Under the pieces are notes generated by a model that worked only from the letters and a program-made list of their open reading frames with translations, made no database searches and had not been told where the DNA came from. From NCBI GenBank assembly GCA_033345155.1, contig JAWPOG010000045.1, positions 5,795-69,794 on the forward strand: a stretch of DNA of 64,000 nucleotides, written 5' to 3'. Position numbers and translations under genes: made by a program. Source of the stretch: Alphaproteobacteria bacterium. Lineage in GTDB: Bacteria; Pseudomonadota; Alphaproteobacteria; Rs-D84. Positions 1 through 64,000 of the stretch are shown in pieces. Numbering within the stretch: the stretch's first letter is position 1; every line of letters begins with the position of its first letter.

Positions 1-4
1 AAAC

Positions 5-1993
5 ATGGCAAAAAAATATTTAATTACATCTGCATTACCATACGTGAACAATAATTTACATATTGGTCATTTGATTGGTTGTTTGCTGCCAAGTGATGTT
101 TATGCACGTTTTTGTCGTGCAATGGGGCGTGATGTGTTGGTTGTGGCGGGGTCTGACGAACATGGTACCGCCAGTGAAATTGGTGCGTACAAAGAAAATA
201 TGCCTGTGGAAGATTATGTTGAAAAATATCGTGCGTATCAGTTGCAATCTGTCAAAGATTTTAATTTGTCTTTTGATTTATACGGTCGCACACACACAAA
301 AACACATGAAAAATTGATTCAAAGTTTATTCTTGCGCCTGCAAGAACAAGGTATGCTGGTTGAAAAAGTATCCATGCAACCATATTCCGTCAAAGAAGAA
401 AAATTCTTGGCGGACAGATTTGTTATCGGTACTTGTCCAAAGTGTGGATATGATCACGCATACGGAAACGAATGCGACAAATGTTTTGCGAGCTTGGAAC
501 CAGCACAATTGATAAATCCACACAGTGCTGTTGTACCAGATTCACCTGTGGAAATGCGTGAAACAAAGCACTTGTACTTTAAATACAGCGAAATGCAAGA
601 CGCATTACGCAAATGGATTGATTCACGTGTGGGATGGTCTAAAACTGCGTTAGCGATTGCGAATAAATGGCTGGACGAAGGGTTGCATGATGGCCCAATC
701 ACACGTGACTTAAAATGGGGAATTCCTGTCAACAAGCCTGGTTATGAAAACAAGGTTTTTTATGTATGGTTTGACGCACCGTGGGGTTATGTTTCAATTT
801 CACAAGACGCAAATAAAAACTGGGCAGATTGGTGGCATGGTGGTGATGATGTTCACTATGCTCAATTTATGGCCAAGGATAATGTGTCTTTCCATTCTAT
901 ATTCTTTCCTGCCCAAGAATTGGCGATGAACGACAACTGGAAAACAGTTGATACATTAAAAGGTTTTAATTTCTTAAACTTTGAAGGCGGCAAGGTTTCT
1001 AAATCAACAGGAAATGGGATTTTCTTGAATGAAGCGATTACAATTGCGCCGGCGGACACATGGCGTTATGCGCTGTTGGCCAGTGCGCCTGAAACAGACG
1101 ATACAGACTTTACTGTTTCCCGTTTTGCAGAAATTGTAAACAAGGATCTGAACGGTATGTTGGGAAATTTTGTCAGCCGTGTATGTAAACTGACCCAGAA
1201 AAATTTTGGAAACAATGTACCAAAATCTGGCGGCAAAAATTCAGGACTGGAATCACAAATAAATGAAAAAATATCAGAATTGACAAGTGCACTGGATGCA
1301 TGCGAATTCCGCAAATCTATTGCGGCACTGCGTGGGCTGTACGCAATTGGAAACGAATATATGACTAAAATGGAACCATGGGCGTTGGTAAAAAATGGTG
1401 AAACGGAAAAAGCAGGTGCGGTATTAAACGAATGTTTTCAGATGATTGATTTGTTTGCGCGTGTGTCTGCGCCATTTATCCCAGACGCGGCTGAAAAAAT
1501 GAAAAATATTTTCAAGTCCACACATGATTTGTCATGGCCAAAATCATACGAACATCGCATAGATGATGGCGCAGAATTCATTGTTCCTGAAAACTTGTTC
1601 AATCGCATTGATGATGAAACTGTCACAATGCTGGTTGAAAAATATACGGCAAAAAAAGAGGACATTTCTCCAAAACCAATTATCGCAGAAATTGTCGCCC
1701 TAGAAAATCATCCAACACGTGAAGATTTGCATGTGTTAAATGTAAATTATGGTGGTGATAAAAATGTACAGATTGTATGCGGAGCACCAAATGTACGCGT
1801 TGGTCTGCGTGGCGTATTGGCACCGGTTGGGGCAAAGTTACCAACATCAAAAAAACCAATGGCACAAAGAACGGTTGCGGGTGTTGAATCATTCGGTATG
1901 ATGTGCAGCGCACCGGAACTGGGGCTGTCTGGGGACGGTAAAAATATTATTGAATTGGGTGACGAATATAAAATCGGCGAAGAATATAAATAA
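5..1993 (+). CDS. metG: Methionyl-tRNA synthetase with C-terminal tRNA-binding (EMAP/Trbp111-like) domain
   Basis: 662-aa ORF. N-terminal class I HIGH motif (PYVNNNLHIGHLIG), KMSKS-like (KVSKS), and C-terminal ...VAGVESFGMMCS tRNA-binding domain. Confidence 0.95.
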   Translation: MAKKYLITSALPYVNNNLHIGHLIGCLLPSDVYARFCRAMGRDVLVVAGSDEHGTASEIGAYKENMPVEDYVEKYRAYQLQSVKDFNLSFDLYGRTHTKTHEKLIQSLFLRLQEQGMLVEKVSMQPYSVKEEKFLADRFVIGTCPKCGYDHAYGNECDKCFASLEPAQLINPHSAVVPDSPVEMRETKHLYFKYSEMQDALRKWIDSRVGWSKTALAIANKWLDEGLHDGPITRDLKWGIPVNKPGYENKVFYVWFDAPWGYVSISQDANKNWADWWHGGDDVHYAQFMAKDNVSFHSIFFPAQELAMNDNWKTVDTLKGFNFLNFEGGKVSKSTGNGIFLNEAITIAPADTWRYALLASAPETDDTDFTVSRFAEIVNKDLNGMLGNFVSRVCKLTQKNFGNNVPKSGGKNSGLESQINEKISELTSALDACEFRKSIAALRGLYAIGNEYMTKMEPWALVKNGETEKAGAVLNECFQMIDLFARVSAPFIPDAAEKMKNIFKSTHDLSWPKSYEHRIDDGAEFIVPENLFNRIDDETVTMLVEKYTAKKEDISPKPIIAEIVALENHPTREDLHVLNVNYGGDKNVQIVCGAPNVRVGLRGVLAPVGAKLPTSKKPMAQRTVAGVESFGMMCSAPELGLSGDGKNIIELGDEYKIGEEYK

Positions 1994-1994
1994 T

Positions 1995-3041
1995 ATGTCA
2001 GATATGCGTGTTGTTTTATTGTCTTGTTGCGCGCCATGTTCGTCGGGTGCAATAAAACAATTGGCAGAACATAAAATAGACGGCGTGTCTGACTTTATTG
2101 TTTTGTTTTACAATCCAAATATTTTTCCAGAATCTGAATATACAAAACGTATGAACGAGCAAATAAAGTACTGTGAACAGTTGGGTGTAAAATATGCTGT
2201 TCTGGAATATGACCATGACGCATGGCGTGATGCCGTTCGTGGGTTTGAGAACGCACCCGAACGCGGGGCGCGTTGCAGTCTGTGTTTTGAATACAGATTT
2301 CGTCGCGCGGAAAAATTTGCACGTGAAAACGGTTATAACGCGATTGCATCTGTATTGGGTGTGTCGCGTCATAAAAGTCAAACTCAGGTTGATAACGCCG
2401 CACAAAATGTTTTAAGACAAGATGTAAACGCAAAAAATTATCACGCAAAAAGATATACAAATAGGGCGTTGGCACAATCAAAATATCTTAAAAAAAATAT
2501 GACAGAGGCCGAGCGCTTATTATGGCATTATTTACGTGCAAGAAAGGATTTTTCTTTTAGAAAGCAAGCGCCGATTGGAAATTATGTTGTTGATTTTTTG
2601 TGTGTTAAAAAGAAACTAGTGATAGAATTGGATGCTGCACAACACGGCGATAAAGATAATTTTTTGCATGATATAGAACGGGACGCGTATTTAGAAAAGA
2701 ATGGTTATCGTGTTTTAAGATTTTGGAATGACGAGGTTTGTCGAGATATAAAAAAAGTGTTGAATACAATTGATGTGTTTGTGAACGACAATTGTTCAAG
2801 CCACCCCCTGTCGTCACAGTGTGTGCCGACATCCCCCGCCAAGGGCGGTGGAAATTTTATTGGCGGCCTTTCAGAATGCCCACCGCCCTTGGCGGGGGGT
2901 GGCCACGACAGTGGTCGGGGGGTGGCTGTTGAATATATGCCAATTAAATGGGATGAAAATTTACGCATTCAGATAAATCGTGCGTCAGACTTTTATCGTC
3001 AGAATTATTGTGGCTGTGAATTCAGTATCAGAAAGATATAA
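1995..3041 (+). CDS. queH: Epoxyqueuosine reductase QueH (DUF208) interrupted in-frame by a DUF559 endonuclease-like domain and a palindromic element
   Basis: ATG at 1995 (MSDMRVVLLSCCAPCS = QueH CCxPC motif). C-terminus ...FYRQNYCGCEFS is the QueH C-terminal Cys motif. The central segment KYLKKNMTEAERLLWHYLR...PIGNYVVDFLC...LVIELDAAQH...GYRVLRFWNDEV is a complete DUF559/Vsr-like domain. The ORF tool started 45 nt upstream at 1950. Confidence 0.8.
   Translation: MSDMRVVLLSCCAPCSSGAIKQLAEHKIDGVSDFIVLFYNPNIFPESEYTKRMNEQIKYCEQLGVKYAVLEYDHDAWRDAVRGFENAPERGARCSLCFEYRFRRAEKFARENGYNAIASVLGVSRHKSQTQVDNAAQNVLRQDVNAKNYHAKRYTNRALAQSKYLKKNMTEAERLLWHYLRARKDFSFRKQAPIGNYVVDFLCVKKKLVIELDAAQHGDKDNFLHDIERDAYLEKNGYRVLRFWNDEVCRDIKKVLNTIDVFVNDNCSSHPLSSQCVPTSPAKGGGNFIGGLSECPPPLAGGGHDSGRGVAVEYMPIKWDENLRIQINRASDFYRQNYCGCEFSIRKI
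2801..2925. repeat. About 125-bp imperfect palindromic element (RPE/MITE-like) lying in-frame inside queH
   Basis: Left arm ccaccccctgtcgtcacagtgtgtgccgacatcccccgccaagggcggtgg; right arm ccaccgcccttggcggggggtggccacgacagtggtcggggggtgg. The reverse complement of the right arm ends in the identical cccccgccaagggcggtgg. GC-rich relative to the rest of the gene. Confidence 0.7.
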
Positions 3042-3070
3042 AAAAATCCGGCATTTGCCGGTATTTTTTA
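3041..3070. terminator. Bidirectional intrinsic terminator (A-tract, ccggcatttgccgg hairpin, T-tract)
   Basis: aaaaaaatccggcatttgccggtatttttta lies between convergent queH and the 3068..3502 gene. Confidence 0.7.
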
Positions 3071-3502
3071 TTTTGTTTTTTGATATACATCTGAGAATAA
3101 AACAGTCCCGACTGTCTCGCAAACCATTTTATCAAGACATTTTCCAGATTTTATATTTTCTGCACACAGTTCTTCTTTGCCACGCTGTGACATACCGGCT
3201 GTTTTTTTCTGGCATTTCATACATTTGCCAATTTCCAAATTTAATACCAGTTCATTTGTATAACTTTTTTCATTGAATTTTACCCATTGTGCCGCTTTTG
3301 AAGAATAAGATGCACTAAGAACCTTTGGACATGATTTTTGTGGTGTTGGATATTGTGCCACTAATTGAACCAGTTCTTGTGCTGTTTGTTGTGTGATATT
3401 TTCGCACAGTGATATTTTGCCCATCAGAAAAGAAAAATCGGCGTCCATAACAACCGTTACATTTTTTTGACGGTTTATATCTAATTCGTCATTATCAATC
3501 AT
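3068..3502 (-). CDS. Hypothetical Cys-containing protein (144 aa)
   Basis: Intact ORF with several CxxC-like pairs (CMKCQKK, CLDKMVC). No family recognised. Confidence 0.45.
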   Translation of the reverse strand: MIDNDELDINRQKNVTVVMDADFSFLMGKISLCENITQQTAQELVQLVAQYPTPQKSCPKVLSASYSSKAAQWVKFNEKSYTNELVLNLEIGKCMKCQKKTAGMSQRGKEELCAENIKSGKCLDKMVCETVGTVLFSDVYQKTK

Positions 3503-3579
3503 ACCTGACCCTTTTATTATTGTTGTAATAATAGTATATAGGCAAATAAAGTAAAGTCAAGGCCACCCCACTTCCCGCC

Positions 3580-3614
3580 AACCACTAACCACTAACCACT
3601 AACCACTAACCACT
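3580..3614. repeat. (AACCACT)x5 heptanucleotide tandem repeat
   Basis: aaccact repeated 5 times with a partial sixth unit upstream, directly 5' of a promoter-like ttgcga-17-tataat before fabD. Confidence 0.9.
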
Positions 3615-3622
3615 TTATTATT

Positions 3623-3651
3623 TGCGATTGGTTTTTTTAGGGTTTATAATA
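3623..3651 (+). promoter_or_regulatory. Putative sigma70-type promoter for fabD-fabG
   Basis: ttgcga, 17 nt, tataat, about 28 nt upstream of the fabD ATG. Confidence 0.4.
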
Positions 3652-3678
3652 TAACCAGCAAAATAAAAAAGGTTATAT

Positions 3679-4554
3679 ATGTCATCAATTTTTGTATTCC
3701 CAGGTCAAGGCGCACAAAGCGTCGGTATGGGTAAAGATTTATATGAAAATAACGCTGCCGCACGTGCCGTTTTTGATGAGGTTGATTCTGCACTGGGCGA
3801 AAAGTTATCGGATATCATTTTTAATGGCCCATCCGAAGAATTAACCCTGACCGCAAATGTTCAGCCGGCAATTATGGCGACATCGATTGCGATGTTGCGT
3901 GCCAGTGGTGTATCACTGCCAGAATTTGTCGCGGGTCATTCCCTGGGTGAATATACCGCGCTGTGTGCGGCTGGTGCGTTGTCGGTGGGTGACGCGGCAA
4001 GATTGTTGCGTGTGCGTGGTAATGCGATGCAATCTGCGGCGCCAGCGGGCACAGGTCTGACGGCTGTTGTTATGGGGCTGGATATTGATGTGGTGCGTGA
4101 AATCTGTGCGGCCACAGATTGTGATGTTGCCAACGACAATTGCCCAGGCCAGGTTGTTATTTCTGGGTTAAAAGAAACTGTCGAAAAAACAATGGATTTG
4201 GCAAAGTCTCGTGGGGCCAAACGTGCAATGCCATTGGCGCTGTCTGTTCCGGTTCATTGTCGGGTGCAATCGCCCGCAGCGGATGCGATGCGCGCCGCCC
4301 TGGATTCGGTTGAATTTAACACACCAATTGTACCAATCGTTTTAAATAAAACTTGTGCCCCAACAACCGATATTGATGAAATCAAAGACGCGCTGGTCTA
4401 TCAGATGACGCATGGTGTGCGTTGGCGCGAAAGTGTTTTAAATATGGCAAATTTAGGTGTAACAGAACAAATCGAAGTGGGCCCAGGTTCCGTTTTAACA
4501 GGCCTGTGTTCCCGTATCACAGATAAAATAACCGCTAAGAAATTGGAGATATAA
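3679..4554 (+). CDS. fabD: Malonyl-CoA:ACP transacylase
   Basis: FVFPGQGAQSVGMG and GHSLGEY active-site motifs. 291 aa. Confidence 0.95.
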   Translation: MSSIFVFPGQGAQSVGMGKDLYENNAAARAVFDEVDSALGEKLSDIIFNGPSEELTLTANVQPAIMATSIAMLRASGVSLPEFVAGHSLGEYTALCAAGALSVGDAARLLRVRGNAMQSAAPAGTGLTAVVMGLDIDVVREICAATDCDVANDNCPGQVVISGLKETVEKTMDLAKSRGAKRAMPLALSVPVHCRVQSPAADAMRAALDSVEFNTPIVPIVLNKTCAPTTDIDEIKDALVYQMTHGVRWRESVLNMANLGVTEQIEVGPGSVLTGLCSRITDKITAKKLEI

Positions 4555-4555
4555 G

Positions 4556-5284
4556 ATGTTTGATTTAACAGGCAAAGTTGCTTTGATTACAGGTGCAACT
4601 GGTGGTATCGGTGGTGCGATTGCGCACAAGATGAAACAGGCCGGTGCGACTGTTGTTGTGTCTGGCCGTAATGTCGCAAAAATGGACGCTGAATTTGGTG
4701 ATGAATACATTAAAATTCCATGCGACTTGGCGGCGGACGGCGGTGCGGTTGAATTGGTTATGAACACAATTGAACGGGCGGGCAAAATCGATATTCTGAT
4801 TAACAACGCGGGCATTACACGCGACACCTTGTTAATGCGCATGACCGACGATCAGTTTGACGAAGTTATCAACACCAACCTGCGTTCTTGTTTCAAGATG
4901 TGCCGTGTGGCAATTATGCCCATGATGAAGAATCGCTTTGGTCGTATTATCAACATGGCATCAATCATTGGCGCAATCGGTGGCCCAGGCCAGGCAAACT
5001 ATGCCGCATCCAAGGGTGGCATGATTGCAATGACAAAATCGATTGCGGCCGAGGTTGCATCTCGTGGCATTACCGCCAACGCGATTGCACCGGGTTTTAT
5101 CAAAACACCAATGACAGATGTCTTGCCAGACGAATTAAAAAAATCGTATTTGGCGCAGATTCCAGCAGGCCGTTTTGGCGAACCAGATGATATTGCGAAC
5201 GCATGTGTGTTTCTGGCATCCGACGAAGCGTCGTACATCAACGGCCAAACCCTGCATGTTAACGGGGGAATGGGAAGATTCTAA
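4556..5284 (+). CDS. fabG: 3-oxoacyl-ACP reductase (SDR)
   Basis: TGATGGIGGAIA Rossmann motif and the YxxxK catalytic pattern (YAASK). 242 aa. Begins 2 nt after the fabD stop. Confidence 0.95.
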   Translation: MFDLTGKVALITGATGGIGGAIAHKMKQAGATVVVSGRNVAKMDAEFGDEYIKIPCDLAADGGAVELVMNTIERAGKIDILINNAGITRDTLLMRMTDDQFDEVINTNLRSCFKMCRVAIMPMMKNRFGRIINMASIIGAIGGPGQANYAASKGGMIAMTKSIAAEVASRGITANAIAPGFIKTPMTDVLPDELKKSYLAQIPAGRFGEPDDIANACVFLASDEASYINGQTLHVNGGMGRF

Positions 5285-5466
5285 AACGCAACGCGTTTTA
5301 GAATCAAAATTGCCCTGGCAATTTTAAAGCCACGGATGAGCGGAACGCGAACGCAGTGGCGTGTCATTCCGACGCAGGTCGGAATCCAGGTAAATAGGTT
5401 GCGACGCAGTCGCCCAAAATGATATGTACCATAAGATAAAACGCAACGCGTTTTAGAATCAAAACG
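5281..5466. repeat. Two 29-bp direct copies of a hairpin (ctaaaacgcaacgcgttttagaatcaaaa) flanking a ~125-bp multi-hairpin insert
   Basis: Copies at 5281-5310 and 5437-5466. The insert carries a degenerate gtcattccgacgcaggtcggaatcc repeat at 5363-5387 and several GC hairpins. Confidence 0.75.
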
Positions 5467-5474
5467 AATAAAAA

Positions 5475-7118
5475 ATGAAACATTATGATGTGATTGTTAT
5501 TGGTGGTGGGCATGCAGGGGTTGAAGCCGCATCTGCATCTGCACGTCGTGGTGCGAAAACCCTGTTGATAACAATGGCGGAATCGGATTTAGGCGCATTG
5601 TCTTGTAACCCCAGTATCGGCGGTCCCGGCAAATCCCAGATGGTTGCTGAAATGGATGCGCTGGGCGGTGTTATGCCGCGTGCCGCTGACCGCGCAGGGA
5701 TTCATTGGCGTACATTGAACGCAACACATGGTGCGGCGACGCGCGCCCTGCGTGCGCAAATCGACCGCGATTTATATCATAATGCGATTGTTGGTATTTT
5801 GTCGGAATATAAAAATCTGGATGTCATTTTTGAACCTGTTGAATCTGTGGATTTAGAAAACGCAATCGTTAACAACAAATATCATGCGCGCGCAGTTATC
5901 CTGACAACGGGAACATTTTTAAATGGCACGGTCACGCGTGGCGTGGAAAAAATCCCATCGGGGCGATTGATGGACGACGGCACATACCAAGACGCCGACA
6001 AAAACATATCAAATATTTTAAAGAACGCGGGCTTCAAGATTTTGCGCCTGAAAACAGGCACGCCTGCGCGCATCAAACGCGATTCGATTGATTTTTCTGT
6101 ATGTGAAATTCAGCCCGGCGACACCCCCCACGATTGGTTTTCCGACGGTGATGAAAACAATAATTATGACGCGGTCTGCTATATCACACATACAACCAAA
6201 ATCACGCACCAGATAATTCGTGATAACATAAAAAACGCACCAATGTATAATGGAGACATTACCGGCACTGGCCCGCGCTATTGCCCGAGTTTAGAAGACA
6301 AGGTTATGCGATTTCCAGAACACACATCGCACCATGTCTTCTTGGAACCCGAAGGTTATAACAGTGATTTAATATATCCAAATGGTATATCAACCAGTTT
6401 TGGCAGCGATATCCAAGACATCTGGATTCGCTCAATCCCGGGCTTGGAAAATTGCGAAATTGTGCGCTATGGATACGCGATTGAATACGATGCGATTGAC
6501 GCGCGCGCCCTGAACGATAAATTGCAGGCCAAGGACCGCCCGCACCTGTTTTTTGCAGGTCAAATCAATGGCACATCCGGGTACGAAGAAGCAGCGGCCC
6601 AGGGTCTGGTTGCGGGCGCAAATGCCGCGGCGTATGCATTAAATACAGAACCACTGATTCTGGACCGAACAAATTCAATGATTGGTGTTTTGATTGACGA
6701 CATAACAACATTGGGTGTGGACGAACCGTATCGCATGTTCACATCGCGTGCAGAATATCGTCTGTCATTGCGTTGCGATAATGCGATTGCGCGATTGGGG
6801 AAAATCGGTGTGAAACTGGGGCTGACAACAAATGCGTGGTATGAAAAAATATTCAATTTGAAAAAAGAAATTATTGCCGAAAACGATAAATTCTATGCGG
6901 GCTATATCGCGCGCAATGAACGTGAAATCGCCGCGTATAAACGGGACGCGGCATTAAAGATACCGTCTGATTTTGTGTATTCGGGCCTGCCGGGGCTGAC
7001 AAATGAATTGGTTGAAAAATTAACGGCAACGCGCCCGGAAAACATTGCCGACCTGACGCGCATACCGGGCATGACCCCCGCCGGGATTATGGTGGTGCTG
7101 CGCAAAATCAAGGCATAA
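5475..7118 (+). CDS. mnmG: tRNA uridine-5-carboxymethylaminomethyl modification enzyme MnmG (GidA), short form
   Basis: N-terminal FAD motif YDVIVIGGGHAGVEAA, and PRYCPSLEDKV, FFAGQINGTSGYEEAAAQG. 547 aa, shorter than the typical ~620 aa. Confidence 0.9.
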   Translation: MKHYDVIVIGGGHAGVEAASASARRGAKTLLITMAESDLGALSCNPSIGGPGKSQMVAEMDALGGVMPRAADRAGIHWRTLNATHGAATRALRAQIDRDLYHNAIVGILSEYKNLDVIFEPVESVDLENAIVNNKYHARAVILTTGTFLNGTVTRGVEKIPSGRLMDDGTYQDADKNISNILKNAGFKILRLKTGTPARIKRDSIDFSVCEIQPGDTPHDWFSDGDENNNYDAVCYITHTTKITHQIIRDNIKNAPMYNGDITGTGPRYCPSLEDKVMRFPEHTSHHVFLEPEGYNSDLIYPNGISTSFGSDIQDIWIRSIPGLENCEIVRYGYAIEYDAIDARALNDKLQAKDRPHLFFAGQINGTSGYEEAAAQGLVAGANAAAYALNTEPLILDRTNSMIGVLIDDITTLGVDEPYRMFTSRAEYRLSLRCDNAIARLGKIGVKLGLTTNAWYEKIFNLKKEIIAENDKFYAGYIARNEREIAAYKRDAALKIPSDFVYSGLPGLTNELVEKLTATRPENIADLTRIPGMTPAGIMVVLRKIKA

Positions 7119-7134
7119 AAATCACAGCCCTTTT

Positions 7135-7207
7135 TGTCATTCCCGCGTTCGGGGTACGAAAATTTCTTTTGATTTTTTGTCATTCCCGCGCAGGCGGGAA
7201 TAGGGTC
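7135..7207. repeat. Two tandem copies (one degenerate) of the ATTCCC-N8-GGGAAT palindromic repeat tgtcattcccgcgcaggcgggaatagggtc
   Basis: ttgtcattcccgcgttcgggg at 7135-7160 and tgtcattcccgcgcaggcgggaatagggtc at 7178-7207. Confidence 0.85.
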
Positions 7208-7242
7208 TAAAAAATTTATCTATTGTTTTTTTACTGATAGTT

Positions 7243-8097
7243 TTATTCAAACCCCAACAATGTAAACACACCACCGACAGCCAGTATCATCAAAACCCAT
7301 ACAACAATCGGCCCCCATGGGTCGCGGAATAAAAAGCCAACAGTCTTGCCGACAACTTCGGATTCTGCAATCGTTTTTCCCGTATTCTTGGTGCCACGAC
7401 CAATTTTATAAAAAAATCTATCGATTGCGTTTTCTGGAATTTGTTTGTTATTTGTTATAGATTTTTTGATTTGCTTATCCGTATTTAAAACAAGGTCCAA
7501 CATATAAATCCGTTTTAACAATTCTGTTGTTTTTGTTTTATCTTCTTTGTTCTTGTTTTTTGATTTTAGAATTTTTACAAATTCTGATAACGCATCATCA
7601 GAAATTTGTTTTGGTATCGACTGCTTATTTGAATACTTATCACTTTTAACCAATTCGTCATCTGTCATACTGCGCATAAAATCTACAAATAATTTCAACG
7701 TGCGTTCTTGCTTCAATTCAATGCCCGGATGAAATTTTTGCCAACTTTTTGCCAATGTGTATCTAAATATTTTATAAATACTGTCATAATCCGTATCATC
7801 AACATGTGAGAAAATTGTATGATATTTCTCAAATAATTCTCTTACATCAAAATAAAAAGTTTTTTCTCCGGCATTTGTATTAACTCTTAATAAATCAACT
7901 GGCACAACCCTATCTCCAATATTTACTTTAATTAACCGTTGTTCCAATAGCTCAAATTCTGGGTATAATTTAGCGATATATATTTTCTCTTCTTTAACAC
8001 TTGATACTTTTATAAGTGGTTGATTTGGACCAAGTGTATACGTTGTGTTATCTTCTGTTAAATCAATTTTGTTTGTTTTGGGATTAAATGAAACCAT
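7243..8097 (-). CDS. Hypothetical C-tail-anchored protein (284 aa), third gene of a low-GC three-gene operon
   Basis: Long K/E/D-rich soluble region, then a single C-terminal TM helix PIVVWVLMILAVGGVFTLLGF. GC is far below that of flanking genes. No recognisable motif. Confidence 0.6.
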   Translation of the reverse strand: MVSFNPKTNKIDLTEDNTTYTLGPNQPLIKVSSVKEEKIYIAKLYPEFELLEQRLIKVNIGDRVVPVDLLRVNTNAGEKTFYFDVRELFEKYHTIFSHVDDTDYDSIYKIFRYTLAKSWQKFHPGIELKQERTLKLFVDFMRSMTDDELVKSDKYSNKQSIPKQISDDALSEFVKILKSKNKNKEDKTKTTELLKRIYMLDLVLNTDKQIKKSITNNKQIPENAIDRFFYKIGRGTKNTGKTIAESEVVGKTVGFLFRDPWGPIVVWVLMILAVGGVFTLLGFE

Positions 8098-8112
8098 TGT
8101 TTTGTCCTTGTG

Positions 8113-8367
8113 TTAAAAAATATGAATAATTACAGCAGTTATTAGAATATAAAAACCAAGTAATCGCCAAGTTAAATGGCCAAACGTTATTTGAATCAAA
8201 AAATAAGGCAGTATTATATCAAAAATTTTTGATACAGGCATATGCTTATAAGATTCTAATATCCCCCCAACACTAATAATCAACGTGCCTGTCAATCCAA
8301 CTAAAAAGAAGGTCCACGCAAACTCTGCATTTACAATTGCCCAAAATAAAAGCGCATAAATTATCAT
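8113..8367 (-). CDS. Small polytopic membrane protein (84 aa)
   Basis: Two to three predicted TM segments. Start overlaps the stop of the upstream gene (ATGA at 8364-8367). Confidence 0.5.
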   Translation of the reverse strand: MIIYALLFWAIVNAEFAWTFFLVGLTGTLIISVGGILESYKHMPVSKIFDIILPYFLIQITFGHLTWRLLGFYILITAVIIHIF

Positions 8368-8651
8368 TTTGTGTCCTTTATATTACAGATTAAGTGGTAT
8401 AAATAGATTGCAGTTAAAACATTAAGTATTTGCCAAATATCTTTACTAAAATATACAGGGAACAAAGGATTATATAGTAAAACTATCATACAGGATATTA
8501 TATTTATTTTACTGACTTGTAAGTATTCTTTTATTATGTAATACGCCATACTTCCACAGATTGCTAAACGTAAAAACTGATAAAACCCATAAGGCATTGG
8601 AAATATTGCCAGTCCCAGTAATATGCAGCAAGTTATCAATAGTTTTTTCAT
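8364..8651 (-). CDS. Small polytopic membrane protein (95 aa), first gene of the low-GC operon
   Basis: Three hydrophobic segments. Translationally coupled to the 84-aa ORF. Confidence 0.5.
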   Translation of the reverse strand: MKKLLITCCILLGLAIFPMPYGFYQFLRLAICGSMAYYIIKEYLQVSKINIISCMIVLLYNPLFPVYFSKDIWQILNVLTAIYLYHLICNIKDTK

Positions 8652-8935
8652 TATTATCTCCGAAAAAAATAACCGCCATGGAATTGGCGGTCGGGTGCTT
8701 TCAAAATCATACGATAAATGACCCTGCTGCTTTCGGGCAAGCCCTGTTATATAACAACAGACACCCGACCAACTTGGTCAGGCAATAACGGTGCGATGCA
8801 CCATAATGGAATCACGATGCAAACGCACCGTATCGTATGGGGTTTGAAAGCCCTGAATCCAATTCCCATCGGATTCATGTCTGATTATATCAGGAAAATA
8901 TACAAATGTAAAATTTTGTGTGTTGAATAAAAACT

Positions 8936-8968
8936 TTGTCATTCCCGCGCAGGCGGGAACAGGGTCTT
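8936..8968. repeat. ATTCCC-N8-GGGAAT palindromic repeat copy (ttgtcattcccgcgcaggcgggaacagggtcttgaaaaaattt)
   Basis: Same orientation as the 7178 copy. Inverted partner at 9331. Confidence 0.85.
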
Positions 8969-9001
8969 GAAAAAATTTGTGTGCCCTTGTACAATTTTGA
9001 T

Positions 9002-9331
9002 ATGAAAGATTATCACTTCTGGGTTTATATATTGTTTGATGAACGCGCCAAGGGAACTTATATTGGTGTGACGAATAATCTTGAACGGCGTATGTATGAA
9101 CACAAAATGGGATTAGATGACGGTTATACCAAAGAACATAATATTCATAAATTAGGATATTTTGAATACTACAAATATGTTAATAATGCGATTGCGCGTG
9201 AAAAACAATTAAAGAAATGGAAACGGGCATGGAAATATCGATTGATTGAAACAATGAATCCAAATTGGATTGATTTGGCCGACGATTTAGAGAAAAACAT
9301 AGAGTTTTGGAAAAACAAAGAAACTGTTTAG
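9002..9331 (+). CDS. GIY-YIG nuclease family protein (109 aa)
   Basis: HFWVYILFDERAKGTYIGVTNNLERRMYEH matches the GIY-YIG core (YIL..., YIG, R..EH). The 131-aa ORF-tool call from 8936 begins inside the repeat. ATG at 9002 is the likely start. Confidence 0.85.
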   Translation: MKDYHFWVYILFDERAKGTYIGVTNNLERRMYEHKMGLDDGYTKEHNIHKLGYFEYYKYVNNAIAREKQLKKWKRAWKYRLIETMNPNWIDLADDLEKNIEFWKNKETV

Positions 9332-9407
9332 ACCCTATTCCCGCCTGCGCGGGAATGACAAAGGGTATTATGCGTAAACAAACAAAAAACGCGCGGGAAT
9401 GACAAAA
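9331..9407. repeat. Inverted copy of the ATTCCC-N8-GGGAAT repeat (gaccctattcccgcctgcgcgggaatgacaaa) plus a partial extra copy (gcgcgggaatgacaaaa at 9391-9407)
   Basis: Begins at the last base of the GIY-YIG stop codon. Confidence 0.85.
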
Positions 9408-9488
9408 TTCAAGGAATCCAAGAATGGCAATTTATATAAAAAAACTACTGGAAATTATTCTGGGAATACATTATAGTCCTTTTCGCAC

Positions 9489-9564
9489 GCCGGTGTAGCT
9501 CAGCTGGTAGAGCATCTCATTCGTAATGAGGGGGTCGTAGGTTCAAGTCCTATCACCGGCACCA
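9489..9564 (+). tRNA. tRNA-Thr (anticodon CGT), CCA encoded
   Basis: Acceptor gccggtg/caccggc, D-arm gctcagctggtagagc, anticodon stem tctca/tgagg, loop ttCGTaa, T-arm gtagg-ttcaagt-cctat, 3' acca. Confidence 0.9.
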
Positions 9565-9570
9565 GATAAC

Positions 9571-9595
9571 AATCCCGCCCGCGGGATTTTTTTTG
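9571..9595 (+). terminator. Intrinsic terminator after tRNA-Thr
   Basis: aatcccgcccgcgggattttttttg. Confidence 0.75.
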
Positions 9596-9720
9596 TAAAT
9601 TTGCAAAGTGTTCAAGAAAATTTAATCGGATTGATGATTTTGATTATCAGATAATTTTCTGTTTTACTTTTTAATAATAATTGCTATAGTACACACATAC
9701 CAAAATCAAAGGATGGAAAA

Positions 9721-10389
9721 ATGGCTAAAAAAACTTCAGAAACCGTAGTTGTAAAAAACTATAAAAAAACCGGTATTATTGCGGCCCTTGTCGTTGTTGT
9801 TGCGGCTTTGGGTATTTGGGGTATCAGCGCACTTAAATCAGATTCACACACATCTTCTGTTGAGGACGCACTTGAGGTTGTGACCGAAGAAGCGGTCAGC
9901 GGCGCCGATATGCGAATCGCGGTTGTTCGTATGGATGCAATCCAGGGCGGTGCGGTTGCATTAAAAGATTTGCGTGCACAAAAAGAAAAATATGAAAATC
10001 AATTGCGTGATGAATTGACCAAAGAACAAAAAGAACTGGAAAAAGAAAAAACAGAAATCGAAAAATCTCAGGATGTTCTGTCCCGCGAAGCATTGCAGCG
10101 TCGCATTGTTGACTATCAAAACAGGGTCACAAAACTGCAACAGGAATTGACAGAACGTGCCCAGTCTGTTGAAAAGGCATATCAGCAGGCCTTGAATGAA
10201 ATCCAAGTTGAACATTTGGATCCATTAATCGAAGGCATTATCGCAAAAAAGAAATTGTCTTTGGTTGTCGATGGTCGTATGGCACGCACAGGTGCAGATA
10301 TTTCGAACCTGGACATCACAGAAGAGGTTATCAGAGCATTGGATAAAAAAGTATCCAAGATTGATATGGAAACACCAAAAGGTTTCTAA
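9721..10389 (+). CDS. OmpH/Skp-like periplasmic chaperone
   Basis: N-terminal signal anchor, long coiled-coil (QLRDELTKEQKELEKEKTEIEK...), and the OmpH-family C-terminal LDITEEVIRALDKK. Confidence 0.7.
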   Translation: MAKKTSETVVVKNYKKTGIIAALVVVVAALGIWGISALKSDSHTSSVEDALEVVTEEAVSGADMRIAVVRMDAIQGGAVALKDLRAQKEKYENQLRDELTKEQKELEKEKTEIEKSQDVLSREALQRRIVDYQNRVTKLQQELTERAQSVEKAYQQALNEIQVEHLDPLIEGIIAKKKLSLVVDGRMARTGADISNLDITEEVIRALDKKVSKIDMETPKGF

Positions 10390-10403
10390 AAGATTTAGCA
10401 ATA

Positions 10404-10434
10404 AAAAAGTCCCGCCATTGGCGGGATTTTTTTA
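10404..10434 (+). terminator. Intrinsic terminator after ompH
   Basis: aaaaaagtcccgccattggcgggatttttttat. Confidence 0.8.
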
Positions 10435-10537
10435 TATTGACTTGCTTTTTAGAAAAATCCATTGTAACCTGTATATTGATGAAACAAACAACAATAATTA
10501 TTATTAAATAAGGCTACACTGCGCTTCGCACGGTGGC

Positions 10538-10562
10538 TGGGGCGCATGGGCGCCTTTTTTTA
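10538..10562 (+). promoter_or_regulatory. Leader hairpin plus T7 (terminator/attenuator-like) 22 nt upstream of the ileS start
   Basis: ggcgcatgggcgcc followed by ttttttt. A promoter-like ttgact lies about 100 nt upstream. There is no room for a promoter between the hairpin and the ATG. Confidence 0.45.
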
Positions 10563-10583
10563 ATACAAAACACAGGAAAAAAC

Positions 10584-13500
10584 ATGACATATAAAAAGAC
10601 CGATGCACGCCCAGATTTTACCGCGCTGGAACAGCAAATGTTGTCAAAATGGGCAAATGAAAACACATTTCATAAATCGTTGGAAAATACTAAATCTGGT
10701 CGTCCATTTTCATTTTATGACGGTCCTCCGTTTGCGAATGGTACACCGCATTGGGGGCATTTGGGTGTATCGGTCGTCAAAGACATGATTGCGCGTTTCC
10801 AGACGATGAATGGACGCTTTGTTCAGCGTGAACTGGGGTGGGATTGTCATGGGCTGCCTGCGGAAAATTCTGTAGAAAAGAAACAGGGCAGGGCAGCCAA
10901 AGATATCGTTGCCAGCGATGGTATTTCGGCATTTTGCGATATGTGTCGCACAGATGTTATGACCTATGCGAACGAGTGGAATCGTTTCATCACTCGCATG
11001 GGGCGCTGGGTTGATATTGGCGATGGATATGGATATAAGACCATGGATAAAAATTATATGGAATCCATGCTGTGGACATTAAAAGAATTGTATAATCGTG
11101 GATTGTTATACAAAGATTACAGTGTAAATCCATTTGACTGGGTCAATGGTACGGTTGTATCGAATTCCGAAGCATCTCAGGACTATCGTGAAATTATTGA
11201 TGATGCGGTGACGGTTTGGTTTGAATTAGAAAATGGCGACCGTGTGATTGCTTGGACAACAACACCATGGACCTTGCCTGCAAATTCTGCGTTGGCGGTA
11301 AATCCAAATATGACATATTTGCGCATGCAGGATGCCGATGGCGCGGTTTATGTTATTGCGCAAAGCCGTCTAAAAGACTATGAAAAACAGTTTGCCAAAG
11401 CAATAGAAATCGGTCATGTATCAGGCGCAGACCTGGCGGGTATGCACTATACTCCACTGTTCCCATATTATGCGGGGGCGTCTGAATTATTATTCCGGAT
11501 TATTCCAGCAGACTATGTATCGGACAGCGACGGTACGGGCATTGTGCATATTGCACCGGCTTATGGCGCAGACGATTTTTGGGCGGCAAAAAATATCGAC
11601 CCAAAATTCCCAGTATTGTTAAATGTTGACAGTTATGGAAATTTTGATGAAACAGTCACAGATTTTGCAGGACAAAATATCTTTGAAGCAACACCTGCGA
11701 TAATGGATTGGTTAAAAACAAACGGTAAATTGGTTAAAAAAGAACAATACAAACATTCGTATCCATTTGGCGATCGCAGCAAAGAAAAATTGATTTATCG
11801 GGCAACCGATTCTTGGTATATCGATGTGCCGAAAATCAAAGATAAATTGTTGGCAAATAATGCAAAGGTAAATTGGACCAGTGCTGGCGAAAGATTCCGC
11901 AGTTGGATTGAAAACGCGCGTCCTTGGTCAATTTCCAGAAATCGTTTCTGGGGCATGCCGTTACCAATCTGGGAACGCGACGGCGAATACAAAGTATTTG
12001 GCTCAATTGCAGAATTGGAAGAATTCTTTGGCGTTGAAATAAACGACCTGCATCGTCCAACATTGGACAAATTGACCAAAGACGGTTGGACGCGTATTCC
12101 AGATGTCTTGGATTGCTGGGTCGAAAGTGGTTCTATGCCATGGGCATCCCTGCATTACCCATTTGAAAATGTTGAACGATTCAATGCAACATTTCCAGCT
12201 GACTATATTATCGAAGGTCAGGATCAAACGCGCGGTTGGTTCTATGCATTGATGGTGTTGGCGACTGCTTTGTTTGACAAGCCAGCTTTTATGGCAGTAT
12301 CAGCAAACGGTATGGTTGTGGACGAACACAAGAAAAAGTTTTCCAAATCACTGCGCAACTTTGTTGATCCGTCGGCACAAATCGAATTGTATGGCGCAGA
12401 TGCTGTGCGCTTGTATATTTTGGGCTCTAATTTTATGAAGGCTGAACCGGTCCCCGTTGACAAAGAAGGCAAGGTCTTTGCTGAATCAACAAAAACAATC
12501 CAGACACCATTGTGGAACGCATATCACTTTTTTACATTGTATGCGAACGCCGGCAATATTACTGCGTATGAAATGACGAATCCGACCAATCCGTTGGATA
12601 AATATATCTTGGCGGAATTGAATATGTTGACCGACATTGTGCGCGCAGCATTGACCGAATATAAACCGGATGTCGCCGTCAAAGAATTTGTACGATTCCT
12701 GGATATTTTGAACAATTGGTACATTCGTCGTGGTCGCGCCCGTTTCTGGGACGAAGAACAGGCTGCGTTTGACACATTATACACAGTGCTGACGCGTTTC
12801 TGTCGCGTATTGGCACCGTTTGCGCCGTTTATATCTGAATATATCTATACGAATCTGACGGGTGCAGAATCTGTGCATCTTACTTCGTTCCCAGAAACGG
12901 TTGCCACCGACACAAAAATTGTGGACGATATGCGTCGTGTACAAATGATTGTGTCAACAGGCAAGCAATTGCGTGAACAGTATAAATTGCGCAACCGTCT
13001 GCCGCTGAATTCTTTGATGGTTGCTGGTGTAAATATGCCCGAATACGCCGATATTATCCAGGACGAATTGAACGTCAAATCGGTTGTGTTCCGTGAAACA
13101 TTTGATGATGTGGCGGATTCTTTTGTGTACCTGATTACGCCAAAAATTGGCGCGCGTCTGGGTGGCGCATTACGGGAAATTATTCCTGCGGTAAAACGTG
13201 GCGATTATGAATTGGTGGGCGATAAATTATTGACTGCTGGCCATGAATTAAACGCGGACGAATTTGAAATGCGCCTGAATATGCGTGACGGTGTGACGGG
13301 CGCGGCGTTGCCAGATAACACCGCGGTTGTCGTTCTGGATACAGATGTTAATTCAGAATTAATTGCCGAAGGATTGGCAAATGATGCCCTGCGCTTTATC
13401 CAGGATACACGCAAGGCAGCAAACTTGGATGTGTCAGACCGCATTGTTTTGACATATTCGGCGGACCCGGCCCTGGCAAACGCGCTGGAAACCCATAAAA

Positions 13501-13607
13501 AGCGCATCATGCACGAAGCGTTGATTGTCAAAATGGTTGCGGGCGACGGCGAGTACGAAACCGAAATCGAGGGCTATAACCTGGCGATTTCTGTAAAACG
13601 GGCATAA
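10584..13607 (+). CDS. ileS: Isoleucyl-tRNA synthetase, type 2 (eukaryote-like)
   Basis: HIGH-type motif PFANGTPHWGHL, KMSKS as KKFSKSL, about 1008 aa. The ORF tool began at 10533, but the ATG at 10584 (MTYKKTD) is the likely start. Confidence 0.95.
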   Translation: MTYKKTDARPDFTALEQQMLSKWANENTFHKSLENTKSGRPFSFYDGPPFANGTPHWGHLGVSVVKDMIARFQTMNGRFVQRELGWDCHGLPAENSVEKKQGRAAKDIVASDGISAFCDMCRTDVMTYANEWNRFITRMGRWVDIGDGYGYKTMDKNYMESMLWTLKELYNRGLLYKDYSVNPFDWVNGTVVSNSEASQDYREIIDDAVTVWFELENGDRVIAWTTTPWTLPANSALAVNPNMTYLRMQDADGAVYVIAQSRLKDYEKQFAKAIEIGHVSGADLAGMHYTPLFPYYAGASELLFRIIPADYVSDSDGTGIVHIAPAYGADDFWAAKNIDPKFPVLLNVDSYGNFDETVTDFAGQNIFEATPAIMDWLKTNGKLVKKEQYKHSYPFGDRSKEKLIYRATDSWYIDVPKIKDKLLANNAKVNWTSAGERFRSWIENARPWSISRNRFWGMPLPIWERDGEYKVFGSIAELEEFFGVEINDLHRPTLDKLTKDGWTRIPDVLDCWVESGSMPWASLHYPFENVERFNATFPADYIIEGQDQTRGWFYALMVLATALFDKPAFMAVSANGMVVDEHKKKFSKSLRNFVDPSAQIELYGADAVRLYILGSNFMKAEPVPVDKEGKVFAESTKTIQTPLWNAYHFFTLYANAGNITAYEMTNPTNPLDKYILAELNMLTDIVRAALTEYKPDVAVKEFVRFLDILNNWYIRRGRARFWDEEQAAFDTLYTVLTRFCRVLAPFAPFISEYIYTNLTGAESVHLTSFPETVATDTKIVDDMRRVQMIVSTGKQLREQYKLRNRLPLNSLMVAGVNMPEYADIIQDELNVKSVVFRETFDDVADSFVYLITPKIGARLGGALREIIPAVKRGDYELVGDKLLTAGHELNADEFEMRLNMRDGVTGAALPDNTAVVVLDTDVNSELIAEGLANDALRFIQDTRKAANLDVSDRIVLTYSADPALANALETHKKRIMHEALIVKMVAGDGEYETEIEGYNLAISVKRA

Positions 13608-13608
13608 T

Positions 13609-14253
13609 ATGTTAACACCGCAAAGATATTTTGAATTGGTTCCCCCGACCATTGACATGACAATTCGGTCGGAACTGTATCATACAAATGAATTTAACTT
13701 TGCGGTGGCGGTGATTCTGTCTGCCCAGGCAACAGATAAAAAAGTAAACGAGGTTACGCCCGCTTTGTTTGCGGTTGCACCAACACCACAGAAAATGTTA
13801 GACCTGGGGGTTGATGGATTAAAAAATCATATCAAAGTGATTTCGTTCTTTAATAACAAGGCAAAAAATATCATCGCGTTGGCCGAACGTTTGGTTGCCG
13901 AAAATATGACAGATACATTTCCAGATAAATATCACAATCGTGATGAATTAATGCGCCTGCCCGGCATTGGACAAAAGACCGCAAATGTTATCTGTAATGT
14001 TTTGTGGCATGCGCCAAATATCGGTGTTGATACACATGTATTCCGTAATGCACACCGATATGGCTGGGTCGATGACGCGGACAATACGCCCGAAAAAGTA
14101 GAAACAAAATTACTGAAAAAAATTCCAAAAAAATATCACCCAATTGTAAATCATGTAATGGTTTTGCACGGTCGCTATGTGTGCAAAGCGCTGAGGCCTG
14201 AATGCAACAAGTGTCCAGTTGCCAGATGGTGTACATATGCCGCCAAAAAATAA
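13609..14253 (+). CDS. nth: Endonuclease III (DNA glycosylase/AP lyase)
   Basis: HhH-GPD motif LPGIGQKTANVI and 4Fe-4S cluster C-x6-C-x2-C-x5-C (CKALRPECNKCPVARWC). Start is 1 nt after the ileS stop. Confidence 0.95.
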   Translation: MLTPQRYFELVPPTIDMTIRSELYHTNEFNFAVAVILSAQATDKKVNEVTPALFAVAPTPQKMLDLGVDGLKNHIKVISFFNNKAKNIIALAERLVAENMTDTFPDKYHNRDELMRLPGIGQKTANVICNVLWHAPNIGVDTHVFRNAHRYGWVDDADNTPEKVETKLLKKIPKKYHPIVNHVMVLHGRYVCKALRPECNKCPVARWCTYAAKK

Positions 14254-14283
14254 TTTACAATAACAATAAAAGGTTAAAAAATA

Positions 14284-14739
14284 ATGACAAAGGAACAAAT
14301 AAAGAATTTTTTTATTAATGATGCTTGCAGCAGATGTAATCTAAGCGAGAAAGATATTTCGCAACAGGAAAACGTCCCCGGTTTTTTCAGAAATGTTATA
14401 GAGGTAGATTCATTAGATATTGTTGAAATATCTTTCTTACTATCATCAGAAATGAAAATTGACATATCAGACGAAGACGTTGATACAATTGCTAATTATT
14501 CACTAAAACAGATTGTTGATTTTATTCATGGTAAATATATTATTGGTAATTCTTCACCCTCGATTACGCCAAATTGTAATAACAGATTTTCTGGCTATCG
14601 TATTGAAAAAAGCGGTTCCCCTTATTGCAAAGTGTTAAAGGAAGCATGCAAACAGCCCGAGCGTTCAAACCACACAATTGAACCGTATTGCTATGTTATC
14701 GGCTGTCCTTTGTATAAATACCTTCAAAAGTCCCGCTAA
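14284..14739 (+). CDS. Acyl carrier protein paralogue with an 8-Cys C-terminal extension (151 aa)
   Basis: VIEVDSLDIVEISFLLSSEMKIDISDEDVDTIANYSLKQIVDFIHG aligns with the ACP phosphopantetheine-site DSLD..ELVM..EEEF motif. About 65 extra residues follow, with NCNN, YCKVLKEAC, YCYVIGC. Markedly lower GC than its neighbours. Confidence 0.65.
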   Translation: MTKEQIKNFFINDACSRCNLSEKDISQQENVPGFFRNVIEVDSLDIVEISFLLSSEMKIDISDEDVDTIANYSLKQIVDFIHGKYIIGNSSPSITPNCNNRFSGYRIEKSGSPYCKVLKEACKQPERSNHTIEPYCYVIGCPLYKYLQKSR

Positions 14740-14747
14740 AAAGATTT

Positions 14748-15188
14748 TTAATCTGTGGCTTTTTGCAACACTGCGGAAAATGTGGATTCTGCGACTTTTT
14801 TACCACCGACCAACGCAATTCCATGAAATTTGTACAAACTCATCTTAGAAGTTAACAGTTCCACATGCAGTTCCAGTTTATCACCAGGGCGCACCATATG
14901 CGAAAATCTAATTTTTTCCATTGTTGTAAAGTACCCCAGTGTACCTTGCCGTTCGTGTTCTGATAATCTGCTGAATGCAACAAAGCACGCGGTTTGGGCC
15001 AATGCCTCGACCTGTAAAACACCCGGCATAATTGGATTGCCTGGAAAATGCCCATCGCACCAAAATTCATCGTCTCGCACATATTTTACACCGACTGCGC
15101 TGGTATCGTTAAATTCACGAATCTCGTCAATCAGTCGCATATTACCCCGATGTGGAATAATCTTTTCGATTTCTTTTGCGTCTATCAT
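14748..15188 (-). CDS. fabZ: 3-hydroxyacyl-ACP dehydratase
   Basis: HFPGNPIMPGVL hot-dog motif. 146 aa. Confidence 0.95.
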   Translation of the reverse strand: MIDAKEIEKIIPHRGNMRLIDEIREFNDTSAVGVKYVRDDEFWCDGHFPGNPIMPGVLQVEALAQTACFVAFSRLSEHERQGTLGYFTTMEKIRFSHMVRPGDKLELHVELLTSKMSLYKFHGIALVGGKKVAESTFSAVLQKATD

Positions 15189-15210
15189 AATCCTGCCTTT
15201 TGGTTGTGTC

Positions 15211-16254
15211 TCAGTTTTTCATTTGCTTTTTTAACCACGCATAATGACGCATAAATTCTGTGCCAGGGCCCGCTGGATACCCCATATGTGATTCGCCGTC
15301 CGGAATATTGCGGAAAACGCCACTGTTTGCGCCAACGGACGCGTCGTTCCCAATTTTCACGCCGTTTGCGACCCCAACGTGTCCGCCCAGCAAAGCGCGG
15401 TCACCCACAACAACACCGCCTGCAATACCAACACCACTGGCCAAGAAACATTCGTCACCAATAACAACCCCATGTGCAATCTGGCACAGATTGTCAATTT
15501 TTGTGCCATTACCAATGCGGGTATCTGTCATCGCCCCCCGGTCTATGCATGTATTTGCACCAATTGACACGCGTTCACCGATTACCACGCGTCCAACATG
15601 TGGTATAAATATGTTTTTGTTTCCCTGACGGGTGTATCCAAACCCGTCTTTGCCAATAACTGCATTTGCGTTTATCACGCAATTTGCGCCAATTGTTGCG
15701 TTTTCGATATGTGCGCCACTTTGAACAATTGTTCCGCGCCCCAAAACAACATTTCGTCCGATAAATGCCCCAGGGTAAATTTTTACATCTGGTTCAATTA
15801 CCGCGCCCCGTTCAATTGTTACAAACTGACCAACATAGGTTGTTCTTTTTTTACGAAAGAATACCCCACGTTCAATAAAGGCGTGTTTACTGATGCCAAA
15901 TCGTGGTTTTTCCCGATAGATTTCGCCCAAAATTTTCACAATATTTCCGCGTGGGCTGTCTGTGACCAACAAGGTTGTGCCCTTGGGTGCATGCTTTGCC
16001 AATTCTGGCTGAACCAGAATCACGGTTGCACGTGTATTTTCCAATACAGATATCGGCAAAATTTTGAACGCATTACTGTTTTGTTCAGTCGAATAGAACG
16101 CCAGTTGTCCCGCCCGCGCATCGGCAATTGGTGCAACCCCACGCACAGGTTCATTCGCATTTCCACGCAGTTCCAAACCAAATTTGGCCGCCAACGCACC
16201 GGCTGTTGTTTTACTTGCCGCCGGCATAAACAAAGATCTAATTGCTTTCATCAT
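15211..16254 (-). CDS. lpxD: UDP-3-O-acylglucosamine N-acyltransferase
   Basis: Left-handed beta-helix hexapeptide repeats (IGxxxxIG...) and LpxD N-terminal domain. Likely start MMKAIRS. Confidence 0.9.
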
Positions 16255-16371
16255 AGTGCTTCGATTATAGATAAAAAAAATTCCACATTCCACATTTTTA
16301 TAAAAGTTTATATTTTTACTTGCGTTTTAATAATTACCCTATATAATGTATATTGTTCTTAAATAATAATT

Positions 16372-16402
16372 TAAGGGCGGGGTCGAAAGAAACCCCGCCC
16401 TT
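16372..16402 (+). promoter_or_regulatory. Stable hairpin in the nusA leader (agggcggggt cgaaagaa accccgccct), no T-tract
   Basis: 10-bp GC-rich stem, 36 nt upstream of the nusA ATG, downstream of tataat-like boxes. Confidence 0.3.
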
Positions 16403-16439
16403 TAACTAAGACATCTAATAACGCAAAGGAGTGTATCAA

Positions 16440-17978
16440 ATGTCTTTTGTATCAATGCCTCGTCAGGACTTGCTGTTAGCCATCGATTCTTTGGCCCAGG
16501 AAAAGCAAATTGATCGTGAAATTGTTTTTGAATCTTTGGAAATTGCAGTTGCCAAGATTGCGAAACACAAATATGGCGAAGAATTTAATATTATTGCTGA
16601 TATTGATCGTAAAAACGGGGCGATACATGTTAAACGTTTGTTTACAGTTATTGAATCACCAGAATCTGTCGGTGAAGAATACGATGCCAACACAATGTTG
16701 ACAGTGGGTCAGGCTAAAAAATACGCAAAAAATCCTGTGGTTGGCGATGTTGTCGAGGATGCATTACCTGAGCCAGAATTTGGTCGTATGGCATTCCAGA
16801 CGGCCAAGCAAATCATGACAACACGTGTTCGCGATGCAGAAAAAGGCCGCCAGTTTGAAGAATTCAAAGACGAAATCGGTGATATCGTCAGCGGTGTTGT
16901 AAAACGCATCGAATTTGGCAATGTTTATGTTGATATCAATGGCAAAGCCGAAGGCTATATCAAGGGCAGTGAATTAATCCCAGGCGAACGTTTAAGCACT
17001 GGCGACCGCGTTCGTGCGTTAATTATGGATGTTGTCCGTTCTAATACTGGGCCTCAGATTTTTATGACTCGCACACATCCATTGTTCATGGAAAAGCTGT
17101 TTGCCCAAGAAGTGCCAGAAATCTACGAAGGTGTTATCAAGATTAAATCTGTTGCGCGCGCACCTGGCTCGCATGCGAAAATTGCGGTTGAAACGGCCGA
17201 CCCATCTATTGATGCGGTTGGTATGACTGTTGGTATCAAGGGTACTCGTATCCAGCCGGTTATCAACGAATGTCATGGCGAAAAAATCGATGTTATTTTA
17301 TATTCAGAAGATCCTGCGGTGTTCATTGTGAATGCTATGCAACCGGCCAAGGTCGCAAAAATCATCGTTGACGAAGATACACGCAGTGCTGCCGTCGTTG
17401 TGAACGAAGATCAGCAGTCTTTGGCAATTGGGCGTCGCGGTCAAAATGTCCGCCTGGCAACCCAGTTGACGGGCTGGAACATCGATGTTATGAACGAAGC
17501 CGAAGAGCAAGAACGTCGTGCCAAAGAATTCAAAGAAAAGACAGAATTATTCATTGGTGGCCTTGATGTTGATGAAATGATTGCACAATTATTGATTACC
17601 GAGGGCTTCCGCACAATCGAAGAAATCGCATTTGTTGATATTGCTGAATTGGAAAGCATCGAAGGCTTTAATTCTGAATTGGCATCTGAATTGCAAAAAC
17701 GAGCCAAGACCTATCTGGATAAGGTTGAACATGATTATATGACTGCGGGACGCAACTTGGGTATGTCTGACGATTTGTTGGCATTTGACTTTATCAAGCG
17801 TCCAATAATTATGAAATTGGGTGAAGCTGGTATTAAATCTTTGGAGGATTTGGCGGATCTAGCAACCGATGAATTGGTTGAAATTCTGGGCGAAGACACA
17901 ATGTCCAGCCGCTTGGCAGGTCGCGTAATCATGAAAGCACGTGAACTGGCGTATGGCATAACCAAGGACAATAAATAA
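16440..17978 (+). CDS. nusA: Transcription termination/antitermination factor NusA
   Basis: N-terminal domain, S1, two KH domains and C-terminal acidic repeats. RBS aaggag 8 nt upstream of the ATG at 16440. Confidence 0.95.
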   Translation: MSFVSMPRQDLLLAIDSLAQEKQIDREIVFESLEIAVAKIAKHKYGEEFNIIADIDRKNGAIHVKRLFTVIESPESVGEEYDANTMLTVGQAKKYAKNPVVGDVVEDALPEPEFGRMAFQTAKQIMTTRVRDAEKGRQFEEFKDEIGDIVSGVVKRIEFGNVYVDINGKAEGYIKGSELIPGERLSTGDRVRALIMDVVRSNTGPQIFMTRTHPLFMEKLFAQEVPEIYEGVIKIKSVARAPGSHAKIAVETADPSIDAVGMTVGIKGTRIQPVINECHGEKIDVILYSEDPAVFIVNAMQPAKVAKIIVDEDTRSAAVVVNEDQQSLAIGRRGQNVRLATQLTGWNIDVMNEAEEQERRAKEFKEKTELFIGGLDVDEMIAQLLITEGFRTIEEIAFVDIAELESIEGFNSELASELQKRAKTYLDKVEHDYMTAGRNLGMSDDLLAFDFIKRPIIMKLGEAGIKSLEDLADLATDELVEILGEDTMSSRLAGRVIMKARELAYGITKDNK

Positions 17979-18013
17979 AAAACACACTGTTTGTGACCGA
18001 AGGAAGCAAAAAT

Positions 18014-20425
18014 ATGGCAACATTAACACTTGGAAAATCTGTAACAACTGATGCTGTGCGCAGCAAAAAGGGTGACGCGGTCTTTGTCGAACGTCGTCGT
18101 CGTGTTGTCGCACCAAACAGCAAAGAATTGCGGGACGAGCCTGTTGCGCCATCCGCACCAAAAAATGCAGCAGATGAAAAATTGCGTGCAGTATTGGCCG
18201 CAGCCAAGGCGCGTGAAGAAGAACGCAAACAACGCGAAGCAGACGAGGCCGCAGCCCGTGCTGCGCGTGCCGCTGAAATCGAACGCGAAAATCGCGAGTA
18301 CGAGCAGGTTCGTGAACAATTGGCTGCACGTGAAAATTCAAGTATTGCAGATGTGTCTGATGTCGCCGAAGGTGTGCTAGCACAAAAACAAAAAAATCAA
18401 TCATCTCAAAAGACCTTTACAAACAATTCCGCACCCGGCACCAATCGCAAGGGGCGCGACAACGATGACGAAGATGTGCGCCCAAATCGCTTTGGTAATG
18501 GCAAGAAAGATTTCAAAAAATCTGGCAAAATCCATTTGAATGATATTGTTATGGGTGGTGGCGATGATGACGATGATGAAATTGGTATTCGTGGTGCAAA
18601 TCGTCGCCGTTCCGAGGCTTCGTTAAAAAGATTTCGTGAAAAAGCGCGCGCAGTATTTTCTGCCCCTCAAAAGGTCGAGCATATCGTATCCTTGGGCGAT
18701 ACAATTACTGTCAAAGACCTGGCGGCCGCCATGGCAGAAAAGGTCAGCAATGTTATCAAAAAACTGATGGAAATGGGCATGATGGTGTCTGTGAATCAGT
18801 CGATTGATGCCGACACAGCGGAACTGATTGCTGGTGAATTTGGTGCAACGGTTAAACGCGTTGTTGTAAAACCATACGCAGAAATTTTGGAACGTGAACC
18901 AAACCCAGAAAATTTGACCCCACGTGCACCTGTTGTGACGGTTGTGGGCCATGTTGACCATGGTAAAACATCCCTGTTGGACGCATTCCGCAACGCAAAT
19001 GTCGCAGCTGGTGAAGCGGGTGGCATCACCCAGCATGTATCATCGTACGAGGTTAAAACAAAATCTGGTGCAATGATTACATTCCTGGATACACCGGGTC
19101 ACGAAACATTTACAGCCATGCGCGCCCGCGGCGCCCAAATGGCGGATATTGTTGTGTTGGTTGTGGCGGCAAATGATTCTATCATGCCCCAAACTATCGA
19201 GGCTATAAACCACATCCGCGCAGCCAATGTTCCGTTTATTGTTGCGATTAACAAAATCGATTTGCCCGAAGCAAACCCGACCCGAGTTAAAACCGACCTG
19301 CTGCAGCAAGAGGTCCAGGTTGAAGAAATGGGGGGCGATGTCCAATGTGTAGAAGTTTCTGCAACGAAAAAAATCGGGCTGGATAAACTGGAAGACGCAA
19401 TTTTATTACAGGCCGAAATGATGGAATTAAAGGCCGATGCGGACATGTCGGCGGTCGCCTATGTTGTCGAAGCTAAAATGGAAAAGGGGCTGGGGGCAGT
19501 TGCAACTGTGTTAATGCGCCAGGGTACATTAAAGATTGGCGATGTGTTCGTTGTTGGCGAAACATTTGGTCGTGTTCGTGGCTTAATAAATTCTGCGGGT
19601 GAACGTGTTAAATCTGTTCGTCCGGGCCAGCCTGCGGTGGTACTGGGGTTAAATACGGTGCCGGGTGCTGGTGATGAACTGCGCGTCATGGAGACCGAGG
19701 CCCAGACCCGTGAAGTCGCGGCTTATCGTGCCCAGGTAACCAAGGACAAGGCAAATGCTGTTAAACGTTCATCGCTGGAAGAATTATTCGCCAAACGCGA
19801 TGAATCCAAGAAATTAGTCCTGCCGATTATTTTGCGTGCCGATGTGCAAGGCTCTGTCGAAGCAATTACAGACATGGTCAAAGACATCAATACAGACAAG
19901 GTTGGAATAGAAATCTTGTCATCGGGTGTTGGCCAGATTACCGAGGGCGACATTCGCCTGGCAACGGCATCTGGTGCGGTTGTGATTGCGTTTAATGTGC
20001 GTGCAGATTCTGCTGTTCGTGATATGGCACGCAATAACGGTGTTGATATTCGCTATCACAGTGTTGTTTATCGCATCACAGACGAAATCAAAGAAATTCT
20101 GTCGGGTAAATTGGCCCCTGAAAAGCGTGAAACATTTATCGGCTATGCGGACGTTATTGCCTTGTTCACGGTCGGCAAAGGTGTCCGCGTTGCAGGGTGT
20201 CGCATGACCGAAGGCACGATTAAAAAAGATGCATTCGTTCGTCTGTTGCGCAACAACGTTGTAATATACGACGGTAAAATCGGGCAGCTTCGTCGTGAAA
20301 AGAACGAAGTCAAGGAAGTGTCTGGTGGCGTTGAATTTGGTATGTCCTTTGACAAGTACAATGACTTGAAAGAAGGCGACCGTGTCGAATGCTACGAGGT
20401 CGAAGAAGTTCGCGCCAAACTATAA
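18014..20425 (+). CDS. infB: Translation initiation factor IF-2
   Basis: G-domain [27 protein letters not shown]-terminal K/E/R/A-rich region. RBS aggaag before the ATG at 18014. Confidence 0.95.
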
Positions 20426-20427
20426 AA

Positions 20428-20458
20428 TTCCCCCGCAATCTGCGGGGGTGTTTTTTTG
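20428..20458 (+). terminator. Intrinsic terminator after infB
   Basis: aaaattcccccgcaatctgcgggggtgttttttt. Confidence 0.8.
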
Positions 20459-20596
20459 TTAAATTTTATTTATCGAATACTGTAAAAGAATCAGTTATAA
20501 TACCCAGGCACCAGAATAACTTTGGTGCGGGGTGATAATTCCGTCCACGATGCACTTGATACTGTTTATAGACGCAACACATAAATCATTAGATTT

Positions 20597-21697
20597 TTAG
20601 CGCTTTGCGTTATTCAGTCGCAACTGTCCGCACGCCGAACCAATATCTGTTCCTCGTTCGCGTCTGATGCGGGTGTGCACCCCGTTCTTTATCAGTGTAT
20701 CTTGGAATCGATGCACCGCATTGCCCGACGGCGATGCAAAGTCGCGTTCATCAACTGCATTCCAAGGAATTAAATTCACCATACAGTTTTTACCGTGCAA
20801 CAGTTCAGATAATTTTTCCGCATGTTCTGGTGTCGCATTATACAGCACTGTTTCACCATTTTCATCTTTCTTGCCTAACAAGATATATTCAATCATTAAC
20901 TGTCGATTGTGGTTATCTGTGAAACGCCATGCTGCATTCATAACATCGTTTAATTTATATTTATTATTAATCGGCATAATTTGTGACCGCAGTTCATCGG
21001 TTGGCGCATGCAAAGAAATCGCCAGATTTATTGGTCGTCCCCAATCAATCAGCCGTTCAATCCCTGGCACAATCCCACATGTAGATACAGTTATCCGTCG
21101 CCATCCAATCCCCATTTGTGAATTGGCGCGTTCAATAAAGTCAATTACATTTTCTGTGTTTTGTAAAGGCTCGCCCGTACCCATGACAACTATGTGTGAT
21201 ACATCGTCATTATTTGCATCTCCGTTTGGTCGAATCGATTTTTCTGAAAGTTTATCTTTGCGCAGTTCCCATTGTGCCACCAAAATTTGTGAAAAAATTT
21301 CATTTGCTGTCAAATTGCGTTTCAGTCCCAACAAAGTGCTGGCGCAGAATCTGCATCCCATTGCACATCCAGCCTGGGAACTGACACAAACGCTGTTGCC
21401 ATATGTTGTGCGCATAAGAACGCATTCAATCTGCTCGTGGTCATTTAATTCCAGCAAAAACTTGGTTGTTTCACCATCGGCCGAATCCAGTTTTTTTACA
21501 ATTTTTACAGGCAAAGTCTGTGCCATACTTTCCAATTGTTGACGCAAATTTTCTGGCACATTTTTCATAGACGCAAAATCTGGCGCTCCACGATTTAACC
21601 ATTCGCGAATTTGTTTCGCGCGAAACCGAGGTTGCCCCATTTCTGTAACAAACTTTTCCAGTTCTGCATCAGTCAGATTAAATAGGATTGTCTTCAT
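20597..21697 (-). CDS. rlmN: 23S rRNA (A2503-C2)/tRNA methyltransferase RlmN (radical SAM)
   Basis: Radical-SAM CxxxCxxC as SQAGCAMGCRFC, the GTGEPL SAM-binding motif and the conserved C-terminal catalytic Cys in GSDIGSACGQL. 366 aa. Confidence 0.9.
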   Translation of the reverse strand: MKTILFNLTDAELEKFVTEMGQPRFRAKQIREWLNRGAPDFASMKNVPENLRQQLESMAQTLPVKIVKKLDSADGETTKFLLELNDHEQIECVLMRTTYGNSVCVSSQAGCAMGCRFCASTLLGLKRNLTANEIFSQILVAQWELRKDKLSEKSIRPNGDANNDDVSHIVVMGTGEPLQNTENVIDFIERANSQMGIGWRRITVSTCGIVPGIERLIDWGRPINLAISLHAPTDELRSQIMPINNKYKLNDVMNAAWRFTDNHNRQLMIEYILLGKKDENGETVLYNATPEHAEKLSELLHGKNCMVNLIPWNAVDERDFASPSGNAVHRFQDTLIKNGVHTRIRRERGTDIGSACGQLRLNNAKR

Positions 21698-22527
21698 AAT
21701 TTATACCGTTCATCATTGATAACAATAACCGCCTTGCGCCGCAGTTGTTTTAACTGTTGATCGGCCATGAACATCGCCTGTTTATACATGGTGTTTTGCT
21801 TTATCATATTGTCCAGATTTTTATATTCGCTGGTCTTTTTCGTGCCGCACACCAACAACACAGAAGCGTCATCTGCACGTTTCGACCAAGTCAAAATGGG
21901 CAAATTAGCCACGCGTTCACGCATATCTTCGGCCAGTTCATATTGTTTTGCTGTAAATTTTTGTGGCACACCACCAAAAGATTCCGCCATTTTGACTGCA
22001 TCATCACATGATTTCGGTTTTGTTAATTTTTCGGCAATTTCCGATGGAACATCTGTCAGTCGTACAATTGTCATCTCGATTGGTAATCCGTGTTCTTGTG
22101 CTATGTTTGCGCGTTCATTGGCGATATCTTCATCTGTCACATCAACAGTTGGCATAACGGTACGCGCCACAATAATCTGCCATGCGATATCCGCCCGCAG
22201 TGCGTTGCGGGCCATCTCGCGTTCTGTTGCGCTTAAATCATCACCCAGGTTCATTTTTCTAAGTTCTGCATCAACTGTTTTATCGTCTGGGTCAACATTA
22301 AAATTCTTGGCATAAGCTAATTTTACATTGTCATCGATAATATTTTGCAAAGCCACCCGCCGATTATCAGTCGATGTGTGTCCCTGTCGCGCCATCAGTT
22401 TTGTTCGTGCGGTAACATCTGTATCCGTCACAGGTGTCCCATTAACCGATGCCACAACCGTTGCACCAAACACAGGACACGCAAACATCGTGCACAATGC
22501 TACAAAAACATTTTTTACCAAATTCAT
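21694..22527 (-). CDS. SurA N-terminal-domain-like periplasmic chaperone (no obvious PPIase domain)
   Basis: Signal peptide. Sits directly downstream of lptD, as surA does in many proteobacteria. Start overlaps the rlmN region by 4 nt. Confidence 0.55.
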   Translation of the reverse strand: MNLVKNVFVALCTMFACPVFGATVVASVNGTPVTDTDVTARTKLMARQGHTSTDNRRVALQNIIDDNVKLAYAKNFNVDPDDKTVDAELRKMNLGDDLSATEREMARNALRADIAWQIIVARTVMPTVDVTDEDIANERANIAQEHGLPIEMTIVRLTDVPSEIAEKLTKPKSCDDAVKMAESFGGVPQKFTAKQYELAEDMRERVANLPILTWSKRADDASVLLVCGTKKTSEYKNLDNMIKQNTMYKQAMFMADQQLKQLRRKAVIVINDERYKL

Positions 22528-22544
22528 TTTTTTCTTTCCTTTCC

Positions 22545-24560
22545 TTAGTATTGTTGACCATTAATAGCCATTCCAAATCTGAACTGGAATGTGGTTGTTC
22601 CAACATAGTCTTCTTTGATTGCATTATCATGACGATATTCCACCGACAAATAATAGCAGGGGTGATTATAAAAGAATCCGCCCGTGTGCCGCTGAAATTC
22701 CTCAAATTCCAGATTATATATTGCGTTCCAGCGCATTGACCAGCGATTTGTTAATTGGATACCCGCACCAATAACAGCCTCGTTAATATCGATATTTTCA
22801 AGCAGTTCGGTGTTCCAATGCTGTGACCAAATATGCCCAATGTTAAAGAAATTTCTGGCTGTTCCAATGTTTGCAGATGTTTCTATATGGCGCAGTTCAA
22901 AAGTGCTTTGATTCAATCTGAATCTTGATGCCAGATTCAGCCATTTCATATTGTTATAACTGAGCCGCCCGACATAGTCCGACAACCCTTTGCGAAAACC
23001 TGTATCCAAATCTGTATCGGGCCGTTGTGAAAAATCATATGATTGCCCAACAAAGATTTCAATGTTTTTCCCTTCTTCATCAAATGCCGCCCACCGCACA
23101 CCATAGTCCGCATAGGTTCCATTTTCCCACAAGTCTAACCCAGCAAACCTATTATCTGAAAATAATGTTGAATCGGTCAAAATTGTACCTGTGGAATCAT
23201 TGTTCAGCGCAAATGTTTCCTCGTCCATGTTGCGCATAAAAGTTATACGCGCGCGGGGTTCCAAAATCTGCGTCCAATTACTTGTGGGTTTAAACAAAGG
23301 CAACCCCCATTCCAAATATCCGCTGGGCAAGAATCTATTTTTTATCCCCGAAAAAACACCACCACCAACCAATTCTGTATTATCAAAGTGGTACAAATCA
23401 TATCGTGCAGATATGCTGGCGGTCAGTCGATTCCCACCCCACAGCGTCCATGGTGTGGTCAATCGTGCATCCCCAATCATACGCTGTGCAGATGTTCCGT
23501 CCCCTGATATTCCCAATATATCTGCGCCAAATGTCGCAAATGTTTCCCCAAATAATGGTGCTGTCTGATGTACAGCGCGAATGTTCGGCAAAATATTACC
23601 GTTTGGTGCTGACCATAATCCTGTACTGTCACGCAGTTCCTGGAATATATGAGCATCCGCAACCGCATAACCATTCTGTCCAAACAGTTCCAGTTTAGCC
23701 CCTGAATCCAAATACGGTTGGTCATCATAGAATCCGTATTTTTGCAAATATGTTTTGTCAGACGCGCGTTCCAAGAACACGGTTGCGCGCGCATATTCAC
23801 CCAGTTCAATTACATCATCGTTAAATATGTGCCATCGACTTTCACCTTCGCGGTTATGGGTGAACGAACCCTGGGTTCTGTATTCAGAATGGTCTGCATT
23901 TAATCTGTGTTCTAATTGAAACAGTGGGTTTTCCTGGGTCAGATATGAAAATGTAAATGTCATATCGTGCGTATCAGACAACGATATATACAGCGGAATA
24001 TTTATCTGGGTACCCATTTTATTTGTGGATTCAAAGTCGGGCATTAAAAATCCAGTCTTATATTTAACCCCCGGGTCTGGCATTTCAAAATAAGGCCACC
24101 ACAGCACAGGAACATCATATGTGCGCAACACAGGGCTGTAAAATTTCAGCATACGTGATTCCATATCATGAATAATTTTATAAGTAGAAATCTTCCACGC
24201 ATCCCCATACGCATCGCAATCGTCACACGCAGTAAATGTAGCGTGGCGTGCGATGGTCAAATCCCCCTTGCGCTTGACACTGTCTGATTCGACATACACG
24301 TGGTTGCCCAGCCACAGTTTTATATCGTTGCCGGATAATTCCACCCCCTGTTGCGAGATATAAGAATCGCCCAAAGTCATTCGTTGACCTGATTGATTAA
24401 CTATTTCTGTATTACCAACAGTTTTGATTGTCTCGGACTTGACATCGTATTCAATTTTGTCGGCAATAATCGTATGTGGCTGGTCTGTATCAATTGACAT
24501 CGCATCCGCGGTTGCAGACGCAAAAACAGACAATAAAAATGGCCACAACTTTCTTGTCAT
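22545..24560 (-). CDS. lptD: LPS-assembly outer-membrane protein LptD (OstA)
   Basis: 671 aa, signal peptide, OstA N-terminal domain, C-terminal beta-barrel ending ...FRFGMAINGQQY. Confidence 0.85.
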   Translation of the reverse strand: MTRKLWPFLLSVFASATADAMSIDTDQPHTIIADKIEYDVKSETIKTVGNTEIVNQSGQRMTLGDSYISQQGVELSGNDIKLWLGNHVYVESDSVKRKGDLTIARHATFTACDDCDAYGDAWKISTYKIIHDMESRMLKFYSPVLRTYDVPVLWWPYFEMPDPGVKYKTGFLMPDFESTNKMGTQINIPLYISLSDTHDMTFTFSYLTQENPLFQLEHRLNADHSEYRTQGSFTHNREGESRWHIFNDDVIELGEYARATVFLERASDKTYLQKYGFYDDQPYLDSGAKLELFGQNGYAVADAHIFQELRDSTGLWSAPNGNILPNIRAVHQTAPLFGETFATFGADILGISGDGTSAQRMIGDARLTTPWTLWGGNRLTASISARYDLYHFDNTELVGGGVFSGIKNRFLPSGYLEWGLPLFKPTSNWTQILEPRARITFMRNMDEETFALNNDSTGTILTDSTLFSDNRFAGLDLWENGTYADYGVRWAAFDEEGKNIEIFVGQSYDFSQRPDTDLDTGFRKGLSDYVGRLSYNNMKWLNLASRFRLNQSTFELRHIETSANIGTARNFFNIGHIWSQHWNTELLENIDINEAVIGAGIQLTNRWSMRWNAIYNLEFEEFQRHTGGFFYNHPCYYLSVEYRHDNAIKEDYVGTTTFQFRFGMAINGQQY

Positions 24561-25615
24561 TTTTTTATCAGTATTGCCAGTATCAAAGTTAAAAACATAC
24601 CTAATCCGACAGCCAGCAACCCCAGTTCAGTCAAACTGCCCACCATATTAGACAGCGACATATACAACCCCATCGTGCCCGCCATCGCAGCAACCGCAAT
24701 CATTGGCGCAAAACTGGCGCGCCGTCGCAATAACGAAGACCTTAACAATATCATCGTACACAAGGCCGCCAACATCAGATTCATTAACGGACTCAAAAAT
24801 CTGTTGCCCAGTTCAGTCAGTACAGTTTTTTGTTGTTTTTTTGATTCTGCATCAAACGCAACCCGTACCAAATCCCACGTTGGTATTCTGCGAACGCGGA
24901 AAGAGTTATTGCCACCCTTGTCTTCCAGGTTCAGATCCATACCAAATGTGTCAAATGTTCCCGTCACCATCATATCCCCTGATGTCTGCAACGCCCCATT
25001 TGTCATAATCAGCGATAATCCACGTACTGTTGATACCAGTTTACCTTTTTCTGCGAAAATCATAGAAGGCGAATTTTCATCACGCATATCAGATAACATC
25101 ACCTGGGCCAAATCATGCCCATTTACATGGTCGACATACACAACCAATCCATCTGATATTTCGGTAAACGCACTTTCTTGTAATTTCATATGCGCCAAAC
25201 CGTATTTCAGGTTCCATTGTGTGTCATAAAATTTAGCCTGGCTGTACGGCACAATCCAAATATTTATTATCAGATTTAATATCGTCAACACTGTTCCAAA
25301 AATCAAAGCAGGTCGTGCTATTTGTATTGGTGACAACCCAGATGCCACCATAACCGTAATTTCATTATCGCCAATCATTTTGTTGTATGTAAATATCACC
25401 GCAATAAAGCAAACAAACGGCACAATAATCGATGCGATAAATGGAATCATCAACGATGTCATTCCCAAAAAACTGCCGACATCAATGCCGTATTTCAGCA
25501 GAAATTTCATCATGGACATAATTTGCATCATCCATGCCAATCCTGTTAAAATCAGCAGCAACATAATAAAAATTGCAATCAATTGACGCAAAAAATACCG
25601 GTTCAAAATCTTCAT
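24557..25615 (-). CDS. LPS export ABC permease LptF/LptG family (YjgP/YjgQ)
   Basis: MKILNRYFLRQL... six-TM permease with a periplasmic beta-jellyroll region. Stop overlaps the lptD start (ATGA). Confidence 0.8.
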   Translation of the reverse strand: MKILNRYFLRQLIAIFIMLLLILTGLAWMMQIMSMMKFLLKYGIDVGSFLGMTSLMIPFIASIIVPFVCFIAVIFTYNKMIGDNEITVMVASGLSPIQIARPALIFGTVLTILNLIINIWIVPYSQAKFYDTQWNLKYGLAHMKLQESAFTEISDGLVVYVDHVNGHDLAQVMLSDMRDENSPSMIFAEKGKLVSTVRGLSLIMTNGALQTSGDMMVTGTFDTFGMDLNLEDKGGNNSFRVRRIPTWDLVRVAFDAESKKQQKTVLTELGNRFLSPLMNLMLAALCTMILLRSSLLRRRASFAPMIAVAAMAGTMGLYMSLSNMVGSLTELGLLAVGLGMFLTLILAILIKK

Positions 25616-25668
25616 GTTTCCCAGTATAAATTATTAATTCCCAGTTTTCAAGGCATAGATATGCATGC

Positions 25669-26886
25669 TTATTCGTATCTTAAACTGTCAATTGGGTTCA
25701 ATTTAGCAGCCTTCATTGCGGGCATAACCCCGGACGACAGTCCGACAATTATAGCCACCGACACCGACAGTACCACTGGCCAAATACTGAACGGCACATT
25801 ATACCCCAGTATAAAACGACCGACCCCCTGGGACAGACCAACACCAATTACCAGTCCAATCATAGACCCAATAAACGAAATCAGAACAGATTCAGACAGG
25901 AATTGAATAATAATCATGCGTTCACGCGCGCCAATTGCCTTGCGAATACCGATTTCGCGTGTTCGTTCTGCGACCGATACCAACATCATGTTCATAATTC
26001 CAATTGCGCCCACCAACAAAGACACAGCAGCAATTGCAATCAACAACAATTTCATATATCCTGTAACAGTTGTCATTGTTTCCATAACTTGTTTCATATC
26101 CATAATCTGGAAATCATCAACCACATCGTCTTTCAGTTTATGCCGTTGTCGCAACAGGGTGGTTATCTGTTCAATGGCCATATTGTTATCAGATTCTGCA
26201 AACAGTTTCAGCGCAATCATATTAACAGAATTTGGGAAGCGTGACCCCTGCAAACGCTTTTTCAGTGTTGTAATAGGAATTATAATCATATCATCCTGAC
26301 TGCCCATGGCAGAATCGCCTTTAGCACGGGTGACGCCTATGATAACAAATGGGGTGTTTTGTACACGAATAACCTCGCCCACAGGATTTTTCGGCAACCC
26401 CAATTCTTGTGCGGTTTCTGGCCCTATGACAGCATAGGTCGAAGCATTGCGCACCGCAGACATATCAAAGAAAGTTCCGTATTCAACCTCGATATTCTGG
26501 ACGGTTGTATAATCCGGATATACCCCCACCATAGAGGTGCCCCAGTTTTTATTTCCATAAATTACCTGGGCTGCGCCATTTTGCACAGGGCTGATTGCCA
26601 TAACATCCGGCAATTGACCGATAAATTCTGCATCTTGGATTGTCAGGGTTTGCCGATTTCCGGTTCGAACGCCCGCACTCTGCGCAGCGCCTGCGCGAAT
26701 CATAATTGTATTTGTCCCCAGTTCAGAAAACTGGTCTGTAATTTGCTTTTGCACAGTTTCACCAACGGCAACCATAATCACCACCGCCATAACCCCGATG
26801 ATAATGCCCAGAACTGTCAGAAATGAACGGATTTTATTTCCACTGATAGATAACCAAGATTCCTTCAAAATATCATTAATCGTCAT
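25669..26886 (-). CDS. ABC transporter permease, MacB/FtsX family
   Basis: N-terminal TM, large periplasmic domain, C-terminal FtsX 3-TM bundle. 405 aa. Confidence 0.8.
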   Translation of the reverse strand: MTINDILKESWLSISGNKIRSFLTVLGIIIGVMAVVIMVAVGETVQKQITDQFSELGTNTIMIRAGAAQSAGVRTGNRQTLTIQDAEFIGQLPDVMAISPVQNGAAQVIYGNKNWGTSMVGVYPDYTTVQNIEVEYGTFFDMSAVRNASTYAVIGPETAQELGLPKNPVGEVIRVQNTPFVIIGVTRAKGDSAMGSQDDMIIIPITTLKKRLQGSRFPNSVNMIALKLFAESDNNMAIEQITTLLRQRHKLKDDVVDDFQIMDMKQVMETMTTVTGYMKLLLIAIAAVSLLVGAIGIMNMMLVSVAERTREIGIRKAIGARERMIIIQFLSESVLISFIGSMIGLVIGVGLSQGVGRFILGYNVPFSIWPVVLSVSVAIIVGLSSGVMPAMKAAKLNPIDSLRYE

Positions 26887-26907
26887 TTTTTATTCCTTTT
26901 ATCCTGG

Positions 26908-27636
26908 TTATAAATTATCGTCGTTGCGTGGTATGCGTCCGTCATAGTTTATTTTCCCGTCACGAATGTGAATCAATCTGTCCGCATATCTAGCGATATC
27001 AAATTCATGGGTAATCATAACAACAGTAATCCCCAGATCTTTGTTCAGTTTTTTGAAGAACTGCAAAATTTCATTTCCCATTTTACTGTCCAGAGCGCCT
27101 GTTGGTTCATCTGCCAAAATCAGTTTTGGTTCGCCTGCCAACGCACGTGCAATTGCAACGCGTTGCTTCATTCCCCCCGACAGTTGTGTCGGTAAATAAG
27201 ATTCAAAGTTTACCAAACCCACGCGTTTCAGCATTTCGCGTGCGCGTCTTACCCGTTCATCCATGTGCATACCACGATACATCAGTGGCAACATCACATT
27301 GTCCAGTACACTTCGTTTTGGTAACAAATTAAACTGTTGAAAAACAAATCCAATATGCTCGTTTCTGACAATTGCCAGTTCGTCCGGGGTCAAGCCTGTC
27401 ACATCGCGTCCATATAACTCATACACACCTGATGTTGGTGTATCCAGTGCGCCAATTATATTCATGCAGGTTGATTTGCCGGACCCAGAAGGCCCCATGA
27501 TTGCAACAAATTCACCGCTTTTGACCGTAAAGTTTATGTCAAATAAAACCTGCTGCTCGCCCCCCATTTCTAATGGGAAACTTTTATTGATGTGCTTCAG
27601 CGATATAATAGCATCCTGTGCGGATTTTTTTTTCAT
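26908..27636 (-). CDS. ABC transporter ATP-binding protein (MacB/LolD-type)
   Basis: Walker A GPSGSGKST, signature LSGGMKQRVAIARAL, Walker B ILADEPTGALD. Confidence 0.9.
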   Translation of the reverse strand: MKKKSAQDAIISLKHINKSFPLEMGGEQQVLFDINFTVKSGEFVAIMGPSGSGKSTCMNIIGALDTPTSGVYELYGRDVTGLTPDELAIVRNEHIGFVFQQFNLLPKRSVLDNVMLPLMYRGMHMDERVRRAREMLKRVGLVNFESYLPTQLSGGMKQRVAIARALAGEPKLILADEPTGALDSKMGNEILQFFKKLNKDLGITVVMITHEFDIARYADRLIHIRDGKINYDGRIPRNDDNL

Positions 27637-27666
27637 TTTCTCTCTCTTCTTAAAATCGTCACAGAT

Positions 27667-28263
27667 TTATAACAAACAGGTCAAGGTTGCGCTGGTGTTT
27701 TTCAGCATAAACCACCCGATACGATAATCTGTCGCATAAACAGTAATCATAAACAGCGCCAACACACAAATAACCAACAATACATTTCCTTGTTTGCCAC
27801 GCATACAATACAGTGATATATTATAGAACAAGAACAGCACATAAATATCAACCATCATACTTATTGCCCAAATAGAAGCGCAATTAAAGGCCATTGCATT
27901 CAGCACCAGTATCATAGGATAAATAAAGAAAACCGATGCCAATCCTTTAATCGCAATTTCCCAGTCGCGTTCCCCGCCTGTGATTTCGGACACCAGCATC
28001 ATTATTCCGCCGAACACGAACAGCAAAACCACCGCCAAAACCGGCACAATAATTATCGCGGAAAAAATCGAACCCAATGTAATTGTTGCGCCCCCCAGCA
28101 AACGAATTAACAAAACCAAGCATCCCCCCAGTAAACCATACAAGAAAGCTTTTAACATTGCTTCTTCCATGTTCCCATCGGCGACAATTTTAGTAAAATA
28201 GCGTTTTGGATTTACTATCAGATTACGAATGTGTTTGAATGCATTTTTGAATTTCTTTTTCAT
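27667..28263 (-). CDS. Yip1-like polytopic membrane protein (198 aa)
   Basis: Five hydrophobic segments. Family assignment by topology only. Confidence 0.45.
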   Translation of the reverse strand: MKKKFKNAFKHIRNLIVNPKRYFTKIVADGNMEEAMLKAFLYGLLGGCLVLLIRLLGGATITLGSIFSAIIIVPVLAVVLLFVFGGIMMLVSEITGGERDWEIAIKGLASVFFIYPMILVLNAMAFNCASIWAISMMVDIYVLFLFYNISLYCMRGKQGNVLLVICVLALFMITVYATDYRIGWFMLKNTSATLTCLL

Positions 28264-28331
28264 ATTTACGCCCCTAATTTGATTATTTATATTTTTGCTT
28301 TATAATTACAAAAAATCAACGGAAAAAAACA

Positions 28332-29666
28332 ATGATAAAAATAACAATAGCAGGTCGTCCAAATACGGGCAAATCGACACTTTTCAATGCGCTGACGGGA
28401 ACGCGTGATGCGCTGGTTCATGACCGTCCTGGGGTCACGCGCGATACAATTTCGGGTGATTTTCGTGACCGCCCTTACAAGCTGTATGACACGGCTGGCT
28501 TGGAACGCGCCAATTCTGGTATTGCGCTGGATTCCACCAATATGGCGATTGATGCGGTATCGAACGCAGACGCTGTTTTGTTTGTGGTTGATGGTCGTGC
28601 TGGATTGACCAACGAAGACCTTGATTGGGCCAAACTGGTTCGCCGCAAAACACGCGCGCCAGTATTGTTGCTGGTAAACAAAAGCGAATCGGCAAAGCGC
28701 CTGGCTAATATCCATGATTTCTATAAATTGGGTTTTGGCGAACCTGTTTTGGTATCGGCCGAACACAAACGCGGTTTTGGCGAGATTTACGAATTTCTGG
28801 ATAAAATTGCAGGCGACGCCGCAAATGCGACTGTTCCTGAACGGTCGTCCGACAACCGCATTAAAATCGCAATCCTGGGCCAGCCAAATGTCGGCAAATC
28901 GACATTTGTAAATCGTGTTCTGGGCGAAAAGCGTCAAATCGTAATGGATGCGCCTGGTATTACCCGTGACACGGTAAAAATCCCGACCAAATTCTATGGA
29001 CGTGATATTGTTTTGATGGATACGGCGGGACTTCGTCGCAAGGCGGGGGTAACGGATGATGTTGAAACATTATCGGCATTAAAGTCGCTAGATGCGATTG
29101 ACAAAGCTGATGTTGTAATTTTAATGGTTGATGCCACCAGAAATATTGAAAATCAGGCCTTAGGAATCGCATCGCGCGTCTATAATGCGGGCAAGATTTT
29201 ATGCGTTGCTCTGAACAAATGGGATTTAGTGGAACCTGAAATTCGTGATGAAAAATTACTGAAATTAAAGCATCAATTTTCCAAATCTTTTCACCAGATT
29301 ATCAAGCCCATGATTTTGGCGGTATCTGCTGAAACGGGTACTGGTGTCCAGAATATGTTTCGTCGCATTTATGAACAGTGGGATATCTCAAATGCCCAGG
29401 CGCCAACCAGTTTGATAAATCGGATTGTTGAAAAATTGGTCGCAGACCGTCAGCCGCCTTTGTCGCGACTAAAGCGCCCAATGAAGATTAAGTTTGCCCG
29501 TCAAACAGGCCGTCATCCAATGCGTATCACAATAAATGTTGGTGGTGCGTCTGATATCCCAGAATCATATACTCGTTATTTGCGTCGTGGGTTGGCAACT
29601 GCACTGAAATGGGAACATTTGCCAATTGTGATTGAATACGAAAAATCTGAAAATCCATACGATTAA
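28332..29666 (+). CDS. der: Ribosome-associated GTPase Der (EngA), tandem G-domains
   Basis: Two GTPase domains (GRPNTGKSTLFN and GQPNVGKSTFVN) plus a KH-like C-terminus. Confidence 0.95.
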   Translation: MIKITIAGRPNTGKSTLFNALTGTRDALVHDRPGVTRDTISGDFRDRPYKLYDTAGLERANSGIALDSTNMAIDAVSNADAVLFVVDGRAGLTNEDLDWAKLVRRKTRAPVLLLVNKSESAKRLANIHDFYKLGFGEPVLVSAEHKRGFGEIYEFLDKIAGDAANATVPERSSDNRIKIAILGQPNVGKSTFVNRVLGEKRQIVMDAPGITRDTVKIPTKFYGRDIVLMDTAGLRRKAGVTDDVETLSALKSLDAIDKADVVILMVDATRNIENQALGIASRVYNAGKILCVALNKWDLVEPEIRDEKLLKLKHQFSKSFHQIIKPMILAVSAETGTGVQNMFRRIYEQWDISNAQAPTSLINRIVEKLVADRQPPLSRLKRPMKIKFARQTGRHPMRITINVGGASDIPESYTRYLRRGLATALKWEHLPIVIEYEKSENPYD

Positions 29667-29780
29667 TCCCCTTCGTCTGGCGAAGGGGTGGCGCGAATGC
29701 GCCGGGGTAGTGGTAAAATAAGGACGAATTATGAAATTACCTGTAAATAATCCCCTTCGCCAGCGAAGGGGATTTAGTTG
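29667..29780. repeat. Pair of palindromes atccccttcgYcWgcgaagggg about 85 bp apart
   Basis: tccccttcgtctggcgaagggg (29667-29688) and atccccttcgccagcgaaggggat (29751-29774). First copy abuts the der stop. Confidence 0.8.
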
Positions 29781-30184
29781 CACTATTGTATTTCTCTTTC
29801 TGCTCTTAAAAACTATAATTCTCCCCAATCCCCAGTCCCACGGCCACACCAAATGCCCCAGGTCCCCATGTCCAGTGCTTTGTGCAGCAAAGATTCCAAT
29901 ACTGTTGCGTGTATTTGGTGCGAACATTGGGTTTGCGTATGTTGTCAGTGGCGATATAATCAGGCAAAAACATCAGTACGTGTTTCATGTGAAAAATTAT
30001 GCCACTTAAATGCCCGCATATCTATTTGATAAAAATCTTAAATATAGCATAAAACACATGACTAAACTATTTACAGAGCGCCAAAAAATTGATATAATCA
30101 CAATAAACATACATGCGTTGTGCATGGTGTTTGTGTATAGAAAGGTTGGGTTTCTGGGTTGTCCAGAACACAAGGAGAGTTTTT

Positions 30185-32377
30185 ATGAGAAATCAAAAAG
30201 TTGCGAATTCTGTAAAAAATGCGATTGGGACGGTCTTTTTGTTGACTGGTGCTTTTTTTGTATGTTCGACAATGTTGTCAATTCGTTCGGTTTTTGCAGA
30301 TCCGGTTGCGCCGGCAGACCCTGTTGCATCGCAGACAGGCCCCAGGTCCGATGGGGTGGTGCGTTCTGGTCGTGCCAATGCGCGCGCCAACGCAACACGT
30401 ACAACATCATCAAATCCATCTCGCACAACCAGATCACGCAGCACTGTTCAGCCTCGTGCGGTTTCTTCCCGCGCGAATGCGACTGTGGCGGGACGCACAA
30501 ATGTCTCGCCATCTCGCAATGTTGTTTCTCGTGCGAATGTGGTTGCGAATCGTGCGAACGCTTCAAATGTACGTTCGGTTCGTGCACGAACTGCTACGAC
30601 GGATGCAACAAACGCTTCGCGTATTTCATTGCAGGGTAATGCTATTCGTGGGTCCAAGCTGTCCACTACGGGGGGTGTGACTTCCACTTATTCGTATCTC
30701 AGCAGCAAATTGCGCACAGGCAACTATTCAAACATCATTGATGCATCCACCGGATTGATTTCTGCGGACGCGTTCAACAATTGTATGGAATCTTATTATA
30801 CCTGTATGGATGAAATTTGTACTGCACGTAATGCGGCCCAGCGTCGTTGTGCGTGCGCCGGTCGTGTCAGGGCATTCGCCGATGCCGAAACCGCGCTAGA
30901 GACCGCTAACGAAGAATTGATTAAGGTTTCTGGTGAATTGGCTTTGTTGGTTGCGAACAAGGGCAAGGATATTTCCGATGCTTTCCAGTTAACGGACGCA
31001 GAAAAGGTTTTGAATTGTGTTTCATGGCAAGAAGTGACAGGTAAATATGGTCTGTCTTCTGAAGAGGCTGTAGACTGGTGCTATAATCACGGTTTTTATG
31101 GCAGTAATGGTGGCAAGGTTTCTTCGTGTGCAAAGCCATCATATTGTTCAGAATCCGGTAATAATTTTGGGTTTGATGTGACAAATCTTGATGGCAACAG
31201 TACTGATATCCTTGCGTCATTACAATCGTGGGCCGACGCCAAGGAACAGACAATAACCATCCTTGACCAAGATGAAGATGGTTTGTTGGCATCTTTTGAG
31301 AACCTGTCGTCTGTAATCAGCGGACTGGCCGGCATTGGCGGTACATTAGATTCATCAGACGATTTAAAGGACAGCCTGGCCGAGACCTGGGGCTATGAAT
31401 TGTTTGAATATGCGCATAATAATGTTTGCGCACGTGTTTTGGATTCTTGTTTTAACGGCATTTACGAGGCTTGTGGAACCCCGCCATCTGGCACCAAGTG
31501 CAGCAGTGGTACGGCCCAATGTCCATATAATTATAACAGCAAGATAAGCGTAAACAATTCTGGTACATACGAATTGAACTTTGTGACACCGTCCAGTGGT
31601 TATTCGGCAACAAATTCTGCAGCTTGTTTTGGTTATGCATCCACATCAGGTGACCCTTATTCAAGTTTGCGCGGTCCTGTTGCAGACGCTCGTCGCAGTA
31701 TTATGCAGAAATACGCATTGGATGCAAATGCAGATTGCGATGCTTATGGCGAACAGTTGCGTGCCACGGCCCAGAACATTGGTTATCAAAAGGTTGCAGC
31801 GCAACAGGCCCTGCAGCAAAAGCGTCTGGAATTTGCAAACGAAGAACGTGACACAATCCTGGCCAATGCGTTGCAGGCAGGAACAAATTTTGAAGCGTGT
31901 ATCAGTGAACTGTACGAATGTTATGATGCCCAGCTAGACAGTCACGGCCCAGGCAAGAATACTGTTTGGACGGTATCTCGTATCCGCACATATTGCGCCC
32001 AGGTTGCAAATGTTCCTTCTTGCTATGAAGAAATGATATGCACGCCATCTTCGGCTCAGTTCAAGGCGGTTGTCGATGTTGCTGACAAAAGCAATTGTTT
32101 CAGCAGTCAGGACTACACAACAAACACCTGTCGTAACATTGTAACCCTGAACGAGATTATCAATGGTACAGGTGCAATAGGTGACGAAGTCAATGATATC
32201 AACAATTTGATTTTGGCTGGCACATTATACAATAACAACAGCAATGTTAATTCCGCTGCTTTGCGTGAATATTGCTTGCGCGATGCAATCGGTCTTGACG
32301 AAAATGACGAGGTTGCAATCCGAACATGGCTAAAAACAGAATGGGATAATATGCAGGCCGCAGCAAATGAACAGTAA
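30185..32377 (+). CDS. Large secreted cysteine-rich protein with N-terminal (S/V)RAN-repeat low-complexity region (731 aa)
   Basis: RBS ggagag, ATG at 30185. Signal-anchor AIGTVFLLTGAFFVCSTMLSI. Residues about 60-170 are R/S/N/A/T/V-rich with reiterated SRANA/SRANV units. The remaining ~560 aa contain more than 30 Cys in CxC/CxxC patterns. GC-rich codon usage. Confidence 0.7.
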   Translation: MRNQKVANSVKNAIGTVFLLTGAFFVCSTMLSIRSVFADPVAPADPVASQTGPRSDGVVRSGRANARANATRTTSSNPSRTTRSRSTVQPRAVSSRANATVAGRTNVSPSRNVVSRANVVANRANASNVRSVRARTATTDATNASRISLQGNAIRGSKLSTTGGVTSTYSYLSSKLRTGNYSNIIDASTGLISADAFNNCMESYYTCMDEICTARNAAQRRCACAGRVRAFADAETALETANEELIKVSGELALLVANKGKDISDAFQLTDAEKVLNCVSWQEVTGKYGLSSEEAVDWCYNHGFYGSNGGKVSSCAKPSYCSESGNNFGFDVTNLDGNSTDILASLQSWADAKEQTITILDQDEDGLLASFENLSSVISGLAGIGGTLDSSDDLKDSLAETWGYELFEYAHNNVCARVLDSCFNGIYEACGTPPSGTKCSSGTAQCPYNYNSKISVNNSGTYELNFVTPSSGYSATNSAACFGYASTSGDPYSSLRGPVADARRSIMQKYALDANADCDAYGEQLRATAQNIGYQKVAAQQALQQKRLEFANEERDTILANALQAGTNFEACISELYECYDAQLDSHGPGKNTVWTVSRIRTYCAQVANVPSCYEEMICTPSSAQFKAVVDVADKSNCFSSQDYTTNTCRNIVTLNEIINGTGAIGDEVNDINNLILAGTLYNNNSNVNSAALREYCLRDAIGLDENDEVAIRTWLKTEWDNMQAAANEQ

Positions 32378-32378
32378 A

Positions 32379-32410
32379 ATAAAAATCCCGCATTTGCGGG
32401 ATTTTTTATT
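32379..32410. terminator. Bidirectional terminator shared by convergent genes
   Basis: aataaaaatcccgcatttgcgggattttttatttg. Confidence 0.8.
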
Positions 32411-32930
32411 TGATTATTATTGGTGACCACGAACTGGTGTCAATGTTTTTCAAATCTGTGGGCATGCTGGATGTAACCAGCAGATTCCAGTTCTGGGTGC
32501 GACCGAATGGTCCAAGTTTTCCGCGCACATTTAATACGCCTGGTTTGTCCTGCCAGATTACACAGGAATAAGCCTTGCCAGATGTCGGATCCATAACTTT
32601 TCCGTCATTGTATTCATTTTCATCTGCGTCCCATTTCATATCCCAAATAATGTCCAGCCCTGTCATTTTTGGGGCGCCTTTTACATTGTCGGCAATGTGG
32701 GTTGGATTGGCCAGTGTTTCGGAAATCTTGCCATCTGCCCCATACAGAGCGATAATGCGTCCTGCGATATTTTTATCCTTGCCATCGTTATATTCATACA
32801 GCGCAACAATCGATTTGGGTGTATTTGTCTGGTCGTCAATTGTCTGATATATACCAACAAATGGCGATGATGCATTTGCCAGTACTGGCATAAACACACA
32901 CGCGGCCACAGATAAAAGTCTTATATTCAT
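32406..32930 (-). CDS. DUF2147-family secreted protein
   Basis: Signal peptide, and the GKI..LYG..GK and DIIWDMKW...GKVMDPTSGKAYSC pattern typical of DUF2147. Confidence 0.65.
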   Translation of the reverse strand: MNIRLLSVAACVFMPVLANASSPFVGIYQTIDDQTNTPKSIVALYEYNDGKDKNIAGRIIALYGADGKISETLANPTHIADNVKGAPKMTGLDIIWDMKWDADENEYNDGKVMDPTSGKAYSCVIWQDKPGVLNVRGKLGPFGRTQNWNLLVTSSMPTDLKNIDTSSWSPIIIK

Positions 32931-33086
32931 ATTCCTTTCCTTTTTGATTTTATTCCTAGACGAACAGGGTATAATTTATCTTAAATAAAAAAGTTTTACA
33001 ACGGTTCTTATAGTAACTTGACAAACGGTTGGTTCGTGTTATTCTGATGGTAAAATTAAGAAGTAAGATTTATACGGTGTTATAAA

Positions 33087-33440
33087 ATGGATATGGAATT
33101 AATAGATTTTATTCGCGGTGTGTTGATATCCGGCGGTGTGTGTGTCTATTCTGACGAAACCGGAAATATAAAAGAATACACTGCGCCTATGTCTGAATCA
33201 CAATTTGTGAATTTGTCTCGAATGGTTTTATCATCAACGCCCCAAGAAACCAGGGCTAAATACACAGTTTGCGTTGGTGATATAGCGATGACAGAAATTG
33301 TTATTTCCAGCAAGAAAAGGATTTTTACACCCGAAGAACAGGCGATTTTAGGGCTGTTCAATTTATGTGCCAAGCAGGTTATCGCCCAGGAAATGCGCGC
33401 AATTATGAATATGGCCACAGGAAAGGTGTATCACTGTTAA
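33087..33440 (+). CDS. Hypothetical protein (117 aa)
   Basis: Intact ORF with good coding potential. No motif recognised. Confidence 0.4.
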   Translation: MDMELIDFIRGVLISGGVCVYSDETGNIKEYTAPMSESQFVNLSRMVLSSTPQETRAKYTVCVGDIAMTEIVISSKKRIFTPEEQAILGLFNLCAKQVIAQEMRAIMNMATGKVYHC

Positions 33441-33442
33441 GA

Positions 33443-34165
33443 CTAGATTGCGCGCGCCACACGACAAAATGTTACGCCGTAAACAGCTGTTGCGCCCGCC
33501 TGAATCAGCACTCGTCTCAGTTCGGAAAATGTTGCGCCAGTTGTCATAACATCATCGACCAGTAAAATCCGTTTACCTCGAATTTTATCAGGCCTGGTAA
33601 CCCAGAAGCATCCACGAATATTTTCTGCGCGTTCGCGTGCATTTTTATGTCCCATATCATCACGATATTTACGATGAACTGAATCCAAATCCATTTTTAT
33701 ACCTGTGGCCTTGGCGATTGGTCGTGCCAATAATGTGGCCTGGTTGTATCCACGTTTGAACAGCCTGCGATTTGCCAAAGGCACCGGCATAATAACATCT
33801 GCGTCTATTTGAATATCGTGCAAAGCCAATATCATTGCACGTGCCATAAAACGCGCATAGCGGATTTTTCCACCATGCTTAAACGGCAACATGGCCGCAC
33901 GTGACGCATCATCATACACGCACGCAGACCGTATCCAGTCCAATTCAGATTTTCCAGCCGCACAAACCGGACACAGTGGCATGCCACCCAAATCCAAATC
34001 TGCTGGGAACGGATATCCGCATTTGACGCATTTTGGGTTGTTAATCCAGTTCAACTTGGTCCAACATGTTGCGCATAATTCGCCGTGTGTTAAAACCGGC
34101 GTATCACACAAAGGACACGCCGGCGGAAATATAAAACTGGTTAAATCAGACAGTATTTTTACCAC
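33443..34165 (-). CDS. comF: ComF/GntX-family phosphoribosyltransferase-domain protein
   Basis: N-terminal Zn-finger CPLCDTP...CATCW...CVKCGYPF and C-terminal PRTase motif ILLVDDVMTTGATFSE. Confidence 0.8.
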   Translation of the reverse strand: MVKILSDLTSFIFPPACPLCDTPVLTHGELCATCWTKLNWINNPKCVKCGYPFPADLDLGGMPLCPVCAAGKSELDWIRSACVYDDASRAAMLPFKHGGKIRYARFMARAMILALHDIQIDADVIMPVPLANRRLFKRGYNQATLLARPIAKATGIKMDLDSVHRKYRDDMGHKNARERAENIRGCFWVTRPDKIRGKRILLVDDVMTTGATFSELRRVLIQAGATAVYGVTFCRVARAI

Positions 34166-35355
34166 GACATTCTGGACGCTTGGTTATCTGTGTCACCACC
34201 AAAGATATCACGTTGTTGTTGGGACAGTGTCTCGTACTGGTCGCTGGAAATAATACGCAGGGTCAAGCCAGAATCTGTATCATTCGATAACACAGGTATA
34301 ATATGTTGCTGGGAAACCCCGTTATCGATAAGTGCCTGTTCCACAATTGCCAAACGGCGGGCTGCTAATTTGCGTCCATTTTTTGTTTTGGTCATTCTTT
34401 TTGGAATCCCCAGCTGAATCGCGCGTGTTGGTTTTCTGACCACGATACCTGCGTACTCCATCAACAGATTGTAATTGTCACGTGACAATGCAGAATCATC
34501 GTTACGAAATTTGATTTTTATTTCCAGTGGACGAATTCTGTTTTCTTCGGACAGATCGCGTTGCGATGAAAAACGAGCAACCGTTGCAGACATATTGCTG
34601 GCCACATCAAATTCATCATCTGGATAGGTTGACAAGTGTTTGTTTTCTGACAAGAAAGTCTTTCTGAATGCCTGACGCAGTTCTGCTGGATTCATATTTG
34701 TCATATCGTCACGCGCCATGATGATTCGCGGTGTGTTTTTCTTTTTAACATCGCGCACAATAACATCCTTGTTTTTAATTGATGCTGTGCGTTGAGTGGA
34801 TTTGCCTTGTGTTTTTGTCTTTGTTGCGGCGACAATCTCGCCAGATGCGTTTCGTGCGCTTGTGCGTTTTTGCAATTGTTTTGGCGATTCGACCTGGTTG
34901 TTATTTTTCGCCATTGGCGTCAAGACCGGCGCAGGTACAGGTGCTGTGACAATTTTTTTACCAATGCTTTCTTCGGGCAACAGACTGTCTGAACGAATCA
35001 CCGAAAATTCATTTGCTGTTGGCATACGCAAAGCAAAATCATTTGTTGTACTGGTGCTGTTTTTTGCCCACAAATCATCGCTTGGTCGTTGTGGCAACAG
35101 CACATCATTAACCGTCAACAATTGTTCCCCAGTATCAACAGGTGTCGCCGTCATTGGCTTTTGTGCGGTTCGCGCAACCACAGTTCTTGTTCGTGTAGAT
35201 TCGGCGACCTTTGTATTTGTTTTTGCGACTTCTTCTCCGAATGCGCTGCGCGCAGAAACACCAGCGGATGCAATATTTACAACCGGCAAACGCGCCATCG
35301 CCACAGTTGGCATTACGACCAGAACTGATAATATACTAACTGTAATAAAACGCAT
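34159..35355 (-). CDS. Secreted hypothetical protein, possible OmpA-C-like C-terminal domain
   Basis: Start chosen at MRFITVSILSVLVVMPTVAMA (signal peptide) with a GGAAGG RBS. C-terminus ...KLAARRLAIVEQALIDNGV resembles the OmpA_C fold pattern. Weak. Confidence 0.45.
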   Translation of the reverse strand: MRFITVSILSVLVVMPTVAMARLPVVNIASAGVSARSAFGEEVAKTNTKVAESTRTRTVVARTAQKPMTATPVDTGEQLLTVNDVLLPQRPSDDLWAKNSTSTTNDFALRMPTANEFSVIRSDSLLPEESIGKKIVTAPVPAPVLTPMAKNNNQVESPKQLQKRTSARNASGEIVAATKTKTQGKSTQRTASIKNKDVIVRDVKKKNTPRIIMARDDMTNMNPAELRQAFRKTFLSENKHLSTYPDDEFDVASNMSATVARFSSQRDLSEENRIRPLEIKIKFRNDDSALSRDNYNLLMEYAGIVVRKPTRAIQLGIPKRMTKTKNGRKLAARRLAIVEQALIDNGVSQQHIIPVLSNDTDSGLTLRIISSDQYETLSQQQRDIFGGDTDNQASRMSW

Positions 35356-35497
35356 GGTTTCCTTTCCTTCCATCCTTATCATATAACAAATGTCGAATCG
35401 CACGCAAGTGGAAAATGTTGTTTTAACGACAATACCTTGCATAAAAATAAATGACTGTTATAATTCAGGCGAACAATGAACCAAAGGACAAGTTTAT

Positions 35498-36094
35498 ATG
35501 TTGAAAAAAACGGATGTAGTCTTATTTGATTTTGATGGCACTTTATCGGGCCAGGATTCCAATGTTGCGTTTGCCCGTTATTGCTTTCGTCGCAGTATTC
35601 GTCCGTGGTTTTATTTGCCGTTGATTGGTGTTTGTGGGATTGTTCGTTGTTTTTGTCCAGATGGAATATGGTGGCGCGAAAATATTCGTCGTTTTATTAC
35701 ACCGCAAATGATTAAGAGATTTGCGCCTGGTTTTATCAAACAACACAAACGTGAACGATTTGGTTGGGCGCGCGACAGGGTTCGGGCCGAGCGTGACGCA
35801 GGCCGCAGGGTTTTACTGATTTCTGCCAGCCCAGATTATTTATTGCCTGCCTTGGTAAGGGATATGAAATTTGACGCGGTTTTTTGTTCAGTGACCAACA
35901 AGAAAAAGCCATGGAAATATGAATTTTTATGCTGGGGCAAAAACAAGGTCTTGGCGATGGATGAATGGGCATGCGAAAACAAAATGATTCCGCATGTGGT
36001 GCGTGCGTATTCGGACAGCAAATCGGATATGCCAATGATGGAAATCGCCGCCGAGCAGGTTTGGATTGATAAAAAAACGGGGCTAAGAAAATAG
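35498..36094 (+). CDS. HAD-superfamily hydrolase (subfamily IB-like)
   Basis: Motif I FDFDGTL near the N-terminus, and a later ...YSDSKSDMPMM Asp motif. Confidence 0.75.
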   Translation: MLKKTDVVLFDFDGTLSGQDSNVAFARYCFRRSIRPWFYLPLIGVCGIVRCFCPDGIWWRENIRRFITPQMIKRFAPGFIKQHKRERFGWARDRVRAERDAGRRVLLISASPDYLLPALVRDMKFDAVFCSVTNKKKPWKYEFLCWGKNKVLAMDEWACENKMIPHVVRAYSDSKSDMPMMEIAAEQVWIDKKTGLRK

Positions 36095-36134
36095 TCCTGG
36101 TGCATTTTTTGTTCGACAATGTTAAAGTGTTTCT

Positions 36135-36407
36135 GTGATGTTACTAGAAACACTTTTTGATTTATTCAGTGCGTCTACCGGTGCTATATGTGGTGCCTTG
36201 TTTGCATTTTTTTTGAATCACAGACGTAACAAATCAATGTCTTCCCAGTTGTTGGTCAGTCGTCAGACACTAGAAAAAATCAAACTGGAAAATGAATTTT
36301 TGTTAAAGCAAATTCATGACAAAGAAAATTTAATTTTGCGGATGCAGATGGAAATTCTGGGTAAAAAAGGTTCGGCAAAGACTAAAACAAAAAAATCTAA
36401 AAACTAA
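36135..36407 (+). CDS. Small bitopic protein: N-terminal TM then coiled coil (FtsL/FtsB-like topology), 90 aa
   Basis: TM GAICGALFAFFL, then heptad-like LEKIKLENEFLLKQIHDKENLILRMQMEIL. Sits immediately upstream of the PBP-mraY-ftsW-murG cluster. Confidence 0.4.
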   Translation: MMLLETLFDLFSASTGAICGALFAFFLNHRRNKSMSSQLLVSRQTLEKIKLENEFLLKQIHDKENLILRMQMEILGKKGSAKTKTKKSKN

Positions 36408-36449
36408 ATATTTGCAAACGGCTTTTTTTTATCCTAGAATTTACCTGTT

Positions 36450-38489
36450 ATGAAATTTAAAAAGTTTTTGCGCATATTATTGAATATCTTTTTTTGGATT
36501 TTCGTCGCATGTATCGCGACACTGGCGATATTGATTTTGATTTATGGTAATGATTTGCCAGACTATAAAAAGTTGGCGACATATGCGCCGCCTGTTGCAA
36601 CCCGACTGTATGCATCTGATGGTTCTTTGTTGCAAGAATACGCCGAAGAGCGTCGTGTGTTCATTGATTATGATGATATGCCACCAATGCTGGTAAACGC
36701 CTTCATTGCGGCCGAGGATCAAAATTTCTGGACTCATCCAGGTATTGATGTTCAGGGCATAACCCGCGCGTTGGCGAACAACGCATTGCGTGTATTTGGA
36801 TACGACACAACGTTGTCTGGCGCATCAACCATAACCCAACAGGTTGCCAAGAATTTCTTTTTGACATCCGAACGCACGATTTCCAGAAAAATAAAAGAAG
36901 CTATACTGGCTTTGCGGCTGGAACGCAGTTTTTCCAAGCAACATATTTTAACCTTGTATATGAATCAGATATTTTTGGGTGCGCGTGCTTATGGTGTTGG
37001 ATCGGCGGCATTGATGTATTTTAACAAACCGGTATCAGATTTAACATTGGCGGAATGTGCATTTTTGGCCTCTTTGCCCAAGAGTCCAAATGACAGCGCC
37101 CGTGCTATGGATCGTCGCAACTATGTGTTGCGCCGCATGGTCGAAGAAGGCTATATAACCCAAGCCCAGGCTGATGCCACCGTCACCGAAGAATTAAATA
37201 TCAACAGTGGTTTTACCGCCCAAATGGAAGAAGATTTCCAATATTTTGCCGAAGATGTTCGCCGTCAGTTACTGGGTGTGTTGGGACGCGAAACCTTGTA
37301 TAACCAAGGATTGTACATAAAAACAACAATTGTTCCCGAATTGCAACGCGCCGCCGCCGCCGCCCTGAAAAAAGAATTGGACGCATATAATGCCGGTCGT
37401 AGCGAAAAATTACAGGGCGCAATCATTGCTATGAATCCACACACAGGTCGCATTGTTGCGATGACCGGGGGTTACTCTTTTAGCGACAGTTCTTTTAACC
37501 GCGCAACCCAGGCGTATCGTCAAATTGGATCTACCATTAAACCATTTGTGTATCTTGCCGCATTGGAGCGCGGTTTCAGCCCCCAGACAATGATTCTGGA
37601 TGCGCCGATTGTTGGGTGGCGTGAAAACGACATGTTGTGGAAGCCTGAAAATTACGACAAAAAATTCCTGGGCGATGTTCCGTTGCGTCTGTCATTGGAA
37701 ACATCTCGCAATGTGCCAACGGTTCGTTTGGTGGAACAAATTGGCACGCAGAATGCGATTGAGGTTGCCCAACGTTTTGGTGTTTATCCGTCTGATATGC
37801 CCAATATAAATTTATCTATGGCATTGGGGTCCGGCGAGACGACGCTGGAAAAATTGGTATTGGGTTATTCTGCATTTGTAAATGGCGGTCATGCGATACA
37901 GCCTCGCTTGGTCGATTATGTCGAGGACAGATACGGACGCCTGATTGATGGCGCGCCGACCCAGATTATTCAATGGTCTGACGATTTGTTGCCACCCCAG
38001 AAAGAAAACGAATCTGAATTATTGTCAGATCCGCAAAGTTTATATCAAATCGTATCTATTTTACAGGGGGTGGTTGAACGTGGTACCGGCAAACAGGCGC
38101 GTGTTCCCGGTCATACAATTGCAGGTAAAACAGGCACATCTAACGATGTCAAAGATGTATGGTTTATCGGTTTTTCCAAGAATCTGATTGCCGGTGTCTA
38201 TTTGGGCTTTGATACACCAAAATCGTTGGGGGCAGGGGCGGGTTCTCATATGGCGTCGCGTGTTTTTTCTGATTTTATGAGTGTTGCCCTGGCCAATGAA
38301 AAGAATCAGCCTTTTGCGGTCCCTGATGGCATGACATTTATGCGTGTCAACCGTCGCAGTGGTGCATCTGCCACGGCCGATCCAAATGGCACAATTATTC
38401 AAGAGGTTTTCAAACCCGGGCAATTCCCAAATCCTGCACCACAGCAAAACACAATGAAATCCAGCGCGGTTGTTGGGGGTGTTTTCTAA
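36450..38489 (+). CDS. Class A penicillin-binding protein (bifunctional transglycosylase/transpeptidase, PBP1A family), short form
   Basis: GT motif AAEDQNFWTHPGID, TP motifs STIKPF (SxxK) and KTGT. 679 aa. Confidence 0.85.
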   Translation: MKFKKFLRILLNIFFWIFVACIATLAILILIYGNDLPDYKKLATYAPPVATRLYASDGSLLQEYAEERRVFIDYDDMPPMLVNAFIAAEDQNFWTHPGIDVQGITRALANNALRVFGYDTTLSGASTITQQVAKNFFLTSERTISRKIKEAILALRLERSFSKQHILTLYMNQIFLGARAYGVGSAALMYFNKPVSDLTLAECAFLASLPKSPNDSARAMDRRNYVLRRMVEEGYITQAQADATVTEELNINSGFTAQMEEDFQYFAEDVRRQLLGVLGRETLYNQGLYIKTTIVPELQRAAAAALKKELDAYNAGRSEKLQGAIIAMNPHTGRIVAMTGGYSFSDSSFNRATQAYRQIGSTIKPFVYLAALERGFSPQTMILDAPIVGWRENDMLWKPENYDKKFLGDVPLRLSLETSRNVPTVRLVEQIGTQNAIEVAQRFGVYPSDMPNINLSMALGSGETTLEKLVLGYSAFVNGGHAIQPRLVDYVEDRYGRLIDGAPTQIIQWSDDLLPPQKENESELLSDPQSLYQIVSILQGVVERGTGKQARVPGHTIAGKTGTSNDVKDVWFIGFSKNLIAGVYLGFDTPKSLGAGAGSHMASRVFSDFMSVALANEKNQPFAVPDGMTFMRVNRRSGASATADPNGTIIQEVFKPGQFPNPAPQQNTMKSSAVVGGVF

Positions 38490-38557
38490 ATTGTATAATA
38501 ACATTTGTATATCGCGTCTTTTGTGATAAAATGGCAGTATAAGGAAAGGATTTTTTT

Positions 38558-39646
38558 ATGCTGACTGAATACTTTTTGAATCATGGTTTTTCATTCTTTG
38601 CCAGTGGTTGGACTCAATTTGCGGGCGGTTTTTTTGTTGCATTTATGATTATGTTGTTATTTGGCCGTTCGTTTGTTCGTGCTATGCGAAATTTTCAGAA
38701 AAAGGGCCAACCTATCAGTGAAAACGTTCCCGAAACACATCGGGCCAAGGCCGGCACGCCAACGATGGGCGGAATATTGGTCATAGTTGCGATTTTGGTT
38801 TCAGCATTGTTGTTTATGCCAATGTCAAATCCGACAGGTTGGATTGCGCTGTCCTCGCTTGTTATGTTCGGTGCGTTGGGTTTTGTCGATGATTATAAAA
38901 AGGTCACATCACAATCTAAAAAGGCATCTAATGGTCTGTCTCCATTGACTCGTCTGGTAATCGAAGGTTTATTTGTTGTAATTCTGGCGTATTTGATTAA
39001 CAAAACAATTCCGCCTTATATTCCAGAATATTCAGTGTCAGTTGGTGCAGGTGTTATTTTACAGTTTGGATTTTGGTATTATGTATTCGCATATTTTGTG
39101 ATTTGTGGTGGTGCGAATGCGACAAACATCACAGACGGTCTGGATGGTATGTTAGCCAAGTTGTACATGCCGGTTTTGGTTGTGTTGGTTGTTGCGCTGT
39201 ACGGTGCGACCCGTATAGGCTTTATGGACACAGTTATGTTTTTGCCTATGGCCAGCGGGCTGTATGCAGTGCTGGGGGCGGCGTTTGGCGCGGTTTTGGG
39301 TTTTCTGTGGTATAATTCCAAGCCTGCATCAATCTTTATGGGTGATGTTGGGTCGCTGGCATTGGGTGGATTTATGGGTACGGTTGCCATGTTGTTAAAG
39401 TCTGAAATTATCATGGGAATTGCGGCTGGTATGATGGTTTTGATACTGTTGTCATCGTTTATTCAGACCATGTATTTCAAGGTCATGCGTCGCATTTCTG
39501 GTACCGGGCGCCGTTTATTTTTGCGCGCACCCTTGCATCATCATTTTGAAGAATTGGGTTGGACAGAAACAAAAATTGTTGATCGTTTTTTTATCTTGTC
39601 GATAATGTTTTCTGGCCTGGCGTTGGTGCTGTTAAAATTCGCATAA
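38558..39646 (+). CDS. mraY: Phospho-N-acetylmuramoyl-pentapeptide transferase
   Basis: Ten-TM polyprenyl-phosphate transferase with NATNITDGLDG and the DVGS motifs. Confidence 0.95.
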   Translation: MLTEYFLNHGFSFFASGWTQFAGGFFVAFMIMLLFGRSFVRAMRNFQKKGQPISENVPETHRAKAGTPTMGGILVIVAILVSALLFMPMSNPTGWIALSSLVMFGALGFVDDYKKVTSQSKKASNGLSPLTRLVIEGLFVVILAYLINKTIPPYIPEYSVSVGAGVILQFGFWYYVFAYFVICGGANATNITDGLDGMLAKLYMPVLVVLVVALYGATRIGFMDTVMFLPMASGLYAVLGAAFGAVLGFLWYNSKPASIFMGDVGSLALGGFMGTVAMLLKSEIIMGIAAGMMVLILLSSFIQTMYFKVMRRISGTGRRLFLRAPLHHHFEELGWTETKIVDRFFILSIMFSGLALVLLKFA

Positions 39647-39663
39647 AAATATGATGGGGTGGG

Positions 39664-40821
39664 GTGTCAATGTTTTGGATTACGCATAATGATGACAGCA
39701 AATTAACCAGTTGGTATTTCGAGGTTGATCGTCGTCTGTTGGGCTGTGTTTTATTATTGATTGCCTTGTCAGCGATATTTGTTGTGTCGGCTGGGTCTGT
39801 TGCAGCTGAACGCATTGGCATGCCTTGGTATTTTTATTTACTCAAGGCCATACCGTTTTATTGCATTGGTTTGATATTTTTATTTGTGTCCAGTTTTTTA
39901 GATACAAAATGGGTTTTGCGTATATCGGCGGCAAATTTATTGTTTGGTTTGGCGCTGTTACCATTGACGGTTATTGCGCCAGATATTATAAATAATTCTG
40001 CGCGTTTTGTTGATTTGGGGCCATTTAATGTTATGCCTGCGGATATTATGAAGCCTGGTTTTATAATAATGACGGCGTATTTCTTGGCACGAATGAAGGA
40101 CAGGTATGGTGCAAATATTTTCTTTAACAAAGATGCGTGGCGTTTTGATACATGGCTCAGCTGGGTGTATTATCTGGCCTTGTTTGGTTTGACGGTTTTT
40201 ATTATATTTAATCATCCCGACTTTGGTACGGCTGTCTTGTATTTATTGGTATTTTGTGCCATGGTTTTTATTGCTGGATTGCCATTGATATTAGTGCCGG
40301 TGTTCATAGGCATAGGTCTGTTGATGTTGGCGGCGGCGTTTTTTACACTTGGACATGTTCAGCGTCGAATTATTGCGCACTTTACTGGCCAGGGCGACAC
40401 ATACCAGGTTGATAATTCCATTGATTCCATTCGTCATGGTGGGTTGCTGGGGTCGGGCGACGACGCATTTGTAAAGCAATATCTGCCCGATGTTCACACA
40501 GACTTTATTTTTGCGGCAATCGCCGAAGACTTGGGTGCGATTATGGCGTGCGGTTTATTGGTGTTATTGTTCTTTGTATTCAGGCGCTTGATAACTAATG
40601 CGGCCAATGCGCGTGATTTGTTTGTGTTGTATGCGACTGGTGGTACGGCGGCATTATTTGGCACTCAGATTTGTTTTAATATGTTAACTACATTGAACCT
40701 TTTTGCGCCCAAGGGTATGACTTTGCCGTTCATATCATACGGGGGCAGTTCGCTGTTGGCATATTGCCTGTTGTTTGGTATGATACTGGCAATTTTACGT
40801 GAAGATAAATGGAAACAATAA
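39664..40821 (+). CDS. ftsW: SEDS-family peptidoglycan polymerase FtsW
   Basis: Ten-TM SEDS protein sitting between mraY and murG. Alternative ATG at 39670. Confidence 0.85.
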   Translation: MSMFWITHNDDSKLTSWYFEVDRRLLGCVLLLIALSAIFVVSAGSVAAERIGMPWYFYLLKAIPFYCIGLIFLFVSSFLDTKWVLRISAANLLFGLALLPLTVIAPDIINNSARFVDLGPFNVMPADIMKPGFIIMTAYFLARMKDRYGANIFFNKDAWRFDTWLSWVYYLALFGLTVFIIFNHPDFGTAVLYLLVFCAMVFIAGLPLILVPVFIGIGLLMLAAAFFTLGHVQRRIIAHFTGQGDTYQVDNSIDSIRHGGLLGSGDDAFVKQYLPDVHTDFIFAAIAEDLGAIMACGLLVLLFFVFRRLITNAANARDLFVLYATGGTAALFGTQICFNMLTTLNLFAPKGMTLPFISYGGSSLLAYCLLFGMILAILREDKWKQ

Positions 40822-40836
40822 TTCGGGGGTGTGATT

Positions 40837-41880
40837 ATGAAAATATGGATTGCGACCGGTGGAACGGGCGGACATGTTTATCCAGCGCTAAGTGTTGCTG
40901 ATTGTTTGGTTGCGCGCGGACACAAAGTGACAATTTCTTGTGATGGTCGTGTTCGGGCTATGGTTCGTCGAGGTGCGCCATCGGGTGCGCGTTTTGCACA
41001 TGTTTGGGCTTCGGGTGTTGGTGCAAAAAGCCGTATCAAACAAATCTGGGCATTGTTCAAGATTGGTGTATCTGCAGCCATATTGACGGTGCGTTTTATG
41101 ATATTCAGACCTGATCGTGTTGTGGCGTTTGGGGGATATGCATCTGTGCCTGCGGTGTTTGCGGCACATATATGGCATATACCAACATTTCTGCATGAAC
41201 AAAACGCAGCAATTGGGCGTGCAAATAAATTTGCCATGCGTTGGGTTGAAACATTAATGATCAGTTTTCCAACCGTATCCGGTATACCAAATTCCACAAC
41301 ACGTGTTGTGTACACAGGTTTGCCAGTGCGTCGTGATTTTATAAATTACGCGGGCGCGCCCCTGCCAGGCGAATTGAAATTATTGGTGACGGGCGGTTCT
41401 TTGGGGGCGCAGATTTTGGACGAAGTTGTCCCAGGAGCAATCGTTGCCATGAAAAATAAAAAGATATTTGTCACACATCAAACCCGCCCTGAAAATGTCG
41501 AAAAGTTACAGAAATTTTACGCAGAAAACAAAGTTCGTGCGAATGTATTATCGTTTATTCACGATATGGCGGGCGCAATTGCGGGTGCAGATTTAATCAT
41601 TGGTCGCAGTGGTGCCAGCACAGTTGTTGAAATTCAAACCATTGGTCGTCCTGCAATTTTTGTTCCACTAAACATCAATCCAGACCAGGCTGCTAACGCC
41701 GCATCATTTGCTAAAACGGGCGGGGGTTTTTCTGTTGAACAGTCCAAGTTTACACCTCGCTGGCTGTCGTCAACATTATCAGAATTGTTTGACAACCCGT
41801 CCAGATTGGAAAAAATGGCGACGAAATCTCGGGTTGAAAATAATGCGGTAAATTTAATCTGTGAAGAAGTTACAAAATAA
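40837..41880 (+). CDS. murG: UDP-GlcNAc:lipid I GlcNAc transferase MurG
   Basis: MKIWIATGGTGGHVYPALSVA N-terminal G-loop and C-terminal GT-B domain. Confidence 0.9.
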   Translation: MKIWIATGGTGGHVYPALSVADCLVARGHKVTISCDGRVRAMVRRGAPSGARFAHVWASGVGAKSRIKQIWALFKIGVSAAILTVRFMIFRPDRVVAFGGYASVPAVFAAHIWHIPTFLHEQNAAIGRANKFAMRWVETLMISFPTVSGIPNSTTRVVYTGLPVRRDFINYAGAPLPGELKLLVTGGSLGAQILDEVVPGAIVAMKNKKIFVTHQTRPENVEKLQKFYAENKVRANVLSFIHDMAGAIAGADLIIGRSGASTVVEIQTIGRPAIFVPLNINPDQAANAASFAKTGGGFSVEQSKFTPRWLSSTLSELFDNPSRLEKMATKSRVENNAVNLICEEVTK

Positions 41881-41903
41881 AGAAACCGCCAATCGGCGGT
41901 TTT

Positions 41904-42521
41904 TTATCTGATTTTATTTGAAAAATTAGTGCCGCGGGAATAGTACAGGGCATTTTGCATTTGTTCAAATTCAATTTGATCGCGTGTCTTGATTTGGTTG
42001 CGAATCAAAAAAGCATTCTGTGCATTGATGTATCTTTTTTGGTTTTCCGGACTCATAGATGCGATTTTGTGACCACGTGCAGTATTGAAAAATTCAGGTC
42101 TAAACGTATTTTCCCATGACAGACGAATTCTGTCACCATCCCACAGGCATGCCGACACCCCATCAGGTGCAGTGCGACCAATTGTGTGATTTTCAATAGC
42201 GAACAAGATTTTACGCACAGTTTCCCTGGACATATTTGGATAGTATTTATTCAACAAATTCCATGCCACCAAGGCTGCTTGTGGCCCGTGTTCGATACAC
42301 CATTCATCGTTTGTTCGCGCACAATCGTGCAATCCCGCCGCCAGCAATACAGGCAAAACTTCTTGGTTGATACTGTATGCCAAATCGATTCCAAACATTG
42401 CGACCTGGTTTGTGTGGCTCAGCCCATGATATCCAAATTCAGATTGGTTTGTAACCTCGGTTACTTGTGGTAAGACCTGGTTGAAATATAATTTATAGTA
42501 ATACACTTTATTATGCTTCAT
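41904..42521 (-). CDS. HD-domain phosphohydrolase-like protein
   Basis: H...HD pattern (HGLSH ... GLHDCAR). 205 aa. Confidence 0.55.
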   Translation of the reverse strand: MKHNKVYYYKLYFNQVLPQVTEVTNQSEFGYHGLSHTNQVAMFGIDLAYSINQEVLPVLLAAGLHDCARTNDEWCIEHGPQAALVAWNLLNKYYPNMSRETVRKILFAIENHTIGRTAPDGVSACLWDGDRIRLSWENTFRPEFFNTARGHKIASMSPENQKRYINAQNAFLIRNQIKTRDQIEFEQMQNALYYSRGTNFSNKIR

Positions 42522-42704
42522 GATTTCCTTCTTGTTAAACCGCTCAGGAAATAAAGTTTACATACAAATCATATTAGGTCAAACAAAAAACATAACATTT
42601 TTATATTTTTTTTCACAAAAGACTTGAAATAAAAATATTAAAATATATAATAATTAAGTTTTTTAATAAATGGTTAAACCAACCTTATTATATACGAGGT
42701 AGAA

Positions 42705-43154
42705 ATGGCGCGCAAGGAATTTGTTCGTTTAATGGAAGATAATATTTGGACATTGGATAAAATCGCAGAAAAACTGCGACTTGATCGTGTTGAAGCAACC
42801 GGTTATCCGCGTCAAATAATGTCAATTTTGGTACGTTTGCACAGGGGCGGACGCGCAAAGTTAAAGGATATCGCACGTCGAGAACACGTGTCTGCACCAA
42901 ACTTGTGTGCGGTGTTTCGTCGGCTAGAAGCGGACAATCTGGTCATTCGTACTGTTGACGAAGAAGATCGTCGTAATACCTGGTATTGTGTATCGGATGC
43001 GGGTGCGGAATTGGCAACGGTTGCGATGGGGTTGTTTCGTGACGGGGTCGAACGCGTTTTTGCGAACATCACCCGCGAAGACGAATTGCGTCTGACCGAT
43101 GCTTTGCGTACTATGCACAACATTCTTAAAAAGGTGGAGTTAGGTAATGAATAA
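42705..43154 (+). CDS. MarR-family transcriptional regulator
   Basis: Winged-HTH LKDIARREHVSAPNLCAVFRRLEADNLVIRTVDEEDRR. First gene of the efflux operon, preceded by about 180 bp of AT-rich DNA. Confidence 0.8.
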   Translation: MARKEFVRLMEDNIWTLDKIAEKLRLDRVEATGYPRQIMSILVRLHRGGRAKLKDIARREHVSAPNLCAVFRRLEADNLVIRTVDEEDRRNTWYCVSDAGAELATVAMGLFRDGVERVFANITREDELRLTDALRTMHNILKKVELGNE

Positions 43155-44478
43155 AATTAAATTGATATCAGTGGCTGCGTCTTTATGTGCTGGTTTTTGT
43201 GTTTTGCCGGCATATTCATTGGATTTGTCATTAAGCGAGGCTGTTGAAAAAATTGAACAAGAATCGCATGATTTGAAAAAGGCCCAGACAAATTTATCCA
43301 AGGCCGAAGCATCTCTGGATGCCACCAACGCTAATCGTTGGTTTTCTATTGACGCAACTGCATCATATATGAATATGGTGAATATTGAAAATCCGTCAAA
43401 ATCGATGGGGATTGAATTACCACCTGCAATGGGTGGATTGATATCGGAATCGTTAAAGGACCAGTCTGTTTTTGTTGAAATACCTGATAACATTTTCCAG
43501 GCGGGGCTTACTTTTACCCAGCCGATTTATACTTTCGGCAAAATCGGTAATGCTGTTAAATCGGTAAAATCTGCAATTGAAATGGCAGAAACGTCCAAGG
43601 ATTTAACGCGTCGAGAAGTGCGTTATGCCGCCACAGACCTGTACTGGACAGCGAAAATGACGGATGAAATGGTAAAATTAGCCCAGCAAGATTTAGAAAA
43701 CACCCAAGCGGCAAAAAACAAACTTACATCTGCTGGTCGTGCAAATCGCAGCAATCTGTTAAAAATTGAATCAGACATTATTTCCAAACAGGTTAATCTG
43801 TCCCAGGTAAAATTCAACCGTGACGCAGCGCATCGCATGTTAAAAATTATGGCTGGCATCGACATTAACGAAGATTTGGTTTTGACGGATGAGTTTCCGA
43901 ACGAATTTTCTCCATTAAATGCGCCTGCGCTGACCACGACACCGCAATGGGAAATCTTGGACCAGCAGGCAAATATGTACGAACGTCTGGCTCGTTCTAA
44001 ACGCGCGAACAATTATCCGACATTGGCGGCCACGGCGTCTTATACATATTCATCAATGTCAGACGACATTGGTCACATGTTTGATTCTGGCGGTTCTCAG
44101 TCTGCATATTGGGGTCTGGCATTACAGATGCCTATATTCAACGGTGGTTTAAATCGTGCCAATGCTACAGTCGAGGCGATGAATGCCGAAGCTGCTCGTG
44201 AAGATTTGGCAAAGTCCAAAAAAATGACAACAGAACAGTACAACACCGCAATCAATCAGTATGATATGTTGCGTACTAATCTGGCGTCTTTGGAACAGGC
44301 ACGTGATTTGGCCGCAAAAACATATGATTTATCCCAGAAACGTTTTGCGTCCGGTCAAACATCTGCGGTTGAATTGGCGGATGTATCAGCGGGTTTGTAT
44401 TCGTTGGATATATCTGTCTTGCAAATGAAGTACAATATTTTAATGTCGGCAGAAACGGTAAAAAAATTAGGTGAGTAA
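43147..44478 (+). CDS. TolC-family outer-membrane efflux channel
   Basis: Signal peptide and two OEP repeats with long coiled-coil helices. Overlaps the marR stop. Confidence 0.85.
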   Translation: MNKIKLISVAASLCAGFCVLPAYSLDLSLSEAVEKIEQESHDLKKAQTNLSKAEASLDATNANRWFSIDATASYMNMVNIENPSKSMGIELPPAMGGLISESLKDQSVFVEIPDNIFQAGLTFTQPIYTFGKIGNAVKSVKSAIEMAETSKDLTRREVRYAATDLYWTAKMTDEMVKLAQQDLENTQAAKNKLTSAGRANRSNLLKIESDIISKQVNLSQVKFNRDAAHRMLKIMAGIDINEDLVLTDEFPNEFSPLNAPALTTTPQWEILDQQANMYERLARSKRANNYPTLAATASYTYSSMSDDIGHMFDSGGSQSAYWGLALQMPIFNGGLNRANATVEAMNAEAAREDLAKSKKMTTEQYNTAINQYDMLRTNLASLEQARDLAAKTYDLSQKRFASGQTSAVELADVSAGLYSLDISVLQMKYNILMSAETVKKLGE

Positions 44479-44479
44479 A

Positions 44480-45079
44480 ATGGAAAAAATACAAAGAACA
44501 ATGGCAACCAAGAAATTCAAAAAAATCGCTGTAATTGCGCTGGTTGCGTTAATGGTGGGCTGGGTGATATTCCGCTTTGCGGCTGTGGCATCAGAAAATG
44601 CGCGCAATGTGTTTAATGCGTCGCGTGTTGCGGCTGATGTTGGGATGCCGGTTATGGCCCAAGAAATGACTGCTAAATCTGGCACATTGTACGAGCCTTT
44701 ATCAGTTAAAAACAATCGAGCCTATGTATCTGCATCGCGTGCGGATAAATTGCGTGTTGGTCAAAAAATAGGCAAAGGTAAAATTGTTTCTGTTTCATCA
44801 CAACTGGACTATGACACAGGCATGTATGTTGTCCGCACATCGGGTGTGTCGGATGGTTTGCAGATGGCGGAATATACTGCACGTGGTTATTTTGTGCCGC
44901 TGTACGCGATTTCCGATGGCATGGTGTATGTAATGCAAGACGGCATCGCCGTTGCGCGCAACATTGAAATTGCACGTCAAGATTCTGAAAATGCATACAT
45001 TAAATCTGGTTTGCACGATGGTGATATTGTTATTTTGTCATCTGTTCGCGCAGGCGACAAAGTTCAAATTAAAGAATAA
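44480..45079 (+). CDS. Truncated-looking efflux periplasmic adaptor (membrane-fusion protein), 199 aa
   Basis: N-terminal TM anchor, then beta-barrel and membrane-proximal-like segments (VGQKIGKGKIVSV..., GDIVILSSVRAGDKVQIKE). No long alpha-hairpin region. Confidence 0.65.
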   Translation: MEKIQRTMATKKFKKIAVIALVALMVGWVIFRFAAVASENARNVFNASRVAADVGMPVMAQEMTAKSGTLYEPLSVKNNRAYVSASRADKLRVGQKIGKGKIVSVSSQLDYDTGMYVVRTSGVSDGLQMAEYTARGYFVPLYAISDGMVYVMQDGIAVARNIEIARQDSENAYIKSGLHDGDIVILSSVRAGDKVQIKE

Positions 45080-45099
45080 TCAGGGCAGGAGGTGTTGAA

Positions 45100-48000
45100 A
45101 TGTTAAAATTTTTCGTTCGCAGACCTATTACCACATTAATGTTTGTTTTAGTATGGGTTGTCTTAGGATTGGTATCTTTTCCAAATATGAATATTGAACG
45201 CACACCTGCGCTGGATTTTCCTATGGTGACGGCAACATTCATTTATCCAGGCGCAGCACCATCTGAACTGGAATCCCAGGTTATAAAACGCGCCGAAGAC
45301 GCAATGAGCGAGGTTTCAGAACTTAAAAAGATAACCTCTTATGTCTATGAAAACAGTGCCATGGTAATGGCGGAATTTAATCTGGGCGTAAATGTTAATG
45401 ACAAAGCGAACGAGGTTAAAACAAAACTGGATTCGTTAATTTCCGAATTCCCATCCGACATGGAAAATCCAGTTGTTGAAAAATTAAACCCCTTGCAACA
45501 GTCTGTGGTTGACATTGTTATTCGTGGCGCAGATGCGCGTGCAATCGAAGAATATGTAGATAATGTTTTATCAACCAAGATTACAGGTATCCATGGTGTG
45601 GCCAGTGTGTCCGTATTTGGTGGTCGTGAACGTGCAATCCGTATTGCGATAAATCCAGATTCCATGGCGGCCAAAGGTGTGACTGTAATGGATGTAGTAT
45701 CCGCATTGGGGGCGCACAACTTGAATGTCCCCGGCGGGAAAATAGAAACATCTTCTAACTCGTCAAATGTTCGTTTTATTGGTGAATTTGCGTCGGTTGA
45801 AGATATTTCGAATCTGCGTTTGACAACGGTCGAAGGTGGCAATTTTAAATTGTCTGATATTGCCCAAATCACAGACGCGGCTCGTGATATTGAAAACGGC
45901 GCGCGCTATAATGGCCAGCCGGTTGTGGTCGCATCTGTGGTCAAGGCATCAGATGGTAATGCTGTAAATATTTCAAATGCATTGCGTGAACGCATGCCAG
46001 AATTTCAGGCAGATTTACAATCCCGTTTCCCCGGTGCAGAAATGTTGATTTCGTCGGATTCTTCTGTTGCTGTTTCGGACGAAACCAACAGCACTATTAA
46101 CGGCATTATCTTGGGTGTTTTATTGACGGTATTGGTATTGTTGGCATTTACACGCAACTGGCGTTCAACGGTTATTGCGGGTGTTGTGATACCTGCATCA
46201 TTGTTTGCTGGCTTCTTCTTTATGGATAACAGTAATTTTACAGTTAACGCATTGACCCTGTTGGCATATTCATCTGCATTGGGTACATTGGTGTCGAATG
46301 CGATTATTCTGATTGAATCCGCCTTGCAAGAAATGCGTGCCGGCAAAAAACCAGAAGATGCCGCCATTGATGGTACTAAAAAGGTTGCGGTATCTGTTTT
46401 GGCGGGTGTTGGAACAAATGTTGTGGTGTTCTTGCCATTGGCATTTATGGGTGGTATCGTTGGACAGTTCATGGTCCAGTTTGGTATGACGGTTGTATAT
46501 TTGACATTGTTGTCATTGATGTTCTCGTTCACATTGACACCAATGATGATTGCAAAGTTCTTGCGTCTGACAAACAAAAACAACAAAGCGGCCCAGAAAA
46601 AACAAGTGGCATATCCAAAGCCAACCAGCACAGGTTTAATGCGTCGCATATTTGATTATCAAATTGCTCATCCTTGGCGTGTTATCGGCATTGCATTTGC
46701 TATATTCATTGGCTCAACAATGCTAATGAGATTTGTGGGTAACGAATTCTCGCCGACAACGGACGCAAATGAAATCACAATTACGGCCCGTGCACCAATG
46801 GGTTCAACCTATGAAAAATCTGAATCGATTGCAATTCAAATTGAAGAGCGTCTGAAACAGTTCCCCCAAGTTGCGGCTACAACAGTAAAAATTGGCGACC
46901 AAGGCTTGCAAAATATCAGCATTACAGTTGAATTGGTTGACGCATCTGAACGCAACATATCTGACAAAATGTTGGCCCAGAAAATATTGCCAACAATCGC
47001 AGATATCGCAGATGCGGAAATCCAAATCCGTGCAGGCGAATCTCACTCGGCGGGTGTGTCTTCTGACTTGGTTTTGAATGTTTTTGGTCCAGATGATGCT
47101 AAACGCGAAGCATATGCTGCCCAGATTATGGAAACCATCAACCAAATACCCGAGGTTCAATCAGCTATTCGCGCGCAACAGTTGCCAGCATTGGAAACCC
47201 AATTCATCCCAGACCAGGAAAAAATGAATTTCTGGGGTGTGCAAAATTCCTATGCGGGCGCAACATTGCGTACAGCATTGTACGGTAATGACGATTACAA
47301 ATACAAAGAAAATGGCGAAGAATATCCAATTATTTTGGAATTCGCGCGCCCATTCAAAAATGCCACCTTGTTTGATAATGTTTATGTGAACTCTCAAAAG
47401 GGTATGGTTCCTTTGTCGGAATTGGGTGAAATTAAAACAGAGCGCGCAACCCCCGATATCCGTCGCCAGAATAAAAATCGTCTGACTGAAATCGACATCA
47501 ATATCGGTAAATCCACAATGGGCCCAGTTCAGGCAAAAATTCAATCTGAATTGGACAAAATAGATTGGGAATACGGATATTACATTGAATTTGGTGGTAT
47601 GTCAGAATACCAGGCCGAAGCAGCATCGGAAATTGGTCGTGCGTTTATGTTGGCTACGATACTGACATTTATGTTGCTGGCCGCTATTTTAAATTCTTTG
47701 GCGCATCCATTTACAATTGCGACATCTATCTTTACCAGTTTTGCGGGTGTGTTTGCCCTGATGTTCCTGTCGGGCGCAACATTGAACATTGGCGCAATGT
47801 TGGCATTTGTTATGTTGGTAGGATTGGTGGTTAACAATAATATTCTGGTTTTGGAACCAGCAATCAACCGTATAAATCGTGGTGAAGACATGCATACAGC
47901 TTTGTGGGCGGAATTGATGGAACGCAAGAATATGATTTTGATGACATCTATTGCGGTTATGGCAGGTATGGTGCCTCAGTTATGGTCGATTGACGGTATG

Positions 48001-48129
48001 AAGGTCGCCATGGGTGCCGTTATGATAGGTGGTATGTTCGCCAGTCTTGTGTTCACATTCACATTGACGCCCGCTCTGTTCTTTTTAATAGAACGTGCCC
48101 GTCGGTGGCGTCCACGTTGGCGTAAATAA
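45100..48129 (+). CDS. RND-family efflux permease (AcrB/HAE1-like)
   Basis: 1009 aa, 12 TM and two large periplasmic loops. N-terminus MLKFFVRRPITTLMFVL. Confidence 0.9.
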   Translation: MLKFFVRRPITTLMFVLVWVVLGLVSFPNMNIERTPALDFPMVTATFIYPGAAPSELESQVIKRAEDAMSEVSELKKITSYVYENSAMVMAEFNLGVNVNDKANEVKTKLDSLISEFPSDMENPVVEKLNPLQQSVVDIVIRGADARAIEEYVDNVLSTKITGIHGVASVSVFGGRERAIRIAINPDSMAAKGVTVMDVVSALGAHNLNVPGGKIETSSNSSNVRFIGEFASVEDISNLRLTTVEGGNFKLSDIAQITDAARDIENGARYNGQPVVVASVVKASDGNAVNISNALRERMPEFQADLQSRFPGAEMLISSDSSVAVSDETNSTINGIILGVLLTVLVLLAFTRNWRSTVIAGVVIPASLFAGFFFMDNSNFTVNALTLLAYSSALGTLVSNAIILIESALQEMRAGKKPEDAAIDGTKKVAVSVLAGVGTNVVVFLPLAFMGGIVGQFMVQFGMTVVYLTLLSLMFSFTLTPMMIAKFLRLTNKNNKAAQKKQVAYPKPTSTGLMRRIFDYQIAHPWRVIGIAFAIFIGSTMLMRFVGNEFSPTTDANEITITARAPMGSTYEKSESIAIQIEERLKQFPQVAATTVKIGDQGLQNISITVELVDASERNISDKMLAQKILPTIADIADAEIQIRAGESHSAGVSSDLVLNVFGPDDAKREAYAAQIMETINQIPEVQSAIRAQQLPALETQFIPDQEKMNFWGVQNSYAGATLRTALYGNDDYKYKENGEEYPIILEFARPFKNATLFDNVYVNSQKGMVPLSELGEIKTERATPDIRRQNKNRLTEIDINIGKSTMGPVQAKIQSELDKIDWEYGYYIEFGGMSEYQAEAASEIGRAFMLATILTFMLLAAILNSLAHPFTIATSIFTSFAGVFALMFLSGATLNIGAMLAFVMLVGLVVNNNILVLEPAINRINRGEDMHTALWAELMERKNMILMTSIAVMAGMVPQLWSIDGMKVAMGAVMIGGMFASLVFTFTLTPALFFLIERARRWRPRWRK

Positions 48130-48158
48130 TAAAATCCCCCAATCGGGGGATTTTATTT
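48129..48158 (+). terminator. Intrinsic terminator after the RND gene
   Basis: aataaaatcccccaatcgggggattttatttt. Confidence 0.8.
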
Positions 48159-48292
48159 TATTGTATCTGTACCTATTGTTGTTATTATTCTTTCGGTTTT
48201 TCGGGGGGTGCCCCCCGGCAAATAAAATATTATATCTAAAAACAGATAGCCCAGGGCATAGACCATAGCAAAAACCCCCAAACGGGGGCAAG

Positions 48293-48667
48293 TTATTGCA
48301 AAATCTGCTTTGCCGATTCCAGTAAACCGATTACCAAGTCCAGTTCATTGTTATTATTTTCAGGGGTACAAACAAAGTTTGGTTCCCCATTGTTGCTCAT
48401 CAACACTTCGTCCACATTGCTCGGCAAGTTTCCGTCACGCAGCAATTTTTTCACGCCCGCAATCGTCAATCCGTGTTTATACAGTAAATCGCGAATAACA
48501 ATCAACTTGTCCACTGTTTCAGCGCGATAATATCTGCGCCCCCCTGCGCCGGTCGTAGGACGAATAGCAACTGGAAACTGTTTTTCCCAATATCGCAGGG
48601 TATGCGCCGGCACTTCCAAACGTTTTGATACATCATTAATTGATGAGAAGTATTCATTGTTTTCCAT
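48293..48667 (-). CDS. MerR-family transcriptional regulator
   Basis: HTH INDVSKRLEVPAHTLRYWEKQF. Start taken at MENNEYF. Followed on the minus strand by a cccccgtttggggg-T5 terminator (48272-48292). Confidence 0.75.
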   Translation of the reverse strand: MENNEYFSSINDVSKRLEVPAHTLRYWEKQFPVAIRPTTGAGGRRYYRAETVDKLIVIRDLLYKHGLTIAGVKKLLRDGNLPSNVDEVLMSNNGEPNFVCTPENNNNELDLVIGLLESAKQILQ

Positions 48668-48683
48668 GCCGATGCCCCCCAGA

Positions 48684-51413
48684 TTATTCAGATGCAACCG
48701 CGTCTGCGGATTCAGATTCTTCGTCGGATGCGCGTTCAATTGAAATTGCCGAAACAACTTTTTCGTTATCGGCGGTGCGGAACAAAGTCACACCAGCCGT
48801 CGAACGTCCCGCTATACGAACATCGGACACAGGTGTGCGGATGATTTTTCCACCGTCTGTAACCATGATAATATCCTGGTCATCAATAACAGGGAACGAT
48901 CCCGCAACGGCTGTATTTTTTCCGCCCAGTTTAATGTTTGCAAATCCGCCACCACCACGATGTGTTAAACGATATTCGTACGAACTGGTGCGTTTACCAA
49001 ATCCGTTTTCAGAAATGGTCAATATAAATTCTTCGTTCGCCGCCAACTCCGCCATTTTGGCATCATCCAGAACCAGTGTTGTCACTTCTTCTTCTGCATC
49101 TGCTTCTTCTTCTATGCCTGTTTCTGCACGACGTGCCGCGCGTGATTGTTTGATATAAGCCGCACGCACTGCCGAATCGGATTCACCACGGTTCAACATT
49201 GCCATATCTATAATGCGGTCATCCGCCCCCAGTGTGATACCACGAACACCCGTCGAATTGCGGCCCGCAAATACACGAATTTCCGGCACAGGGAATCGAA
49301 TCGCACGACCACGATATGTCGCCAAGAACACATCTTGGTCTTCATTACATGGCAGAACGGAAATCAAACTGTCACCCTCATCCAATTTCATGGCGATTTT
49401 ACCGTTTGCACGAATCGAATCAAAATCACTCATACGATTGCGGCGCACCGTTCCAGATGCGGTCGCGAACATCAAGAAATGTTCTTTGCCTGATTCTGCA
49501 ACACGTGCCACATCTTCTTCTGGTACTGGTAAAATAGCAGTAATCGTTTCGCCATTTTCCAATGGCAACAGATTTACCAGTGGACGTCCCTTGGCGGCGG
49601 CCGCTGCCTCGGGCAGTTTATATGTTTTCAGTTTGTAACACATGCCACGTGAACTAAAGAACAGCAAAGGTGTATGTGTGTTTGCCACGAACACCTGAAC
49701 AACATAGTCATCATCCTTGGTGGTCATGGCATTACGTCCTTTGCCCCCACGTTTTTGCGCACGATAAGTATCCAATGCAACCCGTTTAATATATCCTGTG
49801 TTTGATACAGTGATAACCATATCTTCGCGTGCAATCAAATCCTCGATATCAATGTCGATTTCAGCATCTGAAATTTCCGTACGACGTGGGGATGCCCAAT
49901 TGTCGCGTACAGATGCGGTTTCTTCACGAATAATTTGAATAATGCGTTCGTGACTGCCCAGAATTTCCAACAGGTCGCGAATCGTTGCACCCAATGTCGT
50001 CAAATCATTATGGATTTTGTCGCGTTCCAACCCGGTCAGACGATGCAACTGTAATTCCAGAATTGCACGAGCCTGATCTTCGGACATGTAAAACATGCCG
50101 TCTTTGTATTCAGTATTTGGGTCATCAATTAATTGAATATAAGATTCAATATCAGATGCGCGCCAACCGCGAGAAACCAGGGCTTCGCGGGCAACTTCGG
50201 GATTTGGGCTGGATTTAATCAGTTCAATAACCTCGTCCAGATTTCCGACCGCCACAGACAACCCCAACAAAGTATGGGCACGATTTCGCGCCTTGTTCAA
50301 ATCGAATATTGTACGACGACGAATAACCTCGGCACGGAAATCGATAAATGCGTCCAGCACACCACGCACATTGAACAACATCGGGCGACCACGGTTCAGT
50401 GCCATCATATTAACGGGGAAACTGGTCTGCATTTCTGTGTACTGGAACAGATGATTCAAGACCACATCTGCAATTGCGTCACGTTTTAATTCGATAACGA
50501 TACGCAAACCTTCCTTGGATGATTCGTCACGAATTTCAGAAATGCCTTCGATTCTTTTATCCTTAATCAGTTCGGCGATTTTGATAATCATTTGAGCCTT
50601 GTTCACTTGATAAGGAATCTCGTCAACGATAATCGCCTGATGGTCACGAAAATCTTCGATATGGGTTTTCGAGCGAATAATGATAGAACCACGACCTGTG
50701 GTATGCGCCTTGTACGCGCCCGCGCGTCCCATAATCATTGCGCCGGTCGGAAAGTCAGGCCCAGGAATAATGCCGAACAGTTCGTCATCGGTCAGATTCT
50801 TGTTATCCAAAATCGCCAAAATACCGTTGCAAATTTCACCCAGATTATAGGTCGGAACATTTGTCGCCATACCAACTGCAATACCGGAACCGCCATTTAC
50901 CAGGAAATTTGGGAATTTTGCGGGCAAAACAATCGGTTCCTGCAATGAGCCGTCAAAGTTTGGCTGCCAATCAACAGTGTCTTTGTCCATGTCGTCCATT
51001 AACGACGCACCCAATTTTGAAAGTCGTGCCTCGGTATAACGCATGGCGGCCGCCTTGTCCCCGTCGCGCGAACCAAAGTTACCCTGGCCCTGGACCAGCA
51101 TTTCGCCCATGGAAAAGTCCTGACCCATACGAACCATTGCTTCGTAAATAGAACTGTCACCATGTGGGTGATATTTACCCATAACATCACCAACGATACG
51201 CGCAGACTTTACAGTCGGCTTGGTCGCAGGCGCAACATCATTCATAACATACAGAATTCTGCGGTGCACAGGTTTACAACCGTCACGAACATCAGGCAAC
51301 GCGCGGTCAACAATAACCGACATTGCATAGTCCAAAAAACTGGTCCGCATTTCATGTTCCAAAGAAGACTGTGGAACACGGGTTTCAATTACTTCATTAA
51401 TGTTTTCTGACAT
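48684..51413 (-). CDS. gyrA: DNA gyrase subunit A
   Basis: [31 protein letters not shown] with the active-site Tyr region, six C-terminal GyrA-box/beta-pinwheel repeats and an acidic tail. Start taken at MSENINEV. Confidence 0.95.
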
Positions 51414-51495
51414 ACTTACCTTTCCTATGTTTATAACATATGCAACATAGCAGATTTTTGGGCTTTTCGTCAAGAAATAAAGGTTAAAAAAACAA

Positions 51496-51523
51496 TTGAC
51501 AAAACCTAGGTTTGTGATATATT
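51496..51523 (+). promoter_or_regulatory. Near-consensus sigma70 promoter (ttgaca-16-tatatt) in the gyrA/rpmH divergent region
   Basis: Seen directly in the sequence. Reads toward a 36-codon hydrophobic ORF (51612-51722) and rpmH. Confidence 0.45.
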
Positions 51524-51849
51524 TTGTATATCAATAAAAACGCATCTAAAAATATACATGTGGTGTTTGTATGTAAAATTTGGGTGCAAAACAGGAATCC
51601 AAGGATAAAAAATGAAGCAGGCAGATATGTTTTTACCGTTTTATAAATTATTTGTGGCGCTGTTTATCTTTTATTTGGCCAAAGAAGCATTGGCAAAACT
51701 GGGTCTGATAAAATCTAAATAAAAAGGTTGCGTTTTTATAAATCGTATGATTAAATAAGGGCACAAACGGATTTTTCCGGGTGTACGAATGATGCTGCTC
51801 GGGTGCACTTGGAACAGAAAAAGAATAAAAAAACTAAGGGTTAAAAGTC

Positions 51850-52002
51850 ATGGCAACAAAACGTACATATCAACCATCGAAAACACGTCGCGTTCGCACA
51901 CACGGTTTTCGTGCGCGTATGGCAACCGCTGGTGGTCGCGATGTTCTTAATCGTCGTCGCGCATCGGGTCGTAAAAGATTGGCCGTAAGTGCAGCAAATT
52001 AA
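51850..52002 (+). CDS. rpmH: 50S ribosomal protein L34
   Basis: [50 protein letters not shown]. Below the 60-aa cut-off of the ORF track, found by reading the sequence. Confidence 0.9.
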
Positions 52003-52030
52003 AACAAGACCGCCGATTGGCGGTTTTTTA
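52003..52030 (+). terminator. Intrinsic terminator after rpmH
   Basis: aacaagaccgccgattggcggtttttta. Confidence 0.8.
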
Positions 52031-52101
52031 TTGGCTGGATTTTTTTCGGGGGGGCTAGAAATCGTTTTTATTAGGTTGTGGTTTGTGGTATAATACAACA
52101 T

Positions 52102-53064
52102 ATGAGAAAAAGAACTTCGTCTGTTTTAACGATTTTGTCGTGCTTGGTGGCTGTGCCGGCATTTGCTGGCTGGCAATATTCAGGGGAATATCTGGGGGGC
52201 GGTTGGTATGTTGATGATGGAACGCGTTTTGTAATTTCTGCGCGTGGGGGTGCGGCCTTTGGCGGTGGCGGTATCAATAATGACATAGGCGGGGTGGTTG
52301 TCGGTTATTATTTGTTGCCTGGGGGCGAACCTGTGACTGCTGAATACTGTTATTTAACTGGCGGTTGTGACAGCCTTGTTTTTGCAGGATATGGTACCTT
52401 GGGCGATTTGCCTGCATCAAAAGATTTTGAAAGTTTCTCGTTCGCTGCCGGTGCAAGTATTGGTTGGACAATTCCGCACAAGCCACAGTGGCGTATCGAG
52501 GGTGGCTGGGATCATATTTCAGAAACTGATTATAATTCGTCGCCTATGTTCCAGGGGGATTTATCCTTGGTCGAAGGCGCTATATCATCTGCCTATATAC
52601 AAAGTTCGTCTATTCAATCCAAGGTGACAACAGATGTTATAAGCGTCATGGCGTTTTATGACTTTTTCGATGGGCTGTATAAACCGATACAACAAATAAT
52701 TCCTTATGTTGGTTTGGGGGTTGGTTATGCTGATTCACAAACGGTTTTGAATTTATCTGATCCATGGGTTGATATTTCCGCACAGAACGAGTTCAAGATT
52801 TACGGTGTGGCGGACGAAGACTATGGGCTAACTGTATTCTATAAATCTGAATACAACACAACAAATGTGGCGGGCCTGCTAGCGGCTGGTGTATCCTATG
52901 GCATAAACGAAACCATGTTCTTGGATTTTGGTGTTCGTGCCATGTATTTGCCGCGCATCAAATGGGAATTGTCGAACGAAGACAGCAGCAAACATCGTGA
53001 ATTTTTCAGTGCCGAAAATGTTTTCTATGTTAATGCTATGTTGGGTTTGCGGTTCGAGTTTTAA
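52102..53064 (+). CDS. Outer-membrane beta-barrel protein (C-terminal ...LRFEF)
   Basis: Signal peptide SVLTILSCLVAVPAFA, Gly/aromatic-rich alternating strands, terminal Phe. Confidence 0.6.
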   Translation: MRKRTSSVLTILSCLVAVPAFAGWQYSGEYLGGGWYVDDGTRFVISARGGAAFGGGGINNDIGGVVVGYYLLPGGEPVTAEYCYLTGGCDSLVFAGYGTLGDLPASKDFESFSFAAGASIGWTIPHKPQWRIEGGWDHISETDYNSSPMFQGDLSLVEGAISSAYIQSSSIQSKVTTDVISVMAFYDFFDGLYKPIQQIIPYVGLGVGYADSQTVLNLSDPWVDISAQNEFKIYGVADEDYGLTVFYKSEYNTTNVAGLLAAGVSYGINETMFLDFGVRAMYLPRIKWELSNEDSSKHREFFSAENVFYVNAMLGLRFEF

Positions 53065-53089
53065 AAAAATCCCCCAGATGGGGGATTTT

Positions 53090-54463
53090 TTAATCCAGTG
53101 TCCTCAGACTAATCTTTTCCTCGTCCACTATGACCAGTTTACCAGTCCTGATATCAAATCTGCGTGCCGCATTAAATGCATCGCGTGTGCCAAACAGTTC
53201 CGGGCAGTAAATAGGGAATATCCCACGTGCCAGACACAATTGATTTGCAATAATAGATTCGTTGCAAACTGCAATCACAGGAATATCAGGTTTGCGACAT
53301 GAAATCTGAGTTGCAGCGATTGTATCACGTGCAAACACAATAATCGCGGCAGCGCGATTCAGGTACGCCATAGACGCAACAGAACGCGACCAGTCATTAT
53401 CAGGAATATTTTCAACGCGCGACCAATCAAACGGATTTGCAATCGCATCGCAATCGGCATGTGTTAGAATATTAGACATTGTTTCAATCACATTCACGGG
53501 GTTGATGCCAATTGTAGTTTCTTCGGAAGTCATTGTCGAATCTGCGCGCAAATAGGCAGTGCTTGCCACATCAGTAATTTCTGCACGTGTTGGAAATTCA
53601 CTGTTTGTCATGGACCCCAGCATTTGGGTTGCGACAATCACAGGTTTATTCATTTTGCGGCATTCGCGTATAATATGGCGCGATATTGCTGGCACTTCAG
53701 CATAAGGCATTTCGACCGCCAAGTCACCGCGTGCAATCATGATACCGTCAGCCACAGCTGCTATATCTGTGATATGAGCCACCGCGTTTGGTCGTTCGAT
53801 TTTTGCAATAATTTTAATAGGGCTTGCGCTTCGTTGAGAGATAAAGTCGCGCACCTCTGCTATGTCTTCTGGTTTTTGTACAAAAGAAATTGCGACATAG
53901 TCTGGATTTTTTGTAATTGCGTATCCCAAATCTGCGCGGTCTTTTTTTGTCAGAACAGATGTATTAATTTCTGTATCGGGCAAATTAAACCCGCGGCGTG
54001 ACCATATTTCATCGCCACGAACAACGGTTGTATCAACCCGATCCGGGGATGCGAAATCGACACGCATTTCAATTTTTCCATCGTTCAGCAAAATACGGTC
54101 ACCAACCTCTAAAGATTCTAAAACATCTGCATCTGGTAAGTTCACGCGTGTTGCATCGCCTGGTGTTGGATCGGCATCAAATGTAAATTTTTGTCCGATG
54201 GTCAGTGGATATTTATCTTCGGTTTCAAAATTGCCGATACGATGTTTAGGGCCCTGCAAATCAATCATAATTGCAACAGGTGTATTCAGTTCAGCTGATA
54301 TTTCACGGATCATATCAACTTTGCGTCCTTGGGTGTCGTCTGTATCGTGGCTAAAATTCAATCTGCACATATTGACCCCCGCTGAAATCATACGAGTCAA
54401 TGTTTCGCGGTCTTCACACTTTGGTCCGATAGAAGCAGTTATTTTTGTAAATCTGGTCATCAT
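53090..54463 (-). CDS. pyk: Pyruvate kinase
   Basis: TKITASIGPKCEDRETLTRMISAGVNMCRLNFSH N-terminal motif and the conserved MIARGDLAVE loop. 457 aa. Confidence 0.9.
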   Translation of the reverse strand: MMTRFTKITASIGPKCEDRETLTRMISAGVNMCRLNFSHDTDDTQGRKVDMIREISAELNTPVAIMIDLQGPKHRIGNFETEDKYPLTIGQKFTFDADPTPGDATRVNLPDADVLESLEVGDRILLNDGKIEMRVDFASPDRVDTTVVRGDEIWSRRGFNLPDTEINTSVLTKKDRADLGYAITKNPDYVAISFVQKPEDIAEVRDFISQRSASPIKIIAKIERPNAVAHITDIAAVADGIMIARGDLAVEMPYAEVPAISRHIIRECRKMNKPVIVATQMLGSMTNSEFPTRAEITDVASTAYLRADSTMTSEETTIGINPVNVIETMSNILTHADCDAIANPFDWSRVENIPDNDWSRSVASMAYLNRAAAIIVFARDTIAATQISCRKPDIPVIAVCNESIIANQLCLARGIFPIYCPELFGTRDAFNAARRFDIRTGKLVIVDEEKISLRTLD

Positions 54464-54553
54464 ATTTCCTTGTCATATATCAAATTTGTTTTCTTGATTT
54501 TTACGATTAATGGTATATCATAAAAGCCATAAATAAACAAGGGGAAAACAGAA

Positions 54554-54802
54554 ATGAAACAGGCAAACCATGGCGCAATTGACAACCAGCAGTTGTTAAG
54601 CATTATCGAACGCATAGAAAAGTTAAACGAAGATACCGCCGCAATCGCTGCCGATATCAAAGAAATTTATTCCGAGGCTAAATCTGCCGGTTTTGACCCA
54701 AAATATATCCGCCAAATGATACGGCTGCGCAAACTGGACCCAGACGAATTGGACGAGGCGGACGAACTAACACAAATGTACCGCAATGCATTGGGTATAT
54801 AA
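54554..54802 (+). CDS. gapR: DUF2312 / GapR-like nucleoid-associated protein
   Basis: LLSIIERIEKLNEDTAAIAADIKEIYSEAKSAGFDPKYIRQMIRLRKLD matches the alphaproteobacterial GapR/DUF2312 signature. Confidence 0.8.
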   Translation: MKQANHGAIDNQQLLSIIERIEKLNEDTAAIAADIKEIYSEAKSAGFDPKYIRQMIRLRKLDPDELDEADELTQMYRNALGI

Positions 54803-55116
54803 TGAAGGGATTCACAAAAACGGTCGAAGACTTTAACTGCGCCCATTGCGGCGCAGTTGTGCATGGCAACGGATACACCAACCATTGCCCAGTATGTCTG
54901 TGGTCGCGCCATGTGGATAATAACCCAGGCGACCGTGCCGCAACATGTGGTGGCATGATGGCCCCAATCGCCGTTGAAACAGATGGTGATAAATTTATTA
55001 TCACGCATAAATGCCAAATTTGTGGCAAAATCAAACGTCAGCGCACATCAGATGCTGACAATATGGACGAAATTATTCGCATCTCGCACAACAGTACATT
55101 TATTTTTGGGAAATAA
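54802..55116 (+). CDS. RNHCP-domain zinc-ribbon protein
   Basis: CAHCG...TNHCPVCLWSRH...CQICG motifs. The ATG overlaps the gapR stop. Confidence 0.65.
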   Translation: MKGFTKTVEDFNCAHCGAVVHGNGYTNHCPVCLWSRHVDNNPGDRAATCGGMMAPIAVETDGDKFIITHKCQICGKIKRQRTSDADNMDEIIRISHNSTFIFGK

Positions 55117-56068
55117 TTCCTTGGTTTATCATATTTTCGGAACCCATAATATCACGAATTTCATCGATACAGATTTGCGTCATAGTTGTACGCGCCTCAG
55201 ATAAAAATGCACGCGGGTTAAAGTTTTCCGGATTTTGCGCCAATTCGCGTCGTGTTGCGGCAACAAAGCCCAACCTCAGGTCGCTGTCCACATTTATTTT
55301 GCAAACATTCATTTTTGTTGCGCGCCTCAGTTGCGCTATGTCCAGGCCACGTGCCCCAGAAATTTCACCGCCAAAATCATTTATGGTTGTCACCAGTTTT
55401 TGAGGAATATTTGATGCGCCATGCATAACCAGCGGAAATTCAGGCATGCGCGCCGCTATGTCTGCCAGTATATCGAACCGAAGTTCTTCGTCCTGGTGGC
55501 GCCGTTTATGTGCGCCATGACTGGTGCCTATGGCAATCGCTAAAGAATCAATACCCGTTTGTGTGGCAAATCTTTCCACATCTGCCGGATTGGTATAACT
55601 GGATTTATCGCTGAAAGTATTTTCATCTTCTATGCCGGCCAGCACCCCCAACTCGGCTTCGACCGAAACATTATGTTTATGTGCGGCTACCACGACGCGT
55701 TTCGTGATTTTCACATTTTCATCAAATGGTAATTTACTGGCGTCAATCATAACCGACGAGAATCCCAGTTTAATCGCTTGTACGCATGATTCCAGGCTGG
55801 AACCATGGTCCAAATGCAGTGCTATTTTATCATCTGGTGAAATTTTTGCCCCCAAAATCATTCCCTGCAGCATATCTGGCCCCATATATTTCAACGCGGA
55901 TTCAGACACTGCCAAAATTACAGGACTGCGTGTCATTCGTGCCGCGTTCAAGACCGCAGACAACGTCTCCATATTGAAAAAATTAAAAGCTGGCACAGCA
56001 TATTTGCGTGCGATTGCATCTGCGAACATTTCATTGGTGTTAATCAACCCCAGTTTTGTATATTTCAT
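55100..56068 (-). CDS. fba: Class II fructose-bisphosphate aldolase
   Basis: N-terminal YAVPAFNFFNMETL, Zn-binding His residues (LHLDHG, GTSHG). 322 aa. Confidence 0.85.
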   Translation of the reverse strand: MKYTKLGLINTNEMFADAIARKYAVPAFNFFNMETLSAVLNAARMTRSPVILAVSESALKYMGPDMLQGMILGAKISPDDKIALHLDHGSSLESCVQAIKLGFSSVMIDASKLPFDENVKITKRVVVAAHKHNVSVEAELGVLAGIEDENTFSDKSSYTNPADVERFATQTGIDSLAIAIGTSHGAHKRRHQDEELRFDILADIAARMPEFPLVMHGASNIPQKLVTTINDFGGEISGARGLDIAQLRRATKMNVCKINVDSDLRLGFVAATRRELAQNPENFNPRAFLSEARTTMTQICIDEIRDIMGSENMINQGIISQK

Positions 56069-56221
56069 GATAAAATCCCTTTATGTGCCAATTATAACAT
56101 ATTTTTACGGGAAATAGATTGTTTTTTTGGTTTTTTATTGACGACAGAAAAATTTGTGTCACAATTATTTCGAATCGGGGGCTGGACAGAGATAACAGTT
56201 TTTTACACAAAAGGTAAAGAA

Positions 56222-56554
56222 ATGAAACAGTCTTTGTTTGCGTTTTTTGGTTTGGCTATGTTAACAGGTTGTGCATACGATTATTACAACGGCGATGTGC
56301 GTTATACCCAGGATGGTAAAGATTGCATCTTTTATTCCGAAGAAAGCGGTCGCCATTATTCCGAAGATATCCGTTCATTGGACTTGGATAAAAAGATTGT
56401 ATATCGCAATACAAAATGTCGTGATTTGTATATGCGCGATAACTTTGATTCTGTTCAGCGCACAGAACGTCAGATTTTGATTCCAGCTACAAATCATTCA
56501 GAATGTGGCTGTTCCAAAAGATGTTCAAAAAGAACATATGTTTATGTGAAATAA
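56222..56554 (+). CDS. Hypothetical lipoprotein (110 aa)
   Basis: MKQSLFAFFGLAMLTGCAY lipobox. Followed by a bidirectional terminator aaaaaaccgccaattggcggtttttt. Confidence 0.5.
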   Translation: MKQSLFAFFGLAMLTGCAYDYYNGDVRYTQDGKDCIFYSEESGRHYSEDIRSLDLDKKIVYRNTKCRDLYMRDNFDSVQRTERQILIPATNHSECGCSKRCSKRTYVYVK

Positions 56555-56578
56555 AAAAAACCGCCAATTGGCGGTTTT

Positions 56579-57637
56579 TTAGTTGTTTTCAGATTCTTCT
56601 ACGACTGGGGCTTCCTGTGCCTGTGTCGTTTCAGTCTGCGTTGTGCTATTCAACTCGGCTATCAAAGATTGCATTCTGTCCGCTGTTTCCGCATCATTCA
56701 ACGCAACGGCAATTGTATATGCCGATTCTAAATCCGTACGAGCGGCAACAACATTTCCCAGATTCAAATTTAATGCGGCAGACTTTTCGAAATAGCTCAT
56801 CGCATAACTGGACAAAGTCTCGCGTTCTTCCATTGTTGTGGTGCCTTGAATCTGTTCCGAGATTACACGAATCGCAGAAGAATAATCATCAATTGCTTTT
56901 GCATAATCGGCCAATGCGGTGTATGCCTCGGCGCGTCCCGCATATACTGTCGGATTAACCATGCCTTCTGGTCTGGCCAACGAGTTTGTATAATCAGCAA
57001 CCGCCCCCTGCCAGTTTTTCATCCACAAATTCAGCTGACCACGTTTTGCATACAAATCACGCATTTGCAAAGTATTGCTTGGGTTCAAGGCATTTGCCGC
57101 CAACGCATTATTAATATCATTCAGTGCCGCGTTGAAATCTTCCAGGCGCATATGCAACAAAGCACGTGCATAGTATGCGGTTGCATTGGCAGGGTCTTGG
57201 GTCAAAGCAGCATTAAAATCGTCGATTGCCTTTTGATAGTCGCCGGCTTGCATATACGCTTCGCCACGCAGGGTATAAACATCTGCTGATACGATACCCG
57301 CATCAATTGCGGCAACCAAATCTGCGATTGCTGCATCGATTTCACCGGCCATCAGTTTTGTTTTTCCATTATTATAATAATCAGCCGCCTGCAACAAAGT
57401 CTCTTCGGTAATTGTTGTGGATTGTGTTGTTGACTGAGCATTATGCGCGCGTCCCAATATATAAAAAGTTGCCGCAATAAAGAACAAAATAATAAACCAA
57501 TAAACATAAATCGACAACGACCATGGATTAAAGCATGGTTTTGCTTTCTTGTCTGTGATTGTAGGTTTGCTTGTCACAGGTCGCACTTTTGCGCGCGTCT
57601 TTTTGTCGACAATTTTTTTTGCAGGTGTTCTTTTCAT
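56579..57637 (-). CDS. Membrane-anchored TPR-repeat protein
   Basis: N-terminal basic region, one TM, then six or more TPR-like A/Y-rich repeats and an acidic C-terminal tail. Confidence 0.7.
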   Translation of the reverse strand: MKRTPAKKIVDKKTRAKVRPVTSKPTITDKKAKPCFNPWSLSIYVYWFIILFFIAATFYILGRAHNAQSTTQSTTITEETLLQAADYYNNGKTKLMAGEIDAAIADLVAAIDAGIVSADVYTLRGEAYMQAGDYQKAIDDFNAALTQDPANATAYYARALLHMRLEDFNAALNDINNALAANALNPSNTLQMRDLYAKRGQLNLWMKNWQGAVADYTNSLARPEGMVNPTVYAGRAEAYTALADYAKAIDDYSSAIRVISEQIQGTTTMEERETLSSYAMSYFEKSAALNLNLGNVVAARTDLESAYTIAVALNDAETADRMQSLIAELNSTTQTETTQAQEAPVVEESENN

Positions 57638-57672
57638 GGTAAGTTTCCCCCCTCTCTATTTTTAATAAAATC

Positions 57673-58371
57673 TTAGAAAGATTTTTTCATCAGGTCAATT
57701 GTTTTCTGCGAAATTTTTTGAATACATCCAGCAGGCAGTTTTCCCAGCGATATTTTACCGTATGAAATGCGATGTAATTTACGTACAGGACATCCACATG
57801 CACGCAAAACGATTCGCACTTCGTTTTTTTTTCCTTCGGTAATTGTGACACGTAAATCGTTTCCACCCATTTCATCTATTTTCATTGGCGCATATTTTAC
57901 ACCATCCACCACCATCCCGCGTCTTGCGTTATCCAGGTGTGAAAAATCAATATTGTTAACCGTTGCAATATATGTGCGTTCAATATTTGACGCAGGCAGA
58001 GTTAATTTGCGCACCAGCTCGCCATCATTGGTCAGCAACAACAATCCCGTTGTCTTGTAATCTAAACGCCCGACATATTTCAGATTTTTATATTCTGCAT
58101 CCAGACAATCATAAATTGTTTTACGACCACGTGTATCTCGCAGGGTTGTCATTGTGTTAATAGGCTTGTGAAATGCGTACAATTCTGTTGTTGTGCGTGC
58201 AAATATTTTTTTTCCGTCAATTTCAACAATATCATTATCTTTTACAAAACTGACAGGGCTGGTAATTTTTTCTCCGTTTATGCTTACACGACCGTTTGCA
58301 ATCAGTTCTTCGGCTCCGCGTCTTGACGCGACCCCCGAATCAGCTATAAATTTTGCAACACGTACTGTCAT
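57673..58371 (-). CDS. S4-domain pseudouridine synthase (RsuA/RluB family)
   Basis: N-terminal S4 (SRRGAEELIANGRVSING) and catalytic GRLDYKTTGLLLLTNDG. Confidence 0.85.
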   Translation of the reverse strand: MTVRVAKFIADSGVASRRGAEELIANGRVSINGEKITSPVSFVKDNDIVEIDGKKIFARTTTELYAFHKPINTMTTLRDTRGRKTIYDCLDAEYKNLKYVGRLDYKTTGLLLLTNDGELVRKLTLPASNIERTYIATVNNIDFSHLDNARRGMVVDGVKYAPMKIDEMGGNDLRVTITEGKKNEVRIVLRACGCPVRKLHRISYGKISLGKLPAGCIQKISQKTIDLMKKSF

Positions 58372-58373
58372 TT

Positions 58374-59027
58374 TTATCCTGTTATTTTCGCAATTGCGAT
58401 TGCTGTGGCCAGTTCTGCCCGCAATATTGTTTTACCCAGTGAAATCCCACATGCGCCCGCTGCGTCCAGCGCGGCAAATTCCGCATCAGAAAATCCACCC
58501 TCGGGCCCAACTAATATAGTTGTAATATTTTGTTTGTTGCAATTTGATTCTTTTCCGTATGCTGCACGTTCATCAGCAAACACAACATTTGATAAATCTA
58601 AATCGGCAAATTTTATTGGGGATAAAATCTCTGGCACAGTATTACGATTTGATTGCTCGGACGCCTCGACCACGATTTTTTTCATTCGTTCCCAGTTGAT
58701 ATGATGTGCGGTTGTACGATTTGTTATGACAGGTTGAATTTTTGCCACACCCATTTGTGTTGCCATGTTCAGCAAATCGTCCGTCCGTTTAATAGGAGCA
58801 AACATCAGGGTTATGTTGTTTGACGGGTCTGTATGCGCTGTTTTTTCACCGATGTACAAACAGTTATTATCAGCCAGTGTTGCAAAATATTCGTTTCCAT
58901 TGCCAAATACCAAACATTCATGTGTTCGCATTACGCGTGACAGATAGTGTGTTACATCCCGTTCCACAGGTATAATTTGCCCTGATTGAATATCTTGGCC
59001 GACGAAGATTCGTGGAATATTTTTCAT
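58374..59027 (-). CDS. rsmE: 16S rRNA (uracil1498-N3)-methyltransferase RsmE
   Basis: PUA-like N-terminus and SPOUT knot (ILVGPEGGFSDAE). ATG chosen at 59027. The ORF tool extended to a TTG at 59054. Confidence 0.8.
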   Translation of the reverse strand: MKNIPRIFVGQDIQSGQIIPVERDVTHYLSRVMRTHECLVFGNGNEYFATLADNNCLYIGEKTAHTDPSNNITLMFAPIKRTDDLLNMATQMGVAKIQPVITNRTTAHHINWERMKKIVVEASEQSNRNTVPEILSPIKFADLDLSNVVFADERAAYGKESNCNKQNITTILVGPEGGFSDAEFAALDAAGACGISLGKTILRAELATAIAIAKITG

Positions 59028-59083
59028 ATTTTTTTTATTTCCGTATTTTTTCAATGTCTTTTTTCTGATATAATATTAACACC

Positions 59084-61342
59084 ATGTCAGCAAAATTCAA
59101 CTTTTTATCAGCGTCGGGTAAGGGCAAGGGATTAAATATATTCCGGTCGTCTGCGTACAAAGAACACGAGCAAACGCCACTGGCGCGTGAATTTTGGTCG
59201 ATACGCTGGTCGATTATCATATGGATTATTGCTGCGATAATGGTTGCGGCATCTTTTCCGATTGAACACATTTGGCGGTATGGTTGGTCGCCGGCATCGA
59301 AACATTGGTTGATGATATATTTGCAAAATTTGTTTGCGTCGGGTGGGCTGTCTGTGTTGGCGGAATTACCGGCATGGATTGGACGATCTGTGATGCGCCC
59401 CGATATTGAATGCATTACACCACTGTTGCCAATTATTGGGTACTATTTTCTGTCTGATGCAACAATGACAGATGAATTTAACCCCCACAGCAAGGATAAG
59501 TTCGACGAAAAAACCGCACGTGTCGCAACCGCAGATGATATTAAGAAAATGGGCCAGGATTACAAGAACAAAGAAGGTTTGTTCAAGGGTTTTATGATGG
59601 TTCTGGGATTCTTCAAGGGCAAACCATTAATGTTTGATGAATGTCTGTCTACATTATGCGTTGCGCCCCCCGGGACCGGTAAAACCAAGGGTGTTGTGGA
59701 ACCGACAATTTTGGAATGCGATACGGTTTCCATGATTATTAACGACCCAAAACCTGAATTAAAGCAGACAACATCCGGATATCGTTCAACAATTGGCCCC
59801 GTATTTATTCTGAACTGGGCGGGTCAGGACGACCCTGCGCGTGGTGTTTACTATCCGTCATGGAATCCTTTGTCGCCGGGGCATGTGCCTTTTAATACCG
59901 AAGAACGCGACCTGTACGTAGATTCGATTGTGAATACATTAATTCCGGACCGTTCATCGTCTTCGGCGGACCCGCACTGGACAATTACGGGGCGCGCAGC
60001 ACTGACGGGATACATTCAATTCATTATTTCCAAGGTTGAACGTGCCAAGGCTGACGACTATTTCTATGCCCGTATATCAAACGGCACATTTAATGCCGAA
60101 GATGCAGCTGTGTTGTCTGATTATTATTTATCAATGAATTCGGACCCGAACGCCTATGCGGCGCATGCCTTGTTGCAACGGGGGGAACTAAATGCGATGA
60201 ATTATGTTCATGTCGGAACATGGGAACACATTCCTGATGCATGGCGTGGACGCGAGGCATCTTTTTCCATGATTCTGGATTGGCTGAATGCATCACAAAT
60301 TGCCATCGCCGAAGATATCGAAAACCGTCGCCGCCAGGGTGACCAGATGGTCATGATGGCAGACCCTGCCAAAGATATGTTTATGAAAGCTGTGGACGAA
60401 GCGCGCAGATACGCCTATTCTCATCGTGCAATCCAGGAATTAACCCAATTGGCCAGTACCCCCGACAAAGAACGCGGTTCTATTATGTCAACGGCGCAGT
60501 CGGGGCTGAATATATTCCGTAATGCCGCCGTGCGCAATCGTACAAGTCATTCAGACTTTCACTTTTCTGACCTGCGCGGTATGGTCGATCCGCGCGACGG
60601 CAAGATTAAACCAATTACAGTTTATTTGTCTATTAACATGGTTGATGCCCAGGCGTTGAATCCGATAACGGCAATATTCATTGAATTAATGTCGAATTTC
60701 TTGTTGGCGCACAAGCCCGGCGACATGCATCATGGACAAAAGCTTGGGCCGTGTCCAGTCTTGTTTGCGATTGACGAAATGCCAAAAATGCAAAAGCTGC
60801 GTGCGATTATCGAAGGGCCAGATCTTGGGCGTGGACAGAAAATTTCATACCTAATTATCGGCCAGGACCTGCACCAGATTCAGGAAAAATATGGTGCCGA
60901 TGCAGCCGCGACCATTATTTCAACAACAGCCGCGAAAATTGTTATGCGTCAAAATGACCCAGATACCGCAGACCGTTTTTCAAAAATGATGGGGTATAAA
61001 ATGAAAAAGAAAACCGTCAAAGGACCAGACGGCAAAGACAAAGAAGAAACCACCGAGGAATTACTGTTCACGCCAATGGATATCATGAAAATGAATCCCG
61101 AAGAACAATTGGTGATTATCCAGGGACACTATAACCGTCCGATTAAGGCAGACCAAGAACGGTGGTATAAAAACACAACTGCAATCCAGAAAAAAATGTA
61201 TGCCAAGGTTCAAATGGGTGAATGTGCGCCACTGCCTGAATTCTTGGTGCCGGCACATCACAGGGCGTTGGGGTATTCTGGTACGCCACGTATATATGAC
61301 CCCATGACCCAGCAAATCAAAGAATTGGTTTCAGCACAATAA
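59084..61342 (+). CDS. virD4: Type IV secretion coupling protein VirD4/TraG family (T4CP)
   Basis: N-terminal TM pair, Walker A VAPPGTGKTKGVV, Walker B-like LFAIDEMP, TraG/VirD4 all-alpha domain. tataat immediately upstream. Confidence 0.85.
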   Translation: MSAKFNFLSASGKGKGLNIFRSSAYKEHEQTPLAREFWSIRWSIIIWIIAAIMVAASFPIEHIWRYGWSPASKHWLMIYLQNLFASGGLSVLAELPAWIGRSVMRPDIECITPLLPIIGYYFLSDATMTDEFNPHSKDKFDEKTARVATADDIKKMGQDYKNKEGLFKGFMMVLGFFKGKPLMFDECLSTLCVAPPGTGKTKGVVEPTILECDTVSMIINDPKPELKQTTSGYRSTIGPVFILNWAGQDDPARGVYYPSWNPLSPGHVPFNTEERDLYVDSIVNTLIPDRSSSSADPHWTITGRAALTGYIQFIISKVERAKADDYFYARISNGTFNAEDAAVLSDYYLSMNSDPNAYAAHALLQRGELNAMNYVHVGTWEHIPDAWRGREASFSMILDWLNASQIAIAEDIENRRRQGDQMVMMADPAKDMFMKAVDEARRYAYSHRAIQELTQLASTPDKERGSIMSTAQSGLNIFRNAAVRNRTSHSDFHFSDLRGMVDPRDGKIKPITVYLSINMVDAQALNPITAIFIELMSNFLLAHKPGDMHHGQKLGPCPVLFAIDEMPKMQKLRAIIEGPDLGRGQKISYLIIGQDLHQIQEKYGADAAATIISTTAAKIVMRQNDPDTADRFSKMMGYKMKKKTVKGPDGKDKEETTEELLFTPMDIMKMNPEEQLVIIQGHYNRPIKADQERWYKNTTAIQKKMYAKVQMGECAPLPEFLVPAHHRALGYSGTPRIYDPMTQQIKELVSAQ

Positions 61343-61403
61343 TAAAATATAAATACAATTCAAGGTGCGTCAATTTATTAACCCCCGCAATTGCGGGGGA
61401 TTT

Positions 61404-62249
61404 TTATGGACACAAAGCCAATTGTTTTAATACATTCTGCACGTCATTATTCACAGAAACGGTTATCTTGCGCCGCAATCCATCTATGTATGTATAGTTG
61501 AATTTTGTATTCTTAAATTCTGGATATGCCTGGTACATTTGTTGAAATGGCGCCAACATAGCCCGGAACCATTGCCGACTTCGACACAGGCAACCGTTGC
61601 GCACATCTGCCACCACCACAGAAGTAGCTGTATTTGGATACATTGCGTCCAAATCATGGTCAGACATCATCAGACAGCGTGCCCCAAATTCGTAAAAATT
61701 CGCATCGTCAGACAAGAATTTATAAACTAAACCATCGCTGGCCCCTGCCTGCTTCAAAGCGTATGTCATACCGTCTGTACAGCATGCCTGGGCGGAACGC
61801 ATTAACATCTTGTACCGTTCTAATAATGGTGCGGCCTCGGGCATGTTTGCGTTAAAACCCTCGTTGTAATCGGCGGCATACAAAAATTCTGAAACCGACA
61901 CATCATTCAGTCGTGCGCTGCGTGGCGACACTGTTTCCCGAATAATTGGTTTTTTACGCCAAATATCACATTCTGCTGTGGTTTCAAATGGACACCAATA
62001 ATCAGCAATTGTAGTGTCAATCATCATATCGTATGCCCCGGTTGTAGTTCCAGTCATATCGCTGATGACATAATTTTGGTTCATCATATCTTGCTGATAA
62101 AATCCCGCATCGGTTTGTGTCCATTCGGTATCCATCCCAATTTCCATCGAATTGACATCACAGTCCGTACCGACACAATCAGACGCATGTGAATTTTGCA
62201 GCCCGTAAAGACACAACAAAGACGACAAAATAAATATCTTGGCTTTCAT
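61404..62249 (-). CDS. Secreted cysteine-rich hypothetical protein (281 aa)
   Basis: Signal peptide IFILSSLLCLYGLQNSHA and about 13 Cys, including CVGTDC, ACCTDG, GCLCRSRQWF. Confidence 0.5.
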   Translation of the reverse strand: MKAKIFILSSLLCLYGLQNSHASDCVGTDCDVNSMEIGMDTEWTQTDAGFYQQDMMNQNYVISDMTGTTTGAYDMMIDTTIADYWCPFETTAECDIWRKKPIIRETVSPRSARLNDVSVSEFLYAADYNEGFNANMPEAAPLLERYKMLMRSAQACCTDGMTYALKQAGASDGLVYKFLSDDANFYEFGARCLMMSDHDLDAMYPNTATSVVVADVRNGCLCRSRQWFRAMLAPFQQMYQAYPEFKNTKFNYTYIDGLRRKITVSVNNDVQNVLKQLALCP

Positions 62250-62363
62250 ACCTGTTATTATATCACAAAAATATAATGGATTAAAGTGCGTTTTTTATTG
62301 TTCAAAGCATATAAAAACCTTTATAATAATACTGTCTTTATAACTATAACCCAGGGGGAACTG

Positions 62364-63218
62364 ATGAAAAAAATATCAATACTGGCTTTATTGTCTGTGT
62401 TTGCTATACCTGCGTATGCGACTGATTCCAATGTTGCGCCGACCCAACACCAGGAAACGGCACAAACCGAACATGGTTTTTTACATGGGGTTCAGGTTGG
62501 GGTTGGCTTGTCCGCCACATCTGGCTTGAATGGTTTTGTTGGCTATGCTAACAAAGATTTTGATTCTTTTTGGGCCAAACGCTTGGGGTTAAGATTTGAT
62601 TTTGCCACTACCAAGCCGATTAAATCATTGATTAATGACGGCATAGATTCTGTGTTGGGCGATGACGGAATTGATTTAGGCGATTCTTTGACCATTAACA
62701 AGGGCAAAGCTGATGCGCATCACTATGCAGCGATGGTAGATTTTTATCCATTTGGCGACGCATGGTTTTTTGGTGGATGGCGCATAAGCGGTGGTTATTA
62801 TATGGGTGAAATGAATATGGTTGCGGATATCGCGGGTACAGTTGACGGCAGTACAGGCTATTATGAATTTGAACTGAACGGCAATAAATATGCCTATGCG
62901 GGTAATTCTGTCCATGGCACAGCGCAGTTGGATTGGGAATATCGTGGCCCATACCTTGGCACAGGTTTTGATTTGGGCTTGTTTGGTGGGGTTAAGATTT
63001 ATCTTGATGCTGGTGTTGTATTTACGAACAAGGCAGCCCAGTTGTCATTGGATGTTCCAACGGATAATTTGCAACAGTGGGATGGTTCTGCATGGGTTGC
63101 ATTTGATGCTGTGGATTTGGAAACAGTTATATCAGAAACATTATCAGACGCCCAGTCTGAATTGGATGATTTCAAATTTTATCCTGTGGTCAAGATGGGG
63201 TTCATGTATCGTTTTTGA
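62364..63218 (+). CDS. Outer-membrane beta-barrel protein (C-terminal ...MGFMYRF)
   Basis: RBS aggggga, signal peptide ISILALLSVFAIPAYA, terminal Phe. Same architecture as the 52102-53064 protein. Confidence 0.6.
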   Translation: MKKISILALLSVFAIPAYATDSNVAPTQHQETAQTEHGFLHGVQVGVGLSATSGLNGFVGYANKDFDSFWAKRLGLRFDFATTKPIKSLINDGIDSVLGDDGIDLGDSLTINKGKADAHHYAAMVDFYPFGDAWFFGGWRISGGYYMGEMNMVADIAGTVDGSTGYYEFELNGNKYAYAGNSVHGTAQLDWEYRGPYLGTGFDLGLFGGVKIYLDAGVVFTNKAAQLSLDVPTDNLQQWDGSAWVAFDAVDLETVISETLSDAQSELDDFKFYPVVKMGFMYRF

Positions 63219-63262
63219 TTGCAACAACCATAATAAAAGACCCGCAATTGCGGGTCTTTTAT

Positions 63263-64000
63263 TTATCTCATTCCGCCTGGTCCACCACGCATCGGGTTCA
63301 TTTGTTTTTTCGAGCCAGATGTCGTCATCCCAGTGCGTCCGACAATAACCTTGTCCCCCATCTGAATTTCATCTGATATAATTTCAGTTTCGGTTGCGGT
63401 TGTCAGCCCCTTTGAGTAAGGAATCATAATAACATTATCATCACGCAATATCGCCAAATGAGATACTGGTGTTGCGCCATTTGTAATCTCTGGATCCAAA
63501 AAGCTTGCGAAACTGCGCACCAAAAATGCCGAATTTGCGGCACGCCACACATTGCTTTTTTCGGAAATTATAATCGTTACAAACGCAGTCATTCCCGGCA
63601 TCAATCTTAAATTGCTGTTATCTACATCAATTACAACGGTATAAACAACAACATTAGAAGTGGTTGTTGGCGACAAACGAATCTGGCGCACGATGCCATC
63701 AAAAGTTTCTGCAGGATACGCATCAACGGTAAATGTGACAGGTTGTCCTTCTTGGATAACCCCGATATCTGCTTCGGACACAGCGGTTTCGATTTGCATT
63801 TTGGTCAAATCTTCGGCAATTTCGAACAGGTCGGGTGTCTGGAACGAAGCTGCCACAGTCTGTCCTACATCAACTTTGCGCGAAATAACGGTGCCATCAA
63901 CCGGCGACACAATTGTTGCATACCCTAAATTTGTTGTTGCACGGTCATATGTGGACTGTGCGCGTTTGACGGATTGTTCTGCTTGTTCGTATTGTGTTTG
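63263..64000 (-). CDS. Efflux periplasmic adaptor subunit (HlyD/MacA family), 3' two-thirds only
   Basis: The ORF is open through the window end (continues past the first M at 63910: ...QYEQAEQSVKRAQSTYDRATTNLGYATIVSPVDGTVISRKVDVGQTV... beta-barrel/MP motifs). The start lies beyond 64000. Confidence 0.75.
   Translation of the reverse strand, partial: QTQYEQAEQSVKRAQSTYDRATTNLGYATIVSPVDGTVISRKVDVGQTVAASFQTPDLFEIAEDLTKMQIETAVSEADIGVIQEGQPVTFTVDAYPAETFDGIVRQIRLSPTTTSNVVVYTVVIDVDNSNLRLMPGMTAFVTIIISEKSNVWRAANSAFLVRSFASFLDPEITNGATPVSHLAILRDDNVIMIPYSKGLTTATETEIISDEIQMGDKVIVGRTGMTTSGSKKQMNPMRGGPGGMR

Follow-up and report, generated by a model that had tools for sequence, protein, structure and literature searches.

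Among described envelope proteins, chlamydial OmcB (Chlam_OMP6 / DUF11 repeats) is a Sec-exported, Cys-rich protein whose basic N-terminal region binds polyanions and whose body is disulfide-cross-linked. Individual traits of the protein described here also recall TonB, TolA and FtsN, the disulfide-stapled helices of trypanosome HpHbR/VSG-type proteins and clusterin, Helicobacter Hcp and the twin-CxnC helix-hairpin proteins, and the disordered segments of the colicins and RcsF.

The gene lies in a 64,000-nucleotide stretch of DNA (hereafter the window; GenBank assembly GCA_033345155.1, contig JAWPOG010000045.1, positions 5,795 to 69,794 of the forward strand) from Candidatus Enterousia, a lineage of the order Rs-D84 that is widespread in the gut of ruminants, birds and humans. 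Genomes of Enterousia and Rs-D84 are about 0.75-1 Mb in size, with no respiration, no standard transporters and most biosynthesis missing; the Rs-D84 lifestyle is probably partner-dependent, and uncharacterised membrane proteins have been proposed to serve cell-cell interaction (PMC12306168). A preliminary description of this DNA had presented the gene product as a strong candidate for a surface adhesin or type IV secretion effector of an intracellular bacterium, although an intracellular habit is not established for this host.

The open reading frame and its surroundings

The open reading frame is a real gene (Table 1). Its start was backed by an upstream AAGGAG and by agreement with the N-termini and lengths of homologues, and a longer frame opening at 30113 had no support, with the Shine-Dalgarno sequence favoring the shorter one. 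Frame and strand agreed with the preliminary description, although the 731 codons comprise 730 amino acids and a stop rather than the 731 residues originally given. The promoter region and terminator previously ascribed to the gene also have candidate counterparts, both of which are consensus matches only; relative to shuffled sequence, promoter-like sites were not in excess in the region as a whole. In contrast, the claim that GC content and codon usage set the gene apart from its neighbors did not hold. Its GC3 was 0.42, relative to a window mean of 0.413, and its synonymous-codon distance was 0.103, relative to a mean of 0.143, making its codon usage typical of the window; the extra GC of the gene sits at codon position 2 and thus reflects amino-acid composition. 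Horizontal transfer or a foreign origin was rejected on the basis of the GC3 and codon-distance values. Tandem Repeats Finder detected no tandem DNA repeats in the coding sequence, and the repeats of the N-terminal region were degenerate short peptide motifs.

Table 1. Coordinates of the gene, its candidate flanking signals and the regions of its product (window numbering).
Feature	Position	Strand	Remarks
CDS, 730 aa + stop (731 codons)	30185..32377	+	A-type member, CMD-motif Cys-rich secreted superfamily
Shine-Dalgarno AAGGAG	30172..30177	+	7 nt before the ATG at 30185
Candidate sigma-70-like promoter, TTTACA-17-TATAAT, TG ahead of -10 (extended -10)	30070..30098	+	11/12; consensus match only
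Terminator-like bidirectional intrinsic hairpin	32381..32406	.	11 bp stem, 5 GC pairs, T-runs on both strands; consensus match only
Residues 1-38, Sec-type signal peptide or signal-anchor	30185..30298	+	Direct sequence reading; predicted cleavage
Residues ~39-165, polycationic disordered region	30299..30679	+	Conserved R-x-[VI]-x-[SA]-R type motifs; AF2 pLDDT <50
Residues 190-290, 5-Cys N-module (C200, C207, C212, C222, C224; CMESYYTCMDEICTARNAAQRRCAC), then helices + TDAE	30752..31054	+	
Residues 337-396, conserved low-confidence segment with Gly-rich hydrophobic VISGLAGIGGTL	31193..31372	+	pLDDT <50, conservation 0.67
Residues 429-481, small beta-rich Cys-knotted insert (C430, C439, C446, C481)	31469..31627	+	Predicted strands
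Residues 493-587, predicted continuous helix of ~92-95 residues	31661..31945	+	pLDDT 75-95
Residues 661-730, variable acidic C-terminal end	32165..32374	+	Conservation 0.19-0.52, lowest of protein

Neighboring genes function in envelope biogenesis (LptD, LptF/G, LolCE-type, PBP1), and a conserved operon partner was rejected because synteny with der and lptD was kept only in the closest relatives. The most common neighbor, found at 48 of the 80 loci retrieved, encodes a PagL-like outer-membrane protein; as this gene is a truncated remnant in the window, it is not required. The window also contains the peptidoglycan synthesis genes for PBP1, MraY, FtsW and MurG. The previously reported type IV secretion system (T4SS) coupling protein, of the VirD4 type, was confirmed at 59084-61342, where its gene is an orphan among housekeeping genes 27 kb away, and no T4SS linkage was observed in the window or the 80 loci. 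Neither an outer-membrane translocation signal nor a linked secretion system was found for the protein, and no conserved immunity-like small gene was adjacent to it in the 80 loci.

A new family in tiny-genome gut alphaproteobacteria

Pfam returned 0 matches at E <= 1 for the 730-aa protein, and NCBIfam and PADLOC returned no usable match, with sub-threshold matches to NagK and FlbT (15-17 bits, relative to cut-offs of 153-380) being spurious. When the protein, the full alignment and the N-module profile were used as queries against PDB sequences, nothing was found below E = 0.18, and the matches to TrwJ/VirB5 (E = 4.5) and IpaD (E = 0.6) were noise. Foldseek searches of the PDB (with two models) and of BFVD yielded nothing at E < 0.3; all PDB matches, including those to the ClyA pore and a Tc toxin, had E > 1 and TM < 0.3 with these models of moderate quality. 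A literature search for the motif strings gave no match. The earlier assessment that the protein has no recognizable domain and represents a new family was therefore supported among curated profiles, PDB sequences and PDB/BFVD folds. A role in anti-phage defense or a phage-borne origin was rejected, as no PADLOC model matched and the protein was not found on viral contigs. An autotransporter or known adhesin class was likewise rejected, as no such domain was detected with Pfam or NCBIfam and the C-terminus is helical.

Relatives were encoded by 292 GTDB species, across which the gene is a single-copy core gene of moderate conservation, its product being ~75% identical where LptD was 86% and ComF 82% identical. 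Disruption in other isolates, which the preliminary description had named as grounds for doubt, was not observed: the gene was intact and full length in the 80 loci. The multi-gene family is new and undescribed, and occurs only in gut alphaproteobacteria with tiny genomes (Candidatus Enterousia / order Rs-D84). On sequence comparison, our protein is the most divergent branch of this unnamed CMD-motif superfamily, whose members start with a signal peptide and a disordered, polycationic stretch bearing R-x-[VI]-x-[SA]-R motifs. They also have in common the signature C-x3-[YF]-x2-CMD-x-[FIL]-C-x8-RC-x-C, after which come a helix and T-[DE]-[AG]-E, and a body that is acidic and contains an even number of Cys. 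All four traits were present in the protein, namely the signal, the Arg-rich tail, the signature (CMESYYTCMDEICTARNAAQRRCAC at residues 200-224, with TDAE at 270-273) and an acidic body with 24 Cys. Alignment with the B, C and D types by hhalign gave a probability of 99% over residues 190-306 only, showing a shared N-module and divergent bodies; residues 506-565 gave a second, weak match to B-type proteins. A homologue search with the 93-aa N-module profile recovered just 7 fragments. The combination of basic tail and acidic body was seen throughout the superfamily, and in related genomes the paralogues form arrays among housekeeping genes.

N-terminal signal and basic tail

The N-terminal hydrophobic segment noted in the preliminary description corresponds to a 20-residue h-region (residues 14-33), preceded by an n-region of charge +3 and followed by VFA/DP, a candidate cleavage site at 38/39. 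In the homologue alignment A38 and P40 were invariant and D39 was at least 90% conserved; conservation of the N-terminal 38 residues was unusually high (0.74), and residues 4-36 formed a single helix in the AF2 model. The long conserved h-region would also suit an uncleaved inner-membrane anchor, which counts against the tethered-rod reading given below. The possibility of a bacterial lipoprotein was rejected, since the signal's sole Cys, C27, lies in F-F-V-C, where Val at -1 is disallowed and the lipobox [LVI][ASTVI][GAS]C is not matched. The B, C and D paralogues have classical short AXA signal peptides that are predicted to be cleavable.

The disordered, low-complexity N-terminus that had been described was also observed. 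The region contains 19 Arg, 1 Lys, 3 Asp and 0 Glu (pI ~12; net charge +17), zero Cys and zero aromatic residues, and 11 units of the R-x-x-x type; the peptide strings quoted from the protein in the preliminary description were all present. Arg accounts for 19 of 124 residues (15%), relative to 5.5% in the 39 other open reading frames of the window, and the Arg positions are conserved among relatives. The motif R-x-[VI]-x-[SA]-R occurred 67 times in the disordered regions of 67 family members, relative to 3.8 +/- 1.8 times in composition-preserving shuffles, a ~17-fold enrichment that overstates independence because related sequences were themselves used, after the fact, to define the motif.

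The Cys-rich body

A Cys-dense C-terminal region was confirmed, with 24 Cys in the 566 residues of the body (4.2%, relative to 0.92% elsewhere in the window). However, the protein contains 25 Cys, 24 of them after the signal peptide, and not the more than 30 that had been counted, and they are not in the CxC/CxxC arrangements proposed: CxC occurs once (C222/C224) and CxxC not at all, and it is the Cx6C spacing that recurs (200/207, 415/422, 439/446 and 572/579). All 24 mature Cys are conserved (17 invariant, 7 at >=90%). Their number was even in 60 of the 67 full-length family representatives (binomial p = 1e-11), and the pairs 439/446, 638/649 and 299/315 were lost jointly among relatives. 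Judged from these sequences, export of the protein from the cytoplasm is almost certain, because it combines an N-terminal signal and 24 conserved Cys with the even Cys parity and paired Cys loss of its family, and some 12 disulfide bonds probably hold its body together. Thioredoxin-type CxxC open reading frames, used as a proxy for Dsb proteins, gave nothing convincing within the window or the 80 loci. The host is an anaerobe without a respiratory chain, which weighs against the disulfide reading.

The body is acidic (pI 4.4), and AF2 models of moderate quality (pTM 0.36 and 0.43) predicted it to be a mostly alpha-helical, elongated rod. The N-module (conservation 0.87-0.90) is common to the B, C and D paralogue types. 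In the predicted beta-rich insert, C439 and C446 were always lost together, and C430 and C481 were jointly lost in two relatives. The long predicted helix contains DANADCD, C518, C572 and C579. Longer relatives bear Cys-rich repeat extensions of an extracellular type, including Ephrin_rec_like, at the C-terminal end.

Possible function and alternative explanations

We tentatively propose, with somewhat less than even confidence, that the gene product is an extracytoplasmic envelope protein, in the form of a disulfide-stapled helical rod that is tethered by its basic tail and ends in a variable C-terminal region. After export by Sec, the body would fold in the periplasm into the elongated rod, with ~12 disulfide staples, and the N-terminal region (signal, basic region and 5-Cys module), which at least three other paralogue types have as well, might act as a shared address or anchor. 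The tail may tether the rod, by electrostatic and motif-specific contacts, to an anionic envelope component such as LPS, peptidoglycan or an outer-membrane protein; a partner-cell surface is an alternative target, and we can only conjecture what the tail binds. The variable C-terminal region would then be the distal, interacting end, and the paralogues could jointly make up an envelope or cell-contact layer peculiar to this lineage of partner-dependent bacteria with reduced genomes. In a diderm, a Sec signal by itself predicts a periplasmic and not a surface location. We consider it distinctly unlikely that the CMD-motif proteins are the main building blocks of an unrecognized Rs-D84 cell-surface or attachment layer, in which polycationic, motif-bearing tails would fix acidic, disulfide-stapled helical rods to the cell, and also to one another or to a partner cell, the signal, tail and 5-Cys module would constitute a new envelope-anchoring or sorting tag, and the choice of partner would lie with the variable C-terminal ends. 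If true, however, such a surface layer would be the physical basis of a partner-dependent lifestyle in bacteria with genomes of <1 Mb.

The same features could also describe an inner-membrane-anchored periplasmic tether comparable to TonB, TolA or FtsN, in which the helix stays uncleaved, the basic region spans the periplasm and the rod serves envelope spacing or integrity away from the surface. This explanation, which we regard as unlikely, draws on the long h-region, the conservation of the N-terminal 38 residues and their single predicted helix, on the periplasm being the default place for a protein without an outer-membrane sorting signal, and on the envelope-biogenesis neighbors, although their synteny is limited to the closest relatives. 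It is opposed by the invariant VFA/DP, which suits signal peptidase I rules, by the short cleavable signal peptides of paralogues with the same tail and N-module, by the extracellular appearance of the Cys-rich C-terminal extensions in relatives, and by the failure of Pfam to detect a TonB_C, TolA or SPOR-type domain. Very unlikely, in our estimation, is a secreted toxin, bacteriocin-like or membrane-active protein directed against neighboring cells, whose tail would bind or thread the target envelope while the helical bundle and Gly-rich segment insert. A disordered N-terminal region with short linear motifs, the conserved hydrophobic VISGLAGIGGTL within a low-confidence region, an elongated helical model with ClyA and a Tc toxin among its non-significant Foldseek matches (E > 1), and the multi-paralogue arrays are consistent with such a role. 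Yet the protein has no significant fold or sequence likeness to any toxin, no conserved adjacent immunity-like gene, and no presence in PADLOC or on viral contigs, and a single-copy core gene across 292 species is unlike the fast-evolving, patchily distributed toxins.

The body might instead belong to a periplasmic metal- or sulfide-binding protein in which the conserved Cys are ligands rather than disulfide partners. A sequence so dense in Cys, spaced as Cx6C and CxC, and an anaerobic, non-respiring host whose oxidative folding machinery is uncertain, would fit such a protein. The even Cys parity and pairwise co-loss, however, point to pairs and not clusters, no His/Cys cluster motif or CxxC was seen, and no metal-binding family was matched in Pfam or NCBIfam, which leaves this explanation highly improbable. 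To the effector previously proposed, which would enter a host cell by way of the window's VirD4-type coupling protein, we assign almost no weight, in spite of the presence of that coupling gene and of a reduced-genome lineage that is possibly host- or partner-dependent. Substrates that depend on coupling proteins carry no Sec signal and are picked up in the cytoplasm, whereas this protein combines a Sec-type signal with a disulfide-rich body whose 24 Cys are conserved and paired. Furthermore, its C-terminus, the usual site of translocation signals, is acidic, least conserved, and replaced or extended in relatives; the C-terminal 70 residues resemble neither a basic tail nor a BID or E-block signal, and the coupling gene is an orphan.

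That a genome of ~900 genes keeps several paralogues, of 700-1000 aa, of one exported disulfide-rich family represents a heavy investment, making the family a prime candidate for the machinery with which this lineage builds its envelope or contacts other cells. Its polycationic, motif-bearing disordered region and 5-Cys module may together be a new N-terminal module for anchoring or sorting, and the family could serve to examine how proteins are oxidatively folded in an anaerobe that does not respire. If its function is mundane, such as that of a periplasmic scaffold, its value would lie mainly in the definition of a new Pfam-type family.

Comparison with known systems

In its order of parts, the protein resembles TonB, TolA and FtsN, with an N-terminal hydrophobic segment, a ~125-residue low-complexity linker and a folded periplasmic domain. 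However, its linker is rich in Arg, Ser, Thr and Asn and contains R-x-V-x-S-R, rather than being rich in Pro, Lys and Glu, and it has a probable cleavage site, paralogues with cleavable signals, and no detected TonB_C, TolA or SPOR domain. The unstructured N-terminal translocation domains of colicins and the threading of the RcsF linker similarly combine a disordered N-terminus and short linear binding motifs with an envelope context; as colicins are directed at other cells and have no Sec signal, and no homology was found, this likeness is a mechanistic analogy only.

The predicted body recalls trypanosome HpHbR/VSG-type proteins and clusterin, which were among the top Foldseek matches, in its long antiparallel helices with disulfide staples, but these matches were non-significant (E = 2-8, TM-score <=0.25) and without sequence similarity, and the proteins are eukaryotic and anchored otherwise (by a C-terminal GPI). 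Alpha-helical segments joined by disulfides are also found in Helicobacter Hcp (Sel1-like) and the twin-CxnC helix-hairpin proteins, in which, as with the Cx6C spacing here, two Cys would lie on one helix face. Our protein differs from these in being far larger, in having no regular repeat and in matching no Sel1 or CHCH profile.

OmcB, finally, shows no sequence or profile similarity to the protein (0 Pfam matches) and is beta-rich, whereas our model is mostly alpha-helical. Enterousia, moreover, keeps its peptidoglycan synthesis genes, so that it would not obviously have to replace the sacculus with a disulfide-linked layer. What the two have in common is Sec export, a size of ~60-75 kDa, a basic N-terminal region ahead of a Cys-rich body with disulfide cross-links, which are predicted in our protein, and a host-dependent bacterium with a reduced genome.

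Gene boundaries and composition

We consider the start codon at 30185 correct because an AAGGAG lies 7 nt 5' of this ATG and more than 100 homologues share the target's MK/RxQK N-terminus and have similar lengths (705–736 aa). The preliminary description identified a real feature in this gene, which stands well apart from its surroundings in composition: Cys makes up 4.2% of the body and Arg 15% of the tail, compared with 0.92% and 5.5% across the 39 other ORFs of the window. Every peptide string quoted in that description is present in the protein, but several of its details were overstated. In place of more than 30 cysteines we counted 25, 24 of them after the signal, and instead of CxC/CxxC arrangements there is a single CxC and no CxxC, with Cx6C as the recurrent spacing. 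The repeats exist as degenerate peptide motifs, but no DNA tandem repeat was found in the gene. Neither did GC content or codon usage prove deviant, as GC3 is 0.42 (window mean 0.413, sd 0.044) and its synonymous codons lie at a distance of 0.103 from those of the other genes (mean 0.143), so that the hint of a foreign origin fails on both measures. The surplus GC is found at codon position 2 (0.494; the tail has 56% GC) and therefore reflects the Arg/Ala/Ser/Thr/Cys-rich composition, mostly of the tail.

Coordinates of the target, its protein segments and other features (residues are those of the target; L numbers denote related loci on other contigs)
Feature	Position	Strand	Description
Target gene	30185–32377	+	730-aa product
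Promoter candidate	30070–30098		sigma-70-like, TTTACA-17-TATAAT with TG; consensus match only
Terminator candidate	32381–32406		bidirectional hairpin; consensus match only
Signal segment	residues 1–38		n-region charge +3, 20-residue h-region, then VFA|DP
Disordered tail	residues 39–165		pLDDT <50; net charge +17, pI about 12
N-module	residues 190–290		best-conserved block (0.87–0.90)
Conserved low-confidence segment	residues 337–396		low AF2 confidence
Gly-rich hydrophobic stretch VISGLAGIGGTL	residues 367–378 (31283–31318)		inside the preceding segment
Small beta-rich insert	residues 429–481		four Cys
Long helix	residues 493–587		~92 residues, pLDDT 75–95, then Cys-rich helical C-terminal part
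C-terminal end	residues 661–730		variable, acidic
PagL-like remnant	29832–29972	-	within ORF 29565–29927 (-); ~50 N-terminal codons, 54% identity, E = 7e-13
QueH/endonuclease ORF	1950–3041	+	363 aa; QueH epoxyqueuosine reductase domain 22–171, DUF559/REase-like endonuclease domain 174–277
Low-GC ORF	7243–8097	-	284 aa; lowest GC of the window (31.8%; GC3 0.27), no Pfam match; Lys-rich, C-terminal hydrophobic helix
427-aa secreted protein	34159–35442	-	no Pfam match; syntenic with comF in relatives; milder basic Ser/Thr/Arg-rich N-terminal stretch (ARSAF, TRTRTVVARTA)
Exported-protein ORF	52078–53064	+	signal peptide, no Pfam match; ends ...RFEF
Class II fructose-bisphosphate aldolase	55100–56068	-	Pfam E = 4.6e-90
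VirD4-type T4SS coupling protein	59084–61342		orphan amid rRNA/tRNA-modification genes and unannotated secreted proteins
281-aa ORF	61404–62249	-	classical signal peptide, 10 mature Cys (3.9% Cys), no Pfam match; directly adjoins the coupling-protein gene
Exported-protein ORF	62286–63218	+	signal peptide, no Pfam match; ends ...MYRF
Paralogue array, L024	13527–15701	+	
Paralogue array, L104	2123–10207		
Paralogue array, L181	1–8022		
Paralogue array, L193	3068–10193		

Protein anatomy and predicted cysteine pairing

In the signal segment, A38 and P40 are invariant, and conservation over the segment is unusually high (0.74), so that it may instead act as an uncleaved anchor. The tail that follows contains far more Arg than Lys, and neither Cys nor aromatic residues. 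Its R96, R130 and R135 are invariant, individual Arg and Val positions are kept, and blocks of the SR[NG]V[VT]SR and R[AN]V[RV]AR[TS]A type persist even in relatives of 32% identity. The motif R-x-[VI]-x-[SA]-R, defined post hoc on related sequences, occurred 67 times in 67 full-length wider-family representatives, compared with 3.8 +/- 1.8 times in composition-preserving shuffles. The tail is more than a matter of composition.

The N-module has five invariant Cys in CMESYYTCMDEICTARNAAQRRCAC, followed by helices and TDAE. The VISGLAGIGGTL stretch is conserved in sequence, yet its AF2 confidence is very low, and it could be a conditionally folding element or one that inserts into a membrane or partner. 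Relatives of 840–1190 aa carry extra Cys-rich repeat modules (C...CxxGY/F...C) at the C-terminal end, and Ephrin_rec_like repeats occur in one distant member.

Conservation extends to all 24 mature Cys, with 17 invariant and seven at 90% or above. The mature Cys count was even in 60 of the 67 full-length wider-family representatives (p = 1.3e-11, for sequences that are related and not independent), and divergent relatives lose Cys in pairs: C439/C446 jointly in every case, C638/C649 in seven relatives, C299/C315 in three and C430/C481 in two. These three lines agree in predicting disulfide-bonded cysteines and, with the signal sequence, point to an oxidising, extracytoplasmic location. Dsb-like genes were not found in the window or the 80 related loci, which cover partial genomes.

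Relatives and superfamily

A word-indexed search returned 1197 homologues, the best 120 of which match over the full length at 62–96% identity, each named 'hypothetical protein'. When 1.84 billion cluster representatives were scanned exhaustively with HMMER, 147 clusters matched, 38 of them at <1e-30. A relative is encoded by 292 GTDB species (one genome per species). Disruption of the ORF in other isolates, named in the preliminary description as grounds for refutation, was not seen: the homologue was intact and full length at 80 of 80 retained loci (58–91% identity).

The weaker HMMER matches (700–1370 aa, 20–78 Cys) align solely to target residues about 40–277. The signature C-x3-[YF]-x2-C-M-D-x-[FIL]-C-x8-R-C-x-C was present in 95 of the 147 representatives, 130–300 residues from the N-terminus. 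At least four types exist: A, that of the target (CMDEIC), B (CQEQYNECMDQFCAVID), C (CRETYFSCMDEFCANKD) and D (CREAYNTCMDQFCAKAN). In profile-profile comparisons, B, C and D show homology across 350–450 residues (E = 1e-50 to 1e-83), and A has only the N-module in common with them (probability 99%, E = 1e-17 to 1e-21), apart from a weak second stretch between A 506–565 and B 365–424 (E = 7e-4). In every type the signal peptide is accompanied by a basic tail (net +3 to +22), and the body is acidic (pI 4.1–5.4). Named members are few; they derive from MAGs of Rickettsiales, Alphaproteobacteria or Proteobacteria, and each one is 'hypothetical'.

Searching metagenomes for the non-A signature gave at least 120 loci. 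Among the matches listed, 27 loci have two or three family genes, either as same-strand A-B pairs or as C/D/unclassified arrays that include head-to-head pairs, and at three loci on metagenomic contigs such arrays, made up of three C/D-type genes, adjoin clpP-clpX.

Genomic neighbourhood

The nearest matches among genomes are gut MAGs (ruminant, bird, mouse and human), labelled Candidatus Enterousia, Alphaproteobacteria bacterium or uncultured Rickettsiales. Enterousia, of order Rs-D84, has genomes mostly below 1 Mb that lack the TCA cycle, respiratory chain and flagella and encode few biosynthetic pathways and transporters, and a 'partner-dependent lifestyle' has been proposed (PMC12306168). 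The intracellular lifestyle assumed in the preliminary description is not established, because Rs-D84 is also hosted by flagellate-free higher termites (PMC11257099).

The window consists of housekeeping genes, among them MetRS, MnmG, Skp, IleRS and LpxD, with LptD, LptF/G, a LolCE-type permease and ATPase, and Der upstream of the target, DUF2147, ComF, HAD, PBP1, MraY, FtsW and MurG downstream, and further TolC-AcrB, GyrA and pyruvate kinase. Synteny of the target with der and lptD is confined to the six or seven closest genomes. At 48 of the 80 loci a gene for a PagL-like outer-membrane protein (185 aa) lies about 200 bp upstream, mostly divergently transcribed; the other commonest neighbours outside the closest genomes are pyruvate phosphate dikinase and rplU. 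A same-strand paralogue follows 1–4 kb downstream in about 27–35 of the 80 loci, and roughly one Enterousia locus in three has a B-type gene in this place. The PagL-like remnant in the window is cut short where it meets the 3' end of der, which suggests rearrangement and gene loss.

At related locus L004, identity was 75% for the target, 94% for Der, 86% for LptD, 82% for ComF, 64% for DUF2147 and 63% for the 427-aa secreted neighbour; the target evolves somewhat faster than core envelope genes and more slowly than other secreted proteins. The 427-aa protein is fast-evolving (46–63% identity where PBP1 has 78–89%). Elsewhere in the window, the 281-aa protein is a further candidate disulfide-rich exported protein, and the ORFs at 52078 and 62286, with ends typical of outer-membrane beta-barrels, may encode lineage-specific porins or outer-membrane proteins. 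The low-GC ORF may be foreign or fast-evolving. Rs-D84 genomes are stated to lack class II fructose-bisphosphate aldolase (PMC12306168), yet the window encodes one.

Proposed role

Our analysis shows a predicted exported protein with a conserved, motif-bearing polycationic tail and an acidic, largely helical, apparently Cys-paired body, in which the N-module is common to paralogues and the C-terminus variable. We propose that signal, tail and five-Cys module would form a common address or anchor, by which a disulfide-stapled rod would be fastened either to an anionic component of the envelope or to the surface of a partner; the distal C-terminal end would specify the interaction, and together the paralogues would make up an envelope or contact layer particular to the lineage. 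We hold this whole picture to be plausible, though somewhat short of probable.

An inner-membrane-anchored periplasmic tether seems unlikely, and a membrane-active toxin or bacteriocin-like protein quite improbable. We give very little credence to a metal-binding protein, and marginally less to the T4SS effector suggested in the preliminary description, which conflicts with the Sec signal and predicted disulfides, with the unconserved acidic C-terminus and with the lack of linkage to T4SS genes. For now the target is a well-characterised 'conserved hypothetical' protein.

Comparison with known families

The target had no match in Pfam or PADLOC, and NCBIfam gave two spurious matches far under the cut-offs. 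Searches of PDB sequences with the single sequence and two profiles found none at E <0.18, and Foldseek found none at E <0.3 in the PDB (two models) and BFVD. The CMD-motif family, to which the signature belongs, was absent from viral contigs and from the searchable literature. The earlier proposal of a new family is borne out. The protein matters for an understanding of Rs-D84 biology and could define a new anchoring module, and we regard it as a founding member, and the most divergent one, of a superfamily that is undescribed and restricted to its lineage.

Follow-up and report, generated by a model that had tools for sequence, protein, structure and literature searches.

The window, a 64-kb stretch of DNA, comes from a Candidatus Enterousia-type gut alphaproteobacterium of the order Rs-D84, with a genome of ~0.9 Mb. 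Genomes of this order are reduced, with few transporters and without the TCA cycle and respiration (PMC12306168). In the window, virD4, the gene of a type IV coupling protein (T4CP), lies between the opposite-strand gene rsmE and the convergent gene of a 281-aa, Cys-rich protein with a signal peptide (cys281), as the first-pass annotation had claimed. Both the virD4 and the cys281 ORFs are real, and the virD4 identity holds by Pfam matches and Walker motifs. The coordinates are given in Table 1. The 29-bp gap between virD4 and the divergent rsmE holds a TATAAT hexamer, which a consensus promoter scan did not list as a full promoter and which has no matching -35 box. No GC anomaly was seen at virD4, and the sole tRNA gene of the window lies at 9.5 kb.

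Table 1. Features of the virD4 region and the distant Cys-rich gene cys731 in the window
Feature	Position	Strand	Description and basis
cys731 (the "731-aa protein")	30185..32377	+	ORF 30113..32377; real start most likely ATG 30185, giving 730 aa
rsmE, 16S rRNA methyltransferase	58374..59054	-	Pfam Methyltrans_RNA 3.9e-33; divergent from virD4
TATAAT hexamer, candidate -10 box	59069..59074	+	read from sequence; 9 nt 5' of the virD4 ATG
virD4, T4CP	59084..61342	+	752 aa; Pfam, motifs, hydropathy, orthologues
Palindromic GC-rich hairpin CCCCCGCAATTGCGGGGG plus T-run	61382..61399		intrinsic-terminator-like; between convergent virD4 and cys281
cys281, Cys-rich exported protein	61404..62249	-	281 aa, 11 Cys, Sec signal peptide
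omp310, putative outer-membrane protein	62364..63218	+	signal peptide, no Cys, C-terminal ...MGFMYRF
Second palindromic hairpin AATAAAAGACCCGCAATTGCGGGTCTTTTATT	63232..63263		between omp310 and a convergent hlyD-like gene

Identity, conservation and synteny of virD4

T4CP membership was judged by the Pfam set PF02534/PF10412/PF12696. The VirD4 protein matched T4SS-DNA_transf (1.9e-55, 189 bits; cutoff 20.1), TraG-D_C (6e-20, 71.9 bits) and TrwB_AAD_bind (7e-16, 58.5 bits). Its Walker A motif, APPGTGKT (residues ~193-200), was invariant in 52 aligned orthologues, and PVLF..DEMPKM of the Walker B motif PVLFAIDEMPKM (residues ~558-569) was likewise invariant. The hydropathy profile revealed a strong hydrophobic segment at residues ~36-64, the predicted N-terminal membrane anchor, and further, more moderately hydrophobic stretches before residue ~125. 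By its domains and motifs, the predicted product is a bona fide VirD4/TraG-type T4CP with catalytically intact motifs.

We compared this protein with the NCBIfam T4CP subfamilies VirD4, IncP TraG, Ti TraG, F TraD and CD1115. It fell under every curated cutoff, the best match being CD1115 (136.8 bits vs 250), and the VirD4 equivalog PRK13897 gave 92.2 bits vs a cutoff of 728. A PDB sequence search returned no match at E<=1e-3. These scores, together with the PDB result, indicate that VirD4 is, at the sequence level, a distinct, divergent and uncurated T4CP subfamily, whose partners may be non-canonical.

In total, 312 species-level virD4 relatives were confirmed; the Enterousia/Rs-D84 radiation comprises at least 300 species with genomes of ~0.75-1 Mb. 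The flank sample consisted of the virD4 loci of 80 related species (~1.7 Mb pooled, 1.69 Mb in the palindrome scan), and the DNA beyond the window end was judged through the relative L001, which is colinear, 96% identical and covers 10 kb downstream. Orthologues of virD4 were 69-96% identical in all the retained species loci (80/80), and the order TPR-rluB-rsmE-virD4 was kept in 80/80, with rsmE as the first gene of the TPR-rluB-rsmE block, divergently upstream of virD4. The dN/dS of virD4 was ~0.03 (vs L002-L004), compared to 0.08-0.16 for the housekeeping neighbours, and the amino-acid identity of VirD4 was higher than theirs in nearly every locus. virD4 is a vertically inherited core gene under very strong purifying selection and is not part of a mobile element.

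We mapped the neighbour types of virD4 onto the VirD4 tree. The downstream side of virD4 is a recurrent rearrangement breakpoint, while the upstream side is locked to TPR-rluB-rsmE. Ancestrally, virD4 was probably followed by two genes for envelope lipoproteins, one of them TPR-like (cl126) and the other the penicillin-binding protein activator LpoB (cl127; TIGR02722 131.4 bits vs an equivalog cutoff of 110.55; Pfam LpoB 6.7e-33; lipobox LTAC). In this probable arrangement, virD4 and the two co-oriented genes are separated by 1-46 bp; the adjacency is broken in most lineages, that of the window included. The tight gaps may reflect a functional link outside our best explanation. LpoB activates a peptidoglycan synthase, so the adjacency may also be mere genome compaction. 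As cryptic VirB components, cl126 and cl127 were rejected (hhalign probability <=1.9% vs VirB2-B11).

The genes cys281 and omp310 adjoin virD4 only in the window and in L001 (2/81 genomes), and the pair lies elsewhere near uvrD, RNase T or rluD. A recent rearrangement in the lineage of the window brought this pre-existing module beside virD4. virD4 and cys281 are convergent, with a hairpin terminator between them, and form separate transcription units; the hairpin site is conserved in L001. The two hairpins of the window have the core CCGCAATTGCGG in common, which was rejected as a repeat or uptake element, occurring across 1.69 Mb only in these two terminators and once in L001.

Two separate Cys-rich protein families

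Cys accounts for 3.9% of the cys281 product, vs 0.62% for the window's large housekeeping ORFs. Its signal peptide (MKAKIFILSSLLCLYGLQNSHA, with SD after the cleavage point) is of the cleavable type and conserved across the family. It belongs, as the short form, to a clade-restricted family in which the C-terminal ~200 aa make up the conserved module, with the invariants CPFE..C, ACCTDGM, RCLMM, GCLCRGRQWF and a terminal CP. We found 485 homologues, all in gut alphaproteobacterial MAGs, which fall into 123 clusters at 50% identity. Searches of Pfam, NCBIfam and PDB sequences gave no match. The AF2 model is mostly helical, with pLDDT 85-97 at residues ~110-280, and a Foldseek search with it gave no significant PDB fold match. 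The dN/dS of cys281 was 0.098 (vs L001). From the invariant Cys pattern we infer periplasmic or extracellular disulfides.

The divergent neighbour omp310, listed as an ORF from GTG 62286, likely starts at ATG 62364 (MKKISILALL...). It had no Pfam or NCBIfam match, and its signal peptide and C-terminal aromatic residue suggest that it is probably an outer-membrane beta-barrel protein. An orthologue in L085/L086 is 56% identical and likewise divergent from cys281; omp310 and cys281 are thus a conserved divergent gene pair.

The second Cys-rich protein, encoded by cys731, begins with a signal or anchor peptide, followed by a low-complexity stretch of ~170 aa rich in R/S/T/N and then by a helical region with 25 Cys. 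Its family is clade-restricted as well (1,201 homologues, no Pfam), and its AF2 model is of low confidence (pLDDT 44.9). The first-pass annotation had seen a CxC-x2-R-x2-F/A resemblance between the two proteins, and the two strings are indeed present: GCLCRSRQWFRAM at 61557-61595(-) and RRCACAGRVRAFAD at 30842-30883(+) inside ORF 30113..32377. This motif alignment scored 10 over 13 residues (BLOSUM62), and 300 of 300 shuffles of the 731-aa protein beat it, with a mean best 13-mer score of 28.7 against the 281-aa protein. The true best 13-mer of the pair scored 31, elsewhere than the motif, a value that 24% of the shuffles reach; the pattern C.C..R..[FA], defined post hoc, arises in 0.7% of shuffles. 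The resemblance is therefore not above chance. Aligning the two proteins by BLASTP, the check that had been proposed for it, gave no significant match (E=1.5), nor did a comparison of the family profiles by hhalign (probability 0.4%, E=0.15), in which the aligned stretch excludes the motif. The search for further family members, also proposed, found them for each protein by itself, as two families rather than one. By these sequence and profile comparisons, cys281 and cys731 represent two unrelated, clade-specific and separately well-conserved families. Both are Sec-exported, presumably disulfide-bonded envelope or surface proteins, and neither is linked to virD4.

T4SS partners and the role of a solitary VirD4

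We searched for the secretion apparatus that VirD4 would serve. Pfam revealed no T4SS or relaxase genes in the 59 kb upstream of virD4 (all large window ORFs), and none were found in the 10 kb past the window end in L001. A MobA probe and VirB2-B11 probes taken from three T4SS clusters detected nothing in the window and the 80 loci except a T2SSE pilus ATPase; the weak VirB11-like tblastn match in L004, L008 and L009 proved to be this ATPase, in a PilO/T2SSE/T2SSF pilus-type cluster. Such T4bP-like genes (PilO, T2SSE, T2SSF) are present in some genomes of the clade. Among the large ORFs of the sampled loci, no VirB4-like protein was found: the unannotated ones were LptD, FtsK, AsmA-like, a YadA-type adhesin or phage-tail-fibre-like, and the remainder were unknowns without P-loop families. 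No relaxase, integrase or tRNA junction lies near virD4. The claim that virD4 has no flanking virB genes thus stood in the window, in the 10 kb downstream in L001 and in the flanks of 80 species; a virB cluster just outside the window, which had been named as the finding that would speak against an orphan virD4, did not appear.

A VirB4 profile was built from the operons of the nearest T4CP relatives and searched against a database of 5.8 billion proteins (word-limited, no taxon filter). It gave 43 matches, none attributable to Enterousia, which consisted of the plasmid clade and four distant VirB4s. Of the latter, two were traced further, one to uncultured Campylobacter and the other to an element of 52% GC that carries its own VirD4. 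For Enterousia, this search carries no weight either way. Since the sampled Enterousia DNA represents only ~16-30% of the gene families of the clade, the absence of virB from it is compatible with a dispersed T4SS and equally with none.

The best annotated matches of VirD4 were T4CPs of conjugative alphaproteobacterial megaplasmids (32-34% identity over ~80% of the protein), such as those of Erythrobacter aureus NZ_CP031358, Microvirga pMVF16-3 and Sphingosinicella NZ_CP035502. These VirD4/TraG/TrwB proteins share T4SS-DNA_transf, the TrwB all-alpha domain, TraG-D_C, the N-terminal anchor and the Walker motifs with the Enterousia protein. On these plasmids, their genes close contiguous virB2-B3-B4-...-B8-B9-B10-B11-virD4 clusters that come with a MobA/MobL relaxase, which indicates that the ancestral T4CP context was a canonical T4SS; the Enterousia gene, in contrast, is chromosomal, solitary, placed among housekeeping genes and fixed across a whole genus or order. 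In function, the closest parallel to a conserved chromosomal virD4 is the rvh T4SS of Rickettsiales, also reduced-genome, host-dependent alphaproteobacteria, whose core, vertically inherited genes are dispersed over several chromosomal loci. The Rickettsiales virD4 still lies within a virB8-B9-B10-B11-virD4 operon, whereas the Enterousia gene has no vir neighbour, the sampled DNA of the clade has so far shown no vir gene, and the protein scores far under the NCBIfam VirD4 equivalog cutoff (92 vs 728 bits). Orphan T4CPs of integrative mobilizable elements likewise have no adjacent mating-pair-formation apparatus. They come with a relaxase, oriT and integrase and have a patchy distribution, while for the Enterousia virD4 no relaxase was found, the housekeeping synteny is fixed, and selection is stronger than on the neighbouring rRNA-modification genes. 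A literature search for orphan T4CPs returned nothing relevant.

We consider it about an even chance (probability ~0.5) that virD4 is a solitary core gene with accidental Cys-rich neighbours, whose product serves a T4SS encoded at unlinked loci. Like other T4CPs, VirD4 would most likely act as a hexameric ATPase of the inner membrane. It would recruit substrates from the cytoplasm, either effector proteins or a nucleoprotein complex, and feed them into a translocation channel encoded elsewhere, much as the rvh T4SS genes of Rickettsiales are dispersed. Secretion of this kind would serve the partner-dependent lifestyle of metabolically reduced bacteria, and the cys281 and cys731 products would reach the periplasm or surface through Sec, without VirD4. 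It is also possible, at odds well short of even, that Enterousia has no VirB-type T4SS and keeps VirD4 for a T4SS-independent role, as an ATPase or translocase of a type IVb-pilus/T2SS-like machine or with the ancestral lipoproteins, or else for use with a T4SS that a co-resident cell or element provides. Consistent with such a role, virB, relaxase and VirB4-sized unknowns are missing from the window, L001 and ~1.7 Mb of flanks, virD4 is monocistronic here and has non-T4SS lipoprotein genes tightly 3' in the probable ancestral arrangement, its sequence is under every curated T4CP subfamily cutoff, and PilO, T2SSE and T2SSF exist in the clade. The metabolic reconstruction and genome survey of the order does not mention secretion systems (PMC12306168), and the literature found on Enterousia and Rs-D84 does not mention a T4SS. 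However, the sampling reaches only ~16-30% of gene families, the closest T4CP relatives are all in full T4SS clusters, cl126 and LpoB have no similarity to VirB proteins, and the lipoprotein adjacency is broken in most lineages. Moreover, we know of no functional T4CP that acts without a VirB4-type machine. That the whole Enterousia/Rs-D84 radiation lacks a VirB4-type T4SS, and that VirD4 acts by itself or together with an envelope partner outside any T4SS, seems to us rather unlikely.

The other readings fared worse. The first-pass annotation had taken cys281 and cys731 for one exported family, effectors or accessories of a VirD4-dependent T4SS. Both proteins have 5-6x the background Cys and carry signal peptides, and both occur only in the clade with this virD4; a single CxC with a following Arg is present in each and does not vary within the respective family, and cys281 lies 62 bp from virD4. 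This reading is nevertheless very improbable, given the lack of BLASTP or profile-profile homology, a motif similarity below chance level, a virD4 adjacency confined to 2/81 genomes, the convergent orientation with a terminator between, and the frequency of Cys-rich ORFs beside virD4 (4/78, 5.1%), which is not enriched over that of 5.7% overall. T4CP substrates lack a Sec signal peptide and are recruited in the cytoplasm through translocation signals at the C terminus or inside the protein; the Sec signal peptides of both proteins thus argue against VirD4 substrates and, like periplasmic disulfides, are incompatible with such recruitment. To our knowledge, the only textbook case of a signal-peptide, Cys-containing protein that exits via a T4SS is pertussis toxin with the Ptl system, the very scenario of a Sec-exported, disulfide-bonded substrate that a VirD4-linked Cys-rich family requires. 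Ptl lacks a VirD4 and takes up its substrate from the periplasm, so a VirD4 beside a Sec-exported protein is not evidence of a substrate relationship. A decaying, functionless remnant of an integrated conjugative or mobilizable element would explain a virD4 without T4SS neighbours, and in ICE/IME surveys an orphan T4CP is a typical trait of mobilizable elements; we regard it as almost certainly wrong for a full-length frame with catalytic motifs invariant in at least 52 orthologues and a dN/dS of 0.03, kept in a 0.9-Mb genome and across at least 300 species in fixed housekeeping synteny, with no relaxase, integrase, tRNA junction or GC anomaly. T4CPs and FtsK are homologous ring ATPases and these genomes are highly reduced, yet substitution of VirD4 for the FtsK/SpoIIIE chromosome translocase is scarcely credible and was rejected, since an Enterousia relative encodes a complete FtsK (L016:1291-3543; alpha, motor and gamma domains; Pfam 2.7e-59).

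Since the idea of Cys-rich effectors linked to an orphan VirD4 fails, there is no basis for a follow-up on T4SS-linked Cys-rich proteins. The observation that survives is that an uncultured, metabolically dependent gut lineage whose genomes are under 1 Mb keeps a T4CP among its most conserved genes, detached from a secretion apparatus. The question of dispersed virB genes is the only potentially novel point: if a dispersed T4SS exists, Enterousia would join Rickettsiales as a reduced-genome lineage dependent on type IV secretion, pointing to delivery of effectors or DNA into a partner cell in the animal gut, and if none exists, this would be the first core, T4SS-independent coupling protein known to us. 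In this clade, envelope proteins of the two Cys-rich families and of the cys281-omp310 pair are abundant, conserved and structurally unassigned; they are candidates for surface interactions and otherwise unremarkable.

Conservation of virD4 and its genomic context

The ORF map confirmed rsmE, virD4 and the convergent 281-aa ORF that the first-pass annotation had named. The 752-aa VirD4 is a type IV coupling protein (T4CP) by its Pfam matches to T4SS-DNA_transf (1.9e-55), TraG-D_C (6e-20) and TrwB_AAD_bind (7e-16), and a TATAAT hexamer, a putative element, lies at 59069, 9 nt 5' of its ATG. Because all ten matching NCBIfam T4CP models scored far under their curated cutoffs (best 137 bits vs 250) and a PDB sequence search gave no match at E ≤ 1e-3, VirD4 represents a divergent, uncurated T4CP subfamily.

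Features of the virD4 region
Feature	Coordinates	Strand	Description
rsmE	58374..59054	-	ORF map
virD4	59084..61342	+	ORF map; 752 aa
Hairpin	61382-61399		strong terminator, shared end of virD4 and convergent cys281
cys281	61404..62249	-	ORF map; 281 aa, convergent to virD4
omp310	62286..63218	+	ORF map; 310 aa, divergent from cys281
Second hairpin	63232-63263		closes the cys281-omp310 pair; same 12-nt core as the first hairpin

Scanning a single genome for each GTDB species recovered 312 VirD4 relatives, and the loci around the best 80 (69–96% identity, full length; numbered from L001) were compared. These 80 all came from Candidatus Enterousia or from unnamed gut alphaproteobacterial MAGs, and one lay on a closed chromosome of 958,618 bp (OZ007020.1). 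Enterousia is placed in the order Rs-D84, whose members have genomes below 1 Mb and few recognisable transporters and lack the TCA cycle and the respiratory chain (PMC12306168). The results showed a TPR-rluB-rsmE-virD4 block in 80/80 loci, and in nearly all of them VirD4 showed higher conservation than the housekeeping genes around it. The dN/dS of virD4 was about 0.03 (against L002-L004) compared with 0.08–0.16 for TPR, rluB and rsmE, Walker A (APPGTGKT) and Walker B (PVLF..DEMPKM) were invariant across 52 aligned orthologues, and GC content was unremarkable. The invariant motifs, low dN/dS, fixed synteny and ordinary GC therefore indicate that virD4 is a functional, vertically inherited core gene, and rule out a mobile-element remnant or a pseudogene.

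By Pfam, the large ORFs of the window encode housekeeping functions only (including metG, queH, fabD/G, mnmG, ileS, nth, lpxD, nusA, infB, rlmN, lptD/F/G, lolCDE-like, der, comF-like, PBP1a, mraY, ftsW, murG, tolC/acrB, gyrA, pyk and fba). L001, 96% identical to the window and colinear with it, reaches 10 kb beyond virD4, and this stretch held hlyD-/tolC-like genes, a gene we take to be ppdK-like from its N-terminal sequence, and small ORFs, with no virB. Judged from this relative, no virB cluster lies just outside the window on the side where virD4 is near the edge. The nearest annotated T4CPs (32–34% identity) are found on alphaproteobacterial megaplasmids, where they terminate complete virB2-B11 operons with a relaxase. 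When the megaplasmid VirB proteins, a MobA fragment and a third VirB set were used as tblastn probes against the window and the 80 loci (1.69 Mb), the single match was a T2SSE ATPase in L004, L008 and L009, which belongs to a PilO/T2SSE/T2SSF pilus-type cluster and not to a T4SS. None of the large unannotated ORFs of the loci was VirB4-like. The description of virD4 as an orphan thus held in the window, L001 and the 80 loci, a pool of about 143–260 gene families or roughly 16–30% of the Enterousia repertoire; a VirB4-profile search of the protein database, from which no Enterousia match could be expected, returned nothing assignable to the clade. The gene stands alone and encodes an intact T4CP that is membrane-anchored and strongly constrained.

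Cys-rich proteins and the downstream flank

The first-pass annotation had also suggested that cys281 and the 731-aa protein (cys731; ORF 30113..32377, likely start 30185) may form a family of Cys-rich exported proteins, possibly linked to the T4SS. Both quoted motif strings occur in the sequence, cys281 has a signal peptide, and Cys content is 3.9% in cys281 and 3.4% in cys731 compared with 0.62% in large housekeeping ORFs. The two proteins gave no significant alignment by BLASTP (E=1.5) or between family profiles with hhalign (probability 0.4%, E=0.15, in a segment outside the motifs), and the proposed motif alignment, which scored 10, was beaten by a better 13-mer in 300/300 shuffles. Both motifs had caught the eye because each CxC motif is invariant inside its own family. 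At the sequence level, these results identify cys281 and cys731 as unrelated, predicted Sec-exported proteins, and the common family was abandoned.

Homologues of cys281 (485) and cys731 (1,201) all came from gut alphaproteobacterial MAGs and carried no Pfam domain. For the cys281 family, an exhaustive profile search recovered 123 clusters at 50% identity, which share a conserved module of ~200 aa at the C-terminus. AlphaFold2 modelled the C-terminal domain of cys281 as mainly helical (pLDDT 85–97); a PDB fold search with this model gave no match (best E=0.27), and the cys731 model was unusable (pLDDT 44.9). Most cys281-family members have 390–480 aa. The forms in the window, L001 and homologue P0001 lack ~130–180 central residues while remaining under purifying selection (dN/dS 0.098), whose missing region (LLSIKPVPED...WDGxHG...VDWRDGVPIWDDS...RARVEELLAPKKPS) nearly every other member conserves (P0002-P0120 compared).

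In the window and L001, but in none of the other loci compared, virD4 is followed by cys281 and omp310. In other genomes the divergent pair is found in the vicinity of uvrD, RNase T and rluD-like genes, with an omp310 orthologue 56% identical. Given the shared terminator and this location in other genomes, virD4 and cys281 are separate transcription units joined by a lineage-specific rearrangement. The two hairpins bracketing the pair share the palindromic core CCGCAATTGCGG, found otherwise only once, in L001, in 1.69 Mb of related DNA; because of this restriction, they may mark the boundaries of a relocated module. Directly upstream of the cys281 orthologue in L083, 4.7 kb (5277-10001) has no called gene; the stretch may hold an rRNA operon or a large gene missed in gene calling.

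The downstream flank of virD4 is a rearrangement hotspot, with about two dozen different genes directly after virD4 in the 80 loci. In the commonest arrangement, cl126 (a TPR-like lipoprotein of ~400 aa without family assignment) and cl127 (an LpoB equivalog) come after virD4 in the same orientation, with gaps of 1–46 bp, as seen in at least 20 loci (L040:12278-14078, L026, L038, L043, L046, L048-L051, L054, L058, L062, L063, L069-L076). This order, possibly an operon, is probably ancestral because the basal clade of the VirD4 tree has it, as do several other clades. Neither cl126 nor cl127 resembled VirB components.

Cys-rich ORFs (≥3% Cys) are common in these genomes: they made up 5.7% of all ORFs and fell into many unrelated clusters, and among virD4 neighbours their share was 5.1% (4/78). 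With no enrichment beside virD4, separate units and signal peptides, a link of Cys-rich proteins to the T4SS was unsupported. Mutually unrelated, extremely Cys-rich secreted ORFs were observed at L005:12491-14044, L020:12323-13033, L003:13385-14542 and L076:14146-14898; examples in Enterousia include ORFs of 517 aa with 50 Cys and 236 aa with 17 Cys. For an anaerobic gut bacterium, this amounts to a large repertoire of exported proteins that are presumably disulfide-bonded.

Possible roles of VirD4

Because recruitment by T4CPs takes place in the cytoplasm, proteins of the signal-peptide, disulfide type would be poor candidates for VirD4 substrates. Among classical T4SSs, to our knowledge, Ptl alone exports such a protein, and it works without VirD4. 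The most likely reading, with a probability of about 0.45–0.5, takes the dispersed rvh system of Rickettsiales as its model: VirD4 would serve a T4SS whose genes lie at loci unlinked to virD4, although no vir gene lies near the Enterousia virD4. The main rival, which we consider less likely, is that the clade has no VirB machine and the T4CP acts in a T4SS-independent role; replacement of FtsK is rejected, as L016 encodes a complete FtsK. What remains of interest is the conserved solitary T4CP of a reduced-genome gut lineage.

Other observations in the window and its relatives

A QueH (epoxyqueuosine reductase) ORF at 1950-3041(+) of the window contains a DUF559/REase_MTES_1575 endonuclease-like domain (residues ~174–277) flanked by QueH matches, an apparent domain insertion or fusion. 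A type IVb-pilus/T2SS-like cluster at L004:16660-21368, likewise present in L008 and L009, consists of PAP_PilO, an unassigned 232-aa ORF, T2SSE (ATPase, 545 aa) and T2SSF (platform), and adjoins tolC/hlyD genes ~4–9 kb downstream of virD4; pili are absent from the published account of Rs-D84 genomes. Together with such pilus-type genes, a ComF-type protein in the window (33443-34165(-); double zinc ribbon and phosphoribosyltransferase domain) may point to DNA-uptake capacity. The N-terminus of a 717-aa ORF at L035:16023-18176 (shorter at L036:15706-16761), in a chromosomal context, resembles the phage T7 tail-fibre N-terminal domain (Pfam 1.3e-06). A 621-aa repetitive protein at L069:20036-21901(-) carries a YadA-like membrane anchor (trimeric autotransporter adhesin) and is further evidence for the surface-attachment repertoire of the clade.
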